Shown piece after piece: positions 1-64,000 of a stretch of 64,000 nucleotides of DNA (within the stretch, counting starts at the first letter, position 1; each line of letters opens with the position of its first letter). Both the position numbers and the translations under genes were made by a program. Below the pieces are notes generated by a model. The model did not search any database and was not told where the DNA came from. It worked only from the letters and a program-made list of their open reading frames with translations. Source of the stretch: an uncultured Chloroflexia bacterium (GTDB lineage: Bacteria > Chloroflexota > Limnocylindria > Limnocylindrales > CSP1-4); the NCBI GenBank assembly GCA_963746845.1, contig CAVVCZ010000005.1:128001-192000 (forward strand), read 5' to 3'.

Positions 1-2
1 AC

Positions 3-929
3 GCCGCATCGAGCGATCCGAGCGGCTCGATCGACCGCGCGGGCCGGCTATCGGCGCCGGGCGACGACGACCTCGGTCGATGTCTGCCGGTCCAGCTGCG
101 GGTCAGCCGGCTGGTGGCGCCGCTCCAGCGGGGACGAGAGACGATCGGAATGCTCGCCGTCGGATCCCGGGCCGAGCGGGCGTTCGACGTGGACGACGTC
201 GAGACGCTCGCGTCGCTCGCGGACCAGGCCGCGATCGCCATTGAGCACGCGCGGCTGCAGGATCGTCTCCGCGAGCTGGCCGTCGACTCGGAGCGGGAGC
301 GGATCGCCCGCGAGATGCACGACGGCCTGGCCCAGGTCCTCGGCTACGTGAGCACGAAGTCGCAGGCGGTCGAGCAGCTCCTGGCCGCCGGTCGCATCGA
401 CGCGGCTCGTGCGCAGATGGCGGAGCTGGGTGCGGCCGCCCGATCGCTCTATGTCGACGTCCGCGAGGCGATCCTGGGGTTGCGGAGCCCGATCAGCCCG
501 GGCATCGGGCTCGTCGGCGCGATCGAGGACTACGGCGAGCGGTTCGCCGACGCCGCGAAGATCGGGGTCAAGGTCGTTGCGACGCCGACGGCACGCGCGA
601 CGCATCTCGGACCGGGCGTCGAGGCGAACGTCTTCCGGATCGTCCAGGAGAGCCTCACCAACGTCCGAAAGCACGCCGACGCGGCCCGGGTGGTCGTCCG
701 TCTTGACCGGGACGGCGATGACCTGCGGGTCGAGATCAGCGACGATGGCCGGGGGTTCCCGGCTGCGGCGGCGACCGAAGGCGACTGGCCCCGGTACGGG
801 CAGGCGGCAATGCGCGAGCGCGCGGCCGCGATCGGCGGGCGGCTCGAGTGGTCGAACGGGGACGACGGCGGTGGCATGGTGACGCTCGCCGTGCCGGTCG
901 CCTCCGGCGCCGATGCGGTCGCGTCCTGA
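3..929 (+). CDS. Sensor histidine kinase (GAF + HisKA_3 + HATPase, NarX/DosS-like), 5' truncated by window edge
   Basis: Frame open from base 3; ERERIAREMHDGLAQ H-box, ESLTNVRKHA N-box, DDGRGF G-box; GAF-like segment upstream. Confidence 0.9.
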   Translation, partial: AASSDPSGSIDRAGRLSAPGDDDLGRCLPVQLRVSRLVAPLQRGRETIGMLAVGSRAERAFDVDDVETLASLADQAAIAIEHARLQDRLRELAVDSERERIAREMHDGLAQVLGYVSTKSQAVEQLLAAGRIDAARAQMAELGAAARSLYVDVREAILGLRSPISPGIGLVGAIEDYGERFADAAKIGVKVVATPTARATHLGPGVEANVFRIVQESLTNVRKHADAARVVVRLDRDGDDLRVEISDDGRGFPAAAATEGDWPRYGQAAMRERAAAIGGRLEWSNGDDGGGMVTLAVPVASGADAVAS

Positions 930-1591
930 TGCGCATCCTGATCGCCGATGATCACGCGCTCTTCCGGGACGGCGTTGCCTCCCTGCTCGACGCCTGGGGC
1001 CACACGGTGGTCGGTCAGGCCGCGGACGGCAGGGCAGCGGTCGCCCTCGTGGACGCGCACCTGCCGGACCTGGTGCTGATGGACGTGCGCATGCCGGAGA
1101 TGACGGGTCTCGAGGCCACACGTCGGATCGGCGCGACGCACCCGGACGTCGCGATCGTCATGCTGACCGTGTCGGAGCAGGAGGACGACCTGTTCGAGGC
1201 GATCCGGGCCGGCGCACGCGGCTACCTGCTGAAGAGCCTCGAAGGGGCCCAGCTCCGTTCGATGATCGACGCCGTCGCCCGCGGCGAAGTGGCGATCGCG
1301 CCCTCGACGGCATTCCGGATCATCCGGCTCTTCGCCGAACCCAACGCCGCCGGGAGCGGGTCCGCCGCCAGCTTGAGCGCCGGAGGCGATCGCCGGCTGA
1401 CGCAGCGCGAGCGCGACGTCCTCGAGCTGGTGACCGCGGGGCTCCGGAACAAGGAGATCGCCGCCCGTCTGGGAATCACCGAGAACACGGTGAAGTTCCA
1501 CCTCCGGAACATCCTCGAGAAGCTCCATGCCGTCAGCCGGACGGAGCTCGCGACGCGGGCGATGCGCGAGGGCCTCGTCCGGGGCGACTGA
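929..1591 (+). CDS. NarL/LuxR-family response regulator
   Basis: MRILIADDH...LMDVRMP receiver, LTQRERDVL...NKEIA...TVKFH HTH; TGATG overlap with kinase stop. Confidence 0.93.
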   Translation: MRILIADDHALFRDGVASLLDAWGHTVVGQAADGRAAVALVDAHLPDLVLMDVRMPEMTGLEATRRIGATHPDVAIVMLTVSEQEDDLFEAIRAGARGYLLKSLEGAQLRSMIDAVARGEVAIAPSTAFRIIRLFAEPNAAGSGSAASLSAGGDRRLTQRERDVLELVTAGLRNKEIAARLGITENTVKFHLRNILEKLHAVSRTELATRAMREGLVRGD

Positions 1592-1612
1592 GCGCGGCCG
1601 TCCGCGGGCCGA

Positions 1613-1701
1613 CGTGCCGTTTGGACGTCGTGCCCTAGTCGAAAGGATGGGGCCCCCCGGGCCGATCGAACCTATGCCGGGGGCGGTCCGCCTTCGATGC
1701 T
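1613..1701 (+). promoter_or_regulatory. Promoter with tandem DosR/OsdR-like boxes (1613-1628, 1635-1650, 1658-1673) and -10-like GATGCT (1696-1701)
   Basis: cgggccgatcgaacct matches AGGGCCGATCGGCCCT at 13/16; same spacing to the -10 recurs at three other promoters. Confidence 0.5.
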
Positions 1702-1732
1702 CTGCCGACAGTCAGGTCGACGGAGGCGGGTC

Positions 1733-3679
1733 ATGGGCTATCGCATCGACATCGATCACGGTGGCTGCATCAACTGCGGGATCTGCATGGACGTGTGCCC
1801 GGTCGAGGCGCTCGACATGAGCCGACCGCTGGCGCCGGGGATCGAGACCGGCCAGGGGCCGGCCCGGCCGATGCCGTGGACGATGGAGCATCCGGTCCAG
1901 GTGGGTGAGTGCATCGGCTGCCAGATCTGTGTCCGGGAATGCCCCGTCGGGGTGGTGAGTCTGGCCAGCCAAACCGGTTCGACCGAGCTGGCTCCGCGAC
2001 AGGGACCCGTCCATCGACCCCCGACGAACGACGCCGGCTGGTCGGCCCTGTCGTCGGTCACGCTCGAGTCGCTCAAGCCGTCACACCCGTCGCCGTGGGG
2101 CGACCTGTTCCAATGGGCGACCAACGAACGGTCGGCTGCCGGTCCCGACGGGGTGTCGCCGATCGAGGGCCGGCAGGCACCGCAGGCGCCCTGCCAGACG
2201 GCCTGCCCGGCCGGCACCGACGCCGGACGGTATGTCGGGCTGGTCGCCCAGGGTCGCTTCGACGACGCCTATGCCGTCGCGGCCGAGGTCAACCCGTTCC
2301 CGTCGGTCTGCGGCTGGATCTGCACGGCGCCGTGCGAAGCGGCCTGCCGGCGTGGCGTCCTCGACGAGCCGATCTCGATCCGGACCATCAAGCGGTTCGC
2401 GACCGAGCACGGGACCCTGCCACCCGTCACGGCCCCGACGGTCAAGCGCGCGGGTCGCGTGGCGATCGTCGGCGGCGGACCGGCCGGGATGTCGGCCGCC
2501 TACTACCTGGCCCGCCTGGGCTATCCCGTGACGGTGTTCGAGGCGATGCCGGTGCCGGGCGGGATGATGGCGATCGGGATCCCCGCCTATCGCCTGCCGC
2601 GCGACGTCCTGCAGGCCGAGATCGCACGGATCGTCGGGCTCGGTGTCGACCTTCGCCTGAACGCAGCCATGGGACGCGACTTCACCCTCGGCGATCTCCA
2701 GAGCGACGGGTACGCGGCGATCTTCCTCGCCACGGGCGCGTCGAAGAGCCGACGCCTCGGCGTACCGGGCGACGAGGCGGGCGGTGTGGTCCCGGCCACG
2801 CTCTTCCTGAAGCAGGTGAATCTCGGCGAATCGCCGCGGCTCAGCGGTCCGGTGGTCGTCGTCGGCGGCGGCAGCACCGCGATGGACGCCGCCCGGTCGG
2901 CCCTCCGGAGCGGCGCGAGCTCGGTCGTCGTGGCCTATCGCCGGCGACGGACGGACATGCCCGCGCAGGTCGAGGAGATCGAGGCCGCCGAGCGCGAGGG
3001 GATCGAGATCCGGACAGAGCTGGTCGTCGACGAGGTCGTGGTCCGTGACGGGGCGGCGGTCGCCCTCCGCTGCACGGAGGGCGGGCCGGCGGCCCGGGTC
3101 GTCGACCTGCCGGCCCGCACGGTCCTCGTCGCGATCGGCGAGGAGCCGGACCCGTCGATCCTGCCCGAAGGGACCGGGATCGAGATCAGCGGCTGGGCCG
3201 GTGTCGTCGCCGACGCCCGAACCCTCTCGACCGGCCAGGTCGGGGTCTTCGCGGGGGGCGACGTCGTCTCGGGCCCGAAGACGATCATCGACGCGGTCGC
3301 GGCGGGTCGCCGGGCGGCCGGCTCGATCCACGGCTACCTGGCCGGTGTCGCCGACCCCGAGGCGGAGATCCTGCGGACCGTCCGCTACCCGACCCTGCAC
3401 GAGGCGACGCTGACCGTCGACCTGACCGCACGGCCGCGGGCCCATCCCGCGCTCAACGTCGTCGATCCCGCGTCATTCGCGCCGACACAGGCCGGATACG
3501 AGCCCGCGATCGCGGTCGGTGAGGCGGGGCGCTGCTTCCGCTGCGACGCCGTCGATCGATGCGCGAGCGTCCACGTCCTCGGCGGCCGGGGTCCCGACGA
3601 TCGGCCGGCCGTCCCGCATGCGCCGACGTTTCCCGGCCCGGCTCCGGCGAGCCCCGCAGTCCCAGGAGGTGTGCAATGA
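1733..3679 (+). CDS. Fe-S flavoprotein: N-terminal 2x[4Fe-4S] ferredoxin + GltD/SudA-like FAD/NAD(P)H oxidoreductase
   Basis: CINCGICMDVCP and CIGCQICVRECP; PCQTACP...CGWICTAPCEAAC; GGGPAG, GGGSTAMD, GGDV motifs; C-terminal RCFRC; GGAGG RBS at 1722. Confidence 0.88.
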   Translation: MGYRIDIDHGGCINCGICMDVCPVEALDMSRPLAPGIETGQGPARPMPWTMEHPVQVGECIGCQICVRECPVGVVSLASQTGSTELAPRQGPVHRPPTNDAGWSALSSVTLESLKPSHPSPWGDLFQWATNERSAAGPDGVSPIEGRQAPQAPCQTACPAGTDAGRYVGLVAQGRFDDAYAVAAEVNPFPSVCGWICTAPCEAACRRGVLDEPISIRTIKRFATEHGTLPPVTAPTVKRAGRVAIVGGGPAGMSAAYYLARLGYPVTVFEAMPVPGGMMAIGIPAYRLPRDVLQAEIARIVGLGVDLRLNAAMGRDFTLGDLQSDGYAAIFLATGASKSRRLGVPGDEAGGVVPATLFLKQVNLGESPRLSGPVVVVGGGSTAMDAARSALRSGASSVVVAYRRRRTDMPAQVEEIEAAEREGIEIRTELVVDEVVVRDGAAVALRCTEGGPAARVVDLPARTVLVAIGEEPDPSILPEGTGIEISGWAGVVADARTLSTGQVGVFAGGDVVSGPKTIIDAVAAGRRAAGSIHGYLAGVADPEAEILRTVRYPTLHEATLTVDLTARPRAHPALNVVDPASFAPTQAGYEPAIAVGEAGRCFRCDAVDRCASVHVLGGRGPDDRPAVPHAPTFPGPAPASPAVPGGVQ

Positions 3680-4308
3680 CCCCGGAACAGGTCTCGGGCT
3701 TCTTCGATGCCGGCGAGAGCTTCATCGAGGGGACGATCGCGGCCGCCCTCGTCGTGCTCTGGACGCTCGCGGTGGCGATGCATCTCGGCCGACCGTACAT
3801 GGTCCGGAACACCGGCAAGTTCACGCTCCGGCTGGGCGCGGACCTGTGGTGGATCATCTACGTCGCCCTGCGCGACCTGATCCTCGTCCAGGTCCTCCTC
3901 GGCAGCTTCATCTTCTTCTACCCCGATGTCGTCACGGGCCAGGACCTGCCGATCACCGGCGGTCTTGCGGCCGTCTGCGCCTTCGCGGCGCTCCTGATCA
4001 AGCTCATGACGAAGGGCGATGCCGACGTCAACGGCTATCGCTGGCAGGTGATCCTCATCGGGCTCGGCGCGGCCCTGTACATCACGCCGTACTTCCTCGG
4101 GACCCAGATGACGGAGCTGACCGGTCAACGGGTCGACGTGATCATGCCGTTGCTCGTCAGCTCGAAGAACCCCGACCTCGCGCTGCCGCTGTGCTACCTG
4201 TCGGCGATCCTCGCGGGCATCTGCGGCGTGATCGCGGTCGTCTACAACCTGCGCGGAACGAATCGTCGCCGGCCGATCGAGTCGGCGCCGGAAGGAGCGA
4301 ACCGATGA
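3676..4308 (+). CDS. Uncharacterised polytopic membrane protein (paralog A)
   Basis: About 5 hydrophobic segments; AGGAGG RBS; ATGA coupling to upstream gene; similar to next gene. Confidence 0.8.
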   Translation: MTPEQVSGFFDAGESFIEGTIAAALVVLWTLAVAMHLGRPYMVRNTGKFTLRLGADLWWIIYVALRDLILVQVLLGSFIFFYPDVVTGQDLPITGGLAAVCAFAALLIKLMTKGDADVNGYRWQVILIGLGAALYITPYFLGTQMTELTGQRVDVIMPLLVSSKNPDLALPLCYLSAILAGICGVIAVVYNLRGTNRRRPIESAPEGANR

Positions 4309-4943
4309 GCGGCGACGATCTCGCAACCGCCCTGACCACCGGGGCCTCGGCCTGGCTGGTGCTGTCGATCGCGGCTGTCCTCCCGATCCTGTGGGCGTTC
4401 GCGCTCGTCCTGCACTTCGCTCGTCCCTACGTGTTGCGGTTCCTGCGGCTGCTGACCCTCCGCTTCGGGGGCGACGTCTGGTGGCTGTCCTATGTCCTGT
4501 TCCGGGATGCGCTGCTGGTCATCACCCTCGGGTTGAGCATGGTCTTCCTGATGCCGAACCTCTACCTGAAGGTCGGCCTCCCGATCACCGCACCCTTCGC
4601 GGCGGTCCTCCTGTTCTGGGCGCTCGTCGTCAAGCTGATCCGCGACGCAGACGACGACCCGGCCGCCTTCCGGCTCGTCAGCGCCCTGCTGGTGGTCGCC
4701 TCGGTCCTGTACATCGTTCCGCAGGTCTACGGCATGGAAGCGGCCGACCAGGAATACCTCGGCAGCCTGCCGAGCACGCTGGTCAGCACCACGAACCTCG
4801 CCCTCGCCCGGCCGATCCTGTGGATCAGCATCGGCCTGTTCGCCCTGACCGGGGCGGCGCTGTTCGTCCGGTTCCTCGTCAACCTCGGCCGGAGCGAGGC
4901 GTCCGCTGACGACGCGGTGGAGGAGACGCGCATCGCAGCCTGA
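4305..4943 (+). CDS. Uncharacterised polytopic membrane protein (paralog B)
   Basis: ATGA coupling; shares H-x2-RPY, TLR-x-G-x-D-x-WW, Y-x3-RD and LPIT motifs with paralog A. Confidence 0.8.
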   Translation: MSGDDLATALTTGASAWLVLSIAAVLPILWAFALVLHFARPYVLRFLRLLTLRFGGDVWWLSYVLFRDALLVITLGLSMVFLMPNLYLKVGLPITAPFAAVLLFWALVVKLIRDADDDPAAFRLVSALLVVASVLYIVPQVYGMEAADQEYLGSLPSTLVSTTNLALARPILWISIGLFALTGAALFVRFLVNLGRSEASADDAVEETRIAA

Positions 4944-5206
4944 CCACGCCTCGCGCCCGGATGGGACCGGGCGGGCCTCCGCCCGGTCCCGCTCAGCTCG
5001 CCCAGTTCGACCCCCGGCGCGCCCGATCGGATCGTCCGATCTCGCACGCCGCCGGGAGTCACTCCCATCCCGCCGCACGTTCCGCCGATTTCGGAATCCG
5101 GAATCGGACCGGCGACCGCGGAACGAGGGTGAGTTCCTGTGGCGTTCGATCTCGGACGAGATCGGAAACGCGGGCGAGGCCAGGGGTTCGCCGAAGAGGC
5201 GGCCCG

Positions 5207-6499
5207 CTACGACCCCCGACGCGCCAACCGATCCCGGAGCCGGAACCACTCGCCGGCGAACGGCAGGAACCACGGCCGGCCCTCGTACGGCGCCGGCACG
5301 AGCGGGAAGGACAGCTTCGCGAGCGCCGGCGCCGAGCCCCCGCCGATCCACTCCCCGATCGCCGTCCCGAGCGCGGTCATCAGCGCGACACCGGTCCCGC
5401 AGCAGCCCATCGCGTAGGTGATGCCATCCTTGCGCCCGACGTGCGGCATCCGATCGAACGTGAACCCGACGTTGCCGCCCCAGGCGTAGTCGACGCGGAG
5501 GCCGGCGAGCTGCGGATGGACCTCGAGCATCCCCTTGTGGAGGATCGCCGCGGTGTGGTCGACGTTCGTCGGCAGGAAGCTCGCCCGGCCGCCGAAGATC
5601 ATCCGGCGGTCCTCGGACACGTGCCAGTAGTAGAGGAAGTTCTTCGTGTCGAAGAAGGCCCGGCCCCGCGGCGAGAGGGTCCGTGCCAGCTCCTCGGGGA
5701 GCGGCTCGGTCGCGATGATGTAGCTCCCGATCGGGATGATCCGCCGGCGGAGCGACGGCACGACCCCGTCGGTGTAGCCGTTCGTCCCGACGACGACCTC
5801 CTTCGTCAGGATCGCGCCGCGGCTCGTCTCGACGACGAGCCGGCCGTCCGCCTGGCGCCGGACCGTCCGCGCCCGGACGCCCTCGTGGAGGTCCGCGCCG
5901 GCGCGATCGGCGGCCGCGACCAGTCCGGCGAAGTACTTGCCGGGGTGGAGCAGCCCGCTCGGCGGGAAGACCAGCCCGCCGTGGTAGAACGTCGAGCCGA
6001 TCTCGGTGGCGAGCTCGTCCTTCGGGACGAACGTCGCCTCGATCCCGAATCTGCGGAGCGTGTCCACGGACGCCCGGAGCTCGTCGACGTGCGACGGCCC
6101 CCACGCGAGGTCCAGGTAGCCGCACTCCCGGAACTCGCAGTCGATCGCCTCCTCGGCGATCAGCCGCTTGACGAGGTCGTAGGCGTCGAGCGTCTCGCGG
6201 AACAGCGCCCGGCCGGTCTCCTCGCCGTATCGGTCGATCAGCTCGGCGGGGCCCCACTTGTACCCGGGGTGAACGATCCCACCGTTGCGGGTCGACCCGC
6301 CGAACCCGAGGCTCTCCGCCTCGAGCAGGGTGACGGCGGCCCCACCGCGAGCCAGCGCACGGGCCGCATTGATCCCGGTGTATCCGCCGCCGATGACGAC
6401 GACGTCCGTGACATCCGGGAGGGGCCGGTCGCGGCGCGACGGAAGCGCGGGCATCGTCGTGTGCCAGTACGGCCGCCGCTCGTAGTCGCGGTTCAGCAC
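5207..6499 (-). CDS. FAD-dependent oxidoreductase, PuuB/DadA-like (gamma-glutamylputrescine oxidase family); start uncertain (6499 or 6523)
   Basis: VVIGGGYTG, GGSTRNGG, GTNGY, WGG...FDRMPH motifs. Confidence 0.85.
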   Translation of the reverse strand: MLNRDYERRPYWHTTMPALPSRRDRPLPDVTDVVVIGGGYTGINAARALARGGAAVTLLEAESLGFGGSTRNGGIVHPGYKWGPAELIDRYGEETGRALFRETLDAYDLVKRLIAEEAIDCEFRECGYLDLAWGPSHVDELRASVDTLRRFGIEATFVPKDELATEIGSTFYHGGLVFPPSGLLHPGKYFAGLVAAADRAGADLHEGVRARTVRRQADGRLVVETSRGAILTKEVVVGTNGYTDGVVPSLRRRIIPIGSYIIATEPLPEELARTLSPRGRAFFDTKNFLYYWHVSEDRRMIFGGRASFLPTNVDHTAAILHKGMLEVHPQLAGLRVDYAWGGNVGFTFDRMPHVGRKDGITYAMGCCGTGVALMTALGTAIGEWIGGGSAPALAKLSFPLVPAPYEGRPWFLPFAGEWFRLRDRLARRGS

Positions 6500-6537
6500 G
6501 CTCGTCGGGCCGGAGGTGGGCACGTCAGGCGGCGGGC

Positions 6538-7976
6538 TCAGCCGGCCGCGTCGTCGTCGATCGAGGCTTCGTAGGCCATGCGGCCACCAGCGACCGTCAG
6601 CAGCACCTGGCCCGCCAGGTCGCGGCCGCGCAATGGCGTGTTCTTGCCGCGCGACGCCAGGGCATCCGGCTCCACCCGCCAGGTCGTCGACCGGTCGAAG
6701 ATGACCAGGTCCCCGGGCTGACCCTCCACCAGACCCGGGCCCGGGCGATCTCCCCAGCGCGAGCCCAGGACGCGGGCCGGACCGGCCGTCAACGCCTGGA
6801 CTGCGCGGGCAAGCGGGACCAGGCCCGCGTCGACCATCGCGAGGACGACGCCCAACGCCGTCTCGAGCCCGCTGATCCCGTTGGCCGCCAGCCCGAACTC
6901 GACGTCCTTGTCGACGCTCGTGTGCGGCGCGTGGTCCGTGGCGATCGCGTCCGCGGTCCCGTCCAGCAGCGCCACCCGGCACGCGGCCGCGTCGGCGACC
7001 GAGCGGAGCGGCGGGTTGACCCGGAGCGATGATGCATACGGCGCCGCGACGAGCGCGCCCGGGCCATCCGCCCACGGGTCGCCGGTCCCATCCCAGGACC
7101 AGCGTCGCGCGCCCGCCAGCCACTCGTCGGAGAGGGCGAGATGATGCGGTGTTACGTCGCACGTCACCGGCAGCCCCGCCGCCTTCGCTCGGCGGACCAG
7201 GTCCATCGACCCCGCGGTCGAGAGGTGGGTCAGGTGGAGCCGGGCGCCCGGCACGTCGCGGACGACGTCCGCCAGCAGCGCCAGGTCGCGGGCGACGGCG
7301 GTCTCCTCGGCCGCCGCCGGCCAGCCCCGGAGCCCGAGGACGGTCGCGACATAGCCGTCGTTCGCCTCGGCGCCGGCGGTCAATCCTCGATCCTCGGCGT
7401 GGTCGACGATCGGCAGCCCGAGCGCGCCCGCGTACGCGAGCGCGTTCCGCATCAGGGCCGGCGAGGTGACCGGCGCCCCATCGTCGCTGAACCCGACGAC
7501 CCCGGCGTCGGCCAGCTCACCGAGCGCCGCAAGGGTCTCGCCGGCGCGTCCGGCGGAGATCGCGCCCCAGGCCAGCGCCCGGACCGGCGATCCGGAGGCC
7601 GCGGCTGCCGCGGTGACCCGGGCCAGCACCGCCGGGTCGTCGAGCGACGGCGTCGTGTTCGGCATCGCGCAGACGGTCGTGAACCCGCCGTGGGCGGCGG
7701 CCGCGAGCCCGCTGGCCAAGGTCTCCGCGTCCTCGTTGCCCGGCTCGCGGAGGTGGACGTGGAGGTCCACGAAGCCCGGGGCGACGATCACCCCGCGGTC
7801 GTCGATCCCGTCGGCCTCGCCGGCGTCGAGCCACGTCACGGCCTCGAGGACGCCGTCGGAGACGACGATCTCGCCCGGTCCCTCGCGCCCGGATGCCGGG
7901 TCCACGAGCCAGGCCCGCGAGATCTCGAGGTCCGCGACGACCCGCCCGACCTCGCCGATCGTCGGGGCGATGGCGC

Positions 7977-7980
<4 letters not shown>
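6538..7980 (-). CDS. pyrC: Dihydroorotase
   Basis: DLHVHLREPG, AMPNT, DHAED, ATDHAPH; GTGA-coupled to pyrB. Confidence 0.93.
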
Positions 7981-9676
<1,696 letters not shown>

Positions 9677-9831
9677 TCAAGCATATCAACGGCTGTCGCG
9701 CCTGGACGACGCTGGTCTGCGTTGGCCGCTGCGGTCCGCGCTCACGCACCCTCGGGTGCGCTCGCTTTCGGTCCTCGCCGCCGCCTTGCCAGCGTCGCCC
9801 ATCCGCGACGAACGCAGTAGGCCGACCCGGG

Positions 9832-10413
9832 TCAGTAGACTGAGACCGTCACCCAGGTCGTGCCCGAGTAGGACGGGCAGCCGCAGATGTCGAAGAAGTC
9901 CGGGGTATAGAGGTCGATCACCCGGTTCTTCGTCGAGGCGACCGGACCATAGTCGGTCACGGTCCGCTCGAGGCAGCCACCGGCGCCGCACACGATGATC
10001 GTGGTCCCGCGCGGCAGGCGCATCGCGGTCGTGCCGTTTGCGTAGAACGTCGCGTAGCCGCTGATCTTGTACCGCGGCGGCTTCTGCGCGGAGCCACCGT
10101 GGGCCGCGGGCAGGGTGACCTGCGGACGGCGGACACGCGGCGCCGCGGCGACCCCGCCGGGCTCTGTGAACACGCTCGACTCGTCGATCCGGCCGGCCGA
10201 CACGTACGTCGAATCGAACGTTCCGACGGAATCCTCTTCCGCCGCGAACGCCGGGACCTGAACCGATTGGAACGCGGCCGGGCCGATCACGGAAGCGGGC
10301 GTTGGCCCAGCCGATCCGGCGATTCCCGGCAACGCGCCCAGGGCGAGGGCGGCAGTGAGCACCGCACCAACGACCATCCTGGAAGGTCGCACGATCGGCG
10401 CACGATACCGCAA
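9832..10413 (-). CDS. Secreted protein with C-terminal RlpA-like double-psi beta-barrel (start may be 10377)
   Basis: Signal-like N-terminus; GYATFY...LPRGT...V.DYGP...RVIDL pattern. Confidence 0.6.
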   Translation of the reverse strand: MRYRAPIVRPSRMVVGAVLTAALALGALPGIAGSAGPTPASVIGPAAFQSVQVPAFAAEEDSVGTFDSTYVSAGRIDESSVFTEPGGVAAAPRVRRPQVTLPAAHGGSAQKPPRYKISGYATFYANGTTAMRLPRGTTIIVCGAGGCLERTVTDYGPVASTKNRVIDLYTPDFFDICGCPSYSGTTWVTVSVY

Positions 10414-10458
10414 ACAGCGTACGCGTGCGCCGCTTGTCCCCGTTTCCGGGGGCCCGGA

Positions 10459-12321
10459 TCAGCGGATGACGTACACGTTGTCGGGCAGGGTCTCGATCGT
10501 GCCGGCGCCCTGATCGGTCCATGCCAGCACGAGGATCCGGCCTCGGCCAGTGCCGTCGGCGGCCGGCTCGGCCCAGACGAGCTTGCCGTCCGAGATCGCA
10601 AAGCCGGCCGTGGCGCGCTGGGCGTCGAGGAGCGGCTTCTTCAGGTCGACACGGCCGTCGAAGGGGTCGACGTCGTAGAGGCTCAGCGTGCCGACGCTCG
10701 CGTCGTGCGGATCGGCGATCCAGACGGCCAGCTTCGACCCGGTCGTGTCCCAACGGGCGTCCCAGTCGGTGATCGGGCCGGACGCGATCGTCGTCTCGTG
10801 GCGGATCTCCTCCTGGTTGCCGGTCAGGGGCGTCGCGTCCGGGGCCCCGCTCGCGGTGACGCCGGCGGCCGTCCAGTCGCCGATGACCAGGCGCCCGTCG
10901 GCAGGGAGGTCGACGGGGCTGCCGTCGGCACGCCGGAGCGACCCCGTCCAGTACACCGCACGCCGCTCGTTCGGGTCGACCGACGGGCGCCAGGTGCTGC
11001 CGGTCTGCGGCAGCGAGACCGTCTCGCCGGTCCCCGGATCCATGACGAACGACGCTCCACTGCGATCGCCGGTCGCGGCGTCGCCGGTCTCGGACGTCGA
11101 GCTGCCGACGACCCGGTCGTGTAGTGCCCACGACCCGAACGCCGACCGATGATCGGTGGTGATGGCCCGGGCCGTCTTGTCCCCGACCTTCCAGACGTAG
11201 ATGTCCGGACCGGCCGATCCATCGGCCGGGCGGGCCGTGAACGCGAACCACTCGCCGCTCGGCGAGTACGCGGCCGACTGGCCGACGATGACGACGTCCT
11301 TCGCGATCTGGACCGTCCCGCCCGGCGACGTCGACGGCGACACCTCGACGGACGGGGTCGGGCTGATCGGTGGGGTGGCGCTCGGCGGCGGAGTCTCCGT
11401 GTTGCTGTCGGAGGGGGTCGGGGTCGCGCTCGGAGCGGTGCTCGGGCTCGTCGCCGGGGTCTTCGACGGATCGGCGCTCGCGGGAGGCGTCGGCGTGACG
11501 GTCGGGCTCGCCGTCGTGTCCGGCGTCGCCGATGGCGTCGGCGACGCATCGTGGCTCGGGGATGGGGTCGGCGACGGCGCGGGGGCCAGGTCGACGACCG
11601 CGATCGACGCCTGCTCGCTCGTGCCGGGGCGATTGACGACGATCAGCTGCTGACCGTTGGCGGAGCCGAAGACCGTCTGCGGCTCCATTGCGAAGTCGAC
11701 GGGCTGGTCCTGCACCGGCGCCGCAGCCGCACACGGGTCGTTCTCGTTTGGACAGACCGCCCGGACGTCTGCCTCCTTTCGGTGATAGCTGCCGTCCGCG
11801 TCCCTGCTGATCCACTGGACGTGCTGGCCGACCGGGATCGGGGTCGCGAACGCCACGTCGGACGACGCGGGACCCCCGCTGGCAGCAGACGCTCCGGCGT
11901 CGGGAAGCGCTGTCGGGCCGCCGTCGACGAGAAGCCGGGAGGAGGTCAGCGTCCCGACGACGACGGCCACGACGAGCGCCGCGGCAAACACAGGAATGAA
12001 GATGCGACGACGACGAGGCCCGCCGGACGCCGCCTCTTGATCACGGAACCGGGATTCGTGCTCGATCGCCGCTGCGGTCCGCGCCCAGAGGTCGCGCGGT
12101 GGGATCGGCTGCTGGTCGCGCATCGCGCGCAGCTCGCTGTGCTGGGTCTCGTAGGCGACGGCCGCGGCGCGACAGTCCGCGCAACCGGCGAGGTGCCCGT
12201 CCAGCCACTCCGCCTCCTCCGGCTCCAGCTCCCCGTCCAGCCGATCGGACAGGGCGGCCTGCGCCCGGGCGTGGTCCGTCGCCCAGTCGTCGGGCCGGCG
12301 GGAGCGTCGGCGGAACGTCAT
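10459..12321 (-). CDS. Zn-finger (HxxxCxxC) anti-sigma factor with TM helix, Pro/Thr linker and extracellular TolB-like repeats
   Basis: HLAGCADC motif; TM IFIPVFAAALVVAVVV; AYSPSGEWFAF repeats; ATGA-coupled to sigma gene. Confidence 0.8.
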   Translation of the reverse strand: MTFRRRSRRPDDWATDHARAQAALSDRLDGELEPEEAEWLDGHLAGCADCRAAAVAYETQHSELRAMRDQQPIPPRDLWARTAAAIEHESRFRDQEAASGGPRRRRIFIPVFAAALVVAVVVGTLTSSRLLVDGGPTALPDAGASAASGGPASSDVAFATPIPVGQHVQWISRDADGSYHRKEADVRAVCPNENDPCAAAAPVQDQPVDFAMEPQTVFGSANGQQLIVVNRPGTSEQASIAVVDLAPAPSPTPSPSHDASPTPSATPDTTASPTVTPTPPASADPSKTPATSPSTAPSATPTPSDSNTETPPPSATPPISPTPSVEVSPSTSPGGTVQIAKDVVIVGQSAAYSPSGEWFAFTARPADGSAGPDIYVWKVGDKTARAITTDHRSAFGSWALHDRVVGSSTSETGDAATGDRSGASFVMDPGTGETVSLPQTGSTWRPSVDPNERRAVYWTGSLRRADGSPVDLPADGRLVIGDWTAAGVTASGAPDATPLTGNQEEIRHETTIASGPITDWDARWDTTGSKLAVWIADPHDASVGTLSLYDVDPFDGRVDLKKPLLDAQRATAGFAISDGKLVWAEPAADGTGRGRILVLAWTDQGAGTIETLPDNVYVIR

Positions 12322-12968
12322 CGGGCGCCGCGGGACGGGTGATTTGCCGCGTTCCGCGCGTCCGCCTGTGCGTCGGCGACCGCCTCGGCGGTGCGCTCGG
12401 CGGCAAGCGCCTGGCGGAGGCTCTCGCGAGCGCGGGTCAGGAGCGCGCGGGCCGCCACGTGGCTGACGCCGAGCGCCGCGGCGAGCTCGAGGCCTGTGAG
12501 GTCGTGCAGCTCTGCGAGGAGGAGGGCGGCGCGCTGGCGCTCCGGGATCCGCTCGAGCGCCCGCTGCATGTCCGACGACAGATGCGCGTCCATGACCAGA
12601 CGCTCCGTGGACGGCGCGGCGCCGTGGCTCTCGCCGGTCCACGGCAGGAAGCGGACGATCTTCTGGCGGCGGATGTGGTCGAGCGCGACGCGGTGGGCGA
12701 TCTGGTACAGCCAGGCCCGGGCGTTCTCCGGCTTCTCGAGGGTGTCGTAGTTCCGGTAGGCCTTGACGAACGCGTCCTGCGTGAGGTCCGCGGCCAGCTC
12801 GGGATCGCGGAGCATCCGGATCAGGTAGGCGTAGATCTCGCCGTGATGGGCCGCGAACAGCTCCTCGACGAAACCCGCTGCGGCGTCCCGCTCCCAGGCG
12901 CCGCTCATGGCCGCGCCCCGACCGAATCCCCGGCTCGTGCCGATCCGGTTGTCGAGCGCGCCGACCAT
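12318..12968 (-). CDS. ECF RNA polymerase sigma factor
   Basis: DLTQDAFVKAY, AWLYQIA, ELAAALG...RARESL; GGAGG RBS. Confidence 0.92.
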   Translation of the reverse strand: MVGALDNRIGTSRGFGRGAAMSGAWERDAAAGFVEELFAAHHGEIYAYLIRMLRDPELAADLTQDAFVKAYRNYDTLEKPENARAWLYQIAHRVALDHIRRQKIVRFLPWTGESHGAAPSTERLVMDAHLSSDMQRALERIPERQRAALLLAELHDLTGLELAAALGVSHVAARALLTRARESLRQALAAERTAEAVADAQADARNAANHPSRGAR

Positions 12969-13036
12969 GGAGCCTCCGGCTGTCGCGGGGATGTGGACGG
13001 AGCGCAAAGGTGTGGGCGCGCGCTCCTGGGCCCTGA

Positions 13037-13062
13037 GACGCGAGGCATCCGATCGGTGTGAC
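13037..13062 (-). promoter_or_regulatory. Putative ECF-dependent (autoregulatory) promoter GTCACA-N16-CGTC
   Basis: Minus strand gtcaca ccgatcggatgcctcg cgtc, about 70 nt upstream of the ECF start. Confidence 0.55.
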
Positions 13063-13089
13063 GCCGTCCCTCCCTCGGCGTGGTGGCCA

Positions 13090-14097
13090 TCAGCCGGTGG
13101 CCTCCGCCGCGCCGACCGGGGGTCGGCGTGTCCGCGTCAGCAGCTCCTCCACCGCGTCCTCCGGCGAGACGGGGTTCACCGGGAGGCCGGTCCCCAGCTC
13201 GAGGCCCGCGATCTCGCGGAGCCGCGGGTGGATCTCCCAGTGCCAGTGGTAGGTGGCGTCGACCTGCTCGCGGAGCGGCGACGTGTGAAGAACGAGGTTG
13301 TATGGCGGGCCGTCGAGCGTGGCGGCCAGCGCGCCGAGCACCTGGCGAAGCGCCTCGCCGGCAGCCGTCACGGCTCCGTCGGTGGCGCGCCCGAAGTCGG
13401 CGTCATGGTGGCGAGGCACGATCCAGACCTCGAACGGCGAGCGCGATGCGAACGGGGCGAACGCGACGGAGTCCGTGTCCTGCCAGATCAGCCGGTCGGG
13501 GCGGATGGCCTCGGTCCGGACGAGCCGGCACCACGGGCACTCGCCCTCGCGGATCACGAACCGCGCGGCGCCGCCCAGCTCCTCGGCGATCCGATGGGGG
13601 ATCTGCGGGAGGTCGTACAGGTCGAGGCAGAGATGGTTGGTCCGGGCACCGGCCTGCGCGCCCCAGTTCTGGACGACCTGGAGATGGTCCGTCAGGGCCG
13701 TTCGCCGGGCATCGGCGAGGGCGCCGCGGACCTCGGTCAGCAACGCCACGATCGTCTCCGAGCCGACCGCGTGGAGCGGCCGGTGCTCGCCGGGTGGCGC
13801 GACGATCGTCCGCCAGCTGCCACTGGCGCGGACGTCGCCGAGCGAGACCTGGGCCACGTTCGCCTCGAGCTCGCGGGCCTGGTCGCCGGTCCCGATGACG
13901 TGGAACGCGAAGTCCTTCAGCGTCCGGACGCGGACGCCGTCCCCGGCCGGGAGCCGGCAGTTCTGGCAGTCGCCGCCGTCGTCGATCGGGTCGGCGGCAC
14001 GGGCGAACCGGTCGCGATGGAAGGCACGGTCGACGACCGTGGCGACCCACCAGCCGGTGATCGCGTCCTTGCGCAGCTCGAAGAGTCCCGCCGCCAC
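13090..14097 (-). CDS. GalT/ADP-glucose phosphorylase-like HIT-superfamily protein with altered active-site motif
   Basis: ELRKD.ITG.WV, CxxC twice, PFASRSPFE, YHWHWEIHPRL...GLELGTG..NPV.PE; HxHxQ replaced by HLCLD. Confidence 0.82.
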   Translation of the reverse strand: MAAGLFELRKDAITGWWVATVVDRAFHRDRFARAADPIDDGGDCQNCRLPAGDGVRVRTLKDFAFHVIGTGDQARELEANVAQVSLGDVRASGSWRTIVAPPGEHRPLHAVGSETIVALLTEVRGALADARRTALTDHLQVVQNWGAQAGARTNHLCLDLYDLPQIPHRIAEELGGAARFVIREGECPWCRLVRTEAIRPDRLIWQDTDSVAFAPFASRSPFEVWIVPRHHDADFGRATDGAVTAAGEALRQVLGALAATLDGPPYNLVLHTSPLREQVDATYHWHWEIHPRLREIAGLELGTGLPVNPVSPEDAVEELLTRTRRPPVGAAEATG

Positions 14098-14098
14098 C

Positions 14099-14851
14099 TC
14101 AGCCGACCGCCGCCAGCGCCGGCCTCGGCGCCCCGTAGCCGTCGAGATCCACGCCGATCCCCGCCGCGAAGGCCGGGGCGAAGACCGAGGCCGCGTTCGC
14201 GACCGCCCCGGTCGACGGCGGGTCGTCCGGCCGGCCGGCCTCGACCGCGATCGAGGTCGACACCACCCCGGGCATGCCGCAGGCGTCGATCAGCTCGAAG
14301 TCGCGCAGATCCGGGTCGACGTTGAGCGCGATCCCGTGGTAGCTGACGCCACGCTCGATCCGGATGCCGAGGGCGCCGATCTTCCTTGGCCGCGTCCCGT
14401 CCGGATCGACCCAGCAGCCCGGGTGACCCTCCCGGCGGTCCGCCACGACGCCGAACGCCGCGCAGGTCTCGATCATCGCCGCCTCCAGCGCGCGGACGAG
14501 GGGCCGGACCATGAGGCCGCGCCGGGACAGCGCGAGGATCGGGTAGGCGACCAGCTGACCGGGACCGTGGTACGTGACCTCGCCGCCGCGCTCCACACGG
14601 ATGACCTCGATGCCCCGGGCGGCCAGCTCGGCGGCGGTCGCGCGCACGTGCGATGGGTCCGCGCCGCGACCGAGCGTCAACACCGGCTCGTGCTCGACGA
14701 GCAGGAGCTGGTCGCCGATCTCGCCCCGGAACCGGGCATCCGCGAGCGCCTTCTGCCGGTCCCAGGCAGCCCGATACGCCACCCGGCCGAGCCACGTCGC
14801 CGCCAGCGGGCCGGTCTCGGGCGTCTCGATCGGAACGCTCGTGGAGACCAC
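14099..14851 (-). CDS. lipB: Lipoyl(octanoyl) transferase
   Basis: EHEPVLTLGR, RGGEVTYHGPGQLVAYPI, KIGALG, HGIALN. Confidence 0.94.
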   Translation of the reverse strand: MVSTSVPIETPETGPLAATWLGRVAYRAAWDRQKALADARFRGEIGDQLLLVEHEPVLTLGRGADPSHVRATAAELAARGIEVIRVERGGEVTYHGPGQLVAYPILALSRRGLMVRPLVRALEAAMIETCAAFGVVADRREGHPGCWVDPDGTRPRKIGALGIRIERGVSYHGIALNVDPDLRDFELIDACGMPGVVSTSIAVEAGRPDDPPSTGAVANAASVFAPAFAAGIGVDLDGYGAPRPALAAVG

Positions 14852-14939
14852 GTCCGCACGATAGCAGGCAGCCCGTTCGTGGCCCTCTCCCTGGGGTGGT
14901 CAGGGTCCGTAACGGTCTCGTATCAGGCCGGTAACCGCG

Positions 14940-15734
14940 TCAGGCCGGAGGGCGGATGACGTTCGCGCGGTCGTTCACCCGGGACACGTCGATCCTCAGG
15001 GTGATGTCCGTCGGGGTGCCGTCGACGTCCCACGTCCCGGCGACGTCGAGCGCCACCAGGTAGCCCCCGTTCGCCGCCAGCCACAGGTCCGCGGCGCCCG
15101 TCGTCAGGCCCGCCGCCGCGACGGCCTCGTCGGCGGAGTCCGCCCGGTAGTGGCGCGCGGAGATGCCGTTCCTCTTGCCGGTCCCGACCGGCTGGATCGC
15201 GGTCGTCAAGCTCTCGAACCCGCTCGCGAGATCGATCGGCGAGAGCGTCGTGAACGCCGCGTCGAAGTCCGCGGCGCCGCCGGGGCTCTTCGCCCAGCGG
15301 CCGCCCCCCGGCTTCAGCCACGCCTCGTCGCCGATGACGATCGCGGCGAGCCGGTCGCCCTCGAGGCCGTCGACGCCGACCATCGTGAACTCGGCGGCCG
15401 GACGGTCGCCCTGGACGAGCGTCGACGTCATCGAGACGGTGCCGCCGGGCTTCGATGCCGGGACGAGCCCGGTGCTCACGACGGACACCCGGTAGGAGTC
15501 GAGATCGGCGAGGGCATTGGCGGCATCCACGAAGTCCGGACCGTTGCCCGACGGCGCGGGCCGCGGTGTCGGCACCTCGTCGGGCTCGTCGATGACCGAC
15601 GGGAGCGGCTCCGGGGTCCGGCTGAACCGGCTCGGTTGGGGAGTGACGGTCGCGACCATCAGGTCGCACCCGGCGAGGGCGAGGACGACGGCCGCGACGG
15701 CGCCGATGGCGATGAGCCGCCGATGGGCCGTCAT
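14940..15734 (-). CDS. Hypothetical lipoprotein (LppX/LolA-like fold possible)
   Basis: Lipobox LAGC after a hydrophobic signal; ATGA-coupled to upstream gene. Confidence 0.65.
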   Translation of the reverse strand: MTAHRRLIAIGAVAAVVLALAGCDLMVATVTPQPSRFSRTPEPLPSVIDEPDEVPTPRPAPSGNGPDFVDAANALADLDSYRVSVVSTGLVPASKPGGTVSMTSTLVQGDRPAAEFTMVGVDGLEGDRLAAIVIGDEAWLKPGGGRWAKSPGGAADFDAAFTTLSPIDLASGFESLTTAIQPVGTGKRNGISARHYRADSADEAVAAAGLTTGAADLWLAANGGYLVALDVAGTWDVDGTPTDITLRIDVSRVNDRANVIRPPA

Positions 15735-16408
15735 GCGGCGAACGTGCCGACGAGCGTGACCTGGTCGATGACCTGCGCCTTCCTGAGGGCCGAACGGACG
15801 GCGGCTCCGCCCGGATGGCCGGAGAGCCCGAGCGGGGCGGCCAGCGCCGACAGGGTGAACCGGTAGTGGTGGGTCCCCGACGGCGGGCACGGGCCACCAT
15901 AGCCGACGCTGCCGAAGTCGTTCGTGCCCTGCTGGAGGTCCGTCGCGGAGGGCGACACGCCGCCCGGGAGGCCCGTCGTCGTCGGGGCGAGATCGAGCAC
16001 CGACCAGTGGACCCAGTCGTGGCCGTCGGGGTCGTCGACGAACAGGACCAGCGCCTGGGCATCCGGTGGGACGCCGGACCAGACGAGGGCCGGCGACCGG
16101 TCGGCCCCGTGGCAGGTGTGCACACTCGGGATCGGCTTGCCGGCGGCGAACGCGCTCGATGTCAGGGTCAGCTTCGTGGGCGTCGGCCGCGGCGACTCGG
16201 AACGGCCGGCGGCCGTCGAGGCCGTCGCGGTCGCGCTGGCGGTCGAAGACGGGCCCGAGGCGTCGGACGCGGGCGAGAGCGGCGACGTCGGGTTCGCGCT
16301 CGACGCGGGGACGGTCGAGGCGGGTCCCGTCGCCGGCGCCGACCCGGGCCCGCAGCCGGCGAGGACGGCGATCACGGGCAGCGCGAGCAGGACGATCGAG
16401 CGGGACAC
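15731..16408 (-). CDS. YbhB/YbcL (PEBP) family lipoprotein
   Basis: Lipobox LAGC; DDPD..WVHW, GYGGPCPP.G.HHYRF. Confidence 0.88.
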   Translation of the reverse strand: MSRSIVLLALPVIAVLAGCGPGSAPATGPASTVPASSANPTSPLSPASDASGPSSTASATATASTAAGRSESPRPTPTKLTLTSSAFAAGKPIPSVHTCHGADRSPALVWSGVPPDAQALVLFVDDPDGHDWVHWSVLDLAPTTTGLPGGVSPSATDLQQGTNDFGSVGYGGPCPPSGTHHYRFTLSALAAPLGLSGHPGGAAVRSALRKAQVIDQVTLVGTFAA

Positions 16409-16465
16409 GCCCCGAGCATGGACCCGGCGGCGCCACCTCGGCAACCGTCGAGCCGCCCCGGGGAC

Positions 16466-17614
16466 CTAGACGCGACCCCGGGGCACGGTCAGCCAGTACG
16501 TCTTGTTGAACACGATCTTGCCGAGATGCCAGAGCCGGTTGGGCTTCGGCGGGTCCGGCGGATGGTCGTAGTCGAAGCGGAGCAGCGTGCCCTTGCCGTC
16601 GCCGATCTCGAAGAAGCACATCACCCGGCCGAGGTAGTCGCCGCGCGCGTGCTGGACGGGTCGGCCCTCGATCCCGGCCAGGATCCGCTCGACGACGACC
16701 GGTGCCTCGAAGTGGGCGGTGGACCCGGCCTTCGAGAGCGGCAGGTCCGTCGCGTCGCCGAGGGCGAACACGTTGGGCCGGCCACCGACCTCGAGGGTCG
16801 TGCGGTCGGTCGGCAGCCAGCCGCCCGGCGCCGGAGCGAGCTTCGAGTCGATCAGGTACCGGGCTCCGTGATGCGGCGGCACGAGGATCAACAGGTCGTA
16901 CGGGAGCTCCTCGCCCTCGAGGCTCTGCACGACCTTCCGGGCCGGGTCGATTGCCTCGACGTTGAAGAACGTGTGGAGCTCGATGCCCCGGTCGGCCAGG
17001 ACCGGCGTCGCCATGTCCGAGACGCTCTCGATCGTGAACGCCCGGCCGATCGGGGAGCAGAAGTGGATCTCGGTCCGGTCGCGGAGATGGCGATCGCGGA
17101 GCTCGGACTCGATCAGGAACGCCACCTCGAGGGGGGCGGGCGGGCACTTGTAGGGCATGCCCGCGATGCCGATGACGATCCGACCACCGTCGAACGCGTC
17201 GAGCGCGTGACGCAACCGCCCGGCCGCCTCGGCGCTGTAGAAGTGGTGGGCCTCCTCATCGAAGTGATCGATCTCCTCGGGCGCGATCCGGGAGCCCGTG
17301 GCGAGGACGAGGTAGTCGTACGGCAGCGCGCGACCATCCGCGAGGAGGACGACCTGCGGGTCGGCGGCGACCCGGATCACCTCACCGATCACGAGGGTCA
17401 CCCGCTTGTCCAGGAGGGATCGCTCCGGGCGCTGGAGGTGCTCCGCGTGCTCGTTGCCGAGCGCGATGTACATGAAGCCGGGCTGGTAGACGTGCTGCCC
17501 GGTCTCGTCGACGACGGTCAGCTCCGTGTCCGGGCGGCCGTGCAGGCGACGAGCCAGCAGGTTCGCGACGATCGTCCCGCCGACGCCTCCGCCCAGGATC
17601 AGGATGCGGGGCAT
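16466..17614 (-). CDS. Sulfide:quinone oxidoreductase-like flavoprotein (type III SQR/FCSD-like)
   Basis: GGGVGG, HVYQPG, YKCPPAPLE, GDATDLP.SKAG, VMCF, amphipathic C-terminus. Confidence 0.82.
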   Translation of the reverse strand: MPRILILGGGVGGTIVANLLARRLHGRPDTELTVVDETGQHVYQPGFMYIALGNEHAEHLQRPERSLLDKRVTLVIGEVIRVAADPQVVLLADGRALPYDYLVLATGSRIAPEEIDHFDEEAHHFYSAEAAGRLRHALDAFDGGRIVIGIAGMPYKCPPAPLEVAFLIESELRDRHLRDRTEIHFCSPIGRAFTIESVSDMATPVLADRGIELHTFFNVEAIDPARKVVQSLEGEELPYDLLILVPPHHGARYLIDSKLAPAPGGWLPTDRTTLEVGGRPNVFALGDATDLPLSKAGSTAHFEAPVVVERILAGIEGRPVQHARGDYLGRVMCFFEIGDGKGTLLRFDYDHPPDPPKPNRLWHLGKIVFNKTYWLTVPRGRV

Positions 17615-17623
17615 GGCGCGCTC

Positions 17624-17873
17624 CTACCGTGCCTTCTGGACGACGATCTCGTCGTAGCCGTCGAACTCGATGACGCTGATCAGCCGGTGGCCTGCCTTGT
17701 CGACCCACTTCGGGATGTCCGTCCGGGATCCGCGATCCGAGGAGCGGACGGCGATGATGTCGCCGACCTCGACTCTCGCGGATCGCCCGGATCAGCTCCA
17801 TCAGGGGGCCCGGGCAGTAGCTGCCGCGGGCGTCGACGAGGCGGCTGATCGTGAACGGCTGGGTTGCGGCCAT
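17624..17873 (-). pseudogene. tusA: TusA-family sulfur carrier with a +1 frameshift near 17770 (possibly a sequencing error)
   Basis: DARGSYCPGP N-terminus continues in another frame as EVGDIIAVRSSDRGSRTDIPKWVDKAGHRL...VQKAR*. Confidence 0.8.
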
Positions 17874-17883
17874 CGACGGCCTC

Positions 17884-18459
17884 CTAGATGAAGAGGGAGG
17901 CGTCGGCCTCGGTCATGATCGCGATGGCCGTCGCGGCTCCGGCGGGCTCGCCCATCCCGGGGATGAGGTCCTCGCGCGTGATCCCCAGGAGGTCCATCGT
18001 CATCTGGCACGGCACGAACTCGACGCCGAGGGCCTGGGCCGCCTCGAGGAGCTCGCGCGGGCTGGCCACGCCGTACTGGCGGGACAGTCTGCGCATCATC
18101 CACGGGCCCATGCCGAGGAAGTTCATCTTCGTCAGGTGCAGGTGATCGATCCCCGGACGCTGCATCGCGGCGAGCATCCGCTGCATCCAGTTCTCGCCGG
18201 TGATGCGGACGCCGTCGCGGACGAAGGGCAGCAGGCCCCAGAACGTGACGAACACCCGCGCGCGCACGCCCGAGGCGGCGGCGGTCGATGACAGGATCAG
18301 CATCGGCCAGACCCGGTCGAGCTCGCCCGACCAGCTGACGATCACCAGCTCCTTCGTGGCGACCGCGGTGTCGTCCGCGGCCTGCGGCGCGACCTCGGTG
18401 ACCGGTGGGGCGACCGGCGGCTTGACCGCGCGTGTGCGATCGACGGTGGCGGTGGTCAT
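17884..18459 (-). CDS. DsrE2-like (DsrE/DsrF/DrsH) sulfur relay protein
   Basis: FVTFWGL, MNFLGMG, VPCQMTMDLLG. Confidence 0.85.
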   Translation of the reverse strand: MTTATVDRTRAVKPPVAPPVTEVAPQAADDTAVATKELVIVSWSGELDRVWPMLILSSTAAASGVRARVFVTFWGLLPFVRDGVRITGENWMQRMLAAMQRPGIDHLHLTKMNFLGMGPWMMRRLSRQYGVASPRELLEAAQALGVEFVPCQMTMDLLGITREDLIPGMGEPAGAATAIAIMTEADASLFI

Positions 18460-18466
18460 GGCGCCC

Positions 18467-18703
18467 TCACTTGTGGCGGATGACGAAGCGATAGGTCGCC
18501 CCGTCGGACGTGGACTCGAGCAGCTGATGCCCGGTCGTCCTCGACCAGGCATCGAAGTCGCGGACAGCGCCGGCGTCGGTCGCGAGGACCTCGACGACGT
18601 CGCCCGGCTGGACGGACCGCATCCCCTGTGCCGTCTTGACGATCGGCATCGGGCAGGTCAGTCCGCGCGCATCGATGAGCATCGCGATTGCGTAGACCGG
18701 CAT
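18467..18703 (-). CDS. tusA: TusA-family sulfurtransferase
   Basis: DARGLTCPMP, VLATDAG..DF.AW...GH. Confidence 0.9.
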   Translation of the reverse strand: MPVYAIAMLIDARGLTCPMPIVKTAQGMRSVQPGDVVEVLATDAGAVRDFDAWSRTTGHQLLESTSDGATYRFVIRHK

Positions 18704-18715
18704 GAGGCCCTCCCT

Positions 18716-19129
18716 TCAGATGAACACGATCTGGCCGGTGCCGGCGGCATCGAGGAACGCGGTCACGCCTTCGACGCCATCGACGAGCGGATCCAGGTCG
18801 GACTGGTCGATGTCGAACAGGTCCATCGACAGCGAGCAGGCCTGGATGTCGACGTCGCCGATGTCCTTGGCGAGCCCGAGCGTCTCGCGCCACGGCGCCT
18901 GGCCGGCGGCCGCGAGCCGGCGGACGGCCGCCCGGCCGTCCGCCCCAGCCTCGGGCGCGAGCCCGTGATCGGCGTCGATCCGGTCGGCGCGGAAGGCGTC
19001 GACCGCCCAGTACTGGAGGAACAGGTGGACCGGGCGCCCGACCGCTGCGGCGCCGGCCGTCAGGACGGCCGCGGCCTGGAGCTTGTCGTCGGTGCCGGAG
19101 AAGAGCACCAGGTTGAGAGAGTCGACCAC
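18716..19129 (-). CDS. DsrE-family sulfur relay protein
   Basis: LVLFSGTDDK, FLQYWA, ACSLSMDL; GAGGTGG RBS. Confidence 0.83.
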   Translation of the reverse strand: MVDSLNLVLFSGTDDKLQAAAVLTAGAAAVGRPVHLFLQYWAVDAFRADRIDADHGLAPEAGADGRAAVRRLAAAGQAPWRETLGLAKDIGDVDIQACSLSMDLFDIDQSDLDPLVDGVEGVTAFLDAAGTGQIVFI

Positions 19130-19150
19130 CGCACCACCTCGTTCGCCCCG

Positions 19151-19217
19151 AGCATCCTCAGCCGCGACGATCGCCGACAGTGCCTGCGGGCAGGGATCCC
19201 GAGGGCCATTCGGCACC
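19151..19217 (-). promoter_or_regulatory. Promoter of dsrE-tusA-sqr operon with DosR/OsdR-like boxes
   Basis: Distal box ggtgccgaatggccct (19217-19202), weak proximal box 19194-19179, -10-like GATGCT 19156-19151. Confidence 0.5.
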
Positions 19218-19224
19218 TGAATCG

Positions 19225-19256
19225 GGGCCCGCCGACCCACGCTGGTCGGCGGGCCC
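19225..19256 (-). terminator. GC-rich hairpin (13-bp stem), probable terminator
   Basis: gggcccgccgacc-cacgct-ggtcggcgggccc downstream of the 19291 stop. Confidence 0.55.
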
Positions 19257-19290
19257 TGGGTCCGCCTCGCTTCCCCCGCATGGGGATGGT

Positions 19291-19605
19291 TCAGGCGGAC
19301 ATCGTCCCGTGCGTGGTTCGGCTGCCGGTCAGGTACCTCGTGGCGACCGCCACGACGAGACCGACGACGAGTCCGCCGACGAGGGCCGGCACCAGCGCCA
19401 GGCCGTCGAAGACGGGTCCGGTGGCCTGCCAGGCGACGATGAACTCACTCGCCACGAGCGCCCCGATGCCGGCGGCGATCGCGTCGACGAGCCACTCGTA
19501 TGCGCTCTGCGCGCGTCCAACGAGCTGCACCAACACGCCGAAGACCAGTGCACCGACGACAAGGACAAACCAACCTGCCAGTCCGAGCGCGATGCTGAAC
19601 TCCAT
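19291..19605 (-). CDS. Small membrane protein (GlsB/YeaQ/YmgE-like)
   Basis: Three hydrophobic helices; AAGGAGG RBS. Confidence 0.7.
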   Translation of the reverse strand: MEFSIALGLAGWFVLVVGALVFGVLVQLVGRAQSAYEWLVDAIAAGIGALVASEFIVAWQATGPVFDGLALVPALVGGLVVGLVVAVATRYLTGSRTTHGTMSA

Positions 19606-19676
19606 CAAGGTCCTCCTTTCGCCCTGATCGTCTGCCGGCGACGACGTGGACGGAAGGGCTCAGTGAACCGTTCCGG

Positions 19677-20933
19677 TCAAGGCCATTCCGCCCGATCGGC
19701 TCGACGAAGCGGCAGGCCGGATGTCCGCCGGCGGCCCGCGCGCGGAAGAACTGCGCCCGAATGCGCCGCGGCGGCTCCTGATGCGGGGGGTGTGGTCGGG
19801 CTCGGCGCATCGGTGACCCTCGCGACGACCTGATCCGCGATCACGACGTCTTCCCGGGCCGTGATCCGCACGATGGCCGGCCCCGAGGTGGTTCCCTGGA
19901 CCCCGTCGCCGGCGCTGACGCGCTCCGGGCCGGCCGGGTTGCCGATCCGGAGGCGCTCGCCGATCCGGGTGCGAATGGTCGGCGCGTGCTCGCCGATCCC
20001 GCCGGTGAACACGATCGCGTCGAGCCGGGGCAGGCTGGTCGTGCTCGCGGCGATTCCTGCCGCCGCGCGACGCACGAACATCTCCAAGGCGAGCGTGGCA
20101 CCCGGCTCGCCGGCGGCCTCCAGCTCCAGGAGGCGCGCCATGTCGGCGGTGCCACCGATCGCGACGAGCCCGGAGCGGTGATCGAGATCCGCTTCGATGT
20201 CGGCCGCCGGATGCCCGTCCCGCAGGAGCCGGAAGATGATCCCCGGATCGATCGACCCGGCGCGGGTGCCCATCATCAGCCCCTCGAGCGGCGTCATCCC
20301 CATCGAGGTGTCGACCGACCGGCCGCCCTCGACCGCCGTGACCGAGCAGCCGCCGCCGAGGTGGGCGACGACGAGGCACAGGTCCTCGACCGGGCGGCCG
20401 AGCAGCTCCGCCGCCCGCCGTGTCGACCACGCGACCGACAGGCCGTGGAACCCGTACCGCCGGATCCCGGCCCGATCCCACGCGTCCGGCACGGGGTAGC
20501 GACGGGCGGCCTCGGGCAGGGTCGCGTGGAAGGCGGTGTCGAAGCCGGCGATCTGGGGGACGTCCGGCAGCAGTCGACGCGAGGCCCGCATCGTCGCGAC
20601 GGCGAGGGGGTTGTGCAGGGGCGCCAGGTCATCAAGCGACTCGATCGCCGCGATCACCTCGTCGTCCAGCCCGACGGGACCGGTGAACCGGCTTCCACCA
20701 TGGACGACCCGGTGGCCGACCCCGTCGATCGGCCCGCCCGCAGCCTCCACGACCGTGCGGACCGTCGCCGACACCCGGTCCGCCGTGTCCGCAGCGCCCG
20801 AAGCGTCCGTCGCGTCGGTCGCGTCCGACGCGACCCAGTCGACCGTCCGATCGAACGAACGCGGCCGGTCGGGCGGCTCGATCACGCTCGCCTTCAGGTT
20901 CGACGAGCCGGCGTTCAGGACGAGGATGCGCAT
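19677..20933 (-). CDS. ackA: Acetate kinase
   Basis: LVLNAGSS, GHRVVHGG, APLHN, FDTAFH, RYGFHG, HLGGG, FTGGIGE. Confidence 0.94.
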   Translation of the reverse strand: MRILVLNAGSSNLKASVIEPPDRPRSFDRTVDWVASDATDATDASGAADTADRVSATVRTVVEAAGGPIDGVGHRVVHGGSRFTGPVGLDDEVIAAIESLDDLAPLHNPLAVATMRASRRLLPDVPQIAGFDTAFHATLPEAARRYPVPDAWDRAGIRRYGFHGLSVAWSTRRAAELLGRPVEDLCLVVAHLGGGCSVTAVEGGRSVDTSMGMTPLEGLMMGTRAGSIDPGIIFRLLRDGHPAADIEADLDHRSGLVAIGGTADMARLLELEAAGEPGATLALEMFVRRAAAGIAASTTSLPRLDAIVFTGGIGEHAPTIRTRIGERLRIGNPAGPERVSAGDGVQGTTSGPAIVRITAREDVVIADQVVARVTDAPSPTTPPASGAAAAHSGAVLPRAGRRRTSGLPLRRADRAEWP

Positions 20934-20952
20934 CGGGAGCCTCCGACGAGCG

Positions 20953-23310
20953 TCAGCCGGGCCACTGCCAGTCGCGGATGTCGGGCGGATCCTCCCCGAA
21001 CTCGCGTGCGTAGGCCCGCGCGCGCAGGCGTTCGTCCTCGAGATGCTGGCGGAGCGATGCCGCGTGGGACCCGAGGCCCGGCACGCGGTCGATCACGTCG
21101 AGCGCGAGATGGAAGCGATCGAGGTCGTTCCGCATCACCATGTCGAACGGAGTCGTGACCGTTCCCTCCTCCTTGTACCCGCGGACGTGCAGGTTCGCGT
21201 GGTTCGTGCGCCGGTAGGTCAGGCGATGGATGAGCCACGGGTAGCCGTGGTACGCGAAGATCACCGGTCGATCGGTCGTGAACAGGGCGTCGAACTCCTG
21301 CCCGGGCAGGCCATGCGGATGCTCGCCCTCGTCCATGAGGCGCATGAGGTCGACGACGTTCACGACGCGCACCCGGAGGTCGGGCAGGTTCCGGCGCAGG
21401 ATCGCCACGGCCGCGAGCGTCTCGAGCGTGGGCACGTCGCCGCAGCACGCGAGCACGACGTCCGGCGAGCCGTCGTCGTTGCTCGCCCAGTCCCAGATTC
21501 CGATGCCCCGCGTGCAGTGGAGGACCGCCTCGTCCATCGTCAGGTAGTCGAGCGCGGGCTGCTTTCCGGCGACGATGACATTGACGTAGTTGCGGCTGCG
21601 CAGGCAGTGGTCGGCGACCGACAGGAGGCAGTTCGCGTCGGGCGGGAGGTAGACCCGGATGACCTCGGCCTTCTTGTTGACGACGTGGTCGATGAAGCCG
21701 GGATCCTGGTGGCTGAACCCGTTGTGGTCCTGGCGCCAGACGTGGCTCGTGAGCAGGTAGTTCAGCGACGCGATCTCGCGTCGCCACGGGATCTCGCGCG
21801 TCATCTTCAGCCACTTCGCGTGCTGGTTGAACATCGAGTCGATGACGTGGATGAAGGCCTCGTAGCAGTCGAACAGGCCGTGGCGGCCGGTGAGCAGATA
21901 GCCCTCGAGCCAGCCCTGACACAGGTGCTCGGACAGGACCTCGAGCACCCGGCCCGACGGAGCGAGGTGTTCGTCCGTGGGCCGGAGCTCCCCCATCCAG
22001 GCGCGATCCGTCGCCTCGAACACCGCGTCCAGCCGGTTCGACGCCGTCTCGTCCGGACCGAAGATCCGGAAGGTCGTCGGGTTCTGGCGGATCACGTCGC
22101 GCAGCCATGAGCCGAGCACCCTGGTCGCCTCGGTCGTACCGGCCCCGGGCGATGGAACATCCACGCCGTACCGTCGGAAGTCGGGCAACCGCAGCTCGCG
22201 CAGCAGGAGTCCGCCATTCGCATGCGGGTTCGCGCTCATCCGTCGCGGCCCGGTGGGAGCCAGCTCCAGGATCTCGTCCCGTGGCCGGCCCGCGTCGTCG
22301 AAGAGCTCGTCGGGCCGGTAGGAGCGCAGCCAGGTCTCGAGCTGGGCGAGATGCTCCGGGTTCGTCCGGACCGCCGCGAGCGGCACCTGGTGGGAGCGCC
22401 ACGTCCCCTCGGTCGGCAGGCCATCGACGACCTTCGGTCCGGTCCAGCCCTTGGGCGTCCGCAGGACGATCATCGGCCAGGTCGGACGCTCGGTGCTGCC
22501 GTCTCGGGCCGCGGCCTTGATCGCCGCGACGTCGTCCATGACGGCATCCATCGTCGCGGCCATGACCGCGTGGACCGTCATGGGATCGTCGCCGGCCACG
22601 ATCCGCGGGGCGTACCCGTAGCCCTCGAGCAGGCGGATCAGCTCGTCGTCGCCGATCCGGTCGAGGATCGTCGGGTTGGCGATCTTGTAGCCGTTCAGGG
22701 CGAGGATCGGGACGACCGTGCCGTCGACCGCCGGATTCAGGAACTTGTTCGAGTGCCAGCTCGCGGCCAGGGGCCCGGTCTCGGCCTCGCCGTCGCCGAC
22801 GACGCAGAAGACGACGAGGTCGGGGTTGTCGAAGGCCGCGCCGAATGCGTGGACGAGCGCGTAGCCAAGCTCGCCGCCCTCGTGGATCGACCCGGGCGTT
22901 TCCGGCGTGACGTGGCTGCCGATCCCGCCCGGGAACGAGAACCGCCGGAACAGATGGCGGAGGCCGGCCTCGTCGAAGGTGAGCGACGAGTCGACCTCCG
23001 CGGCCGTTCCCTCGAGATACGCGTTGGCGACGGCCGCGGGCCCGCCGTGGCCCGGTCCGACGATCCAGATCGCGTCGAGGTCGCGGGCCTTGATGACCCG
23101 GCTCGCGTGGGCATAGACGAGGTTCAGCCCCGGGGTCGTCCCCCAGTGGCCGAGAAGGCGCGGCTTGACGTGCTCCGCGGCGAGCGGCTCCTTCAGGAGC
23201 GGGTTCGCGAGCAGGTAGATCTGGCCGACCGACAGGTAGTTGGCCGCCCGCCACCAGGCGTCGAGCAGTGCGAACTCCGCCGGCGCCATCGTCATCGTTC
23301 GCTCGCTCAT
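20953..23310 (-). CDS. xfp: Phosphoketolase
   Basis: [42 protein letters not shown]. Confidence 0.96.
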
Positions 23311-23406
23311 CGACGGTCCCCTCCGGCTGGATCGGCGGCTCCGGGAATCCGGCGCGCCCGACGGAAGTATCCGCCGGGCGGTGGTCTCGGTCGCGGTTGG
23401 CGGGAG

Positions 23407-23429
23407 CGCCGGTCGCGCTGCGACCGGCG
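23407..23429 (-). terminator. Hairpin (10-bp stem) after small ORF
   Basis: cgccggtcgc-gct-gcgaccggcg. Confidence 0.4.
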
Positions 23430-23433
23430 TTGG

Positions 23434-23541
23434 TCAGCTCGGCGTCTCGGCGCGGTGCGACATCCGCACGAACAGGCGGCTCGCGATGACGGCGATGAAG
23501 GTCATGCCGATGGACAGGGCGATCGGGATCAGGATCTTCAT
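23434..23541 (-). CDS. 35-aa single-TM small protein
   Basis: GGAGG RBS then MKILIPIALSIGMTFIAVIASRLFVRMSHRAETPS*; own boxed promoter at 23582-23647. Confidence 0.6.
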   Translation of the reverse strand: MKILIPIALSIGMTFIAVIASRLFVRMSHRAETPS

Positions 23542-23810
23542 GGATGGTCCTCCGTGGCTCCCGTCTGGAGCCTGGACGCTCAGCCTGAGCCCCACCGTCG
23601 GCGACGCCCACGGCCGTTCGTCGTCTCGACGCGGGCCGTTCGGCATGGCGCCGCCTGTTGCCCCCGGTCAGCGGGCCGCTTGTGACCCCGATTCGTGATC
23701 TCGGGATCGTGTCGCACCGCGGGCATCGGAGCACGATGACAGGTCCGTCGCGTACCCTCTGGGCAGCCGTCGACGGTCGGCGGTCTCTCCGGAGGTGTGC
23801 CTTGGATCCC

Positions 23811-24065
23811 ATGAGCGACGCTCGACGGCTCGCGTCGATCGCCTCGGTCTTCATCCTGCTCGGCTGGGTTGCCGTCATCTACGCCCTGGTCGCGGGAGCG
23901 ATCTGGTGGTGGCAGCTCGCAACCGGTCCCGCATTCAACTTCCTCGAGGCATTCGCGATCTCGGCTGCCGCGATCGGCACACCGATCTTCCTCGCCCTCA
24001 TCGTGGCCGGCTTCGGCTACGCGCTGCGGCTGTTCGCGCTGTACGTCGCCAGCAAGACCCAGTAG
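23811..24065 (+). CDS. Small hypothetical membrane protein
   Basis: Two hydrophobic helices; coding-like codon usage. Confidence 0.65.
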   Translation: MSDARRLASIASVFILLGWVAVIYALVAGAIWWWQLATGPAFNFLEAFAISAAAIGTPIFLALIVAGFGYALRLFALYVASKTQ

Positions 24066-24084
24066 TCCGATCGGGGCCATCCGC

Positions 24085-25530
24085 ATGTCCTTCCGGCGCG
24101 CCGTCACGGCGATCCTGCTCAGCGTATTCGTCGCCTCGTGCGCCAATGTCGCCGGCTCGGGCGGCCAGCTCGAGGGCATCCAGTGGGTCCTCCACTCGTA
24201 TGCGCAGGGCGGGACGCTGACGATCGTCCCGGAGACGATCTTTGCGGACGCCACGTTCGAGAGCAACATCGTCGGCGGCCGGGCCGGCTGCAACACGTTC
24301 CGGGCGCTGTACCAGTCCGGCTCCCGGACCCTGCTGATCTCCCAGCCCGCGACGACCCTCATGGCCTGCGACCAGCCGACGATGGACTTCGCGCAGACGT
24401 ATCTCGCCCTCCTGCAGTCGAGCCGCTTCTACACCGCCCGCAACGAGACGCTGACGGTGTATGACAGCCTCGGCTCGCCGGCTCTCGTCTACGACGCCGC
24501 CCCGCGCAACCCGCTCCTCGGTCGCTGGGACGTGGACTCGTACCTCGTCCCGCCGTCGACGGTCACCGCGCCGCTCGCGGGGACGCAGCTCGACGTGGTC
24601 TTCGGGATCGCGAGCATCGGCGGTTCGTCCGGCTGCAACACGTTCACCGGGACCTATGGCACGAACGGCAACGCCGTCCGGATCAGCCCGCTCGCGACCA
24701 CCCGGCTCGCCTGCGACCAGGCGGTCATGGACCAGGAGACCGCATTCCTGACGGCCCTCCAGGGCGTGTCCTTCATCGACTACCGCGGCAGCACGGTCCT
24801 CCTGACCGATCGAAACGGCTCGCTGGTCGTCGGCCTGACACGGCCAGTGGCGGAAGCGGAGGCATCGCCCAGCCCGTCCGCGAGCAGCGTCCCGGTCGCA
24901 TCGGCCACACCGAAGCCTTCCGCGTCGCCGAAGCCGAGCGCGAGCCCGACCCCGACACCGTCGCCCACGCCCTCGCCGACGCCGGCTCCGACGAAGACGC
25001 CGGCAGCCAGCGCGCCGCCTCCGCTCCCCTCGATCCCACCGCTGCCACCCACGGCGACGTGTGAACTGATGCCGGCTGCCGGTGGTCCCGCCGTTGCGAA
25101 GCTCTTGTACCCCGGCACCTGGAACACCGTGACGACGCCGGCGAACCTCGTCTGCCGCTACTTCGATCCAGAGCCGATCACCGTCCCCAGCGACCCGACA
25201 ACCCTCAAGACGGCCGTCATGGCGAACGTCCTGGCAACTCCCTATGCGGACGCCGTGGCGGCCGCGACGAACCCGACCAACTGGACGGTGGCGCGACAGG
25301 GGTCATCGATCGTGAGCGGAACGCCGTTCACCTGCGTCGACGCGACGGCAAAGGTCGCCACGGCCGGCGTGCCGGTTGGCTCGTCGGCCTTCTCGTGCCT
25401 CGTCAACGTGGGTGCGGCAGGGACGGTGGTCCTCCAGACCGTCGGCACGGCCGGCGACCCCGTCTACGAGGAGAACGGCGCGATCGTCTCGCTGATGACC
25501 GGGTCGTCGACGTTCACGCCGACGACATGA
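24085..25530 (+). CDS. Lipoprotein with tandem META (HslJ-like) domains and Pro-rich linker
   Basis: Lipobox VASC; two GxxGCNxF...TxMAC/TRLAC repeats. Confidence 0.85.
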   Translation: MSFRRAVTAILLSVFVASCANVAGSGGQLEGIQWVLHSYAQGGTLTIVPETIFADATFESNIVGGRAGCNTFRALYQSGSRTLLISQPATTLMACDQPTMDFAQTYLALLQSSRFYTARNETLTVYDSLGSPALVYDAAPRNPLLGRWDVDSYLVPPSTVTAPLAGTQLDVVFGIASIGGSSGCNTFTGTYGTNGNAVRISPLATTRLACDQAVMDQETAFLTALQGVSFIDYRGSTVLLTDRNGSLVVGLTRPVAEAEASPSPSASSVPVASATPKPSASPKPSASPTPTPSPTPSPTPAPTKTPAASAPPPLPSIPPLPPTATCELMPAAGGPAVAKLLYPGTWNTVTTPANLVCRYFDPEPITVPSDPTTLKTAVMANVLATPYADAVAAATNPTNWTVARQGSSIVSGTPFTCVDATAKVATAGVPVGSSAFSCLVNVGAAGTVVLQTVGTAGDPVYEENGAIVSLMTGSSTFTPTT

Positions 25531-25587
25531 GCGGGGGGCGGTCGTTGCCGTCCCGCCGCATCCGGCGCTAGACTCGGGGCCTCCCGA

Positions 25588-25663
25588 GCGGGAGTAACTC
25601 AGTTGGCAGAGTGTCAGCTTCCCAAGCTGAATGTCGCGGGTTCGAACCCCGTCTCCCGCTCCA
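25588..25663 (+). tRNA. tRNA-Gly (CCC)
   Basis: GCGGGAG acceptor/CTCCCGC, anticodon arm TCAGC-TTCCCAA-GCTGA, GGTTCGAAC T-loop, encoded CCA. Confidence 0.97.
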
Positions 25664-25949
25664 CTTCCCTCTCCTGATCGGCCCCTGAGCTCCGAACCGT
25701 GCCTGCGGGCCGCCGATTCGCGCGTTTGCAGCCTCCGGACGGATTCGCAGTAGAGTGCCTGTGCTGCCTGATCGACGCGCCGAGTGGCGTCGGTGGACGA
25801 TCGATCGAGCCAGCATCCCCTCGGACGCCCGTCGATCGGTCTGCCGATTCGCGCGTCGAGGTGACCAGCGTCTTGGGCATTCGCTGAGGGAGGAAGGCTG
25901 TGCGCCAGCGCGCCTGAAGCCCATCGAGACGCCCGTCTACAGTACGACC

Positions 25950-27149
25950 GTGGAGACGTACGACCTGGCCGAAGCCGCCGAGCGGAGCGGGAGCACCGTC
26001 GACGAGCTGTCCGGGCTGGTCGAGCTGGGGATCCTCACGCCGGACCCGGATGGAGCGTTCACCCCCGGCCAGGTCCGTCGCGCGGACATCGTCCAGAGCC
26101 TCACCGCCGCCGGCATCCCGCTCGAGGGTCTCGGCGCGGCCATCCGGAGCGGCCATGTCTCCCTGGACTTCCTCGACGCGTCGGCGTTCGACCGGTTCTC
26201 GACCTTCAGCGGGGAGACCTTCGCCGAGGCCGCCCGGCGGACGAATATGCCGGTGGACCTCCTCATGTTCATCCGCGAGGCCGCCGGCGGTGCGATCCCG
26301 GGGCCTGACGATCGAATCCGCGAGGAGGAGATGCCGATGGTCGACCTGATCGAAACCGCAGCTCGTGGAGTGATCCGCCCGGCGGCCATCCAGCAGATGA
26401 TCCGCACCCAGGGCGACAGCCTCCGGCGCGTCGCGGAAACCGAGTCGGCGATGTGGCAGGCCGAGGTGATCGGGCCGGCCATGCAGCGCGGGGTGCGTCC
26501 CGACGAGATCCTCGGCGGCGACCTCGGCGATCGGATGAGCGCGTTGACCGAGCGATCGGTGATCGCGATGTATCACCTCCAGCAGACGCACGCGTGGACG
26601 ACGAACATCATCGAAGGCCTCGAGTTCCAGCTGGCCGCCGCCGGTCTGCACAGTCGCCTGGAGCATCCGCCGGCGATGTGCTTCCTCGACATCACCGGCT
26701 ACACCCGCCTCACCCAGGAGCGCGGCGACGCCGCTGCGGCGGACCTCGCCGAGCGGCTGGGCCGGGTCGTCAACCGGACCTCGGTGGCCCAGGGCGGCCG
26801 GGCCGTGAAGTGGCTCGGCGACGGCGTGATGCTCCACTTCCCGATCCCGGGACACGGGGTGCTTGCGGCCCTCGACATGATCGACGGCATCGAGGCAGCC
26901 GGACTTCCGCCCGCCCACGTCGGCCTGCATGCCGGGCCGGTGATCTTCCAGGAGGGCGACTACTACGGCCAGACCGTCAACCTGGCCTCCCGGATCGCCG
27001 ACTACGCGCAGGCCGGCGAGGTCTTCGTGAGCCAGGCCGTGGTCGATGCCGCCGCCGGGACGGCGGTCGCGTTCCGCGAGGTCGGCCCCGTCGAGCTCAA
27101 GGGCGTCATGGGGCCGACGCTCGTGTTTGCCGCCGAGCGGCCCGGCTGA
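25950..27149 (+). CDS. Class III adenylate/guanylate cyclase with N-terminal MerR-like HTH/regulatory domain
   Basis: FLDITGYT, KWLGDG, GDYYGQTVNLASR, ELKG. Confidence 0.88.
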   Translation: METYDLAEAAERSGSTVDELSGLVELGILTPDPDGAFTPGQVRRADIVQSLTAAGIPLEGLGAAIRSGHVSLDFLDASAFDRFSTFSGETFAEAARRTNMPVDLLMFIREAAGGAIPGPDDRIREEEMPMVDLIETAARGVIRPAAIQQMIRTQGDSLRRVAETESAMWQAEVIGPAMQRGVRPDEILGGDLGDRMSALTERSVIAMYHLQQTHAWTTNIIEGLEFQLAAAGLHSRLEHPPAMCFLDITGYTRLTQERGDAAAADLAERLGRVVNRTSVAQGGRAVKWLGDGVMLHFPIPGHGVLAALDMIDGIEAAGLPPAHVGLHAGPVIFQEGDYYGQTVNLASRIADYAQAGEVFVSQAVVDAAAGTAVAFREVGPVELKGVMGPTLVFAAERPG

Positions 27150-27346
27150 GCGGGGCTCTTCAACGGCCGGTCCCTCCGCCGGTCTGGATCAGGACGGTTC
27201 TTCAGTTGTGTGCGCAGCGGCAGGACACGGACGGCGCACACCGCGCGTGAGATCCGGGGGCCGACCCTACTCTTGACCGTCGAGGCTTCGACTACAGTGC
27301 CGTCGAGCGCAACCGACGACCCGGCGATGGCTGGAGGAGATATCGA

Positions 27347-28969
27347 ATGACCGAGGCGGTCCAGGCCGACGTGGCCGAGCCGACGGCAGAGGCGCCGGTC
27401 GAGGGGGCCGAGGGCAATCCGCGCCTCGCGATCCTGCTGGCCATGGCGATGTTCGTGCTCGTCGTTGACACGTCGATCATGAATGTCTCGATCTCGGCCG
27501 TCGTCCACGACCTCAACACCACCGTGAGCGGCGTCCAGTCGGCCATCGCCCTCGAAGCCCTCGTCTCGGCCGCGTTCATCCTGATCGGCAGCAAGATCGG
27601 CGACCTGATCGGACGGAAGAAGGCCTACGTGCTGGGCCTGCTCGGGTATGCCATCGGCGCGATCGCCATGACGCTGACCCAGAGCCTGGTCCCGATCATC
27701 ATCTTCTGGGCGATCATCGGTGGCCTGGGTGCCTCGCTCCTGCTGCCCTCGATGCAGTCCCTGATCCACGGCAACTTCGTGGGCGCCTACCAGCGCAAGG
27801 TGTATGCCCTCGTGGGTGCCGCCGCCGCGATCGCCGCCGCGATCGGGCCGCTCCTCGGCGGCTTCATCACGACGTTCCTGTCGTGGCGCCTCGCGTTCGC
27901 CCTCGAGGCGGTCGTCATCGGCGTCGTGTTGTCGGGCATCGGCTTGGTCAAGGAGGTTCCCTATACCGGGTCCCGGGCCGTCGACGCGATCGGCGGCGTC
28001 CTGTCGATCGTCGGCATGGGCGGCATCGTCCTCGGGATCCTCGCGTGGCAGGAAGGCGGCGAACGGGTCGTCGAGCTCATCGTGATCGGAGCGATCGCCC
28101 TGGCGGCCTTCGCCTGGTGGCTCGTCCGGCGCAAGCGCCAGGGCAAGGCGGCGCTCATCGATCCGGACCTGTTCATCTCGAAGGTGTTCCGCTTCGGGAT
28201 CTCGGGTCAGCTGTTGCAGCAGGTCGCGCTCGGCGGGACGATGATCGTCCTGCCGATCTACCTGCAGATGGTGTTCGAGTACACGGCCCTCCAGGCGGGC
28301 CTCTCGATCGCGCCCCTGTCGCTCAGCATGTTCGCCGTGGCGCTGCTCGCCGGGAAACGCGCCGGCGAGCGCCGGCCCAGCACGATCATCCGGGCGGGGT
28401 TCGTTCTGCTCACGATCGGGCTCATCCTCCTCGTCCCGATCGTGCCCCGCGCCGACTCCGGGGTCTACCTCCTGATCCCGCTGCTCATCTCGGGTTCCGG
28501 GCTCGGCCTGCTCGTCTCGCAGCTCAACAACTACACCCTGGCGCCGATCTCCGAGGAGCGGGTCAGCGAGGCCGCGGGCGTCAACTCCGCCGCGGGATCG
28601 TTCGGTCTGTCGTTCGGCCTGGCGGTCGCGGGCGCGGTGATGCTGGCGACCCTGTCGGTCGCCTTCGTCCGGTTCTCCGACGCCAGCGTGGTGCTGTCAG
28701 CCGAGCAGCAGCAGCAGGTCGCGACGGTGCTCGAGGACGACGCCCAGATCATGAGCAACACCCAGCTCGCCGCGCTCCTCGTGGATCAACCGCCCGCGAC
28801 CCAGGCCGAGATCCTGCGGATCAACGAGGAGGCCCGGCACATCGCGCTCCAGGTCGCCCTCCTGATCCCGATCCTGGCCGGTCTCCTCGGAATCGCGAAC
28901 TCGTTCCGCATGGTGCGGATCCCCGAGCCCAAGCCGTCCGGTGCGGCGGAGGGGATGGTCCTCGGCTAG
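27347..28969 (+). CDS. MFS transporter (DHA2/EmrB-like, 14 TM)
   Basis: DTSIMNV, GDLIGRKK, GPLLGG motifs; GGAGG RBS. Confidence 0.9.
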   Translation: MTEAVQADVAEPTAEAPVEGAEGNPRLAILLAMAMFVLVVDTSIMNVSISAVVHDLNTTVSGVQSAIALEALVSAAFILIGSKIGDLIGRKKAYVLGLLGYAIGAIAMTLTQSLVPIIIFWAIIGGLGASLLLPSMQSLIHGNFVGAYQRKVYALVGAAAAIAAAIGPLLGGFITTFLSWRLAFALEAVVIGVVLSGIGLVKEVPYTGSRAVDAIGGVLSIVGMGGIVLGILAWQEGGERVVELIVIGAIALAAFAWWLVRRKRQGKAALIDPDLFISKVFRFGISGQLLQQVALGGTMIVLPIYLQMVFEYTALQAGLSIAPLSLSMFAVALLAGKRAGERRPSTIIRAGFVLLTIGLILLVPIVPRADSGVYLLIPLLISGSGLGLLVSQLNNYTLAPISEERVSEAAGVNSAAGSFGLSFGLAVAGAVMLATLSVAFVRFSDASVVLSAEQQQQVATVLEDDAQIMSNTQLAALLVDQPPATQAEILRINEEARHIALQVALLIPILAGLLGIANSFRMVRIPEPKPSGAAEGMVLG

Positions 28970-29703
28970 ACCTCGCCGGGTCCGGATGCGTCGACCGTCG
29001 CCGGTCCGGCGCTCGCCTCGGGCGGTCCGGGCTCGATCTCGAGGCCCGCCGTCGTCGGCCCGCGGACGATCGACCGGCCGATGTTGCCGACGAGCAGGGC
29101 CACGGCGGAGACCAGGTACAGCTGGCCGGCCAGCGCCTCGGACACCGCGATCATCCGGCCGGCGCTCGTGAACGCCGTGAAGTCGCCGTAGCCGACCGTC
29201 GTCAGGGTGACGTAGCTGAAGTAGATGAAGTCGATGGCCGCCGGCGTCGAGGTCTGGACGAAGAACGGCTGGCCGGTGACGGCTCCGATCAACGGATACA
29301 GGTACGCGTAGGTGAGCCCGACCAGGAGGTAGATCGCCAGCGCACCCAGCACGAGCCGGACCGTGATCGTCGGGGATGCCAGGATCCGGCGGAGGATGAT
29401 GACGGGCGCCGCGAATGCCAGCAGCAGCCCGATCAGGCCGGTGGCGATGGTGTTCACCTTCTCGCCGATGAACAGGCCGCTGGCCGCGCCGACGACCGCA
29501 AGCACGACGATGGCCAGGGCGGTGCGGAAGGTCCGCCGTCGGGCGCCCGACGTGTGGAGGACGAAGAGGAGGGTGAACCCGCTCAGACACACGGCCAGGA
29601 ACTGGCCGAGCGGGCCGATGCCCAGCGAGATCGTGACGATCGTCGCGAGGATGAGGAGCAGGACCACCCCGAAGTCGTCCCGATCCTCGAGGCGGTCCTT
29701 CAC
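28966..29703 (-). CDS. Potassium channel family protein
   Basis: YFSYVTLTTVGYGD selectivity filter. Confidence 0.85.
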   Translation of the reverse strand: MKDRLEDRDDFGVVLLLILATIVTISLGIGPLGQFLAVCLSGFTLLFVLHTSGARRRTFRTALAIVVLAVVGAASGLFIGEKVNTIATGLIGLLLAFAAPVIILRRILASPTITVRLVLGALAIYLLVGLTYAYLYPLIGAVTGQPFFVQTSTPAAIDFIYFSYVTLTTVGYGDFTAFTSAGRMIAVSEALAGQLYLVSAVALLVGNIGRSIVRGPTTAGLEIEPGPPEASAGPATVDASGPGEV

Positions 29704-29868
29704 GCCACTGCGTCGTGAGGTCGGCGCGACGGGAGCGCCCCCGGACGGGCCGCTCAGTCCAGCCACTCGCGGGCCTGGTTGTCCGGGTCGTCGATCGTCG
29801 ACGAGATGAAGAGCACCATCCCGACGATCGTACGGCGAGCGAGAGCGCGCCGTCGGTCCCGGGCGGGA

Positions 29869-30591
29869 TCAGCCGCGGAACGGGGCCGGATCGATCGACT
29901 GGTATGCGTACGTGAAGAAGCACTGGAGATCGTGGTTCTCGTGCTTCGACCACGTCGGGGTCATCACGCCCATCGGGTCAGCCGTGTCGAAGGTGATCGT
30001 CACGTCGTCGGCCCGCGGCCAGTTCGGGTCGCAGATCCGGAGGACGACCGTCGAGCCGTTCGTGTCGTAGCCGTAGGCCAGCACCTGGTGGTTGTTCGAG
30101 AGGGCCTGCGGATCGGCGCTGACGATCCGGACGAGGCCGATCATCGCGAGCTTGCCGGCGTCGATGGACCGCTGGATGGCCGGCCACTCCTCGTGGACCA
30201 TGACGTACGTCCGGCTGTGGCGATCGATCCCGAACCGCCCGAGTGCCGCGGCGAGCGCCGACTCCTTGCTCGACCGGGTCGGGCTCATCAGCTGGTAGAA
30301 CCGCCACGGGAGCCGGCCGTCGTCGAAGCTCGTGATCTGGCGGTTGACGATGTAGCGATAGCGGGCCTCCCCGGCGAGCGGCTGCGCTGCATCGCCGGGG
30401 GTGAGCCCGGCCGCATGCAGATCCGCGGTCGTGAACGACATGCCGCCGCACAGCCCGTTGGCGGCGTCGCCGATGTTCAGGGTCGCGACGTTGCCCAGCT
30501 TGAACTGCTCGATCGGGTTGGACGGCCAGGCGTTGGGGTACGGGAACCCATTGACCTTCGGGTCGAAGTTCGGGACGCGGACGCTGGCCAC
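29869..30591 (-). CDS. Hypothetical protein, possible papain-fold Cys peptidase/amidase
   Basis: GLCGGM ... NHQVLAYGY ... CDPN pattern; AGGAG RBS. Confidence 0.6.
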   Translation of the reverse strand: MASVRVPNFDPKVNGFPYPNAWPSNPIEQFKLGNVATLNIGDAANGLCGGMSFTTADLHAAGLTPGDAAQPLAGEARYRYIVNRQITSFDDGRLPWRFYQLMSPTRSSKESALAAALGRFGIDRHSRTYVMVHEEWPAIQRSIDAGKLAMIGLVRIVSADPQALSNNHQVLAYGYDTNGSTVVLRICDPNWPRADDVTITFDTADPMGVMTPTWSKHENHDLQCFFTYAYQSIDPAPFRG

Positions 30592-30699
30592 GGCGATGTC
30601 TCCTGCGGATCGGGCCGTGAGCCTAGGTGAGCGCCGTCACGGGATCGTCGCCGTCGCGCCGATCCGACCATCCCCCGGGTTCTCCCGCCGGGGCACGAC

Positions 30700-30733
30700 A
30701 CGGCGCGGCCCGACACGAGTCGGGCCGCGCCGT
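30700..30733 (-). terminator. Perfect 15-bp stem hairpin downstream of the phosphoesterase gene
   Basis: acggcgcggcccgac-acga-gtcgggccgcgccgt. Confidence 0.6.
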
Positions 30734-30759
30734 CGAGGCGCGAGGTCGGGATCGGGCCG

Positions 30760-32535
30760 TCAGTGGCCCTTCCTCCCGACGTCCACGACATTGCCGAGGT
30801 CGGTGACGAATCGGTCGCGGGGCACCACGTCGCCGCGGGCGGCGACGGGCTTCAGATGGAACTGGTGCTCGATCGTGGCCATGATCGAGGTCGTGTCGTA
30901 GACCGTGTGGTCGACGCCCGACGACGAGAAGCCCTTCGAGATGAACAGGGCCGGAACCCGGGTGCCGGGTCCGAACAGGTCGTGGGCGCCTGCGGTTCCG
31001 AGGCCGGGCGGCGGGACGTGATCCCACTGGCCGCCGAACTCGTCGTAGGTCACCACGATCAGGGTGCTGCTGGCGTCCGGCCCGGTCTCGATGGCCTGGA
31101 TCAGGTCCACGAGGTGGTCGCTGCCGTTCGGCTCGCTCGAGTAGCCCGGATGCTCGTTCTCGTTGCCGAGCGGCTTGACGAAGCTGACCTGGGGCAGGTG
31201 GCCATGCCTGGCCGCGTCGAGGAACGCGACCTCGTCCTTCAGGTGGACGGCCCGGTCGACCGTGCCCGGCGCGTAGCGCAGGAAGTAGTTGAACGGCTGG
31301 TGGTGGAACTGGAAGGACGAGTCGGGGCAGAACGGCCAGACCTTGCCGTCCGCCGTCGACACGTTCGGGTCCGTGCAGGTCGGGCCGTAGCCGTTGGTCC
31401 AGCCGGGGCTGCCGATGTTGCCGGCCGCGTTGTCCCAGCCACCGGCGTACCACGCCCAGCTGACGCCGGCGTCACTCATCCGGTCGCCGATGTTCAGGTC
31501 GATCGTGCGGTCGTCGGTCGGCGGCTGGGCGGCCCCGAAGCTGCCCTGCGGCTCCCACGTCGGCTGGAGGGTGTTGACCGCCCAGTCCCCGCAGGCCAGT
31601 CCGGCCCGGGTCGTCGGCTGGCCGCACGCCTGGGTCACGGCTCCGTCGACGATCGTGCCGGACGGCTTGAGCAGCGGGTAGGCGTGCGGGATCCCGGACG
31701 GGTCGAGGACCGCGATCTGGCCCGCCGGCGGGTTCGGCCATTCGAGCGGCTGCGCCGCGATCAGGTACTGGTGGTTCAGGTACGAGCCACCGAAGGCGCC
31801 CTGGAAGAAGTGGTCGGCGATGACGTACTTCGGGGCGCCCTTGGCATGGAGGTACTCGTAGATCGGCAGCTGGGTCGTGTCGTAGTAGCCCATCGACATG
31901 CCGACAGAGTCGCTGCCGGTGACGTAGCGGTCCTGCCTGCCCTGATCGAGCTGGACCTGCTCCTGGTAGAACTTGTGGACGAGGTCGCGGGTGCAGCCGC
32001 CGGGCAGCCCGACAGGGGTCACGCCGTCCGCCTGGAGCGCGCCGTTCATGATCCCGTTCGGGAAGCTGAACTCCTGGTTCGGGCGCGGACAGGTCGTCGC
32101 GTCCGCCGGGATGTAGGCGTCGATGTTGAACGGCGCGTTCGGGAAGTGGCTCGTGTAGGTGGTGGTGCTGCTGTCCGGGAACGTCACGGTCTCGGGGTTG
32201 CAGACCTTCGAGAGCGTGTTGCCGGCGGCGTCGGTGTCGAGGTTGACGTCGAGCTGCTTGAGGCACGTGTAGGCCGCACCGTTCTGGGCGACCTGGGTGG
32301 TGTGGGCCGGGTCGGCGTCCGCGAGCCCGACGAGATGCTGACCGTTGACGTCGCCCCACAGCCCGTACAGGTTGTCGAAGCTGTGGTTCTCCTCGTAGAT
32401 GACCACGATGTGCTTGAACCGGTCGAGCGGCCCGTCGTCGTGCTTGGCGATCGCGGGGCCGGCCGCGGTCAGCGTCACGCACAACAGGGCCGAAGCGGCA
32501 AGGACGGCGCGCAGCCGTCGGCTCACGTGCAACAC
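30760..32535 (-). CDS. Secreted acid phosphatase AcpA/phospholipase C phosphoesterase family
   Basis: Signal peptide; YEENHSFDNLYG, DHFFQGAFGGSYLNH, NEHPG, TYDEFGG.WDHV, GPGTRVP. Confidence 0.9.
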   Translation of the reverse strand: MLHVSRRLRAVLAASALLCVTLTAAGPAIAKHDDGPLDRFKHIVVIYEENHSFDNLYGLWGDVNGQHLVGLADADPAHTTQVAQNGAAYTCLKQLDVNLDTDAAGNTLSKVCNPETVTFPDSSTTTYTSHFPNAPFNIDAYIPADATTCPRPNQEFSFPNGIMNGALQADGVTPVGLPGGCTRDLVHKFYQEQVQLDQGRQDRYVTGSDSVGMSMGYYDTTQLPIYEYLHAKGAPKYVIADHFFQGAFGGSYLNHQYLIAAQPLEWPNPPAGQIAVLDPSGIPHAYPLLKPSGTIVDGAVTQACGQPTTRAGLACGDWAVNTLQPTWEPQGSFGAAQPPTDDRTIDLNIGDRMSDAGVSWAWYAGGWDNAAGNIGSPGWTNGYGPTCTDPNVSTADGKVWPFCPDSSFQFHHQPFNYFLRYAPGTVDRAVHLKDEVAFLDAARHGHLPQVSFVKPLGNENEHPGYSSEPNGSDHLVDLIQAIETGPDASSTLIVVTYDEFGGQWDHVPPPGLGTAGAHDLFGPGTRVPALFISKGFSSSGVDHTVYDTTSIMATIEHQFHLKPVAARGDVVPRDRFVTDLGNVVDVGRKGH

Positions 32536-32745
32536 GGGATTCCTCCTCCGGGCACTTGAGTGGATGGCCCGACGATACGCCGGTCGCGCGATCCGCGAAT
32601 CAACGCCGCATCAACACCCGGAGAACTCGTGTGACGGCGGTGCGGCGGCGCACCGGGGTCGTCAGGCGAGCGGTGTCAGGGCCGCCCACGAGCGCCCGCC
32701 GCCCGACGTGACACCCGGATTCGGCGGTTCCCGTACGATCGGTCG

Positions 32746-34062
32746 ATGCCGCCGACGGCCGCACACTCCCTCTTCGCGCTGCGCGAGTTCAAGGCGCTCG
32801 TCGGGGCCCGCGCCACGAATGCCCTCGCGGTCAGCGCGCTCGCGACGGTCGTCGCGTTCCAGACGTACGTCCTGACCCACGACCCGCTCGCGCTCGGCTG
32901 GCTCGGGCTGGTCGAAGCCATCCCCGCCCTGTCGCTCGTCCTGTTCGGCGGCCACGTCGCGGACCGGCGCGAGCGACGGACGATCGTCGTCGTCACGAGC
33001 GCGCTGATCACGCTGTGCGCCCTCGCGCTCGCCGGCCTCGCCGCAATGGGCGCCACCCTGGTCGGCATCCTCGCGGTGATCTTCGCGACCGGCATCGCGA
33101 GCGGCTTCGAGCGCCCGGCCCTCACCGCCCTCGAGGCCCAGGTCGTCCCGCGCGAGGACGCCGCGCGGGGCGTGTCCGTCCTGAGCAGCGTGAGCCAGGG
33201 CGGCGCGATCCTCGGGCCGGCGGCGGGCGGGATCGCGATCGCCCTGATCGGAATCCCCGCGACGTACTCCGTGATCACGGTGCTGCTCGCGATCTCGACG
33301 GCCTGCCTGATGACGATCGGGCGCAAGCCGATCCCCGCCCCGGTCGCCGGCGAGCCGTTCGTCCAGAGCCTGCTCGGAGGGATCCGCTACGTCCGCCGCA
33401 CGCCCGCGCTCCTCGGGTCGATGGCGCTGGACCTGTTCGCGGTGTTCTTCGGCGGGGCCATCGCGCTGCTGCCGATCTACGCGACCGACATCCTCCACGT
33501 CGGGGCGGTCGGGTTGGGCGTGCTGCGGACCGCGCCGTCCGTCGGCGCGCTGCTCGTCATGCTCGTGGCCACCCACCGGCCGCCGAGCCGGCACGCCGGC
33601 CGGACGCTGCTCCTGTCTGTCGCCGGGTTCGGGGTCAGCATGATCATCTTCGGGGCGTCGACGGTCTTCGCGGTGTCGCTGATCGCGCTCTTCTTCTCCG
33701 GCGTCACCGACGGCGTGAGCATGATCATCCGGAACACGATCCTGCGGGTCCTGTCGCCGGAGCGGATCCGCGGCCGCGTCGCGTCCGTGAACTGGGTCTT
33801 CATCGGCGCGTCGAACGAGCTCGGGGCGTTCGAGAGCGGGTTCGCGGCGCGGCTGTTCGGGACCGTCCCGAGCGTCGTCGGCGGAGGGATCCTCACGCTG
33901 GTCGTCGTCAGCGCGACGGCGATGCTCGTCCCGTCACTCCGGCGCCTGGACCTCGACACCGCCGAGCCCGGCGACGACGGCCTCGGGCCGGTCGAGATCC
34001 CCGGGCTGATCCCGGACACGGCCGGGGCTCGACCGTCAGCGGGTCAGCTCGCCGAGGAGTGA
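32746..34062 (+). CDS. MFS transporter (EntS/MFS_3-like)
   Basis: 12 TM; GGHVADRRERR, LDLFAVFFGG, IRGRV. Confidence 0.88.
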   Translation: MPPTAAHSLFALREFKALVGARATNALAVSALATVVAFQTYVLTHDPLALGWLGLVEAIPALSLVLFGGHVADRRERRTIVVVTSALITLCALALAGLAAMGATLVGILAVIFATGIASGFERPALTALEAQVVPREDAARGVSVLSSVSQGGAILGPAAGGIAIALIGIPATYSVITVLLAISTACLMTIGRKPIPAPVAGEPFVQSLLGGIRYVRRTPALLGSMALDLFAVFFGGAIALLPIYATDILHVGAVGLGVLRTAPSVGALLVMLVATHRPPSRHAGRTLLLSVAGFGVSMIIFGASTVFAVSLIALFFSGVTDGVSMIIRNTILRVLSPERIRGRVASVNWVFIGASNELGAFESGFAARLFGTVPSVVGGGILTLVVVSATAMLVPSLRRLDLDTAEPGDDGLGPVEIPGLIPDTAGARPSAGQLAEE

Positions 34063-34252
34063 CGACCAGCCGTCGAGGTAGGCGTCGACGTCCTCGTCGG
34101 TCGTCGGAACGGAGCACACCGGGCCCGCCCCGACGATCGCCTCCCACACGCCGCGGTTCGCGAGCCAGACCCGGATCAGCCGGGTGAGCAGGTCGTCCTG
34201 GACGGCTCGCGCCTCCGCGGCAGTGCGGACCGGACCGGGCGTCCACGCTCAC
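34036..34252 (-). pseudogene. Remnant resembling the C-terminus of a class III (GSA-like) aminotransferase
   Basis: Startless frame ...VRTAAEARAVQDDLLTRLIRVWLANRGVWEAIVGAGPVCSVPTTDEDVDAYL...* directly after the SDR stop. Confidence 0.55.
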
Positions 34253-34959
34253 GCCCGGCCGTCCAGCGGGATCCGGGCGCCGTTGATCGCGGCGGCCTCG
34301 TCCGAGCAGAGGTAGCGCAGCGTCGCGACGATCTCCTCGGGGGTCGTCCAGTTGGCGTTCTTCGGGCTCGGCTCGCGCTCTCGCGCGTGCTCGGTGTCGA
34401 TCGCCCGGATCGCGACGACGTTGACCGTCACACCGGCCGCCGCCACCTCCCTGGCGAGGACGCGCAGGAGCGTCTCCTGGGCGGCCTTCGAGGTGGCGTA
34501 TGTCCCGGCCCGAGCCGGTGCTGTGGCCGTCGTGAACGACGTGATGGCGATCATCCGGCCCCAGCCCCGCTCGACCATGCCCGGGACCACGGCGCGGGCG
34601 ACGTTCAGGGTCGTCCAGACATGCTGGTCGAGCATGAACCGGAGATCGTCCGGCGACAGCTCCGTGATCGGCGCTCCGGGCACGAACCCGCCGACGAGAT
34701 GGAGGACGACGTCGACCCGGCCGAACCGCTCGGTGACGACGGCGACCGCCGCGGCGGCCTCGTCCGCGATCCGCAGATCCGCCTTCACGCCGACCCATCG
34801 GTCGTCCTCGATCCCGGCTTCGACGGCGACCGCCGCGAGACGGGTGGCATCCCGGCCGACGAGCCCGAGGCGGGCACCATCGGCGGCGAACGCCCGGGCG
34901 GCGACGCGGCCGACGGCGCCCGCCGCGCCGGCGATCAGGACGACGCGCTCCGCTGCCAT
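34249..34959 (-). CDS. Short-chain dehydrogenase/reductase
   Basis: [18 protein letters not shown] motifs. Confidence 0.88.
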
Positions 34960-35020
34960 CGGCTCAGGATACGGGCGCAGCCTCCGAGCGCCCGGATCGG
35001 TCCGGCATGATGCACCGACG

Positions 35021-36544
35021 ATGCGACCCAGCCTGAGCGTCCTCGAGCCTGCCCTCATCGACCGGATCGTCGACGAGGCGAAGCGTGTGCTGTCCACCCA
35101 CGGGATGGAGATCCGCGGCGCGACGCTCCGTGAGCGGCTCGTGGCGGCGGGTCTGCCCCAGCGGCCGGACGGACGCGTCCTCTTCCCGCGTGACGTCGTC
35201 GAGGAGGCGATCCGGGTTGCGCCGGGCTCGTTCAAGCTCTACGGGCGCGGCGGCGACGAGCGCGCCGACCTTGGCGACGACCGGGTCCACTTCATCCCGG
35301 GCTCGTCCGGGCTCAAGGTCCTCGACCATCGGACCGGCGAGGCGCGTCTCGCGATGAGCCGGGACTTCGCCGAGTACATCCGCCTGGGCGATGGGCTGGC
35401 GTACATCCCGTACCTCGCGACGGCGTTCTCGACGTCCGACATCGAGCCCCAGGTGTCCGACGCCTGGCGGCTCTACCTGTGCCTGACGAACTCGACGAAG
35501 CCGGTCGTGTCGGGCGCGTTCACGGAGCACGGCGTGACGCGCATGGCCGAGATGATGGCGCTGTTCCGCGACGGCGCCGACGACCTCCGGGCCCGCCCGA
35601 TGTCGATCTTCACAATCACCGCGACCGGAAACTTCCGGTACAGCGAGGACTCGTGCCAGAACCTGATCGACTGCGTCGAAGCGGGCATCCCGGTCGAGAT
35701 CGTGCCGGTCACGCTCATGGGGCTGATCGCCCCGGTGACGCTGGTCGGCGCTACCGTCTTCCACACGATCGACGTCCTCGCCGGGATCACGATGGCCCAG
35801 GTGATCCAGCCGGGCGCGCCGGTCCTGTTCGGCGGCGCGCCGGCGACGTTCCACATGAAGATCGCGTCGTCGCCGATGGCGGCGATCGAGGCACTCCAGC
35901 TGGACGTCGCCTATGTCGAGGTCGCGAAGGCGCTCGGGCTGCCGACCCAGTCGTATATGGCGCTGTCGGACGCGAAGACGCTCGATGCGCAGGCCGGCGC
36001 GGAGACGTTCGGTTCGGCGCTCCTCGCCGCTCTCGCCGGCGTGAACTCCGTGTCCGGGCCCGGGATGCTCGACTTCCTGCTCGTCTTCTCGCTCCCCAAG
36101 CTCGTCTACGACGACGCGATGTGCGGGCAGGTCCTGCATTTCGTCCGGGAGGTCCGCGAGCTGGGCGATCTTCCCGTCAACGAGCTGATCGACCAGCTCA
36201 TGGCCGACCAGCATCTGATCATGGCGCCGCACACGACGGAGCATTGGCCGAAGGAGCTGTTCCTGCCCTCGACGCTGATCGACCGCGACAACCGCGAGGC
36301 CTGGACACGGGCCGGGGCGAAGGAGATCGACGAGCGGGCCCGCGACGAGGTCGAGCGGCGGCTGGGTTCGTATCGCCAGCTCGAGACGGACCCGGCGATC
36401 GACGCCGAGCTGCAGCGGATCCTCCGCTCAGGGCTGGTGGACCAGACGGAGCTGCCCCGCGTCGAGCCGGCTCCGGAGCCGGTCGCGTCGGAGGACGATG
36501 CAACCCCCCGGCGACGGGTGAACCGGCGGCGCGGCCCGGGCTGA
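35021..36544 (+). CDS. Trimethylamine methyltransferase (MttB) family protein, non-pyrrolysine
   Basis: G...PVTL.G, QPGAPV.FGG, SDAK.LDAQAG.E, GML motifs; no in-frame TAG. Confidence 0.88.
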
Positions 36545-36801
36545 GCGCAGCTCACGGCATGGAGCCAGCCCGCGCCGGCTCCGCCGCCCTCGCCGGCCCC
36601 GCCGTCCTCGCCGGCGCGTTCGGATATTCCGAGTAGGCGTATCAGACCGGACTCTGCGCAGGATGTCCACGATCCACGCCTTCAGCTGATCATCGGCGCG
36701 ACCGGGCCGCCGAATCCGGCCCGATCAACACGAATCCCGAGGGATCCCGTCCTCCACCGCGGTCGAATACGCCTTCTTGGATTACGAGGCGCTTGAAGGG
36801 T

Positions 36802-37899
36802 TCAGGCCATCTTCACCGTCAGCTCCACCGGCAGGCCGTGGAACCGCCCGAACGCCGCGGCCTCCGCCTCGAGCGCGGTCGTCTCGTCCAGGTTCAAGGG
36901 GATCAGCAGCATCACCGTGACGCCGACACCCTTCGGCCCGAAGGCCCGGCGCCAGCCGCCGACGACGAATCCATCTCGGACGACGATGTGCACCCCGAGC
37001 ACGTCGGCGACGTTCCGGGCCTTCGGAAGGGCCGGATCGAAGATCGGGGCGTAGTCGGCGTAGGAGCCGAGGTACTCGTCGTAGTTCGAGAGGAGCCGCA
37101 CGAACGGCTCCGGGATCGGCGGGGGATCAAACGCCCCGGCCGCCGCCCAGTACGCCTTCCCGTCCACGGTGCGGCCTTCGAGCGCGCCGCCCGCGAGCTC
37201 GATCCCGCGCCGGACGTCGGTCACGGTCAGCCCCGACCACCACGCCATGTCGTGGGCGAGCGCCGGGCCGTGGCTCGTGAAGTAGCGGATGGTCAGCTCG
37301 CGGAGCGAATCCTCGGGCGTCCGGGGCACCGCCGGGGGAATCCGGTCCCGGACGAGCTGGTAGGTGAACTGCTTCCCCCGGCGTGGCCCGCTGCAGATCA
37401 GTGCGTCGAGCTCCGCGTTCATCAGCACGTGGCCGAGGGTGTTCGGGTCCACGAACGGGACGTCCGCGGCGACGAGGGCCGCGCGGAGCTCGTCGCGCGT
37501 CCGCGCGTGACCGTCCGCGAGCGCGTCCTCGATGACGCCGATCGTTCGCTCGAAGCCCGCGCGATCGAGCCCGAGACGACGCTGGCCCACGAGATCGTTG
37601 GCCCGCCGCACGCGCGGCCCGACGAGCGCCTCGATCCAGCGGAGCTCGTCGGGTGCGAGGAAGTGCCACGTTGGGCGGGGACCGTGCGTCCGGACGATCC
37701 GCCCGTCGTCGAGGGCGGCCGCGACGTCGGCGATCGTGGTTTCCCGGGCCATCCTTCGGGCCACCGCCCAGAGGGCGCCCGGCACGTCCTGGGCCTGGAC
37801 CGCCCCGGACCAGCGGACGACGTCCTGCGCGCTCGTGAACCCCGGCCCGGTCAACCGGCTGTTCCGGAGCCGGGCGTGGGCGATCGCGCGGTTCGTCAC
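36802..37899 (-). CDS. AlkZ/YcaQ-family (HTH_42) DNA glycosylase
   Basis: AVQAQD, RTHGPRPTWH, YFTSHGP..D.AWWSG, NYDEY. Confidence 0.85.
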   Translation of the reverse strand: MTNRAIAHARLRNSRLTGPGFTSAQDVVRWSGAVQAQDVPGALWAVARRMARETTIADVAAALDDGRIVRTHGPRPTWHFLAPDELRWIEALVGPRVRRANDLVGQRRLGLDRAGFERTIGVIEDALADGHARTRDELRAALVAADVPFVDPNTLGHVLMNAELDALICSGPRRGKQFTYQLVRDRIPPAVPRTPEDSLRELTIRYFTSHGPALAHDMAWWSGLTVTDVRRGIELAGGALEGRTVDGKAYWAAAGAFDPPPIPEPFVRLLSNYDEYLGSYADYAPIFDPALPKARNVADVLGVHIVVRDGFVVGGWRRAFGPKGVGVTVMLLIPLNLDETTALEAEAAAFGRFHGLPVELTVKMA

Positions 37900-37953
37900 C
37901 CCCGGAGTCTATGGAACGAACCGGTCCGGTCCTGACATGCATACGATGACGTC

Positions 37954-38465
37954 GTGAGTCGCGCGCCCGCCGGTTGGGATGTCGACAGCCCGGTCCAGGC
38001 CGAGGTCTTCGTCGTCTGGCTCGACGACGGCCGGATCCTGCTCACCGGGCCGGACGGACCGCAACCGTGGATCCTCCAGCTCGGCCCGACGGAGCACCCG
38101 GTCGAGGTCGTCGACCGCATCGTCCGCGACGTCGTCGGGCCGCCGATCCTCGTCCACTCCACGTCGTGGCGGCGGAGGCGACGTCGTGGGACGACCGCGA
38201 TGCCGTCATCCTGAGCTTCGTGGTGGTGATCGGACGGGAGCTGGTCGACGGGATGACGAGCATCGAGATCGAGCGAGCCGAGCTGGCGCGATCGACCGCG
38301 ACCGCCGCGCCGGCGGACATCGCGACGAGCGCGGTCGTCGAGCACGGGCTCCGCCACCTGGCGTGGCTCGTCCAGGACGACCCCGTCGTCGCCGCGGAGC
38401 TGCCCGCGCCGTGGCATCCCCTGCTCGCGGCCTACGTCCCCGAGCCGTTCCGCAATCTGGGCTGA
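37954..38465 (+). pseudogene. Hypothetical protein split by a 20-bp duplication/insertion at about 38170-38189
   Basis: N-half ...LVHSTSW in one frame, C-half TSWDDRDAVILSF... in another; acgtcgtgg repeated 20 nt apart. Confidence 0.7.
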
Positions 38466-38477
38466 GGAGCACACACG

Positions 38478-38669
38478 ATGGCCGACGAACCCCAGTACAC
38501 GAACGCCTGCGCCTGCGGCTGGACGGTGACCGGGAGCGAGGACGAGGTCGTCGACGCGACGATCGACCACGGTCGCCGGATCCACAACATGGAGGCGCCC
38601 CGAGATCAGGTCCTCGCGGCCCTCCACGCACCGGCGTCCGCCGAGCGCGACGACCGGCAGAGCGCATGA
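38478..38669 (+). CDS. Small metal-binding protein (DUF1059-like)
   Basis: CACGW...H...H pattern; GAGGAG RBS. Confidence 0.7.
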   Translation: MADEPQYTNACACGWTVTGSEDEVVDATIDHGRRIHNMEAPRDQVLAALHAPASAERDDRQSA

Positions 38670-38679
38670 CCCCCGCCGC

Positions 38680-39483
38680 GTGACGAAGCGCGCCGTCACC
38701 TACGGCTCTTACCTCGGTCTGGAGCAGCTGCTGTCCGCGCAGCGTCCGCTGTCGGTCGCGGATGACGGCCGGCCCGAGCACGACGAGCTCCTGTTCATCG
38801 TCATCCACCAGGTCTACGAGCTCTGGTTCAAGCAGCTCCTCCACGAGCTCGCCGAGGTCCAGCGGACGCTCGAGGCGGGCGACACGGACCGGACCCTCCA
38901 CCTGCTGAACCGCGTCCTGAAGATCCTCAAGACGCTTGTCGCCCAGATCGACGTGCTCGAGACGATGACCCCGCTCCAGTTCACGTCCTTCCGCGACCGG
39001 CTCGACTCCGCGTCCGGGTTCCAGTCGGCGCAGTTCCGCGAGATCGAGGCGGTCCTGGGCCGGCGCGACGCCTCGGCGCCCGCGGCGCACCCCGCGGGGT
39101 CGGACGGCCGCGCCCGGATCACCGCGGCACAGGCCCGGCGATCCGTGTGGGGCTCGTTCCTCCAGTATCTCGCCGCGCGCGGCCACGCTCTGGCGGAGAG
39201 CGCCCTCGCGCGCGACGTGGCATTGCCGCCGGAGCCCGATGCCGCCGTCCAGGACGTCCTCGTCGCCGTCTACCGCAGTGACGCGGACGCGGCGCTCGTC
39301 GCCGAGCGGCTCGTCGACCTCGACGAGGGCTTCCAGGAGTGGCGCTACCGCCACGTGAAGATGGTCGAGCGGACGATCGGGATGAAACGCGGGACCGGCG
39401 GTTCCGCCGGCGTCGAGTACCTTCGAACGACACTCTTCCAACCCGTCTTCCCCGACCTGTGGGAGATCCGGAGTCGCCTGTGA
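38680..39483 (+). CDS. kynA: Tryptophan 2,3-dioxygenase
   Basis: YGSYL.L..LL, HDELLFI..HQ.YELWFK, SGFQS, WRYRH, GTGGS.G..YL. Confidence 0.94.
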   Translation: MTKRAVTYGSYLGLEQLLSAQRPLSVADDGRPEHDELLFIVIHQVYELWFKQLLHELAEVQRTLEAGDTDRTLHLLNRVLKILKTLVAQIDVLETMTPLQFTSFRDRLDSASGFQSAQFREIEAVLGRRDASAPAAHPAGSDGRARITAAQARRSVWGSFLQYLAARGHALAESALARDVALPPEPDAAVQDVLVAVYRSDADAALVAERLVDLDEGFQEWRYRHVKMVERTIGMKRGTGGSAGVEYLRTTLFQPVFPDLWEIRSRL

Positions 39484-39770
39484 CCGAGCCGAACGCCACC
39501 CGCCCACCCCAGCCGACCCCGGCCGAGCTGTTCGACCGGTTCCTCCCGTTCGTCGCGGTCGGGGCGATGATCGTCTCGTTCCTGATCATGCCGCAGCCGT
39601 TCGCGATCGCCCTGATCGGGGGGATCTGGCTCGTGGCGACGCGAATCTCCCGGAACCGGAAGTTCCTCGGGCTGACGCTCACGGAGGCCCTGGCCTGGTC
39701 GGCCACGATCGTGATCGGGTTCCTGGGCCTCGCGCTGATCCTCTATTCGCTCGGCGCGCGGATCACCTGA
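39480..39770 (+). CDS. Small hypothetical membrane protein
   Basis: GTGA coupling to kynA; 3 hydrophobic segments. Confidence 0.6.
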   Translation: MTEPNATRPPQPTPAELFDRFLPFVAVGAMIVSFLIMPQPFAIALIGGIWLVATRISRNRKFLGLTLTEALAWSATIVIGFLGLALILYSLGARIT

Positions 39771-39800
39771 GCGGCGAGCGACCCACCCGGATCGCTCGCG

Positions 39801-40220
39801 TCAGTGGTGCTGGCTCGAGGACCGCTGGACCATCTGGGCGAGCTGCTCGAGGAGGCTCCAGGCGACCTCGGCATCGCCCTGCACGAAGGCGCGGAAGTCC
39901 CACAGGGTCATGACGTAGGTCGTCAGGTCGGTCTCCGCGGTCACCGTCGCGGTGCGGACGCGGTCGGCGATCAGGGCGACGGCACCGAAATGGCTGCCGG
40001 GACCGAGCTTGGCCACCTCCGCGCCGTCGACCGAGACGGACGCGGTGCCGTCCGCGATGACGAAGAACCCGATCCCGCGATCGTCGCCCTGGCGGACGAC
40101 CACGGCGCCGGCGGGGAAGGTCCGTTCGGAGAAGTCCTTGGCGAGCTTCTCGAGGTGCTTCCGATCGAGGCTCGCGAGCATGGGGACCTGGGCAAGGGCA
40201 TCAACCACGTTCGTCGACAT
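39801..40220 (-). CDS. Stand-alone cyclic nucleotide-binding domain protein
   Basis: FFVIADG, LGPGSHFG..AL....RTATV. Confidence 0.85.
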   Translation of the reverse strand: MSTNVVDALAQVPMLASLDRKHLEKLAKDFSERTFPAGAVVVRQGDDRGIGFFVIADGTASVSVDGAEVAKLGPGSHFGAVALIADRVRTATVTAETDLTTYVMTLWDFRAFVQGDAEVAWSLLEQLAQMVQRSSSQHH

Positions 40221-40303
40221 GCGCGGGATGCTCGGCATCGGGGGCGGGTCTGTCAATGGCGAGTTTCAGCGCCGGCCGCGAATCCGCGCGCGATACTGAG
40301 CAC

Positions 40304-40540
40304 ATGTCCCCGACCGCTGATCCGGTTCCCCACGCCGAGCTGTACGACAACGGCACCATCAAGCTCCGCGGCTCGCACCTGGACGGCGAGATGCACGGCG
40401 ACTGGGAGTTCTTCCGACGGGACGGCTCGCTGATGCGATCAGGCTCGTTCGATCGCGGGCGACAGGTAGGCGTGTGGAAGACGTACGACCGAACCGGGTC
40501 CGTCGTGAAGGCGACCGACTTCGGAGGCGGATCCGGCTAG
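40304..40540 (+). CDS. Small MORN-variant repeat protein
   Basis: YDNG..K.RG...G..HG.W.F...DG repeats. Confidence 0.7.
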   Translation: MSPTADPVPHAELYDNGTIKLRGSHLDGEMHGDWEFFRRDGSLMRSGSFDRGRQVGVWKTYDRTGSVVKATDFGGGSG

Positions 40541-41124
40541 GCCGGGAACGGCTCGCTCGCGAGCCACCGCCCGCCGTCGCCGGGGACGAGAACCCGGTGG
40601 CGGCCGGTGGCGAGGTCCCATTCGTTCCTCGTGAACCGGGTCTGGTCGTCACCCAGGAGGATCAGGACGTGGGCGGGCGTCCCACGTCCGACGAGATGGC
40701 CGTGGTCGTGGACGTCGTCCGGCGGAAGCATCGTCGCGATCTCGGCGCCCGCGAGGGCCCGATCCTCGGCGAGCTCGACGCGGGGCGCCGATCCGTCTTC
40801 GCGAACGACCCGCCAGCGGCGATGCGTCTCGAGGCCGACGATCGGGCTGACCGCGACCCACGTCCCGTGATCGTGGACCGCGCTCATCTGGCCCTCCCGC
40901 CGGTGGACGATCATCAGCCGCGGGCCGCGCTCCGGGGCGTGGATCGGCAGGGCCCCGGCCGTGTCGCCGAGCCGCTCGACCCACGACGACAGGTAGTCGG
41001 TGTCGGCCGCGAAGGCGCCGAGCGCGACCCCGATCGCCTCGAGATCCGGGGTGGCGGACCGCGCCGGCGCGGCGATCCGCTCGAACAGGTTGCGGACGGG
41101 ACCGTCCAGGATCGCGACGGACAT
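40537..41124 (-). CDS. Cysteine dioxygenase-like cupin
   Basis: VHDHGTW...G.E and DVH motifs. Confidence 0.7.
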   Translation of the reverse strand: MSVAILDGPVRNLFERIAAPARSATPDLEAIGVALGAFAADTDYLSSWVERLGDTAGALPIHAPERGPRLMIVHRREGQMSAVHDHGTWVAVSPIVGLETHRRWRVVREDGSAPRVELAEDRALAGAEIATMLPPDDVHDHGHLVGRGTPAHVLILLGDDQTRFTRNEWDLATGRHRVLVPGDGGRWLASEPFPA

Positions 41125-41560
41125 CAGACGCGCTCGACCCAGGCGCTCCGCCACGCGGGCGCCTCGAGCGGTGGGGCGAAGTACCACGTCTCGCGATGGA
41201 TCCTGCCGTCGCGGAGCCCGATGAGGGCGACCGCGAACCACGCGGAGCCATCCGGGTAGGTCGCCGTCCCGTCCGCCCACCACGTGTCGCCGCTCCCGAC
41301 GATCCGCTCGATCGTGAACGACGGCGTCATGACGTAACGATCCTCACTGCCGACGAGTCGAATGTCCCCGGCCTCGGGCAATCCCCCGGGCCAGCTGTCC
41401 ATGATCGCTCCATCGTTCGCATGGCCCCGGACCCGCTCGCCGGACTGCGGCCAGTCCTCGATCCAGTCGGCGTGTCGAAGGGTTCCGACGGTGTCGTAGT
41501 CGTGCGCCGGTGGGCGTCGAGATACCGGCGGAGGATCTCCTCGTTCGAGGGTGTCGTCAT
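41124..41560 (-). pseudogene. SnoaL/NTF2-like protein with a single-base deletion frameshift near 41508 (likely sequencing error)
   Basis: MTTPSNEEILRRYLDAHR joins AHDYD...WPQSGERVRG...DGRIHRETWYF if one G is restored. Confidence 0.7.
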
Positions 41561-41572
41561 GCGCTGCCCTCC

Positions 41573-43117
41573 TCAGGCGCTCCCGATCTCGCGCTTCCGG
41601 CGGGCCACGAAGTCCGCGATGGCCTCGGCCCGGCCGGGCTCCATCGGCGGCGGCTCGAACTCCGCCAGCAGCTGCTTCCAGATCCCGTTGGCCCGGTCGG
41701 TCGCCGTCCGGCGGCCGTCCTCGGCCCACGTCTCGTAGTTCCGCCAGTCCGACAGGATCGGCCGATAGAACGCGGTCTCGAACCGCTCGAGCGTGTGCGC
41801 CGACCCGAAGAAGTGGCCGCCCGGCCCGACCTCGGCGATCGCATCGAGACCGAGCGACGCGTCGTCGACGACGACCGGCTGGAGCACCTCGGACAGCATC
41901 TGGAGGATCTCCACGTCGACGATCAGCTTCTCGTACGACGCCGTCAACCCGCCCTCGAGCCAGCCTGCGCCCTGGTAGAGCAGGTTGACGCCGCCCATCA
42001 CCGCGCCCCAGACGGCCATCTCGGACTCGTACGCCGCCTGGGCGTCGACGACGACCGAGGCGGTCGCGTTCGACGACCGCCACGGCAGCCGATACCGCCG
42101 GGCCATCTGGCCCGACGCGATCGCGCCCTTGACGTACTCGGGCGTCCCGAACGCCGGCGACCCGGTCCGCATGTCGACGTTCGAGGTGAACGCGCCGTAG
42201 ACGACCGGCGCGCCGGGCCGGATGAGCTGGGTGAGGGCGACGCAGAAGAGCGCCTCCGCGTTCTGCTGGGCGATCGCCGCTGCAAGCGTGACGGGCGTCA
42301 TCGCCCCGGCGAGGGTGAACGGTGTCGCGACGACGGCCTGACCCGCCTCGGCCATCGCGATCAGGCCGTCGCTCATGGGGCCGTCGAGCCGCAACGGCGA
42401 GTTCGTGTTGATGATCGTGATCAGGGACGGCTCGCGGACGAGTGCCTCCGGCGAGACGCCGCGGGCAACACCCGCGATCTCCAGCGCGTCCTCCACGACG
42501 GTCGACCCGAACCCGAGGCAGTGCCACGTCTTGTCGAGCGTCGTGGCAAGGCAGGCGTACATGTCGAGGTGGCGCGTCTCGACCGGCAGGTCCGTCGGCT
42601 CCAGCGGGCCGCCCGCCTCCTGGTGGATGACGTTCAAGGCAGAGATCAGGGCCACGTAGTCCTGGAAATCTGCCCAGTTGCCGGGCCGTCGGCCGCGGTC
42701 GAGGTCCGTCACGAACGCCGGCCCGCCGACCGACGAGAACACGAGGTGCCGCCCGCCGAGCACGACGTCGCGGTCCGGGTTGCGGGCATGGAGGGTGAAC
42801 TCGGCAGGCGCGGTCGCGATCGTCTCCTCGACCATGCCCGGGTCCAGCCGGACGCGCCGCGCATCCCGGTCGATGTCCGCGCCCGCCGCCGCCAGCCGGT
42901 CGATCGCCCGAGCGCCGAGGACCTCCACGCCGACCTCGGACAGGATCCGCAGCGACGCCCGGTGGATCTCCTCCACGTGGTCAGCCGACAGCACCTCGAG
43001 GGGCGTGAACGGGTTCGTCAGCGTCCGGAACGGCAGCTGCGGGATCCCGCCGCCCGCGCGTCGCTCGCGCCGCCGGTGCGCGACGGGCTCGACCGACTTG
43101 ACCGGCTCGACGGTCAC
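41573..43117 (-). CDS. Second MttB-family methyltransferase (glycine betaine MtgB-like), non-pyrrolysine
   Basis: NTNSPLRLD, TPFTLAGAMTPVT, SNVDMRTGSPAFGTPE, DAQAAYE, AGWLEGGL. Confidence 0.92.
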   Translation of the reverse strand: MTVEPVKSVEPVAHRRRERRAGGGIPQLPFRTLTNPFTPLEVLSADHVEEIHRASLRILSEVGVEVLGARAIDRLAAAGADIDRDARRVRLDPGMVEETIATAPAEFTLHARNPDRDVVLGGRHLVFSSVGGPAFVTDLDRGRRPGNWADFQDYVALISALNVIHQEAGGPLEPTDLPVETRHLDMYACLATTLDKTWHCLGFGSTVVEDALEIAGVARGVSPEALVREPSLITIINTNSPLRLDGPMSDGLIAMAEAGQAVVATPFTLAGAMTPVTLAAAIAQQNAEALFCVALTQLIRPGAPVVYGAFTSNVDMRTGSPAFGTPEYVKGAIASGQMARRYRLPWRSSNATASVVVDAQAAYESEMAVWGAVMGGVNLLYQGAGWLEGGLTASYEKLIVDVEILQMLSEVLQPVVVDDASLGLDAIAEVGPGGHFFGSAHTLERFETAFYRPILSDWRNYETWAEDGRRTATDRANGIWKQLLAEFEPPPMEPGRAEAIADFVARRKREIGSA

Positions 43118-43863
43118 ACCTCCCACCGGTCCTCGGTCCCGGGCGTCGGGAACATCGGCTTCGTCAGGCGTTGCCCTGCACGGATGCTCCGACCCGCGAT
43201 CGCGAGCTGGCCGAGGACGGCCAGGATGGCGATGAGGACCGCGACCAGCACCGTCGCGACCGCGCCGGTCCCGACGAACCGGACGAGGATCAGCGCGACG
43301 ATCGCGCCCGCGACCAGCCCGTTCAGGGTCACGATCACCGCGGGGGTCGCCGCGATCAGGTGGAGGATCGGATGGAGGTTCGGCGGGACGGCCATCGTGA
43401 TGCTGATCCCGGCCGGATCGTCGTGGGTGCCCATCACGAAGTACGGCTCGAGGTCCGGGGCGATCTCGAGGTACGCGCCGCGGATCCGGTTCATCCCGTA
43501 GATCGTCATCGCGTCGTGGAAGTTCGTCGCGCCCATCCGGATGAAGGTCGCGAACCCGATGAACAGCTCGGCCGGCAGGATCACGAGGGCGAAGACGTAG
43601 AACGCGTCACCGAACCCGGCGATCCCGCCGATCAGCCCGAGGGCGACCAACGCTCCGGACAGGGTCGTCAGGTACATGCCGGCGCGCGTGAAGCTCTCGT
43701 TCCACGCCAGGCTCCGGGAGGCCAGCAGCGACCAGTGCTCGGTGGTGAGGATCTGCAGCCGGATCTGGACCGGTGTCGGACCGTCGGCGCCCGCGACGTC
43801 GATCCGGGCCGACGCCGGCGGCGCCGGCTCGGCGGGCCCGCCGGATGAGCGCTCGAAGGTCAT
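43114..43863 (-). CDS. Hypothetical membrane protein
   Basis: LTTEHWSLLASRS...; 4 TM segments; translationally coupled on both sides. Confidence 0.75.
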   Translation of the reverse strand: MTFERSSGGPAEPAPPASARIDVAGADGPTPVQIRLQILTTEHWSLLASRSLAWNESFTRAGMYLTTLSGALVALGLIGGIAGFGDAFYVFALVILPAELFIGFATFIRMGATNFHDAMTIYGMNRIRGAYLEIAPDLEPYFVMGTHDDPAGISITMAVPPNLHPILHLIAATPAVIVTLNGLVAGAIVALILVRFVGTGAVATVLVAVLIAILAVLGQLAIAGRSIRAGQRLTKPMFPTPGTEDRWEV

Positions 43864-44912
43864 GCTGCGTCCTCCGCTGCGGCGACCAGCCGCTCTGCCG
43901 CTTCGGCGACCTGGTCGCGGGACACGTCCAGATGGGTGACGGCGCGGATCGTCCGCGCGGTGAAGGCGACGACGAGGACCCCGGCGTCGTGCGCCCGGGC
44001 GACGAGCGTCGGCGCGTCAGGGGCGCCGTCGGCCGTCCGGAAGAGCACGATGTTCGACTGGACGGCACCCGGGTCGAGGTCGATCCCGGGCGATGCCGCC
44101 AGGCGATCCGCGAGGAGCCGGGCGTTCGCGTGGTCCTCGACCAGCCGGTCGAGATGGTGGTCCAGCGCGTAGTCGGCGGCGGCGGCGAAGATCCCCGCCT
44201 GGCGCATCGCCCCGCCCGCCATCCGGCGGTAGCGGACGGTGGCGTCGATCACGGTCCGCGACCCGGCGAGCATCGAGCCGCCCGGCGCGCCGAGGCCCTT
44301 GGAGAACGCCACACTGACGATGTCGAACGGCCGGGCGAGCGCCGCGATGTCCACGCCCAGCGCGGCGGCGGCGTTCCAGAGACGTGCTCCGTCGAGGAAG
44401 AGGGCGATGTCGTGCGCCCGGGCCACGTCCACGACGGCCCACTGCTCCGCGACAGACCAGACCACCCCACCCGCCCGGTTGTGCGTGTTCTCGACGTCGA
44501 CGACCGTCGTCGGCGGCTGGAGCATGTGCCCGCGCGGCTTGCCCGCCGAGAGCACGTCGTCCGCGGTGAAGCGCCCGCGGCCGGCGCCGATCTCGGTCAG
44601 CTGCACGCCGCTCGTCGCCGCCGCTCCGCCGGTCTCGTGCCAGAGGACGTGCGCCTCGCGTGGCACGAGGACCTCGTCGCCCGGCCGCGTCAGCGTGCGG
44701 ATCGCGACCTGGTTGGCCATCGTCCCGGTCGGGAACCAGAGCGCGGCCTCGTGGCCGAGCATCGCCGCGACCCGCTCCTGGAGCCGGTTGATCGACGGGT
44801 CCTCGCCGAACTGGTCGTCGCCGACCTCGGCGCGGGCCATCGCCTCGCGCATCCCCGGCGTGGGCCGGGTGACGGTATCGGAGCGCAGGTCGATGAACGG
44901 CTCGGCGGTCAC
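43860..44912 (-). CDS. ltaE: Low-specificity L-threonine aldolase
   Basis: [31 protein letters not shown]. Confidence 0.92.
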
Positions 44913-44956
44913 GGCCGAAGCGTACGACGCCGGAGGGTTGGCGTAGGCTCTGTCCG

Positions 44957-46969
44957 ATGTCCCTCTACCACCCGATCTTCGGTCGCGACGTGCCCGATGC
45001 GGCCTGGCGCCCGACGCCCGAGCTGCTCCGCGATTCGCGGCTGGCCGGGTTCCTCCGGGCCACCGGCGAGCCGGATCTCGAGGCGCTCCAGGCGCGCGCG
45101 GTCGCCGACCCAGGCTGGTTCTGGGGCGCGGCGGCCGACGACCTGGGGGTCGCCTGGGCGCGACGCCCGGCGCAGGTCATGGACGGCGGCGGCGGACCCG
45201 AGTGGACGCGTTGGTGGCGGGGCGGAGCGTTCAACCACGCCGAGGCGTCGACCGCGCCACGCGCCGCTCGCGACCCGTCCGGCGAGGCCGTCGCCTGGGA
45301 GGGCGAGGATGGGGAGTTCCGGCGGCTGACGAACGCGGCGCTGCTCGACCACGTCACGGTTGCGGCGCGGATGTTCCGGATGGCGGGCGTCCGTCCCGGG
45401 GATCGCGTCGGGATCTTCCTGCCGATGCTCGTCGAGACGGTCATCGCGACGCTGGCCCTCGGCCGGATCGGCGCGATCTTCACGCCGATCTTCTCCGGCT
45501 ACGGCGCCCCGGCCGTCGCGGCCCGCCTGCGGGATTGCGAGGCGACCGTCCTCGTGACCGCGGACGGCTTCTTCCGGCGCGGCGCGATCGTGCCGATGAA
45601 GACCGTCGCCGACGAGGCAGTGGCTCTCGCGCCGTCGGTCGGCCGGGTGATCGTCGTGCGTCGGCTCGGGGTCCGGGCACCGGCGCCACCGTGGAACCCC
45701 GGCCGCGACCGCTGGTGGGACGAGTCGGCGGACGCGGCGCGCGCGGCCATGCGCGAGGAGGGCGAGCCGGACATCGCCGCGGTCGCGGACCCCGAGACGC
45801 CGTACATGCTGATCTACACCTCGGGCACGACCGGGAAGCCGAAGGGCGCCGTCCACGTCCACGGCGGATTCCCGATCAAAGCTGCCCAGGACCTCGCCCA
45901 CACGTTCGACCTGCGCGCCGGCGACGCCCTGTTCTGGTTCACGGATCTCGGCTGGATGATGGGGCCCTGGGCGATCTCCGGATCGCTCCTGCTCGGGGCC
46001 CGTCTCGTCCTCTACGAGGGCGCGCCGGACCATCCGGGGCCCGATCGGCTGTGGGATCTCGTGGCGCGTCACCGGGTGACCCACCTCGGTCTCAGCCCGA
46101 CGGTCGTCCGGGCGTTGATCCCGCACGGCGTGGAGCCGGTCCGCGCCCACGACCTGCGATGGCTCCGGGTGCTCGGTTCGACCGGCGAGCCGTGGGATCC
46201 GGACAGCTGGTGGTGGTACTTCCGCGAGGTCGGTGGCGGGCGCTGCCCCGTCGTGAACTACTCCGGCGGGACGGAGGTCGCCGGGGGCATCGTCGGCTGC
46301 AACCTCCTGACGCCGATCAAGCCGGCCTCGTTCAACGGACCGTGCCCGGGCACCGCGGCCGACGTGGTCGACCCCGACGGGCGATCCCTTCGCGGCGCTG
46401 TCGGGGAGCTCGTCATCCGGGCGCCGGAGCCGGGGATGACTCGCGGCTTCTGGCGCGACCCGGATCGCTACGTCGAGACGTACTGGAGCCGGTTCCCCGG
46501 CACGTGGGTCCACGGCGACTGGGCGATCGTCGACGACGATGGCTACTGGTACATCCGGGGCCGGTCAGACGACACGCTGAAGGTTGCGGGCAAGCGCGTC
46601 GGGCCGGCGGAGGTCGAGGCCGCGGCCACGGCCCACCCGGCGGTCGTCGAGGCCGCGGCGATCGGCGTCCCGCACAAGATCAAGGGCGAGACGATCGTCG
46701 TCGTCTGCACGATCCGGCGCGGCGAGACGGACGACGACGAGCTCCGGGCGGCGATCGCCCGGCGGGTCGTCGAGGACCTCGGCAAGACGCTCAAGCCGGA
46801 GGCGGTCGCCGTGGTGCCCGCGCTCCCGAAGACGCGGTCGGGCAAGATCATGCGACGCGTGGTCCGGGCCGCCTGGCTCGGCCTGGATCCCGGCGACCTC
46901 TCGGCGCTGGATGATCCGACGACGATCGACGCGATCCGCCGGGCCGGCCCGATCGGCGTCGGCGGCTGA
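44957..46969 (+). CDS. Acetyl-CoA synthetase-like AMP-forming ligase
   Basis: YTSGTTGKPKG, STGEPW, HGD, GRSDD, PKTRSGKIMRR. Confidence 0.9.
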   Translation: MSLYHPIFGRDVPDAAWRPTPELLRDSRLAGFLRATGEPDLEALQARAVADPGWFWGAAADDLGVAWARRPAQVMDGGGGPEWTRWWRGGAFNHAEASTAPRAARDPSGEAVAWEGEDGEFRRLTNAALLDHVTVAARMFRMAGVRPGDRVGIFLPMLVETVIATLALGRIGAIFTPIFSGYGAPAVAARLRDCEATVLVTADGFFRRGAIVPMKTVADEAVALAPSVGRVIVVRRLGVRAPAPPWNPGRDRWWDESADAARAAMREEGEPDIAAVADPETPYMLIYTSGTTGKPKGAVHVHGGFPIKAAQDLAHTFDLRAGDALFWFTDLGWMMGPWAISGSLLLGARLVLYEGAPDHPGPDRLWDLVARHRVTHLGLSPTVVRALIPHGVEPVRAHDLRWLRVLGSTGEPWDPDSWWWYFREVGGGRCPVVNYSGGTEVAGGIVGCNLLTPIKPASFNGPCPGTAADVVDPDGRSLRGAVGELVIRAPEPGMTRGFWRDPDRYVETYWSRFPGTWVHGDWAIVDDDGYWYIRGRSDDTLKVAGKRVGPAEVEAAATAHPAVVEAAAIGVPHKIKGETIVVVCTIRRGETDDDELRAAIARRVVEDLGKTLKPEAVAVVPALPKTRSGKIMRRVVRAAWLGLDPGDLSALDDPTTIDAIRRAGPIGVGG

Positions 46970-47000
46970 CGGGGCACGAGCGAGGAGGACGGATCGACCG

Positions 47001-47465
47001 ATGAGCGTTGCGATCGACAAGGACATCGTCACGTGGGACGCCCTCGCCGACATGGTCGCCGACCTCGCGGCGCGCGTCCCCAAGGACTACGACGTCATGC
47101 TCGCGATCACCCGGGGCGGGCTCGTCCCCGCCGGCATGCTCGCGTACCGGCTGGGGATCCGGAACATCCTCGTGGCCGCCGTCGAGTACTACGACGACGA
47201 GGGCCACCCGGGCCCGAAGCCGACGTTCCTCCAGTTCCCGGCCGATCCCCTCCTCCGCGGCCAGCGGGTCCTGATCGTCGACGAGGTCTGGGACAGCGGG
47301 ACGACGATCCATGCGGTCACCGAGCGGGTGCGTCAGGCCGGCGGCCTGCCGACCACGGCCGTGCTCCACTACAAGCCGACCCACTCCCAGGTCCCGGGCG
47401 CCCCGGACTTCCACGTCGTGACGACCGATCGCTGGGTCGTCTACCCGTTCAAGGCAGGCAACTGA
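47001..47465 (+). CDS. Phosphoribosyltransferase (Gpt/Hpt-like)
   Basis: ITRGGLVP, IVDEVWDSGTT, WVVYP; GAGGAGG RBS. Confidence 0.85.
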   Translation: MSVAIDKDIVTWDALADMVADLAARVPKDYDVMLAITRGGLVPAGMLAYRLGIRNILVAAVEYYDDEGHPGPKPTFLQFPADPLLRGQRVLIVDEVWDSGTTIHAVTERVRQAGGLPTTAVLHYKPTHSQVPGAPDFHVVTTDRWVVYPFKAGN

Positions 47466-47571
47466 CGGGCACCTGACGGGGCGGAATCTGACCTCGACCC
47501 CAGCTTGTCGATGAGAAACCCTGCGGATCGTCGTCTGGAAGGTGGACACTTCAGGAGCGCTGGAGGGACTC

Positions 47572-48648
47572 ATGACCCGAACGATGATCCTCGTCGGCAC
47601 CCGCAAGGGCGCCTTCATCCTCGACGGCGGGCGCGACCGCGCCGGCTGGTCCGTCGCCGGGCCGCTGTGCGAGGGCTGGCCGATCCACGACCTGCAGTGG
47701 GACCCCGCGACCGGCTCGATCTACGCCGGCGGCGGCTCCGAGTGGTATGGGCCCGCGGTCTTCCGATCCGATGACCTGGGGGCGACCTGGACCCATTCGT
47801 CCGAGGGGATGACGTACGGCGATGACGGCCCGTCCATCCCGACGGTCTGGAACGTCACGCCTGCCCACGGCTCGATCTTCGCGGGCGTCGAGCCCGCGGG
47901 CCTGTTCCGGAGCGATGACGGCGGCGCGACCTGGTCGCACGTGTCGGCCCTGCGCGACCATCCGAGCCGCGAGAAGCCGGGCTGGTCGCCCGGCGCGGGT
48001 GGCCTGATCTGCCACACGATCGTTCCGCACCCGACGGACGCCGCGAGGATGTGGATCGCGATCAGCGCCGTCGGGACGTTCGCCACCGAGGACGGCGGGG
48101 CGAGCTGGGAGGCTCGCAACCACGGCGTCGTGGCGTGCTTCCAGCCGGACCCCCATCCGGAGACCGGGCAGTGCGTCCACAAGCTGGTGATGGCGTCCGG
48201 CGAGCCGGACAGCCTCTACCAGCAGAACCACTGCGGCGTCTATCGGTCGGGCGACGCCGGGCGGTCGTGGACGGACATCAGCCGCGGACTGTCGTCGGAG
48301 TTCGGGTTCGTCATGGGCACCCATCCGCGCGATGCCGCGACCGCCTGGGTGATCCCGCTGAGCCATCCGGAGGAGGGTCGGTTCGCGCCGGGCGGTGCGC
48401 TCGCGGTGTGGCGGACGCAGGACCGCGGCGACAGCTGGGAGCGCCAGTCGGCCGGCCTGCCCCAGGACAACGCCTACGTCGCCGTCCTGCGCGAGGCGCT
48501 CTCGGTGGACCGCGGCGACCCCGCGGGGATCTACTTCGGAACGAGCACCGGCCAGCTCTACGCCTCGGTCGACGAGGGTGGCTCGTGGCGACGGATCGCC
48601 GACAACCTGCCGGCGATCTGGGGCGTCCAGGCGATCGAGGTCGACTGA
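47572..48648 (+). CDS. BNR/Asp-box repeat beta-propeller (sialidase-like) protein
   Basis: Multiple S/T-x-D-x-G-x-T/S-W repeats; QQNHCGVYRS. Confidence 0.85.
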   Translation: MTRTMILVGTRKGAFILDGGRDRAGWSVAGPLCEGWPIHDLQWDPATGSIYAGGGSEWYGPAVFRSDDLGATWTHSSEGMTYGDDGPSIPTVWNVTPAHGSIFAGVEPAGLFRSDDGGATWSHVSALRDHPSREKPGWSPGAGGLICHTIVPHPTDAARMWIAISAVGTFATEDGGASWEARNHGVVACFQPDPHPETGQCVHKLVMASGEPDSLYQQNHCGVYRSGDAGRSWTDISRGLSSEFGFVMGTHPRDAATAWVIPLSHPEEGRFAPGGALAVWRTQDRGDSWERQSAGLPQDNAYVAVLREALSVDRGDPAGIYFGTSTGQLYASVDEGGSWRRIADNLPAIWGVQAIEVD

Positions 48649-48657
48649 GGGCGGGCC

Positions 48658-48924
48658 GTGGCCGTGACCGTGATCCTGCCGCGCTCGCTCGTCTCGCTGA
48701 TCCCGGGCACCCGCCGCTCCACGGAGATCGAGGCGCGGAACGTGGCCGAGGCGATCGACCGGCTCGACGAGCTGACGCCGGGTCTCCGCAACCGCCTCGT
48801 CGACAGCGGGCCGACGATCCGCCGGCACATCAACGTCTTCGTCGACGGCGAGATGGCCGCGCTCGACACGGCCGTCCCCCCGAACGCGACGATCCACGTG
48901 ATCCCGGCTGTCTCCGGCGGCTGA
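48658..48924 (+). CDS. MoaD/ThiS ubiquitin-like sulfur carrier
   Basis: INVFVDG...IPAVSGG C-terminal GG. Confidence 0.88.
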   Translation: MAVTVILPRSLVSLIPGTRRSTEIEARNVAEAIDRLDELTPGLRNRLVDSGPTIRRHINVFVDGEMAALDTAVPPNATIHVIPAVSGG

Positions 48925-48963
48925 CGGCCACCGGCGCGACGGACGCGCCCGACGTGTCGGGCG

Positions 48964-50541
48964 TCAGCCGGCCCGGCTGAGCTCCCGCGCCAGCGGGTCG
49001 AACGGGTCCGAGCGCTCGGCGACCGCGTCCGCGCCGATCCGGGCGTTCGCGCCGTGCGACGGCGTGTCGCCGACGACCACGCGCCAGCCCTCGTCCGCGA
49101 GCCGCTCCAGCGTTCGGAGTGCCGCCTCGGCGGTGGCGCGGGCGTGGGCGAGGGCCGCGCCGGTCAGCACGCCGGGCTCGAAGGCGGATCCGAGCTCGCC
49201 CGCGACCAGCGCCGCGACCCGCGCCGCGCGGATCGTCCGGCGGTCGGGCCGGTGGCGGACGACCGCGGCGGTGGGACCGCCCGGCTGGATCGCCGACACG
49301 AGGGCGGGCCACAGCTCCCCTGCTCCCGGGTCGATCGCTCGCGGCTCGTCGAACACGAGCTCGTGCTCGGGCAGCAAGGCGCGGCGCAGGCTCACCTCGC
49401 CGGCGGCGCGGGTGACCGGGTCGCTCTCCTCGACGAGCCACGGGGTCAGGCCACCGATCAGGATCTGGTCGTTCGACAGGCCGTTTCCGCGGGCGACCAC
49501 GACCCCGACGAGCTGGAGCGCCAACGCGCGACCGGCGCGCACCGCGGGCTCGGACGGAACGCCGCGTGCGAGGTCCGGTCCCACGACGAGCGGCCCGGCG
49601 CCGATGACGACCTCCACGCCGCCCCGGGCGAGGAGGGCCTGGCCGAACGCATGGTCCGCGAGGGCACGGTCGGGCGCAACATGGCCGTCGACGATCTCGC
49701 CGAGTGGGTCCGATCGGGCGACGTCGATCCGCTCGAAGCCCGCGACGATCGCGCCCTCGGGCGCCCCGAGCGGGGCCGTGACCATCCCGAGGCGGACGTA
49801 GCCGCGTCGCTGGGCGGCGGCCTCGTCGAGCGCGCGACGCAGCCCACCCAGCGCACGCTGGCTCCCGGACGGGGCCTGCTCCACGGTGTCCGCGCCGGTC
49901 GTCGAGCCCGCCCGCGGCTGCCACACGGGGGCTTCGATGCCGGCCCGCTTCAGGCGGTCGCTCAGCTCGCGCCCGATGGGCACCTCGACCTCGAGCAGGT
50001 CGGCGCCGGCGTCGACCGCGGCCCGCGCCTCGTCGAGGGCACCGGCCAGGTCCGGCTCGCCGATCGCGGCCCCGACCCACGGCCGGCGCGGCTCCCCGAA
50101 GACGTCGATCAGCTCGGAGCGAGCCGTCCGGTTCGCGTCGATCCGCTCGATCGCCGCGGCGACCAGTCGACGGGCCTCCTCCTCGGCGATGGCCCGTCGG
50201 TCGGGCTCGCGCAGGAGGGCCGCCTCCATGCCGAGGTCGACGGCACCGGACGCGATGTCGAGGGCCAGCCGCTGCGGGTCGACGTCGTACTCCGCCAGGG
50301 CCATCGCGAACGGCAGGACGATCCCCCCGCCGAGCCGGTCGCGGCCACCGTCGAGGTAGCGATCGACGACCGCCCACGCCAGCGGCCGGCCGGCAGTGTC
50401 GAGCCCGCTGATCCCGAACATCCGGAGCATCGCCCGCTCGCGACCGACGGTCGTCGATCCACGGGCCCGGCCCGCCCACGCCCCGGCCAGCGTCTCGGCG
50501 CGCTCCGTCAGGCGGTCGAGGGGTCCGAGGTCCGCGGCCAT
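48964..50541 (-). CDS. Divergent lysine 5,6-aminomutase alpha subunit (KamD)-like protein
   Basis: STTVGRERAMLRMFGISG...VVD...LGGG, GAD, PE...R.D...D and R...D pattern of KamD; no beta subunit nearby. Confidence 0.6.
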   Translation of the reverse strand: MAADLGPLDRLTERAETLAGAWAGRARGSTTVGRERAMLRMFGISGLDTAGRPLAWAVVDRYLDGGRDRLGGGIVLPFAMALAEYDVDPQRLALDIASGAVDLGMEAALLREPDRRAIAEEEARRLVAAAIERIDANRTARSELIDVFGEPRRPWVGAAIGEPDLAGALDEARAAVDAGADLLEVEVPIGRELSDRLKRAGIEAPVWQPRAGSTTGADTVEQAPSGSQRALGGLRRALDEAAAQRRGYVRLGMVTAPLGAPEGAIVAGFERIDVARSDPLGEIVDGHVAPDRALADHAFGQALLARGGVEVVIGAGPLVVGPDLARGVPSEPAVRAGRALALQLVGVVVARGNGLSNDQILIGGLTPWLVEESDPVTRAAGEVSLRRALLPEHELVFDEPRAIDPGAGELWPALVSAIQPGGPTAAVVRHRPDRRTIRAARVAALVAGELGSAFEPGVLTGAALAHARATAEAALRTLERLADEGWRVVVGDTPSHGANARIGADAVAERSDPFDPLARELSRAG

Positions 50542-50599
50542 GGCCGAAGGATGCCTCAGCCGGGACGCCGCTGCGCGTCGGTTTCCGGGTGAGATGGCG

Positions 50600-51403
50600 T
50601 CAGCCGCCGTCGGCGACCGGTTCGGTCGCCCGTTCGCGCGCCGGCTCGCCGATCCAGACATGACCGTCGTCGAACCGCTCGGCCTTCCAGATCGGTGCGC
50701 GCGCCTTCGTCTCGTCGATCGCGTAGCGAACCGCGCGGAACGCGGCGTCCCGATGGGGCGCCACGGCGACGATCGCGATGCTCGCCTCGCCGAGGGCCAC
50801 CTCCCCGGTCCGGTGGACGATCGCCAGCCGGGTCACGTCGAACCGGTCGGCGATCTCGTCGGCGATCGTCGCGAGGACGCGCAGCGCCATCGACTCGTGG
50901 GCCTCGTAGCCGAGCGACTCGACGGACCGGCCGGTGTGCCGGGCCGCCTCGGCCTCCTGGCCCGGTGCCGGCGTCCCCGGCGAGATCCGGGTCCGGCCGA
51001 CGAACCCGACGACCGCGCCGTCCTCCGGCGTCGCGAGGCGGTCCTCGAGGTCGGCGAGGATCGTCCGGGCGAGTGGGGCCTCGACGATCTCGAGGATCCG
51101 TGTCTCCGTCGCGCCGCCGCTCACCGGCGGGATGAACGCCACCTCGTCGCCGTCGGCCAGCACGGTGGAGGCATCGGCGTAGTCGCCGTTCCGGGCGAAC
51201 CGGACGGACGGCCGGCCGGGGGCGAGGCTCGGGTGGGCCGCGGCGACCGCCGCCCAGGCATCGTCGATCGTCGCACCGGCGGGCACGTCGAGCGCCACCT
51301 CGCGGGTGCCGGCGAGCTCCCGCTGGATGGCGAACAGCCGAACCCGGACGCGGATCGTCGGGCGGGCCCGGGCCGGGGATTCGGGCGACGTCGCCTCAGC
51401 CAC
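50600..51403 (-). CDS. Fused molybdopterin synthase MoaD-MoaE (MoaX-like)
   Basis: VRLFA...DGDEVAFIPPVSGG then GAVV.FVG..R, YEAH, HRTG, HRDAAF, K.RAPIWKAE. Confidence 0.88.
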   Translation of the reverse strand: MAEATSPESPARARPTIRVRVRLFAIQRELAGTREVALDVPAGATIDDAWAAVAAAHPSLAPGRPSVRFARNGDYADASTVLADGDEVAFIPPVSGGATETRILEIVEAPLARTILADLEDRLATPEDGAVVGFVGRTRISPGTPAPGQEAEAARHTGRSVESLGYEAHESMALRVLATIADEIADRFDVTRLAIVHRTGEVALGEASIAIVAVAPHRDAAFRAVRYAIDETKARAPIWKAERFDDGHVWIGEPARERATEPVADGG

Positions 51404-52058
51404 GGAACCCCGCGACCAGCAGGCCGTCGCCGACCGGCAGGATCGTCGCCTGGAACCGCGGGTCGGCGAGCACGGCCCGGTCGAACGCGGCCAGCGCCGC
51501 GGTGTCGGCGTCGCCCGGCGGCGGCTCGACGACGCGGCCACTCCACAGGACGTTGTCGGCGACAACGAGCGCACCAGGCGCGAGACGCGGGACGAGCGCA
51601 TCCAGGTACGCCGGATACTCCCGCTTGATCGCATCGATGAACGCGAGGTCGAACGGGCCGGCGAGAGCGGCTTCGTCGGCGGCGAACGCGTCGAGCGCCT
51701 TCGCGGTCACGACCGTGATCCGATCGTCGTCGATCCCGGCAGCGCGCCACCAGCCGCGGGCGCGGTCCGTGCGGGACCGGTCCGGGTCGATCGTCACGAT
51801 CCGCCCGTCCGCCGGCTGCCCGAGCGCCAGCCACAGCGTCGAGTAGCCGAAGGCCGTGCCGACCTCGACGATCCGCGGCCGGCCGGCGGCGAGGGCGGCC
51901 AGGACCCGCCCCGAGTCCCGGTCGACGATCGGGATCCGCTCGTCGCCCTCCGTGGCCGCGGTCTCGATCGCGGCGAGGGCCGTGGACAGCGGCCGCGCCA
52001 GCGACTCGACCCAGTCGACCTCGCGCGCCCCGGGGAGCCAGCCTCGATCGTTCTTCAT
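51396..52058 (-). CDS. SAM-dependent O-methyltransferase
   Basis: VEVGTAFGYS, FIDA.K..Y, ADNVLWSG, GDGL. Confidence 0.88.
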   Translation of the reverse strand: MKNDRGWLPGAREVDWVESLARPLSTALAAIETAATEGDERIPIVDRDSGRVLAALAAGRPRIVEVGTAFGYSTLWLALGQPADGRIVTIDPDRSRTDRARGWWRAAGIDDDRITVVTAKALDAFAADEAALAGPFDLAFIDAIKREYPAYLDALVPRLAPGALVVADNVLWSGRVVEPPPGDADTAALAAFDRAVLADPRFQATILPVGDGLLVAGFRG

Positions 52059-52065
52059 CTCGTCC

Positions 52066-52902
52066 TCAGACCAGGAGCCCCGCCCCGAAGTACAGGCCCG
52101 CGGCAAGGATCGTCCCGGCCGCGATCGTCCCGACGTTGATGTAGAGCAGCCCGGTCGCCGACTCCATCGAACGGGTCCGGGCGGTCTGGAGGGCCGCCCA
52201 CGACACGACGAGCGGGAAGATCAGTCCCACGATCAGGCGGAGCCAGACGAACAGCGCCCACGGCCCGACGAGGACCGCGAACGGCCCGCCGCCGCCGGGG
52301 CCGGCGCCGGTCGACACCCAGACCGCGAACAGGACGACCTGGAGCGCGACGACCGCGAGGAGGCCGCGGGAGATCAGGATCAGCGGCGCCTCGGGAAGCT
52401 TCGGCGTCACGAGGTACCAGTGGCCGAGGATCATCGCCGCGAAGACACCGCCGGTCGCGATCGCCAGCACGCCGAGCTGGAGCAGGAGCGGCACGGCGAA
52501 CAGGGTGCCGCCGCCCCAGGCCAGGGCCCCGAACACCAGGGCCGCTGCCGCCGCGACGAGACAGGCGACGACCAGCGGAGTGGCGCGCCGGCGTCGGGTG
52601 AGGGCGACGACGTAGATGGCGGCGAGGATGCAGAAGGCGGCGAGCGCGATCCGTCGTGGCGTGTCGAACGTCGGATCGATGTGGATCGGCGAGCCCTGGC
52701 TCGGGATCGGCAGCGCCTGATCGGACAGGTAGGCGAGGATCCCGAGCACGACGGCGCAGGCGGCAGTGAAGGCGAGGAACCCGCGGGTCGCTTCCGTCCG
52801 GAACCGGGCGACCACGACGGCGACGAAGGAGCCGATCGCCAGGCCGGTCAGGACCGTCCAGTTGATGAACGCGAGGTTCTCGGCAATCCGTTCGGCGGGC
52901 AT
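52066..52902 (-). CDS. Polytopic membrane protein with MILGHWYL motif
   Basis: About 8 TM; GHWYL..P and SATGLLY motifs. Confidence 0.75.
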   Translation of the reverse strand: MPAERIAENLAFINWTVLTGLAIGSFVAVVVARFRTEATRGFLAFTAACAVVLGILAYLSDQALPIPSQGSPIHIDPTFDTPRRIALAAFCILAAIYVVALTRRRRATPLVVACLVAAAAALVFGALAWGGGTLFAVPLLLQLGVLAIATGGVFAAMILGHWYLVTPKLPEAPLILISRGLLAVVALQVVLFAVWVSTGAGPGGGGPFAVLVGPWALFVWLRLIVGLIFPLVVSWAALQTARTRSMESATGLLYINVGTIAAGTILAAGLYFGAGLLV

Positions 52903-52916
52903 CGACCGAGTGTAGC

Positions 52917-52950
52917 CGAGGAGCCCGCGACCACCGTCGCGGGCTCCTCG
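52917..52950 (-). terminator. Perfect 15-bp stem hairpin downstream of the M23 gene
   Basis: cgaggagcccgcgac-cacc-gtcgcgggctcctcg. Confidence 0.6.
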
Positions 52951-52995
52951 TCGTGGCGTGTCATCCGGGCGGGCCCAGGGCCGCCCGGACCGGGA

Positions 52996-53475
52996 TCAGG
53001 CGTAGCGCCCGGGAAGCAGGCGGCCGTTGTCGATGTACCGCCACGGGTTCAGGCGGTACGAGCCGTGGGCCCACGGCCGGCCGTGCCAGATCTCGACGTG
53101 GAGGTGCGGCCCCGACGCGCAGCCGGTCCGGCCCACGTAGCCGATCGTCTCCGAGCCGCCGGTGACGAGCTCGCCACGGTGGGTCGACAGCGCGCTGAGG
53201 TGGTAGTAGGCGGAGTACAGTCCGTGGCCGTGGTAGACCCAGACCTGGCGGCCGCCGCAGTTGCTCTTCGAGCCGGCGAAGACCACGCGACCGGACCGGA
53301 TCGGGACGACGCGGATGCCCCTGTGGGCCGCGATGTCGATCGCCGGGTGGTGCCGGCTGGCCCACTGGCTGACGTAGGCGGTTCGACTGGCGACGGGCCA
53401 GGCGGCGAGGGCGGTTGCCGGAAGGATGATGGTCGCGAACGACGCGACGACGAGTGCACGGGTGAGCTTGCGCAT
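52996..53475 (-). CDS. Secreted M23 family peptidase
   Basis: Signal peptide; HPAID, YYHL, GPHLH. Confidence 0.88.
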   Translation of the reverse strand: MRKLTRALVVASFATIILPATALAAWPVASRTAYVSQWASRHHPAIDIAAHRGIRVVPIRSGRVVFAGSKSNCGGRQVWVYHGHGLYSAYYHLSALSTHRGELVTGGSETIGYVGRTGCASGPHLHVEIWHGRPWAHGSYRLNPWRYIDNGRLLPGRYA

Positions 53476-53840
53476 GACGGATCGATGGGCGCGCGCCGTG
53501 GCGGTGCCCCTGCTCCTTTCTGCCGGACGGCGCGCGCGGATGCACGAGCCGACGATCTGACGACCGCGCCCGGCCGGGCAGGAGGCGCACGCGGTGACGC
53601 GCGCACACCAGGGGCGGCGGATGAACGGACCGGTCCACCGGGCTCGACGCGCGCTCGATGCGGCGATGAGCCCTCTGGGGGGTGGTGGCCGGGCGGAAGT
53701 CTGCCATGCCGCCCGGGTTTTGTCAGATGGCCGGCGGCCGAGCCTGCAATCGACGGCGGCTCGCGCGATGATCGACCGGACAGCCGAACCGCCGCCGAGA
53801 CACGGTTGCCGCGGCGGCCCGCCCCTGGAGGTCCGACGCG

Positions 53841-54569
53841 ATGGCGCTACCGGGCAGCACGACGTTCACGTGGTACGGACATAGCTGCTGGGAGGTGCTC
53901 ACACCCGGCGGCCGGACGATCCTGCTCGACCCGTGGTTCGGCAACCCGCTGAGCCCGAAGACGCCCGATGCCGTCGAGCGATGCGACCTGTTGCTCGTCA
54001 GCCATGGCCACGGCGACCATTTCGGCGACTCCCTGTCGATCGCCAGCCGGACCCAACCCACGTGGCCGTGCATCCACGAGATGAGCCTGTGGCTCGCCCG
54101 GAATTACGCCCACCCGGATCAGCTCATCGGGATGAACAAGGGCGGCACCGTCGACGTCGCGGGGATCAAGGTCACGATGGTCCGCGCCGAGCACTCGTCC
54201 GGCGAGATCTACGGCGCCGCCGAGTCCGCGATCTACCTGGGCGAGCCGGTGGGCTTCGTCGTCGAGGTCGAGGACGGGTCTCGGTTCTACTTCGCCGGCG
54301 ACACGGACGTCTTCTCCGACATGCGCCTGATCGGCGACCGGTTCCGGCCGATCGTCGCCTTCCTCCCGATCGGCGGCCACTACACGATGGGCCCGGCGTC
54401 GGCCGCGCTCGCGACCGAGCTGCTGGGCGTCACGGACGTGGTCCCGATGCACTACGGCACGTTCCCGATCCTCGATGGGACTCCCGACGCGCTCCGGACG
54501 GCTCTCGCAGGCCGCGGCCTCGGGCATGTGGACGTCCACCTCACGACCCCGGGCGGCAGCCTGACGTAA
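53841..54569 (+). CDS. Metal-dependent hydrolase (UPF0173, MBL fold)
   Basis: GHS, DPW, SHGHGDH, AEHSS, AGDT, PIGGHYTM, PMHYGTF. Confidence 0.9.
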   Translation: MALPGSTTFTWYGHSCWEVLTPGGRTILLDPWFGNPLSPKTPDAVERCDLLLVSHGHGDHFGDSLSIASRTQPTWPCIHEMSLWLARNYAHPDQLIGMNKGGTVDVAGIKVTMVRAEHSSGEIYGAAESAIYLGEPVGFVVEVEDGSRFYFAGDTDVFSDMRLIGDRFRPIVAFLPIGGHYTMGPASAALATELLGVTDVVPMHYGTFPILDGTPDALRTALAGRGLGHVDVHLTTPGGSLT

Positions 54570-54785
54570 TCGCTGGCGCGATCCGTGGTGCCGGCCGTCA
54601 CCGTTCGAGGACCGGTCGGCCGCGGTCGGTGACGGTCCGGTGCGGTCGCAGCCCGGACCTCCGGGCGAGGCGGCCGGACCGATAGCCCATTCCTCAGTCG
54701 TGCGCCCGCGCCCGAGGATCGCCGCACGACCCGCCGAGCGGGTCCGACGACGGGTCCCGGACAGGACCGACGGCAGGGGGCGAGG

Positions 54786-55229
54786 ATGCGAACCGGATCC
54801 GCGGGCGTCGCCACGTTTCGCCATGTCGGACTGGTCGCCCTCGAGGCCCTCCTCATCGCCGTCCTCGTCTGGATCGCCGCGATGACCCTCGCCGGCGCCG
54901 GCCATTCGAACGGGCTGGTCGGCTCGGCCGAGGCCGGTCGCAACGCCGGGACGGTCACCGTGAAGCCCGCGATTCGCGGTCAGGCGGCGCTCGTGTCCAC
55001 GACCGGCGCGCCGGACGCCGGCTGGGTGCATCTCGGCTGCACGCAGGGCGAGACGGTCGTCCTCAGCCGGTGGGCCCGCCTCGACGCCCAGGGCCGCGCG
55101 ACGGTCCGCCTCGACGGAAGCCTCGCATGGAAGGCGGGCGACGCGGACTGCGTCGCGGAGATCGGCTACTTCTCGGCGAATGGTCGCTGGCGCGTCGACG
55201 ACGCGGCAGCGTTCACCGCGACGACCTGA
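54786..55229 (+). CDS. Hypothetical exported/membrane-anchored protein
   Basis: N-terminal hydrophobic helix; GAGG RBS. Confidence 0.6.
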   Translation: MRTGSAGVATFRHVGLVALEALLIAVLVWIAAMTLAGAGHSNGLVGSAEAGRNAGTVTVKPAIRGQAALVSTTGAPDAGWVHLGCTQGETVVLSRWARLDAQGRATVRLDGSLAWKAGDADCVAEIGYFSANGRWRVDDAAAFTATT

Positions 55230-55238
55230 CGCCCGAGA

Positions 55239-57317
55239 TCAGCCGATCGGCACCGGCGCGTTGCCGAGGTCGTGCTGCGGGCGTCCGCCGAGGGCCGGCT
55301 CCAGGACACCGTCGTCCACCGCGCCAGGTTCGTCCGTTGCGGCCGGAAGGGACTCCGCGACTGCCGCCGCGCCGGCGACCTTCGGCGGCCAGTTGCTGAC
55401 CAGCTCGAACAGGGTCGTGCGGAGCTCGTTGTCCCGGTCTCCGAGGGCGAGCTCGAGGAGGAGCCGGGCGCGACTGGACACGTCGAGCGGCGGGATTGCC
55501 TCCGCGACGCGGAGAATCTTGTCGACCTCGGTCCGCTCGACGGTCTCGGTTTCGTAGAAGAGGCTCTCGTGAAGCTTCTCGCCGGGACGCAGCCCGGTGT
55601 ACCGGATCGGGACGCTGGTCTCGTCGCGGCCGGTGAGCCGGATCAGGTCGTGGGCCATGTCGACGATCTTCACCGGCTCGCCCATGTCGAGCACGAACAG
55701 GTCGCCCGGGCGACCAATCGCGGCGGCGTCCAGGATCAGCCAGCCGGCCTCCTGCATCGTCATGAAGTAACGGGTCATCTCGGGGTGGGTGATCGTGATC
55801 GGCTCGCCGTTCTCCAGCTGGCTCTGGAAGATCGGCAGCACGCTCCCGGCCGAGCCGAGCACGTTGCCGAACCGGACGGCGACATACGCGCGTCCGGTGG
55901 CCTGCGCGGCATCCGCGACGAGCCACTCGGCGAGCCGCTTCGTCGCACCCATGACGCTCGACGGCTCGACGGCCTTGTCCGTGGAGACGAGGACGAAGCG
56001 GGGCACGTCGGCCTCGACGGCGGCCGCCAGGACGGCCATCGTGCCGCCCACGTTGACCTGGACACCCTCGGACGGGTGCTCCTCCATCATCGGCACGTGC
56101 TTGCACGCGGCCGCGTGGAAGATCACGGACGGCCGGGTCGAGGCGATGAGCCGGGACATGACGGCGCGGCTGGCGACGTTGGCGAGATGGACCGACAGCT
56201 CGCCGGCCCCGCGCCCGTCCATCCGGCGCAGCTCCAGCTCCCGCTGGATCAGGTAGAGCGGGCTCTCGGCGCGGTCGACGAGCACGAGCTGCTTCGGGCG
56301 GAACGCGTAGACCTGGCGGGCGAGCTCCGACCCGATGGAGCCGCCGGCGCCGGTGACCATCACGACCTGGTCGCGGATCGACTCGGCAACCTCGGGGGCG
56401 TGGGTCGTGACCTGCTCGCGGGTGAGCAGGTCCTCGACCTGAATGTCGCGGACGCGATGCGCGTTCCACGTGCCATCGAACAGGCCGTGGACGGGGGGCA
56501 CGGTCCGGACCTGGACCCCGGCCTCGATCGCCTGGTCCATGATCCGGCGGACCACCTCGCCCGAGGGGTTCGGCAGCGTGATCAGGAGCATCCGGGCGCC
56601 GGTCCGGCGGATCGCCTCATCGAGCTGGTCGAGGCCACCGAAGACCGGCAGGCCGGCGACGGTGCTGCCCCGCTTGGCGGGATCGCGATCGAGGAACCCG
56701 ACCGGCTTCACGCCGGCCGCAGGCTCGCGCTTGGCCGAGCGCGCCATCATCGCGCCGGCCCGGCCGGCCCCGAACAGCAGGGCCGGGGTCAGGGTGACGG
56801 TCGTCCCGCCGACGACGGCCCGGGTGCCGACCTCGCTCAACGCGCGCAGCAGGAAGCGGATCCCGCCGATCAGGCCGAGGGTGAACACGAACTCGAGGAT
56901 CCAGAAGGAAGTTGGAAGCTTCGCGGCCATGAGACCGGGAATGAGGTAGAGCGCCTGCGCGAGGATCACGCAGATGATGGTGCCGGTGGCGATCGCGAGG
57001 ACGATCTGGGTCAGCTCGGGAACGCTCGCATGGCTCCACAGCCGGCGGCACAGGCCGAACCGATCGTTCACGATCGGCCGCACGACAAGGGGCAGGAGGA
57101 GGATCGGCCCGTAAGCGCTGGTCAGGGCGGCCCCGACCGGATCTTCGCCTCCGAGGACGAGCGCCAGATAGATCGACAGCACGATGAACGCGAGGTCGAT
57201 CACGAAGAGATGGCGGCCGCGGAACGAGTGGATCACCGGCAGCAGCCGATCGCGCATCCAGCGACCGATCTCCTGGGCCGTGGCCACCGGCGCCATCACG
57301 GCCTCGTGCGAGGTCAT
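55239..57317 (-). CDS. Polysaccharide biosynthesis UDP-GlcNAc 4,6-dehydratase (CapD/PglF-like)
   Basis: N-terminal TMs; TGAGGSIGSEL, STDKAV, MGATK, RFGNVLGS, GLRPGEKL. Confidence 0.92.
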   Translation of the reverse strand: MTSHEAVMAPVATAQEIGRWMRDRLLPVIHSFRGRHLFVIDLAFIVLSIYLALVLGGEDPVGAALTSAYGPILLLPLVVRPIVNDRFGLCRRLWSHASVPELTQIVLAIATGTIICVILAQALYLIPGLMAAKLPTSFWILEFVFTLGLIGGIRFLLRALSEVGTRAVVGGTTVTLTPALLFGAGRAGAMMARSAKREPAAGVKPVGFLDRDPAKRGSTVAGLPVFGGLDQLDEAIRRTGARMLLITLPNPSGEVVRRIMDQAIEAGVQVRTVPPVHGLFDGTWNAHRVRDIQVEDLLTREQVTTHAPEVAESIRDQVVMVTGAGGSIGSELARQVYAFRPKQLVLVDRAESPLYLIQRELELRRMDGRGAGELSVHLANVASRAVMSRLIASTRPSVIFHAAACKHVPMMEEHPSEGVQVNVGGTMAVLAAAVEADVPRFVLVSTDKAVEPSSVMGATKRLAEWLVADAAQATGRAYVAVRFGNVLGSAGSVLPIFQSQLENGEPITITHPEMTRYFMTMQEAGWLILDAAAIGRPGDLFVLDMGEPVKIVDMAHDLIRLTGRDETSVPIRYTGLRPGEKLHESLFYETETVERTEVDKILRVAEAIPPLDVSSRARLLLELALGDRDNELRTTLFELVSNWPPKVAGAAAVAESLPAATDEPGAVDDGVLEPALGGRPQHDLGNAPVPIG

Positions 57318-57654
57318 CGAGTGCCTCCAGGGACTCGGCTGGGAGTGGTCCGGCTGGCTGTCGGCAGTGCCAACCGACCCATGGAATTGAACAATGCATG
57401 ACCCCCCAGGCGAAGCGTCCCCTTGACGGCGGAGGCCCCGATTCCCGCGGCTCCACCCGACGTGTTACCCGCTGGCGATCGTAGCCAAAAGGGCCACTCG
57501 TGACTAGGTCCAATTACCTAGTAGCGTGAGAAACGGTGCGTGGACGCACCGAGCCCGAACGGGCGTTGTCGCCTCGCCGACACGCGATGACCGGCAGGTG
57601 TTCCCGGGACAACTTGCCGATTCGGCCGCGCTCGCCGCCGCCGCTCGCCCGCCC

Positions 57655-58911
57655 CTAGTTTCGCGCAGGCAGGAGGATCTCGCAGAACGCGCTGACCACC
57701 CGGTCGAGGTCCGCGTTCGTCATCCCCGGCCACAGTGGCAGTGAGATGACGCGCTGGAATTCGCGCGTCGCGACCGAGAGATCGTGCGGCGTCGTCTCCG
57801 GCCGGCGTCGATAGTACGGGTGCAGGTGCAGCGGGATGAAATGAACGCTCGCCCCGATCCCGCGGTCCCGCAGCGCATCCATCACGGCATCCCGGCTGAT
57901 GCTGAGCCGATCGAGCCGGAGCCGGACGATGAACAGGTGCCAGGCGTGTGAGCCGTCGGGGGTGTCGGCCGCGAGCTCCAGGACGTCGTCCAGTTCGGCG
58001 CTCGCGAAGCGTTCGACATAGCCTTTCCGGAGCTCGCGCCGCGCGGCGAGCAGCTCTTCCGCCCTGCCGAGCTGGGCGATCCCGAGTGCGGCCGCGATGT
58101 CCGTCATGTTGTACTTGTAGCCGGCGTCCTCGATCTCGTATGCCCACGTCCCCGCTGCCGTATACCGGTTCCAGGCGTGTCGACTGATCCCGTGCATGGA
58201 CATCAGCCGCACGCGGTCCGCAACGGCGTCGTCGTCGGTCACGAGCATTCCGCCCTCGCCGGTCGTGATCGTCTTCGTCGCGTAGAACGAAAACGCTCCG
58301 ACCCGTCCGATGGTCCCGGCGTATCGACCGTCGAGCGCCGGGATCCGGCTCGGGAACGCATGAGCGGCATCCTCGACCACCGGAATCCCGCGTCGATCCA
58401 GAGAACTGACAAGGTCGCCGATGTCCATCGGCCGCCCGGCCAGGTGGACGGCGATCACCGCCTTGGTCCGGGGAGTCACCGCGGCTTCGATCGATTCCGG
58501 CGTCGCGTTGAGCGACTCGCCGTCCACGTCCACGAGGATCGGCGTGGCACCCCGATAGACGACCACTTCGGCGCTTGCAGCGAAGGTCCACGTCGGGACG
58601 ATGACCTCGTCACCCGGCCCGATCGACAGTGCGTCCAGCGCCAGATGCAAGGCCGCCGTCGCCGAGTTCAGTGCAACCGCGTGGCGGCTCCCGACCTTCT
58701 CGGCGAAGCGCGCCTCGAATTCCTTCGTCCGAGCACCGGTCGTGAGCCAGCCGGAGTCCAGGACCTCGAGCACCGCCGCCCGCTCCACGTCCGTGATCGA
58801 TGGTCGAGCGAACGGCAGGAAGTCCGGCATCGGACGGGCGGCAGATGCACTTGTCCCCAGGCCCGCGACAACGGCATCGGTGCGGGGTACCGACGCGGCG
58901 CCGTCGGTCAT
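57655..58911 (-). CDS. DegT/DnrJ/EryC1/StrS sugar aminotransferase
   Basis: SATAALH, EDAAHA, FSFYATKTITTGEGG, GYKYNM. Confidence 0.93.
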   Translation of the reverse strand: MTDGAASVPRTDAVVAGLGTSASAARPMPDFLPFARPSITDVERAAVLEVLDSGWLTTGARTKEFEARFAEKVGSRHAVALNSATAALHLALDALSIGPGDEVIVPTWTFAASAEVVVYRGATPILVDVDGESLNATPESIEAAVTPRTKAVIAVHLAGRPMDIGDLVSSLDRRGIPVVEDAAHAFPSRIPALDGRYAGTIGRVGAFSFYATKTITTGEGGMLVTDDDAVADRVRLMSMHGISRHAWNRYTAAGTWAYEIEDAGYKYNMTDIAAALGIAQLGRAEELLAARRELRKGYVERFASAELDDVLELAADTPDGSHAWHLFIVRLRLDRLSISRDAVMDALRDRGIGASVHFIPLHLHPYYRRRPETTPHDLSVATREFQRVISLPLWPGMTNADLDRVVSAFCEILLPARN

Positions 58912-59540
58912 CGGAGCACCGCGCGGGCGGTCCGCAGAAGAATGGCCACATCGCCGCCGAGCGAGCGGTTCCGGAGATAGCCGGCATCCAGCTCGATCTT
59001 GCGCGGCAGGATCCGCTCCACGTACATCTGCTCGACGTCATCGCCGCCGAGCAATGCCTCCTCGTCGCGGTACGCGATCTGGGCGGGACCGGTGATCCCC
59101 GGCCGTGCGGTGAAGACGACGGCATGAAGCGGGCGGGTCAAGTCCACGAAGCGTGGATCCTCCGGGCGCGGCCCGACGAGGCTCATGTCACCCAGGATCA
59201 CGTTCCAGAGCTGCGGCAGCTCATCAAGCTTGGTATCGCGAAGGACGCGACCGACGCGCGTGACCCGTGGGTCGCCGCGAGCAGTGACCGCAGTCGCCGT
59301 GCCAGGGGGGGCCGGACGCATCGTGCGGAGCTTGACGACGGTGAAGGGTCGCCCACCCTCACCAACCCGAACCGCGCGGTAGAAGACGGGCCCACGGTCG
59401 CCGGAGACTCGCATTCCCACCGCGGCGGTCGCGATGACCGGCAGGGCGACGATCAGGGCCGGGACGGCGACGAAGAGATCGAGCGCCCGCTTCCAGGCCG
59501 GGAATCCCGCGGCGGGAAGGCGCTCGACGCCGCTCACCAT
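58908..59540 (-). CDS. Bacterial sugar transferase (PglC-like phosphoglycosyl transferase)
   Basis: KRALD, KLRTM, DELPQL.N...GDMSLVGPRP, RPGITG. Confidence 0.92.
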   Translation of the reverse strand: MVSGVERLPAAGFPAWKRALDLFVAVPALIVALPVIATAAVGMRVSGDRGPVFYRAVRVGEGGRPFTVVKLRTMRPAPPGTATAVTARGDPRVTRVGRVLRDTKLDELPQLWNVILGDMSLVGPRPEDPRFVDLTRPLHAVVFTARPGITGPAQIAYRDEEALLGGDDVEQMYVERILPRKIELDAGYLRNRSLGGDVAILLRTARAVLR

Positions 59541-59574
59541 CGGGTTGTCTGGTCGCTGCCGCCGGATCCTCCGC

Positions 59575-59865
59575 TCATGGCACCGTCTGCTCGGCAGGCG
59601 TCGCGGGGGTCACGGCCGGGCCGGCGGCGGTCTTCCGCTCCACGAACCTGGTGATCTGACCGATCGACTCCAGGTTCTCCGGAACCATTTCCTCGTCCTC
59701 GACGTGGAACCCGTACTCGGTCTCCAGGAAGACGATCACGTCCATCATCCCGGTCGAGTCGACGATCCCCGAGTCGATGAGCGACCGGTCGTCCTCGAGC
59801 GCGGCCGGATCGGTCACATAGAAGAACTCGGAGATGAACTCGCGGACGCGAGCAGCGACGGACAT
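59575..59865 (-). CDS. Acyl carrier protein
   Basis: SLIDSGIVDSTG phosphopantetheine Ser motif; PENLESI. Confidence 0.87.
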   Translation of the reverse strand: MSVAARVREFISEFFYVTDPAALEDDRSLIDSGIVDSTGMMDVIVFLETEYGFHVEDEEMVPENLESIGQITRFVERKTAAGPAVTPATPAEQTVP

Positions 59866-59866
59866 C

Positions 59867-61897
59867 TCAGGCGGACCGAAGGCCGACGAACGGGTCGGCT
59901 GGATCCGCGTCGGACCGATCGACGCAGGTGGTGTACTCGAGGTCATGGTCCCTCCGTGGACGCGCCCGGACGAGCCGCTCATGGAGCAGCCCCGTCGACA
60001 ACACGCCGACGATGGCCATGTTATCGGCATTGGAGGCCGGTCCGGTCAAGGAGGTGGCGAGGCACTTCCGCCAGAGGCGCTCGACCGCCGAAGCGTCGAA
60101 GATCCCGGCCGCGCCGACCGCCGCGGGGCTGACGATCTCCTCGATCCAGTCGGGCCGATCCGACGCCGTGAAGGAGCGGGCATCCGGCGCCCGGAATGGC
60201 TGTTTTGATCGCCGGATGACGTCGTCCGGGACGAGGCCGGCCGCCGCGCGCTTGAGGATGTGCTTCTCGTCAAGGCCTCGAACCTTGTAGGACGGCGGCA
60301 GGTCGTTGGCATACGCGACCACGTTGATGTCGAGGAACGGGAAGCGGCCTTCGACCGAGTGCGCCATCGCCATGCGATCGCCCTGCGACGAGAGCAGGTA
60401 GCCCGACAGCAGCGTTCGGATCTCGAGGTACTGGTCCTGCGCCAGCGAGGACCAACGCTCGAACGAGGGCGGCCGTGACGCCAGGAACCGGCCGACGACG
60501 TCGACATCCTGCGTGGCGCGTCGCAGCTCGGGCGAGAACATCCGCTGGAGCGCCGCCGTCGACTGCCACCGCGGGCGATGGCCGAAGCCGGGCTCGCGCC
60601 ACTGGGTTCGATCGCGCCCGAAGAACTCGCGGGCCATCGCGGCCTGGGCGACCGGGGATCGGGCCAGATATGGATACAGGCGCTCGAGCAGTCGCGGACG
60701 AATGGTCGACTCGGGCTGGCGTCCCCAGAAGCGGCGGACCTTTGCCTCCCGGAACAGGTCGTAGCCGGCGAACATCTCATCGGCGCCCTCACCGGTCAGG
60801 ACGACCTTGATCCCGATCTCGTGGACCAGGCGCGCCAGGATGAACATCGGCGCGGGCGCCGTGCGGAGGATCGGCCGCTCGGTGTGGGCGATCACGTCGG
60901 GGAAGACCTCCGCGATGTCTCTGCCGGTGATCCGGACCTCGTGGTGCGTGGTCTCGAGCTGGTCAGCGACCCTCCGCTGGAACACCGCTTCGTCGAACTC
61001 GGCGTCCTCGAACGACACGGAGAACGTGTTGAACGTCGTCCCGGTGGCACGCCGGGCGAGCGCCGCCACGAGCGAGCTGTCGAGGCCGCCCGAGAGGTAC
61101 GACCCGACCGGGACATCGGCCCGGAGCATCCGGACGCGGACCGCCTCCTCGAGGGTGGTCCGAACTCCTTCGACGGCCTCCTCCAGCGACGGAACCGGAC
61201 CGCTTCCGGGAGCCGGCTCAGGTGGCGACCAGTACGCATGGTCCTCCACACCGCTGGGTGAGATCCGACGGACGTGCCCGGGCTCCAGCTCCGTGATGCC
61301 GGTGAAGACGGTCTGGGGCGCAACCGGCGTCCAGAATGTGAACGTCTCGGCGACACCGATCGGGTCCAGCGCGCGCGGAATCGACGGGTCGCCGGCGAAG
61401 ATGGCCTTGATCTCGCTCGCGAACCACAGCCGGCCACGGTGGGCACAGAGATACAGGGGGCGGACCCCGAGCCGGTCACGAGCCAGGACGAGTGTCCGGT
61501 CGCGCGAGCTCCAGAGCGCAACCGCGAACTGGCCGTTGAAGCGAGCGAACGCGCGATCGCCCCACTCCTCGTAGGCGTGGACGACGACCTCGGTGTCGCT
61601 GGCAGTCCTGAATCGATGACCGCACGCGATGAGCTCCTCGCGAAGCTCGACGTAGTTGAAGAGCTCACCGTTGTAGACCAGCCAGAGCGTCCCATCTTCG
61701 TTCGTCATCGGCTGCTGGCCGGTGGCGAGGTCGATGATCGACAGGCGGGCTTGACCGATCGAGGCCCAGCGATCCAGGTAGAGCCCGAATTCGTCGGGAC
61801 CGCGGTGTCGGACCGCCGAGATCATCGCGGTCGCCTCGTCACGGGTCGGCGGCGGAGCGTCGTCGCCGAGACGGAGCACACCGGCGATGCCGCACAT
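59867..61897 (-). CDS. asnB: Asparagine synthase (glutamine-hydrolysing)-family amidotransferase
   Basis: MCGIAG, HRGPD, NGE, LSGGLDSS, GEGADE, SVEGRFPFLD. Confidence 0.92.
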   Translation of the reverse strand: MCGIAGVLRLGDDAPPPTRDEATAMISAVRHRGPDEFGLYLDRWASIGQARLSIIDLATGQQPMTNEDGTLWLVYNGELFNYVELREELIACGHRFRTASDTEVVVHAYEEWGDRAFARFNGQFAVALWSSRDRTLVLARDRLGVRPLYLCAHRGRLWFASEIKAIFAGDPSIPRALDPIGVAETFTFWTPVAPQTVFTGITELEPGHVRRISPSGVEDHAYWSPPEPAPGSGPVPSLEEAVEGVRTTLEEAVRVRMLRADVPVGSYLSGGLDSSLVAALARRATGTTFNTFSVSFEDAEFDEAVFQRRVADQLETTHHEVRITGRDIAEVFPDVIAHTERPILRTAPAPMFILARLVHEIGIKVVLTGEGADEMFAGYDLFREAKVRRFWGRQPESTIRPRLLERLYPYLARSPVAQAAMAREFFGRDRTQWREPGFGHRPRWQSTAALQRMFSPELRRATQDVDVVGRFLASRPPSFERWSSLAQDQYLEIRTLLSGYLLSSQGDRMAMAHSVEGRFPFLDINVVAYANDLPPSYKVRGLDEKHILKRAAAGLVPDDVIRRSKQPFRAPDARSFTASDRPDWIEEIVSPAAVGAAGIFDASAVERLWRKCLATSLTGPASNADNMAIVGVLSTGLLHERLVRARPRRDHDLEYTTCVDRSDADPADPFVGLRSA

Positions 61898-61898
61898 G

Positions 61899-62882
61899 TC
61901 AGTCGCCGGAGCCGTCGGTTGCGAGGAGCGGACGGGAGTGCAGGTAACGCGCGACGCGCCGCTTCGCGTCGATGTCCCGGTAGACCCGCTCGACCTGCTC
62001 GGTCGTGATCCCGAGGACGGGCGCCGCGTTTGCCGCAGTCACGTGGTGGTCGCGGGCCCAGATCGACAGGTCCATCTCCCGATAGGGCAAGCCGAAGTAG
62101 AACTCATCCTGGGTCTGAGTCATCGAGAACGTGTCGGTCGTCGGCTGACGCGCCAGGATCCCGGCCGGAAGCTCCAGAAACGCGGCAAGCGCGTACACCT
62201 GAGTCTTGAACAGGTGGGCGATCGGCTTGAAGTCCGCCGCGCCATCACCCTGCTTCACGAAGAAACCCTGGTCGTACTCGAGGAGGTTCGGTGTGCCCGC
62301 GACGGCGTAATTCAGCCGATCCGCGTGGTAGTACTCGACCATCGCCCGCACGCGCTGCTTGAAGTTCGTCGCCGCAACCAGCTGGAGGTAGGCGGCAGAC
62401 TGCATTCTTGACGCCTGGACGCGGCCTTCCGGATCGGCGACGGTGAGACGGGTCACGTTCAGTCGATCGCCTTCGAGGAGCGACGGCAGACTGAGCTTCG
62501 AGGTCCACCCCGGGCCGTATTCGGGGAAGACCGTGCGGATCGCCTCGGTCTGGCGCCGGTAGCAGCCGAGGGCATCCAGGGAAGGGCCGATGTCCTCGAC
62601 CACGACCTCGATCGCCAGTTGCTCGGCGAGGCCGCGCGCGAGCGCCGTCGACTCTCCCGCGGTGTCGCGCTCCGGCATGATGAGCCCGACGACCCGGCTC
62701 GGCCCGAGAGCCCGGACGCAGAGCGCCGCGACGACCGAGCTGTCGATCCCGCCCGAGATCCCGACCACGGCGCCGCGGCGGCGCAGGTCGCTGAGCACCT
62801 GTCGCCGAATCGAGTCCGCGATCTCGTCGGCGACCGGTCCCGGATCGATCGTCAGGACGTCGGCAGAGAACACCCGGCTCAC
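61899..62882 (-). CDS. nadE: NH3-dependent NAD+ synthetase-like protein (NadE paralog in glycan locus)
   Basis: GISGGIDSS, NFKQR.R, GTPN..E...GFFVKQGDG, PTTDT; start approximate. Confidence 0.83.
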   Translation of the reverse strand: MSRVFSADVLTIDPGPVADEIADSIRRQVLSDLRRRGAVVGISGGIDSSVVAALCVRALGPSRVVGLIMPERDTAGESTALARGLAEQLAIEVVVEDIGPSLDALGCYRRQTEAIRTVFPEYGPGWTSKLSLPSLLEGDRLNVTRLTVADPEGRVQASRMQSAAYLQLVAATNFKQRVRAMVEYYHADRLNYAVAGTPNLLEYDQGFFVKQGDGAADFKPIAHLFKTQVYALAAFLELPAGILARQPTTDTFSMTQTQDEFYFGLPYREMDLSIWARDHHVTAANAAPVLGITTEQVERVYRDIDAKRRVARYLHSRPLLATDGSGD

Positions 62883-62999
62883 TCCATCGATGCGCGCTGG
62901 CTGCCCGGTGACGACGGTCGGCCCGCGGGGACGAGCATGATACGGCGTGCTGATCCGCCCGTCCTTCGAGCCGCGGTGTCGGCCCGTACTGGAGGTTGC

Positions 63000-64000
63000 A
63001 TGGACGCGCCACTTCTTCATGACTGGGTGCTCGCCCATGCAGCCGCCCAACCGGGAGCACCGGCAATCGCCGCCGGGGGGACTCGACTCTCCTATGGCGA
63101 GCTCGCCGAACGCGCGCTGGGCCTCGCATCGGAGTTCGCATCGGTCGGGATCGGACGCGGCGATCGCGTGCTGCTCGCGCTCCCGAACCTGCCCGCGACG
63201 GTGGTCGCGGCGGTCGCGATCAGCCTCCGTGGCGCAGTCTCCGTGGAGGTGAGCCGCGAGTGGCGAGCCGAGCTCCTGTCGGAGGTCGTGGCACGGAGCG
63301 GCGTCCGCGCTGCGATCCTCTGGCATCGCGACGTGCCCACCTGGAGTGGGGCGCTGTCGACGCCCGCGCTCGCCGCGGCGGGAGTGGCGCTCGACGACCT
63401 GTGGCTCGTCGGGCCGGCTGGAGCGCCCGTCGACTCGACCGCCGGCGCGTTCGCGCGGCGCGTCCGATCGCTGCTCGAAGATGGCCAGCTCGATCCAGTC
63501 GGGGCTTCGCGGCCCCGGGACGCGGCGGAGGTGGCCACCCCGCCCGTCGATCCGGGAGATCCGGCCGTCATCCTCTTCACCTCGGGCAGCACCGGCCGGC
63601 CGCACGGGGTCGTGCAGACAGCGCGGAACATCGATGCCAACACACGGTCGATCGTCCAGTACCTGGAGCTGGGTCCGAGCGACCGGGCGATGCTGACACT
63701 GCCCCTCTCCTACTGCTATGGACGGAGCGTCCTGCAGACGCACCTGTTCGTCGGCGGGTCGATCGTCCTCGACAACCGGATGGCGTTTCCACGCCGCGTG
63801 CTGGAGGCGATCGGCGCGGAGCGATGCACGGGCTTCGCGGGCGTCCCGCTCACGTTCGAGCTGATCCGTCGCCAGGTCGACGTCTCGACGATCGACCGGA
63901 CAGCGCTCCGGTATGTCACGCAGGCCGGTGGCGCGATGGCGGCAGACACCATTTCCTGGGCCCGCGCGGCGTTCGCGCCGGCCCGACTCTTCGTCATGTA
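63000..64000 (+). CDS. Class I adenylate-forming (acyl-CoA/ACP ligase) enzyme, 3' truncated
   Basis: GGAGG RBS at 62991, ATG at 63000, open to the window end; FTSGSTGRPHG, LSYCYG, QAGG motifs. Confidence 0.85.
   Translation, partial: MDAPLLHDWVLAHAAAQPGAPAIAAGGTRLSYGELAERALGLASEFASVGIGRGDRVLLALPNLPATVVAAVAISLRGAVSVEVSREWRAELLSEVVARSGVRAAILWHRDVPTWSGALSTPALAAAGVALDDLWLVGPAGAPVDSTAGAFARRVRSLLEDGQLDPVGASRPRDAAEVATPPVDPGDPAVILFTSGSTGRPHGVVQTARNIDANTRSIVQYLELGPSDRAMLTLPLSYCYGRSVLQTHLFVGGSIVLDNRMAFPRRVLEAIGAERCTGFAGVPLTFELIRRQVDVSTIDRTALRYVTQAGGAMAADTISWARAAFAPARLFVM

What the first reader, a model, noticed from the sequence alone, without database searches (positions are those of the whole stretch)
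1733..4943. Ferredoxin-GltD-like flavoprotein coupled to a pair of paralogous unknown membrane proteins: candidate novel membrane redox complex
Seen: three genes joined by ATGA overlaps. The two membrane proteins are clear paralogs: LWTLAVAMHLGRPYMVRNTGKFTLRLGADLWWIIYVALRD versus LWAFALVLHFARPYVLRFLRLLTLRFGGDVWWLSYVLFRD, and both have LPIT. They conserve an intramembrane His, Arg and Asp. The flavoprotein has no GltB, NfnA/SudB or hydrogenase partner nearby, and carries its own N-terminal 2x[4Fe-4S] domain and a C-terminal CxxC. Established: GltD/SudA/NfnB modules are NAD(P)H input/output units of many complexes. Inference: a heterodimeric membrane anchor or transporter wiring NAD(P)H to a membrane or extracellular acceptor. 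I do not recognise the membrane family.
Basis: partly seen in the sequence, partly recalled or inferred. Interest (0 to 1): 0.75.

Follow-up and report, generated by a model that had tools for sequence, protein, structure and literature searches.

The report
Flavoprotein operon with two unknown membrane proteins
A soil Chloroflexota genome carries a tightly packed operon: an NAD(P)H-type iron-sulfur flavoprotein followed by two related membrane proteins of an undescribed family, which may form a new membrane redox enzyme, though that has not been shown.

Summary
Three + strand genes are present: A 1733-3679, B 3676-4308 and C 4305-4943. They are joined by ATGA overlaps.

- **A** is an NfnB/GltD/StnC-class Fe-S flavoprotein with a fused N-terminal 2x[4Fe-4S] domain.
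- **B and C** are paralogs (35% identity, E 4e-27). Each has five helices. They match no Pfam or NCBIfam family.
- **Fold:** the B model is confident (pLDDT 93) but has no significant fold match in the PDB.
- **Synteny:** in 80 related Chloroflexota (Limnocylindria) loci, B and C are present in all 80 and A in 79. A membrane GAF histidine kinase and a NarL-type regulator lie upstream in 71. The 4-base A/B overlap is kept in 74 of 79. No other neighbour is conserved.
- **What fails:** the conserved His is not family-wide. Sulfur genes are not syntenic (1 of 80).
- **Wider family:** it is small (268 representative clusters) but reaches Firmicutes and archaea. Their gene context could not be checked.

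Best reading, at moderate confidence: a regulated, membrane-docked NAD(P)H oxidoreductase whose B/C pair supplies the acceptor site. A transporter role for B/C remains a serious rival.

The parts
3..929 (+). Histidine kinase; its 5' end is cut off by the start of the window (end of a GAF domain, HisKA_3, HATPase_c). The full-length ortholog in L001 has two N-terminal hydrophobic helices with a short loop, then GAF, HisKA_3 and HATPase.
   Evidence: Pfam. Full-length ortholog. Upstream of the operon on the same strand, together with the regulator, in 71 of 80 loci.
929..1591 (+). NarL/LuxR-type response regulator (receiver domain plus GerE HTH). Its ATG at 929 overlaps the kinase stop (TGATG) by one base.
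   Evidence: Pfam, (scanned as ORF 848-1588; the receiver domain starts at residue 30). Sequence. Synteny.
1592..1732 (+). Intergenic region before A. Across orthologous loci it holds conserved palindrome-like blocks (GGGCC-N4-GGCCC, TACCC...GGGTA-like, CCCnCCCG...CGGGnGGG), a conserved GATGCT about 30 nt before the GGAGG ribosome-binding site, and then the ATG. Candidate operator and promoter.
   Evidence: MAFFT alignment of the 170 nt upstream of A in the window and 28 loci. The sigma-70 consensus scan found nothing in this 72% G+C DNA. Function is inferred.
1733..3679 (+). Gene A, a 648 aa cytoplasmic Fe-S flavoprotein. It has an N-terminal 2x[4Fe-4S] ferredoxin domain (two CxxCxxCxxxCP motifs) and a 75-residue Trp-rich linker. 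These are followed by an NfnB/GltD-type module with two further cluster motifs, FAD and NAD(P)H Rossmann folds. The C-terminal extension carries an invariant RCFRC and a Pro-rich tail.
3676..4308 (+). Gene B, a 210 aa membrane protein with five long helices, N-terminus outside and C-terminus inside. Conserved motif: RPY...R-x3-D-x-WW-x2-Y-x3-RD at the cytoplasmic end of helix 1 and in helix 2. LPIT sits before helix 3.
4305..4943 (+). Gene C, a 212 aa paralog of B (35% identity) with the same predicted topology and motifs.
4962..4991 (.). Perfect 13-bp G+C hairpin 20 nt after the stop of C, between the operon and the convergent DAO-family gene. Possible terminator without a T tract.
   Evidence: MFE -35.8 kcal/mol for the 70 nt; z only -1.56 in this G+C-rich DNA. 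The terminator scan found none.

Best explanation
This is a self-contained five-gene module: kinase, regulator, A, B, C. I read it as a regulated, membrane-associated NAD(P)H oxidoreductase.

Proposed mechanism:
1. A, in the cytoplasm, takes a hydride from NAD(P)H onto FAD.
2. A passes single electrons through the two [4Fe-4S] clusters of its NfnB/GltD-type module.
3. The electrons continue to the two clusters of A's fused N-terminal ferredoxin domain.
4. That domain docks on the cytoplasmic face of a B/C hetero-oligomer.
5. B and C carry no conserved Cys or His ligands, so they cannot hold hemes or clusters. Instead they would provide the membrane anchor and the site for a lipophilic acceptor, most simply menaquinone. 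That site would be lined by the invariant Arg, Asp, Tyr and Trp residues at the cytoplasmic end of helices 1-2.
6. The membrane GAF kinase and the NarL-type regulator switch the operon on through the conserved palindromes upstream of A.

Shown: gene order, overlaps, domain content, paralogy, topology signals, conservation, and absence from known families.

Inferred: that A, B and C form one complex; the direction of electron flow; the acceptor; and the regulatory link.
For: **A**
- It has every motif of an NAD(P)H-FAD-2x[4Fe-4S] module plus a 2x[4Fe-4S] domain.
- Its nearest solved relatives are NfnA of the Bfu-type Nfn (9n5u_A, E 4.8e-94), 9bov_A (3.4e-93), StnC (8oh5_C, 7e-84) and NfnB (4ylf_B, 5jca_L).
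- In StnC this module is a linear, non-bifurcating NADPH-to-cluster wire (PMC10482914, passages read). StnC's Lys170 cluster ligand and Arg239 align with A's invariant K220 and R287.
- No soluble redox partner is conserved nearby.

**Coupling of A, B and C**
- A, B and C lie in this order in 79 of 80 loci. These span down to 62% B identity while the flanking genes change.
- The A/B 4-base overlap is kept in 74 of 79 loci.
- The next most common neighbour cluster is found in only 27 of 80 loci.

**B and C**
- Both paralog clades are retained in all 80 loci.
- Lys and Arg counts are 10 inside versus 2 outside, counted on B's sequence with the helix boundaries.
- Relatives with a signal peptide and an N-terminal extension place the N-terminus outside.
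- The most conserved parts are cytoplasmic loop 1 and helix 2.
- The family-wide invariant residues are D56 and R66. R39, Y41, R52, W59, D67 and P83 are conserved at 90% or more.

**Regulation**
- Kinase and regulator lie upstream on the same strand in 71 of 80 loci.
- Palindrome-like blocks before A are conserved.
Against: - No physical interaction is shown by any tool result.
- The B/C family also occurs in Firmicutes (Vulcanibacillus modesticaldus, Limnochorda pilosa) and in archaea. The archaea include small-genome Micrarchaeota; the genome-size point is recalled, not tested. I could not see whether a flavoprotein sits next to these genes. If it does not, B/C has a function of its own.
- Some relatives carry His/Asp/Glu-rich or Ig-like extracytoplasmic extensions. 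These suit a transporter or receptor better than a quinone site.
- Quinone binding is pure inference.
- All 80 loci come from one class, so shared ancestry inflates the synteny count.
- The A model was poor (pLDDT 59.5) and gives no information on docking surfaces.
Confidence: 0.38

Rival explanations
1. B/C is a transporter or channel for an ion or metal, built as a parallel pseudo-symmetric pair of paralogs. A is a cytoplasmic reductase that acts on the transported species or supplies its redox control. An example would be a metal or oxyanion reductase coupled to import or export. A and B/C are functionally linked but do not form an electron-transfer complex.
For: - Charged residues inside helix 2 (R66, D67, D56) are invariant, and no cofactor ligands are conserved.
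- Relatives in Firmicutes and elsewhere have a signal peptide followed by a His/Asp/Glu-rich segment outside the membrane (P0160, P0166, P0275, P0277, P0278). This looks like a metal-binding region; that reading is my inference.
- The family is present in archaea, including Micrarchaeota.
- Adjacent paralog pairs are common among small transporters (recalled).
- A's relatives include SfrB, once described as part of a soluble Fe(III) reductase (recalled, not checked here).
Against: - Foldseek found no similarity to any solved transporter above noise: best E 0.17, TM 0.35 or less.
- The most conserved polar residues sit at the cytoplasmic surface rather than along a full transmembrane path.
- The window's own B and C have only short N-termini without His.
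- A has no recognisable substrate-reducing domain beyond its electron-wire modules.
Confidence: 0.27
2. A is a soluble NAD(P)H:ferredoxin-type or pyrimidine-related (DPD/PreT-like) oxidoreductase that works with a partner encoded elsewhere. B and C are merely co-transcribed membrane proteins of unrelated function.
For: - A aligns with dihydropyrimidine dehydrogenase (1h7x_A, E 8.6e-44).
- In the window the operon sits next to pyrR-pyrB-pyrC and a DAO-family gene.
- In L001 a PyrK-like gene lies upstream of the kinase.
Against: - The pyr/DAO genes accompany the module in only 8 of 80 loci, and the PyrK-like gene in 4 of 80. B and C follow A in 79 of 80 loci, and the start-stop overlap is kept in 74 of 79.
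- The pyr genes are on the opposite strand.
Confidence: 0.15
3. B and C form a heme-b-binding anchor like SdhC/SdhD. Each paralog gives one His (H36 in B, H37 in C) to a bis-His heme that relays electrons across or into the membrane.
For: - Each protein has exactly one His, at the equivalent position, next to an Arg.
- That His is invariant in the 9-sequence alignment A1: B, C and 7 close relatives of B.
Against: - Among 33 diverse family members the position holds His in 17, Gln in 12, Tyr in 2 and Asn in 1; one is garbled. The Firmicutes and archaeal clades have Gln.
- The His lies at the cytoplasmic end of helix 1 rather than in the membrane core (helix limits).
- There is no fold or sequence similarity to SdhCD, NarI or other cytochromes b.
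Confidence: 0.06
4. This is the first reader's functional suggestion: an NAD(P)H:polysulfide or sulfur-trafficking complex linked to tusA/dsrE/sqr.
For: - An SQR-like flavoprotein gene, a DsrE_2-family gene and a TusA-like ORF (CPMP motif) lie at window 16469-18715 on the minus strand.
- SudA-type sulfide dehydrogenases belong to A's family (recalled).
Against: - These genes are 11.5 kb or more away and are separated from the operon by pyr genes and a sigma/anti-sigma pair.
- They lie within the fetched flanks (up to 8 kb each side) in only 1 of 80 loci, L072.
- There is no SudB/NfnA-like partner.
Confidence: 0.03

Closest known systems
NfnB / GltD / SudA-type Fe-S flavoproteins, including the GltD-like module of StnC (8oh5_C) and of the Bfu-type NfnA (9n5u_A)
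   Same: Residues 150-548 of A align end to end with these modules at E 1e-63 to 5e-94. The two cluster motifs, the FAD and NAD(P)H Rossmann folds, the Lys aligned with StnC K170 and the Arg aligned with StnC R239 are all conserved. The C-terminal RCxxC aligns with RCLECGC of StnC and 9bov_A.
   Different: There is no NfnA, GltB, SudB or NuoG-like partner or fused domain. A has its own N-terminal 2x[4Fe-4S] domain and a Trp-rich linker. The genes that follow it encode membrane proteins. A scores below every curated NCBIfam cut-off; the best is PRK12771 at 434.8 bits against a cut-off of 516.
AegA / YgfT of E. coli (ferredoxin domain fused in front of a GltD-like module)
   Same: The order of parts is the same: an N-terminal polyferredoxin followed by a GltD-like flavoprotein. 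This architecture is recalled. The NCBIfam models PRK12769 and PRK12809 match A's residues about 149-537.
   Different: The scores are far below the cut-offs: 197 against 1003 and 172 against 1154. By the profile positions matched (A's module starts at model position 214-234), the AegA/YgfT N-terminal part is about 210-230 residues long; that it holds four clusters is recalled. A has two clusters in 75 residues. Those proteins are not known to be coupled to membrane subunits of this kind (recalled).
Cofactor-free membrane anchor pairs of flavoprotein/Fe-S dehydrogenases (E. coli FrdC/FrdD; SdhC/SdhD more generally)
   Same: The logic is the same, by analogy only: a flavin and Fe-S chain ends at the membrane surface, where two small related hydrophobic subunits form a quinone site lined by Arg, Asp, Tyr and Trp. 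The residue types at Sdh/Frd quinone sites are recalled.
   Different: B and C have five helices each rather than three. There is no sequence or fold similarity. The heme-ligand His is not conserved. Quinone binding was not tested.
NuoJ (complex I subunit J)
   Same: It is the only PDB sequence hit of the family profile. It is about the same size and has five helices.
   Different: The E-value is 0.069. The match covers only the poorly conserved C-terminal helices and none of the family motifs. NuoJ was not among the Foldseek matches listed. I rejected it as a relative.

Membership tests
NfnB/GltD/SudA-type Fe-S flavoprotein (protein A) | Fer4_20 domain with two [4Fe-4S] motifs ahead of the flavin domain | tested here: met
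   PF14691 at residues 151-226, E 1.7e-15. Six Cys (C154, C158, C193, C197, C201, C205) and K220 are invariant in 30 of 30 orthologs.
NfnB/GltD/SudA-type Fe-S flavoprotein (protein A) | Two Rossmann folds for FAD and NAD(P)H (Pyr_redox_2), with full-length similarity to solved members | tested here: met
   PF07992 at residues 242-525, E 2.4e-35. PDB hits: NfnB 4ylf_B at 2.7e-72, 5jca_L at 2.7e-63, GltD 2vdc_G at 4.2e-53.
NfnB/GltD/SudA-type Fe-S flavoprotein (protein A) | A cognate redox partner subunit (NfnA/SudB, GltB, PreA) encoded alongside | tested here: not met
   None was found among the 22 ORFs scanned in window 1-14.9 kb. A PyrK-like gene is near the module in only 4 of 80 loci. No conserved neighbour exists beyond kinase, regulator, B and C.
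NfnB/GltD/SudA-type Fe-S flavoprotein (protein A) | Reaches a curated NCBIfam cut-off of a named subfamily | tested here: not met
   Best scores: PRK12771 at 434.8 against a cut-off of 516, PRK12814 at 352.6 against 916, gltA at 257.1 against 471.75.
NfnB/GltD/SudA-type Fe-S flavoprotein (protein A) | Flavin-based electron bifurcation at the FAD | not testable with these tools
   The Arg aligned with NfnB R201 and StnC R239 is conserved (R287). That same Arg is present in the non-bifurcating StnC (PMC10482914), so sequence alone cannot decide.
SdhC/SdhD or FrdC/FrdD membrane anchors (B, C) | Sequence or fold similarity; three helices per subunit | tested here: not met
   No Pfam hit in 33 members. 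Foldseek against the PDB gave 0 matches at E 0.001 or better. The B model has five long helices.
SdhC/SdhD or FrdC/FrdD membrane anchors (B, C) | Conserved His ligands for heme b (heme-containing types) | tested here: not met
   His in 17 of 33 diverse members, Gln, Tyr or Asn in 15, and one garbled.
SdhC/SdhD or FrdC/FrdD membrane anchors (B, C) | Binds quinone at the interface with the Fe-S subunit | not testable with these tools
   This needs biochemistry or a structure.
NrfD/PsrC-type quinone-interacting subunits (B, C) | Match to the NrfD family profile; eight or more helices (recalled) | tested here: not met
   No Pfam match at E up to 5 in any of 33 members. B has five helices.
NuoJ/ND6 (B, C) | Significant profile or fold match | tested here: not met
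   E 0.069, over the C-terminal helices only. NuoJ is absent from the Foldseek list.
New family defined here (B/C type) | About 200 aa core with five helices, N-terminus out; motif R-[PG]-Y ... R-x3-D-x-[WF]-W ... R-D in helix 1 end, loop 1 and helix 2 | tested here: met
   Both B and C carry it. D56 and R66 are invariant, and R39, Y41, R52, W59, D67 and P83 are conserved at 90% or more in 33 diverse members. The count is 268 representative clusters at E 0.001 or better among 1.84 billion.

The most novel reading that the evidence does not exclude
B and C define a structurally unprecedented membrane-protein family, found in bacteria and archaea, that acts as the quinone-reactive and possibly ion-translocating membrane arm of an NfnB-type NAD(P)H dehydrogenase. 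That would be a fourth kind of respiratory NAD(P)H:quinone oxidoreductase beside complex I, NDH-2 and Nqr. It would be built from one Fe-S flavoprotein and a pseudo-symmetric pair of five-helix subunits, with invariant buried Arg and Asp residues.
Probability: 0.12. Interest if true: 0.85.

Novelty: new variant of a known kind. Interest (0 to 1): 0.55.

Why it matters
- **Gap in knowledge:** GltD/NfnB modules are known as NAD(P)H input units of soluble enzymes. I know of no described case where one is wired directly to dedicated membrane subunits. My one targeted search ('NfnB', 'membrane', 'ferredoxin domain', 'quinone') returned one listed paper, on ANME archaea, and from its title and abstract it is not about such a system. 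This is a weak negative.
- **If A, B and C form a complex:** it would be a new way of coupling the pyridine-nucleotide pool to the membrane in Limnocylindria. That class is abundant in soil and freshwater and is known here only from MAG records.
- **Independent of that:** B/C is a compact family with a confidently modelled fold that has no relative among solved structures. It has invariant buried charges, is present in both bacteria and archaea, and is an accessible target for structure and function work.
- **Experimental handle:** the conserved kinase and regulator and the operator-like palindromes give a way to find the inducing signal.

Tried and rejected
- **Complex prediction.** I submitted A (1-612), B (6-198) and C (7-199), each with its own alignment. 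The result was no verdict (ipSAE 0.00 and 0.01) and the controls were not run. This counts neither for nor against binding.
- **Structure of A from 30 orthologs.** The mean pLDDT was 59.5, too poor to use, so I ran no fold search on it.
- **NuoJ lead from the PDB profile search.** Rejected: E 0.069, C-terminal helices only.
- **ESM Atlas look-ups of B and of an archaeal member.** Only unnamed Chloroflexota clusters came back. A DUF5692 row at 0.81 is below the level worth following.
- **Bis-His heme idea.** Rejected because the His is not conserved.
- **'Fusion' proteins joining A and B, B and C, or C and DUF6941 in public protein sets** (P0128, P0186, P0195, P0197, P0206, P0219, P0256, P0280, P0281, P0285). 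On reading they alternate between good and garbled stretches. I take them to be frameshifted gene calls, not Rosetta-stone fusions.
- **Link to pyrimidine genes.** Rejected on synteny: 8 of 80 and 4 of 80 loci.
- **Link to sulfur genes.** Rejected: 1 of 80 loci.
- **Promoter and terminator consensus scans.** Nothing found.
- **Cluster look-up (listing of cluster members).** Not available, so accession-level information on distant members is missing.
- **Family tree.** Only the quick tree finished. It is midpoint-rooted and has several long branches, so I use it only to say that B-type and C-type orthologs form separate groups.
- **Not checked.**
  - The gene neighbourhoods of the other 293 of the 373 genome contigs matches, and of the Firmicutes and archaeal homologs.

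Full report
**What is there.** The window has 68-76% G+C. On the + strand, three genes are packed head to tail.
- A runs from 1733 to 3679 (648 aa). GGAGG lies 11 nt before its ATG.
- B runs from 3676 to 4308 (210 aa).
- C runs from 4305 to 4943 (212 aa).
- Both junctions read ATGA, so each stop codon overlaps the next start.
- A 13-bp G+C hairpin follows C. After it comes a convergent DAO-family gene, then pyrC, pyrB and pyrR on the minus strand.
- Directly upstream, on the same strand, are a histidine kinase (3-929, cut off by the window edge) and a NarL/GerE-type response regulator. The regulator's ATG at 929 overlaps the kinase stop.
- In the full-length kinase ortholog of locus L001, two hydrophobic helices with a very short loop come first. 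GAF, HisKA_3 and HATPase domains follow.

**Protein A.**
- Pfam finds a 2x[4Fe-4S] ferredoxin domain (residues 6-74), the Fer4_20 cluster domain (151-226) and Pyr_redox_2 (242-525).
- NCBIfam places A nearest PRK12771 and PRK12814, but below every curated cut-off.
- The closest solved structures are the GltD-like modules of a Bfu-type NfnA (9n5u_A, E 4.8e-94), 9bov_A (3.4e-93) and StnC (8oh5_C, 7e-84). NfnB, GltD and dihydropyrimidine dehydrogenase follow.
- I read passages of the StnABC paper (PMC10482914). They describe this module as binding NADPH, FAD and two [4Fe-4S] clusters, and as passing electrons linearly without bifurcating. A Lys (K170) ligates one of those clusters.
- In the HMMER alignment, that Lys and StnC R239 align with A's K220 and R287. 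Both are invariant in 30 of 30 orthologs.
It aligns with RCLECGC of StnC and 9bov_A, so it is a shared feature of this subfamily rather than a special thiol site. The third Cys is variable.
- After the motif comes a Pro-rich, poorly conserved tail.
- A has no signal peptide or hydrophobic segment, so it is cytoplasmic.

**Proteins B and C.**
- They are paralogs: 35% identity over 180 residues, E 4e-27.
- Neither matches any Pfam or NCBIfam model. When 33 diverse relatives were scanned one by one, no family recurred.
- An AlphaFold2 model of B, built from a 68-row alignment, is confident (pLDDT 93.3, pTM 0.85). It shows five long helices.
- Foldseek against 350,542 PDB chains found nothing at E 0.001 or better. 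The best match had E 0.17 and TM-scores were 0.35 or less.
- A profile search of PDB sequences gave only NuoJ, at E 0.069, over the least conserved helices. I reject that hit.
- Lys and Arg counts on B's sequence, using the model's helix limits, are 10 on the side of loop 1, loop 3 and the C-terminus, and 2 on the other side. C shows the same pattern.
- Relatives with a signal peptide and an added N-terminal domain put the N-terminus outside. Both proteins are therefore N-out and C-in, with the same orientation.
- Across 33 diverse members, D56 and R66 are invariant. R39, Y41, R52, A55, W59, D67 and P83 are conserved at 90% or more. These residues sit at the cytoplasmic end of helix 1, in loop 1, and in the first half of helix 2.
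- Within 77 B and 76 C sequences (the window's own included), loop 1 and helix 2 are the most conserved segments.
- The single His of each protein is conserved in the nine sequences of A1 (B, C and 7 close relatives of B). Among the 33 diverse members it is His in 17, Gln in 12, Tyr in 2 and Asn in 1, and one sequence is garbled.
- No Cys is conserved. B and C therefore cannot be relied on to hold hemes or Fe-S clusters.

**Distribution.**
- A word-seeded search with B found 2982 proteins at E 0.001 or better. The 120 listed are 75-90% identical. Any that are named are called 'hypothetical protein', from Limnocylindrales or Chloroflexota MAGs.
- An exhaustive profile search of 1.84 billion cluster representatives found only 268 clusters at E 0.001 or better (200 at 1e-10, 69 at 1e-30), many of them fragments. 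The family is small.
- Searching from distant members showed two further groups:
  - One has a signal peptide and a His/Asp/Glu-rich N-terminal region. It includes Vulcanibacillus modesticaldus and Limnochorda pilosa. That search gave 20 hits.
  - The other is archaeal and gave 117 hits. The 8 with an organism name are 6 Micrarchaeota/Micrarchaeales, 1 Marsarchaeota and 1 Nitrososphaerota.
- Two archaeal members that are 41% identical to each other list the same longest-contig length. This hints that paralog pairs exist there too. It is only a hint.
- In a quick, midpoint-rooted tree, B-type and C-type orthologs form separate groups. The Firmicutes and archaeal groups fall on the B side. The careful tree did not finish.

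**Synteny.**
- One scan of 185,579 species genomes found 373 stretches that encode a relative. The best 80 were fetched. All are Chloroflexota-type MAGs except one, which is labelled Sulfotelmatobacter.
- tblastn with the window's proteins shows B and C in 80 of 80 loci, with A directly upstream in 79 of 80. In the exception (L055) the contig starts 293 nt before B.
- Kinase and regulator lie upstream on the same strand in 71 loci.
  - Seven loci end too early to tell.
  - One locus (L052) keeps only the regulator, at the contig edge.
  - One locus (L062) lacks them.
- The pyr and DAO genes of the window recur in only 8 of 80 loci.
- The [A/G]TGA overlap of A and B is kept in 74 of 79 loci. 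The B/C junction is a 4-base overlap in 24 loci, a 3-30 nt gap in 52, and irregular in 4.
- I clustered all coding-like ORFs of the 80 loci. Apart from the module itself, no cluster is present in more than 27 loci. The commoner ones are Lhr, Fpg, UvrA, UvrC, MFS transporters and glycosyltransferases. A DUF6941 gene follows C in 16 loci.
- The module is therefore kinase, regulator, A, B, C and nothing else.
- Upstream of A, palindrome-like blocks and a GATGCT element are conserved across loci. These are candidate binding sites for the regulator (inference).

**How it most likely works.**
- A is an NAD(P)H-FAD-4x[4Fe-4S] wire with no catalytic end of its own and no conserved soluble partner.
- The only genes that always travel with it, apart from the kinase and regulator, are B and C. 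The conserved A/B overlap suggests translational coupling.
- I therefore favour a complex in which A's N-terminal ferredoxin domain docks on the conserved cytoplasmic face of a B/C pair. Electrons would leave to a membrane-soluble acceptor, most simply menaquinone, bound among the invariant Arg, Asp, Tyr and Trp residues.
- The logic is that of fumarate reductase with its cofactor-free FrdC/FrdD anchor. This is an analogy recalled from knowledge, not homology.
- My confidence is about 0.38.
- The main rival, at about 0.27, is that B/C is an ion or metal transporter that works with A but has an independent mechanism. The support for it:
  - the buried charges;
  - the His/acidic-rich external extensions in relatives;
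  - the presence of the family in archaea, whose gene context I could not inspect.
- The remaining readings are weaker:
  - a soluble A with co-transcribed but unrelated membrane proteins (about 0.15);
  - a bis-His heme anchor (0.06);
  - a sulfur-metabolism role (0.03).
- The SQR-like, DsrE_2 and TusA-like genes at 16.5-18.7 kb accompany the module in 1 of 80 loci.

**Comparison and novelty.**
- A is a new member of the NfnB/GltD/StnC class. Its domain order recalls AegA/YgfT (recalled), but it meets none of the curated family cut-offs.
- B/C is an undescribed family with no fold relative in the PDB. No AlphaFold DB library was available, so similarity to predicted structures of cellular proteins stays unchecked.
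- Taken together, I rate the system as a new variant of a known kind: a membrane-associated Fe-S flavoprotein oxidoreductase. The boldest reading still open is a new type of respiratory NAD(P)H:quinone oxidoreductase, at a probability of about 0.12.
- On whether this is already in print, I made one targeted search. It returned one listed paper, on ANME archaea; I saw only its title and abstract, and it does not appear to describe such a system. I also saw only the listing of a Limnocylindria search. This is weak evidence that the system is undescribed.

**Limits.**
- All synteny evidence comes from one class, so shared ancestry inflates the counts.
- No tool result shows binding. The one complex job gave no verdict.
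- The model of A was too poor to use.
- The acceptor, the direction of electron flow and the inducing signal are all inferred.

Noticed in passing
window 16469-18715 (minus strand): A sulfur-type cluster lies here: an SQR-like Pyr_redox_2 flavoprotein (16469-17623), a DsrE_2-family protein (17887-18657) and a small TusA-like ORF with a CPMP motif (about 18470-18715). It is near the A-B-C module in only 1 of 80 related loci (L072).
   Followed up: partly
window 5210-9616 (minus strand): pyrR, pyrB and pyrC are followed by a DAO-family FAD oxidoreductase, convergent with the operon. In the closest relatives a PyrK-like gene lies on the far side of the module (L001 1039-1902). It looks as if the five-gene module sits inside a pyrimidine gene cluster in that subgroup only (8 and 4 of 80 loci).
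   Followed up: partly
window 1592-1732 and the matching regions of 28 loci: Between the regulator gene and A there are conserved palindrome-like blocks and a GATGCT element. These are candidate operator and promoter sites of a NarL-type regulator.
   Followed up: partly
proteins P0160, P0166, P0147, P0167, P0275, P0277, P0278: Family members from Firmicutes and elsewhere carry a signal peptide. The predicted mature N-terminus then has a His at about position 4 (DPGH, EGDH, DVGH, NSDH), followed by a long Asp/Glu/His-rich segment. This may be an external metal-binding region.
   Followed up: no
proteins P0138, P0140, P0141: Another subgroup has a signal peptide and an extra external N-terminal segment of roughly 100 residues in front of the five-helix core. 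It may be a beta-sandwich domain: there is one weak NPCBM_assoc hit, on P0138 only (E 0.0033).
   Followed up: no
proteins P0240, P0296, P0311, P0324, P0399 and others: An archaeal branch of the family exists (Micrarchaeota, Marsarchaeota, Nitrososphaerota). It has RGY in place of RPY and Gln in place of the His. Two 41%-identical members may lie on one contig.
   Followed up: partly
L021 8956-9741, and 15 other loci: A DUF6941 (PF22091) gene follows C on the same strand in 16 of 80 loci. It is absent from the window.
   Followed up: no
proteins P0128, P0186, P0195, P0197, P0206, P0219, P0256, P0280, P0281, P0285: Public protein sets hold apparent A-B, B-C and C-DUF6941 'fusions'. They alternate between good and out-of-frame stretches, so they look like frameshifted gene calls from error-prone assemblies rather than real fusions.
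   Followed up: yes
window 34316-36541 (+) and 41576-43606 (-): Two MttB-family (trimethylamine methyltransferase-like) genes are here. A tryptophan 2,3-dioxygenase, a cNMP-binding protein and a beta-eliminating lyase lie nearby.
   Followed up: no
window 19680-23433 (minus strand): A phosphoketolase (XFP) gene and an acetate kinase gene lie side by side.
   Followed up: no
window 10462-13136 (minus strand): An ECF-type sigma factor gene is followed by a long ORF with an anti-sigma zf-HC2 motif.
   Followed up: no
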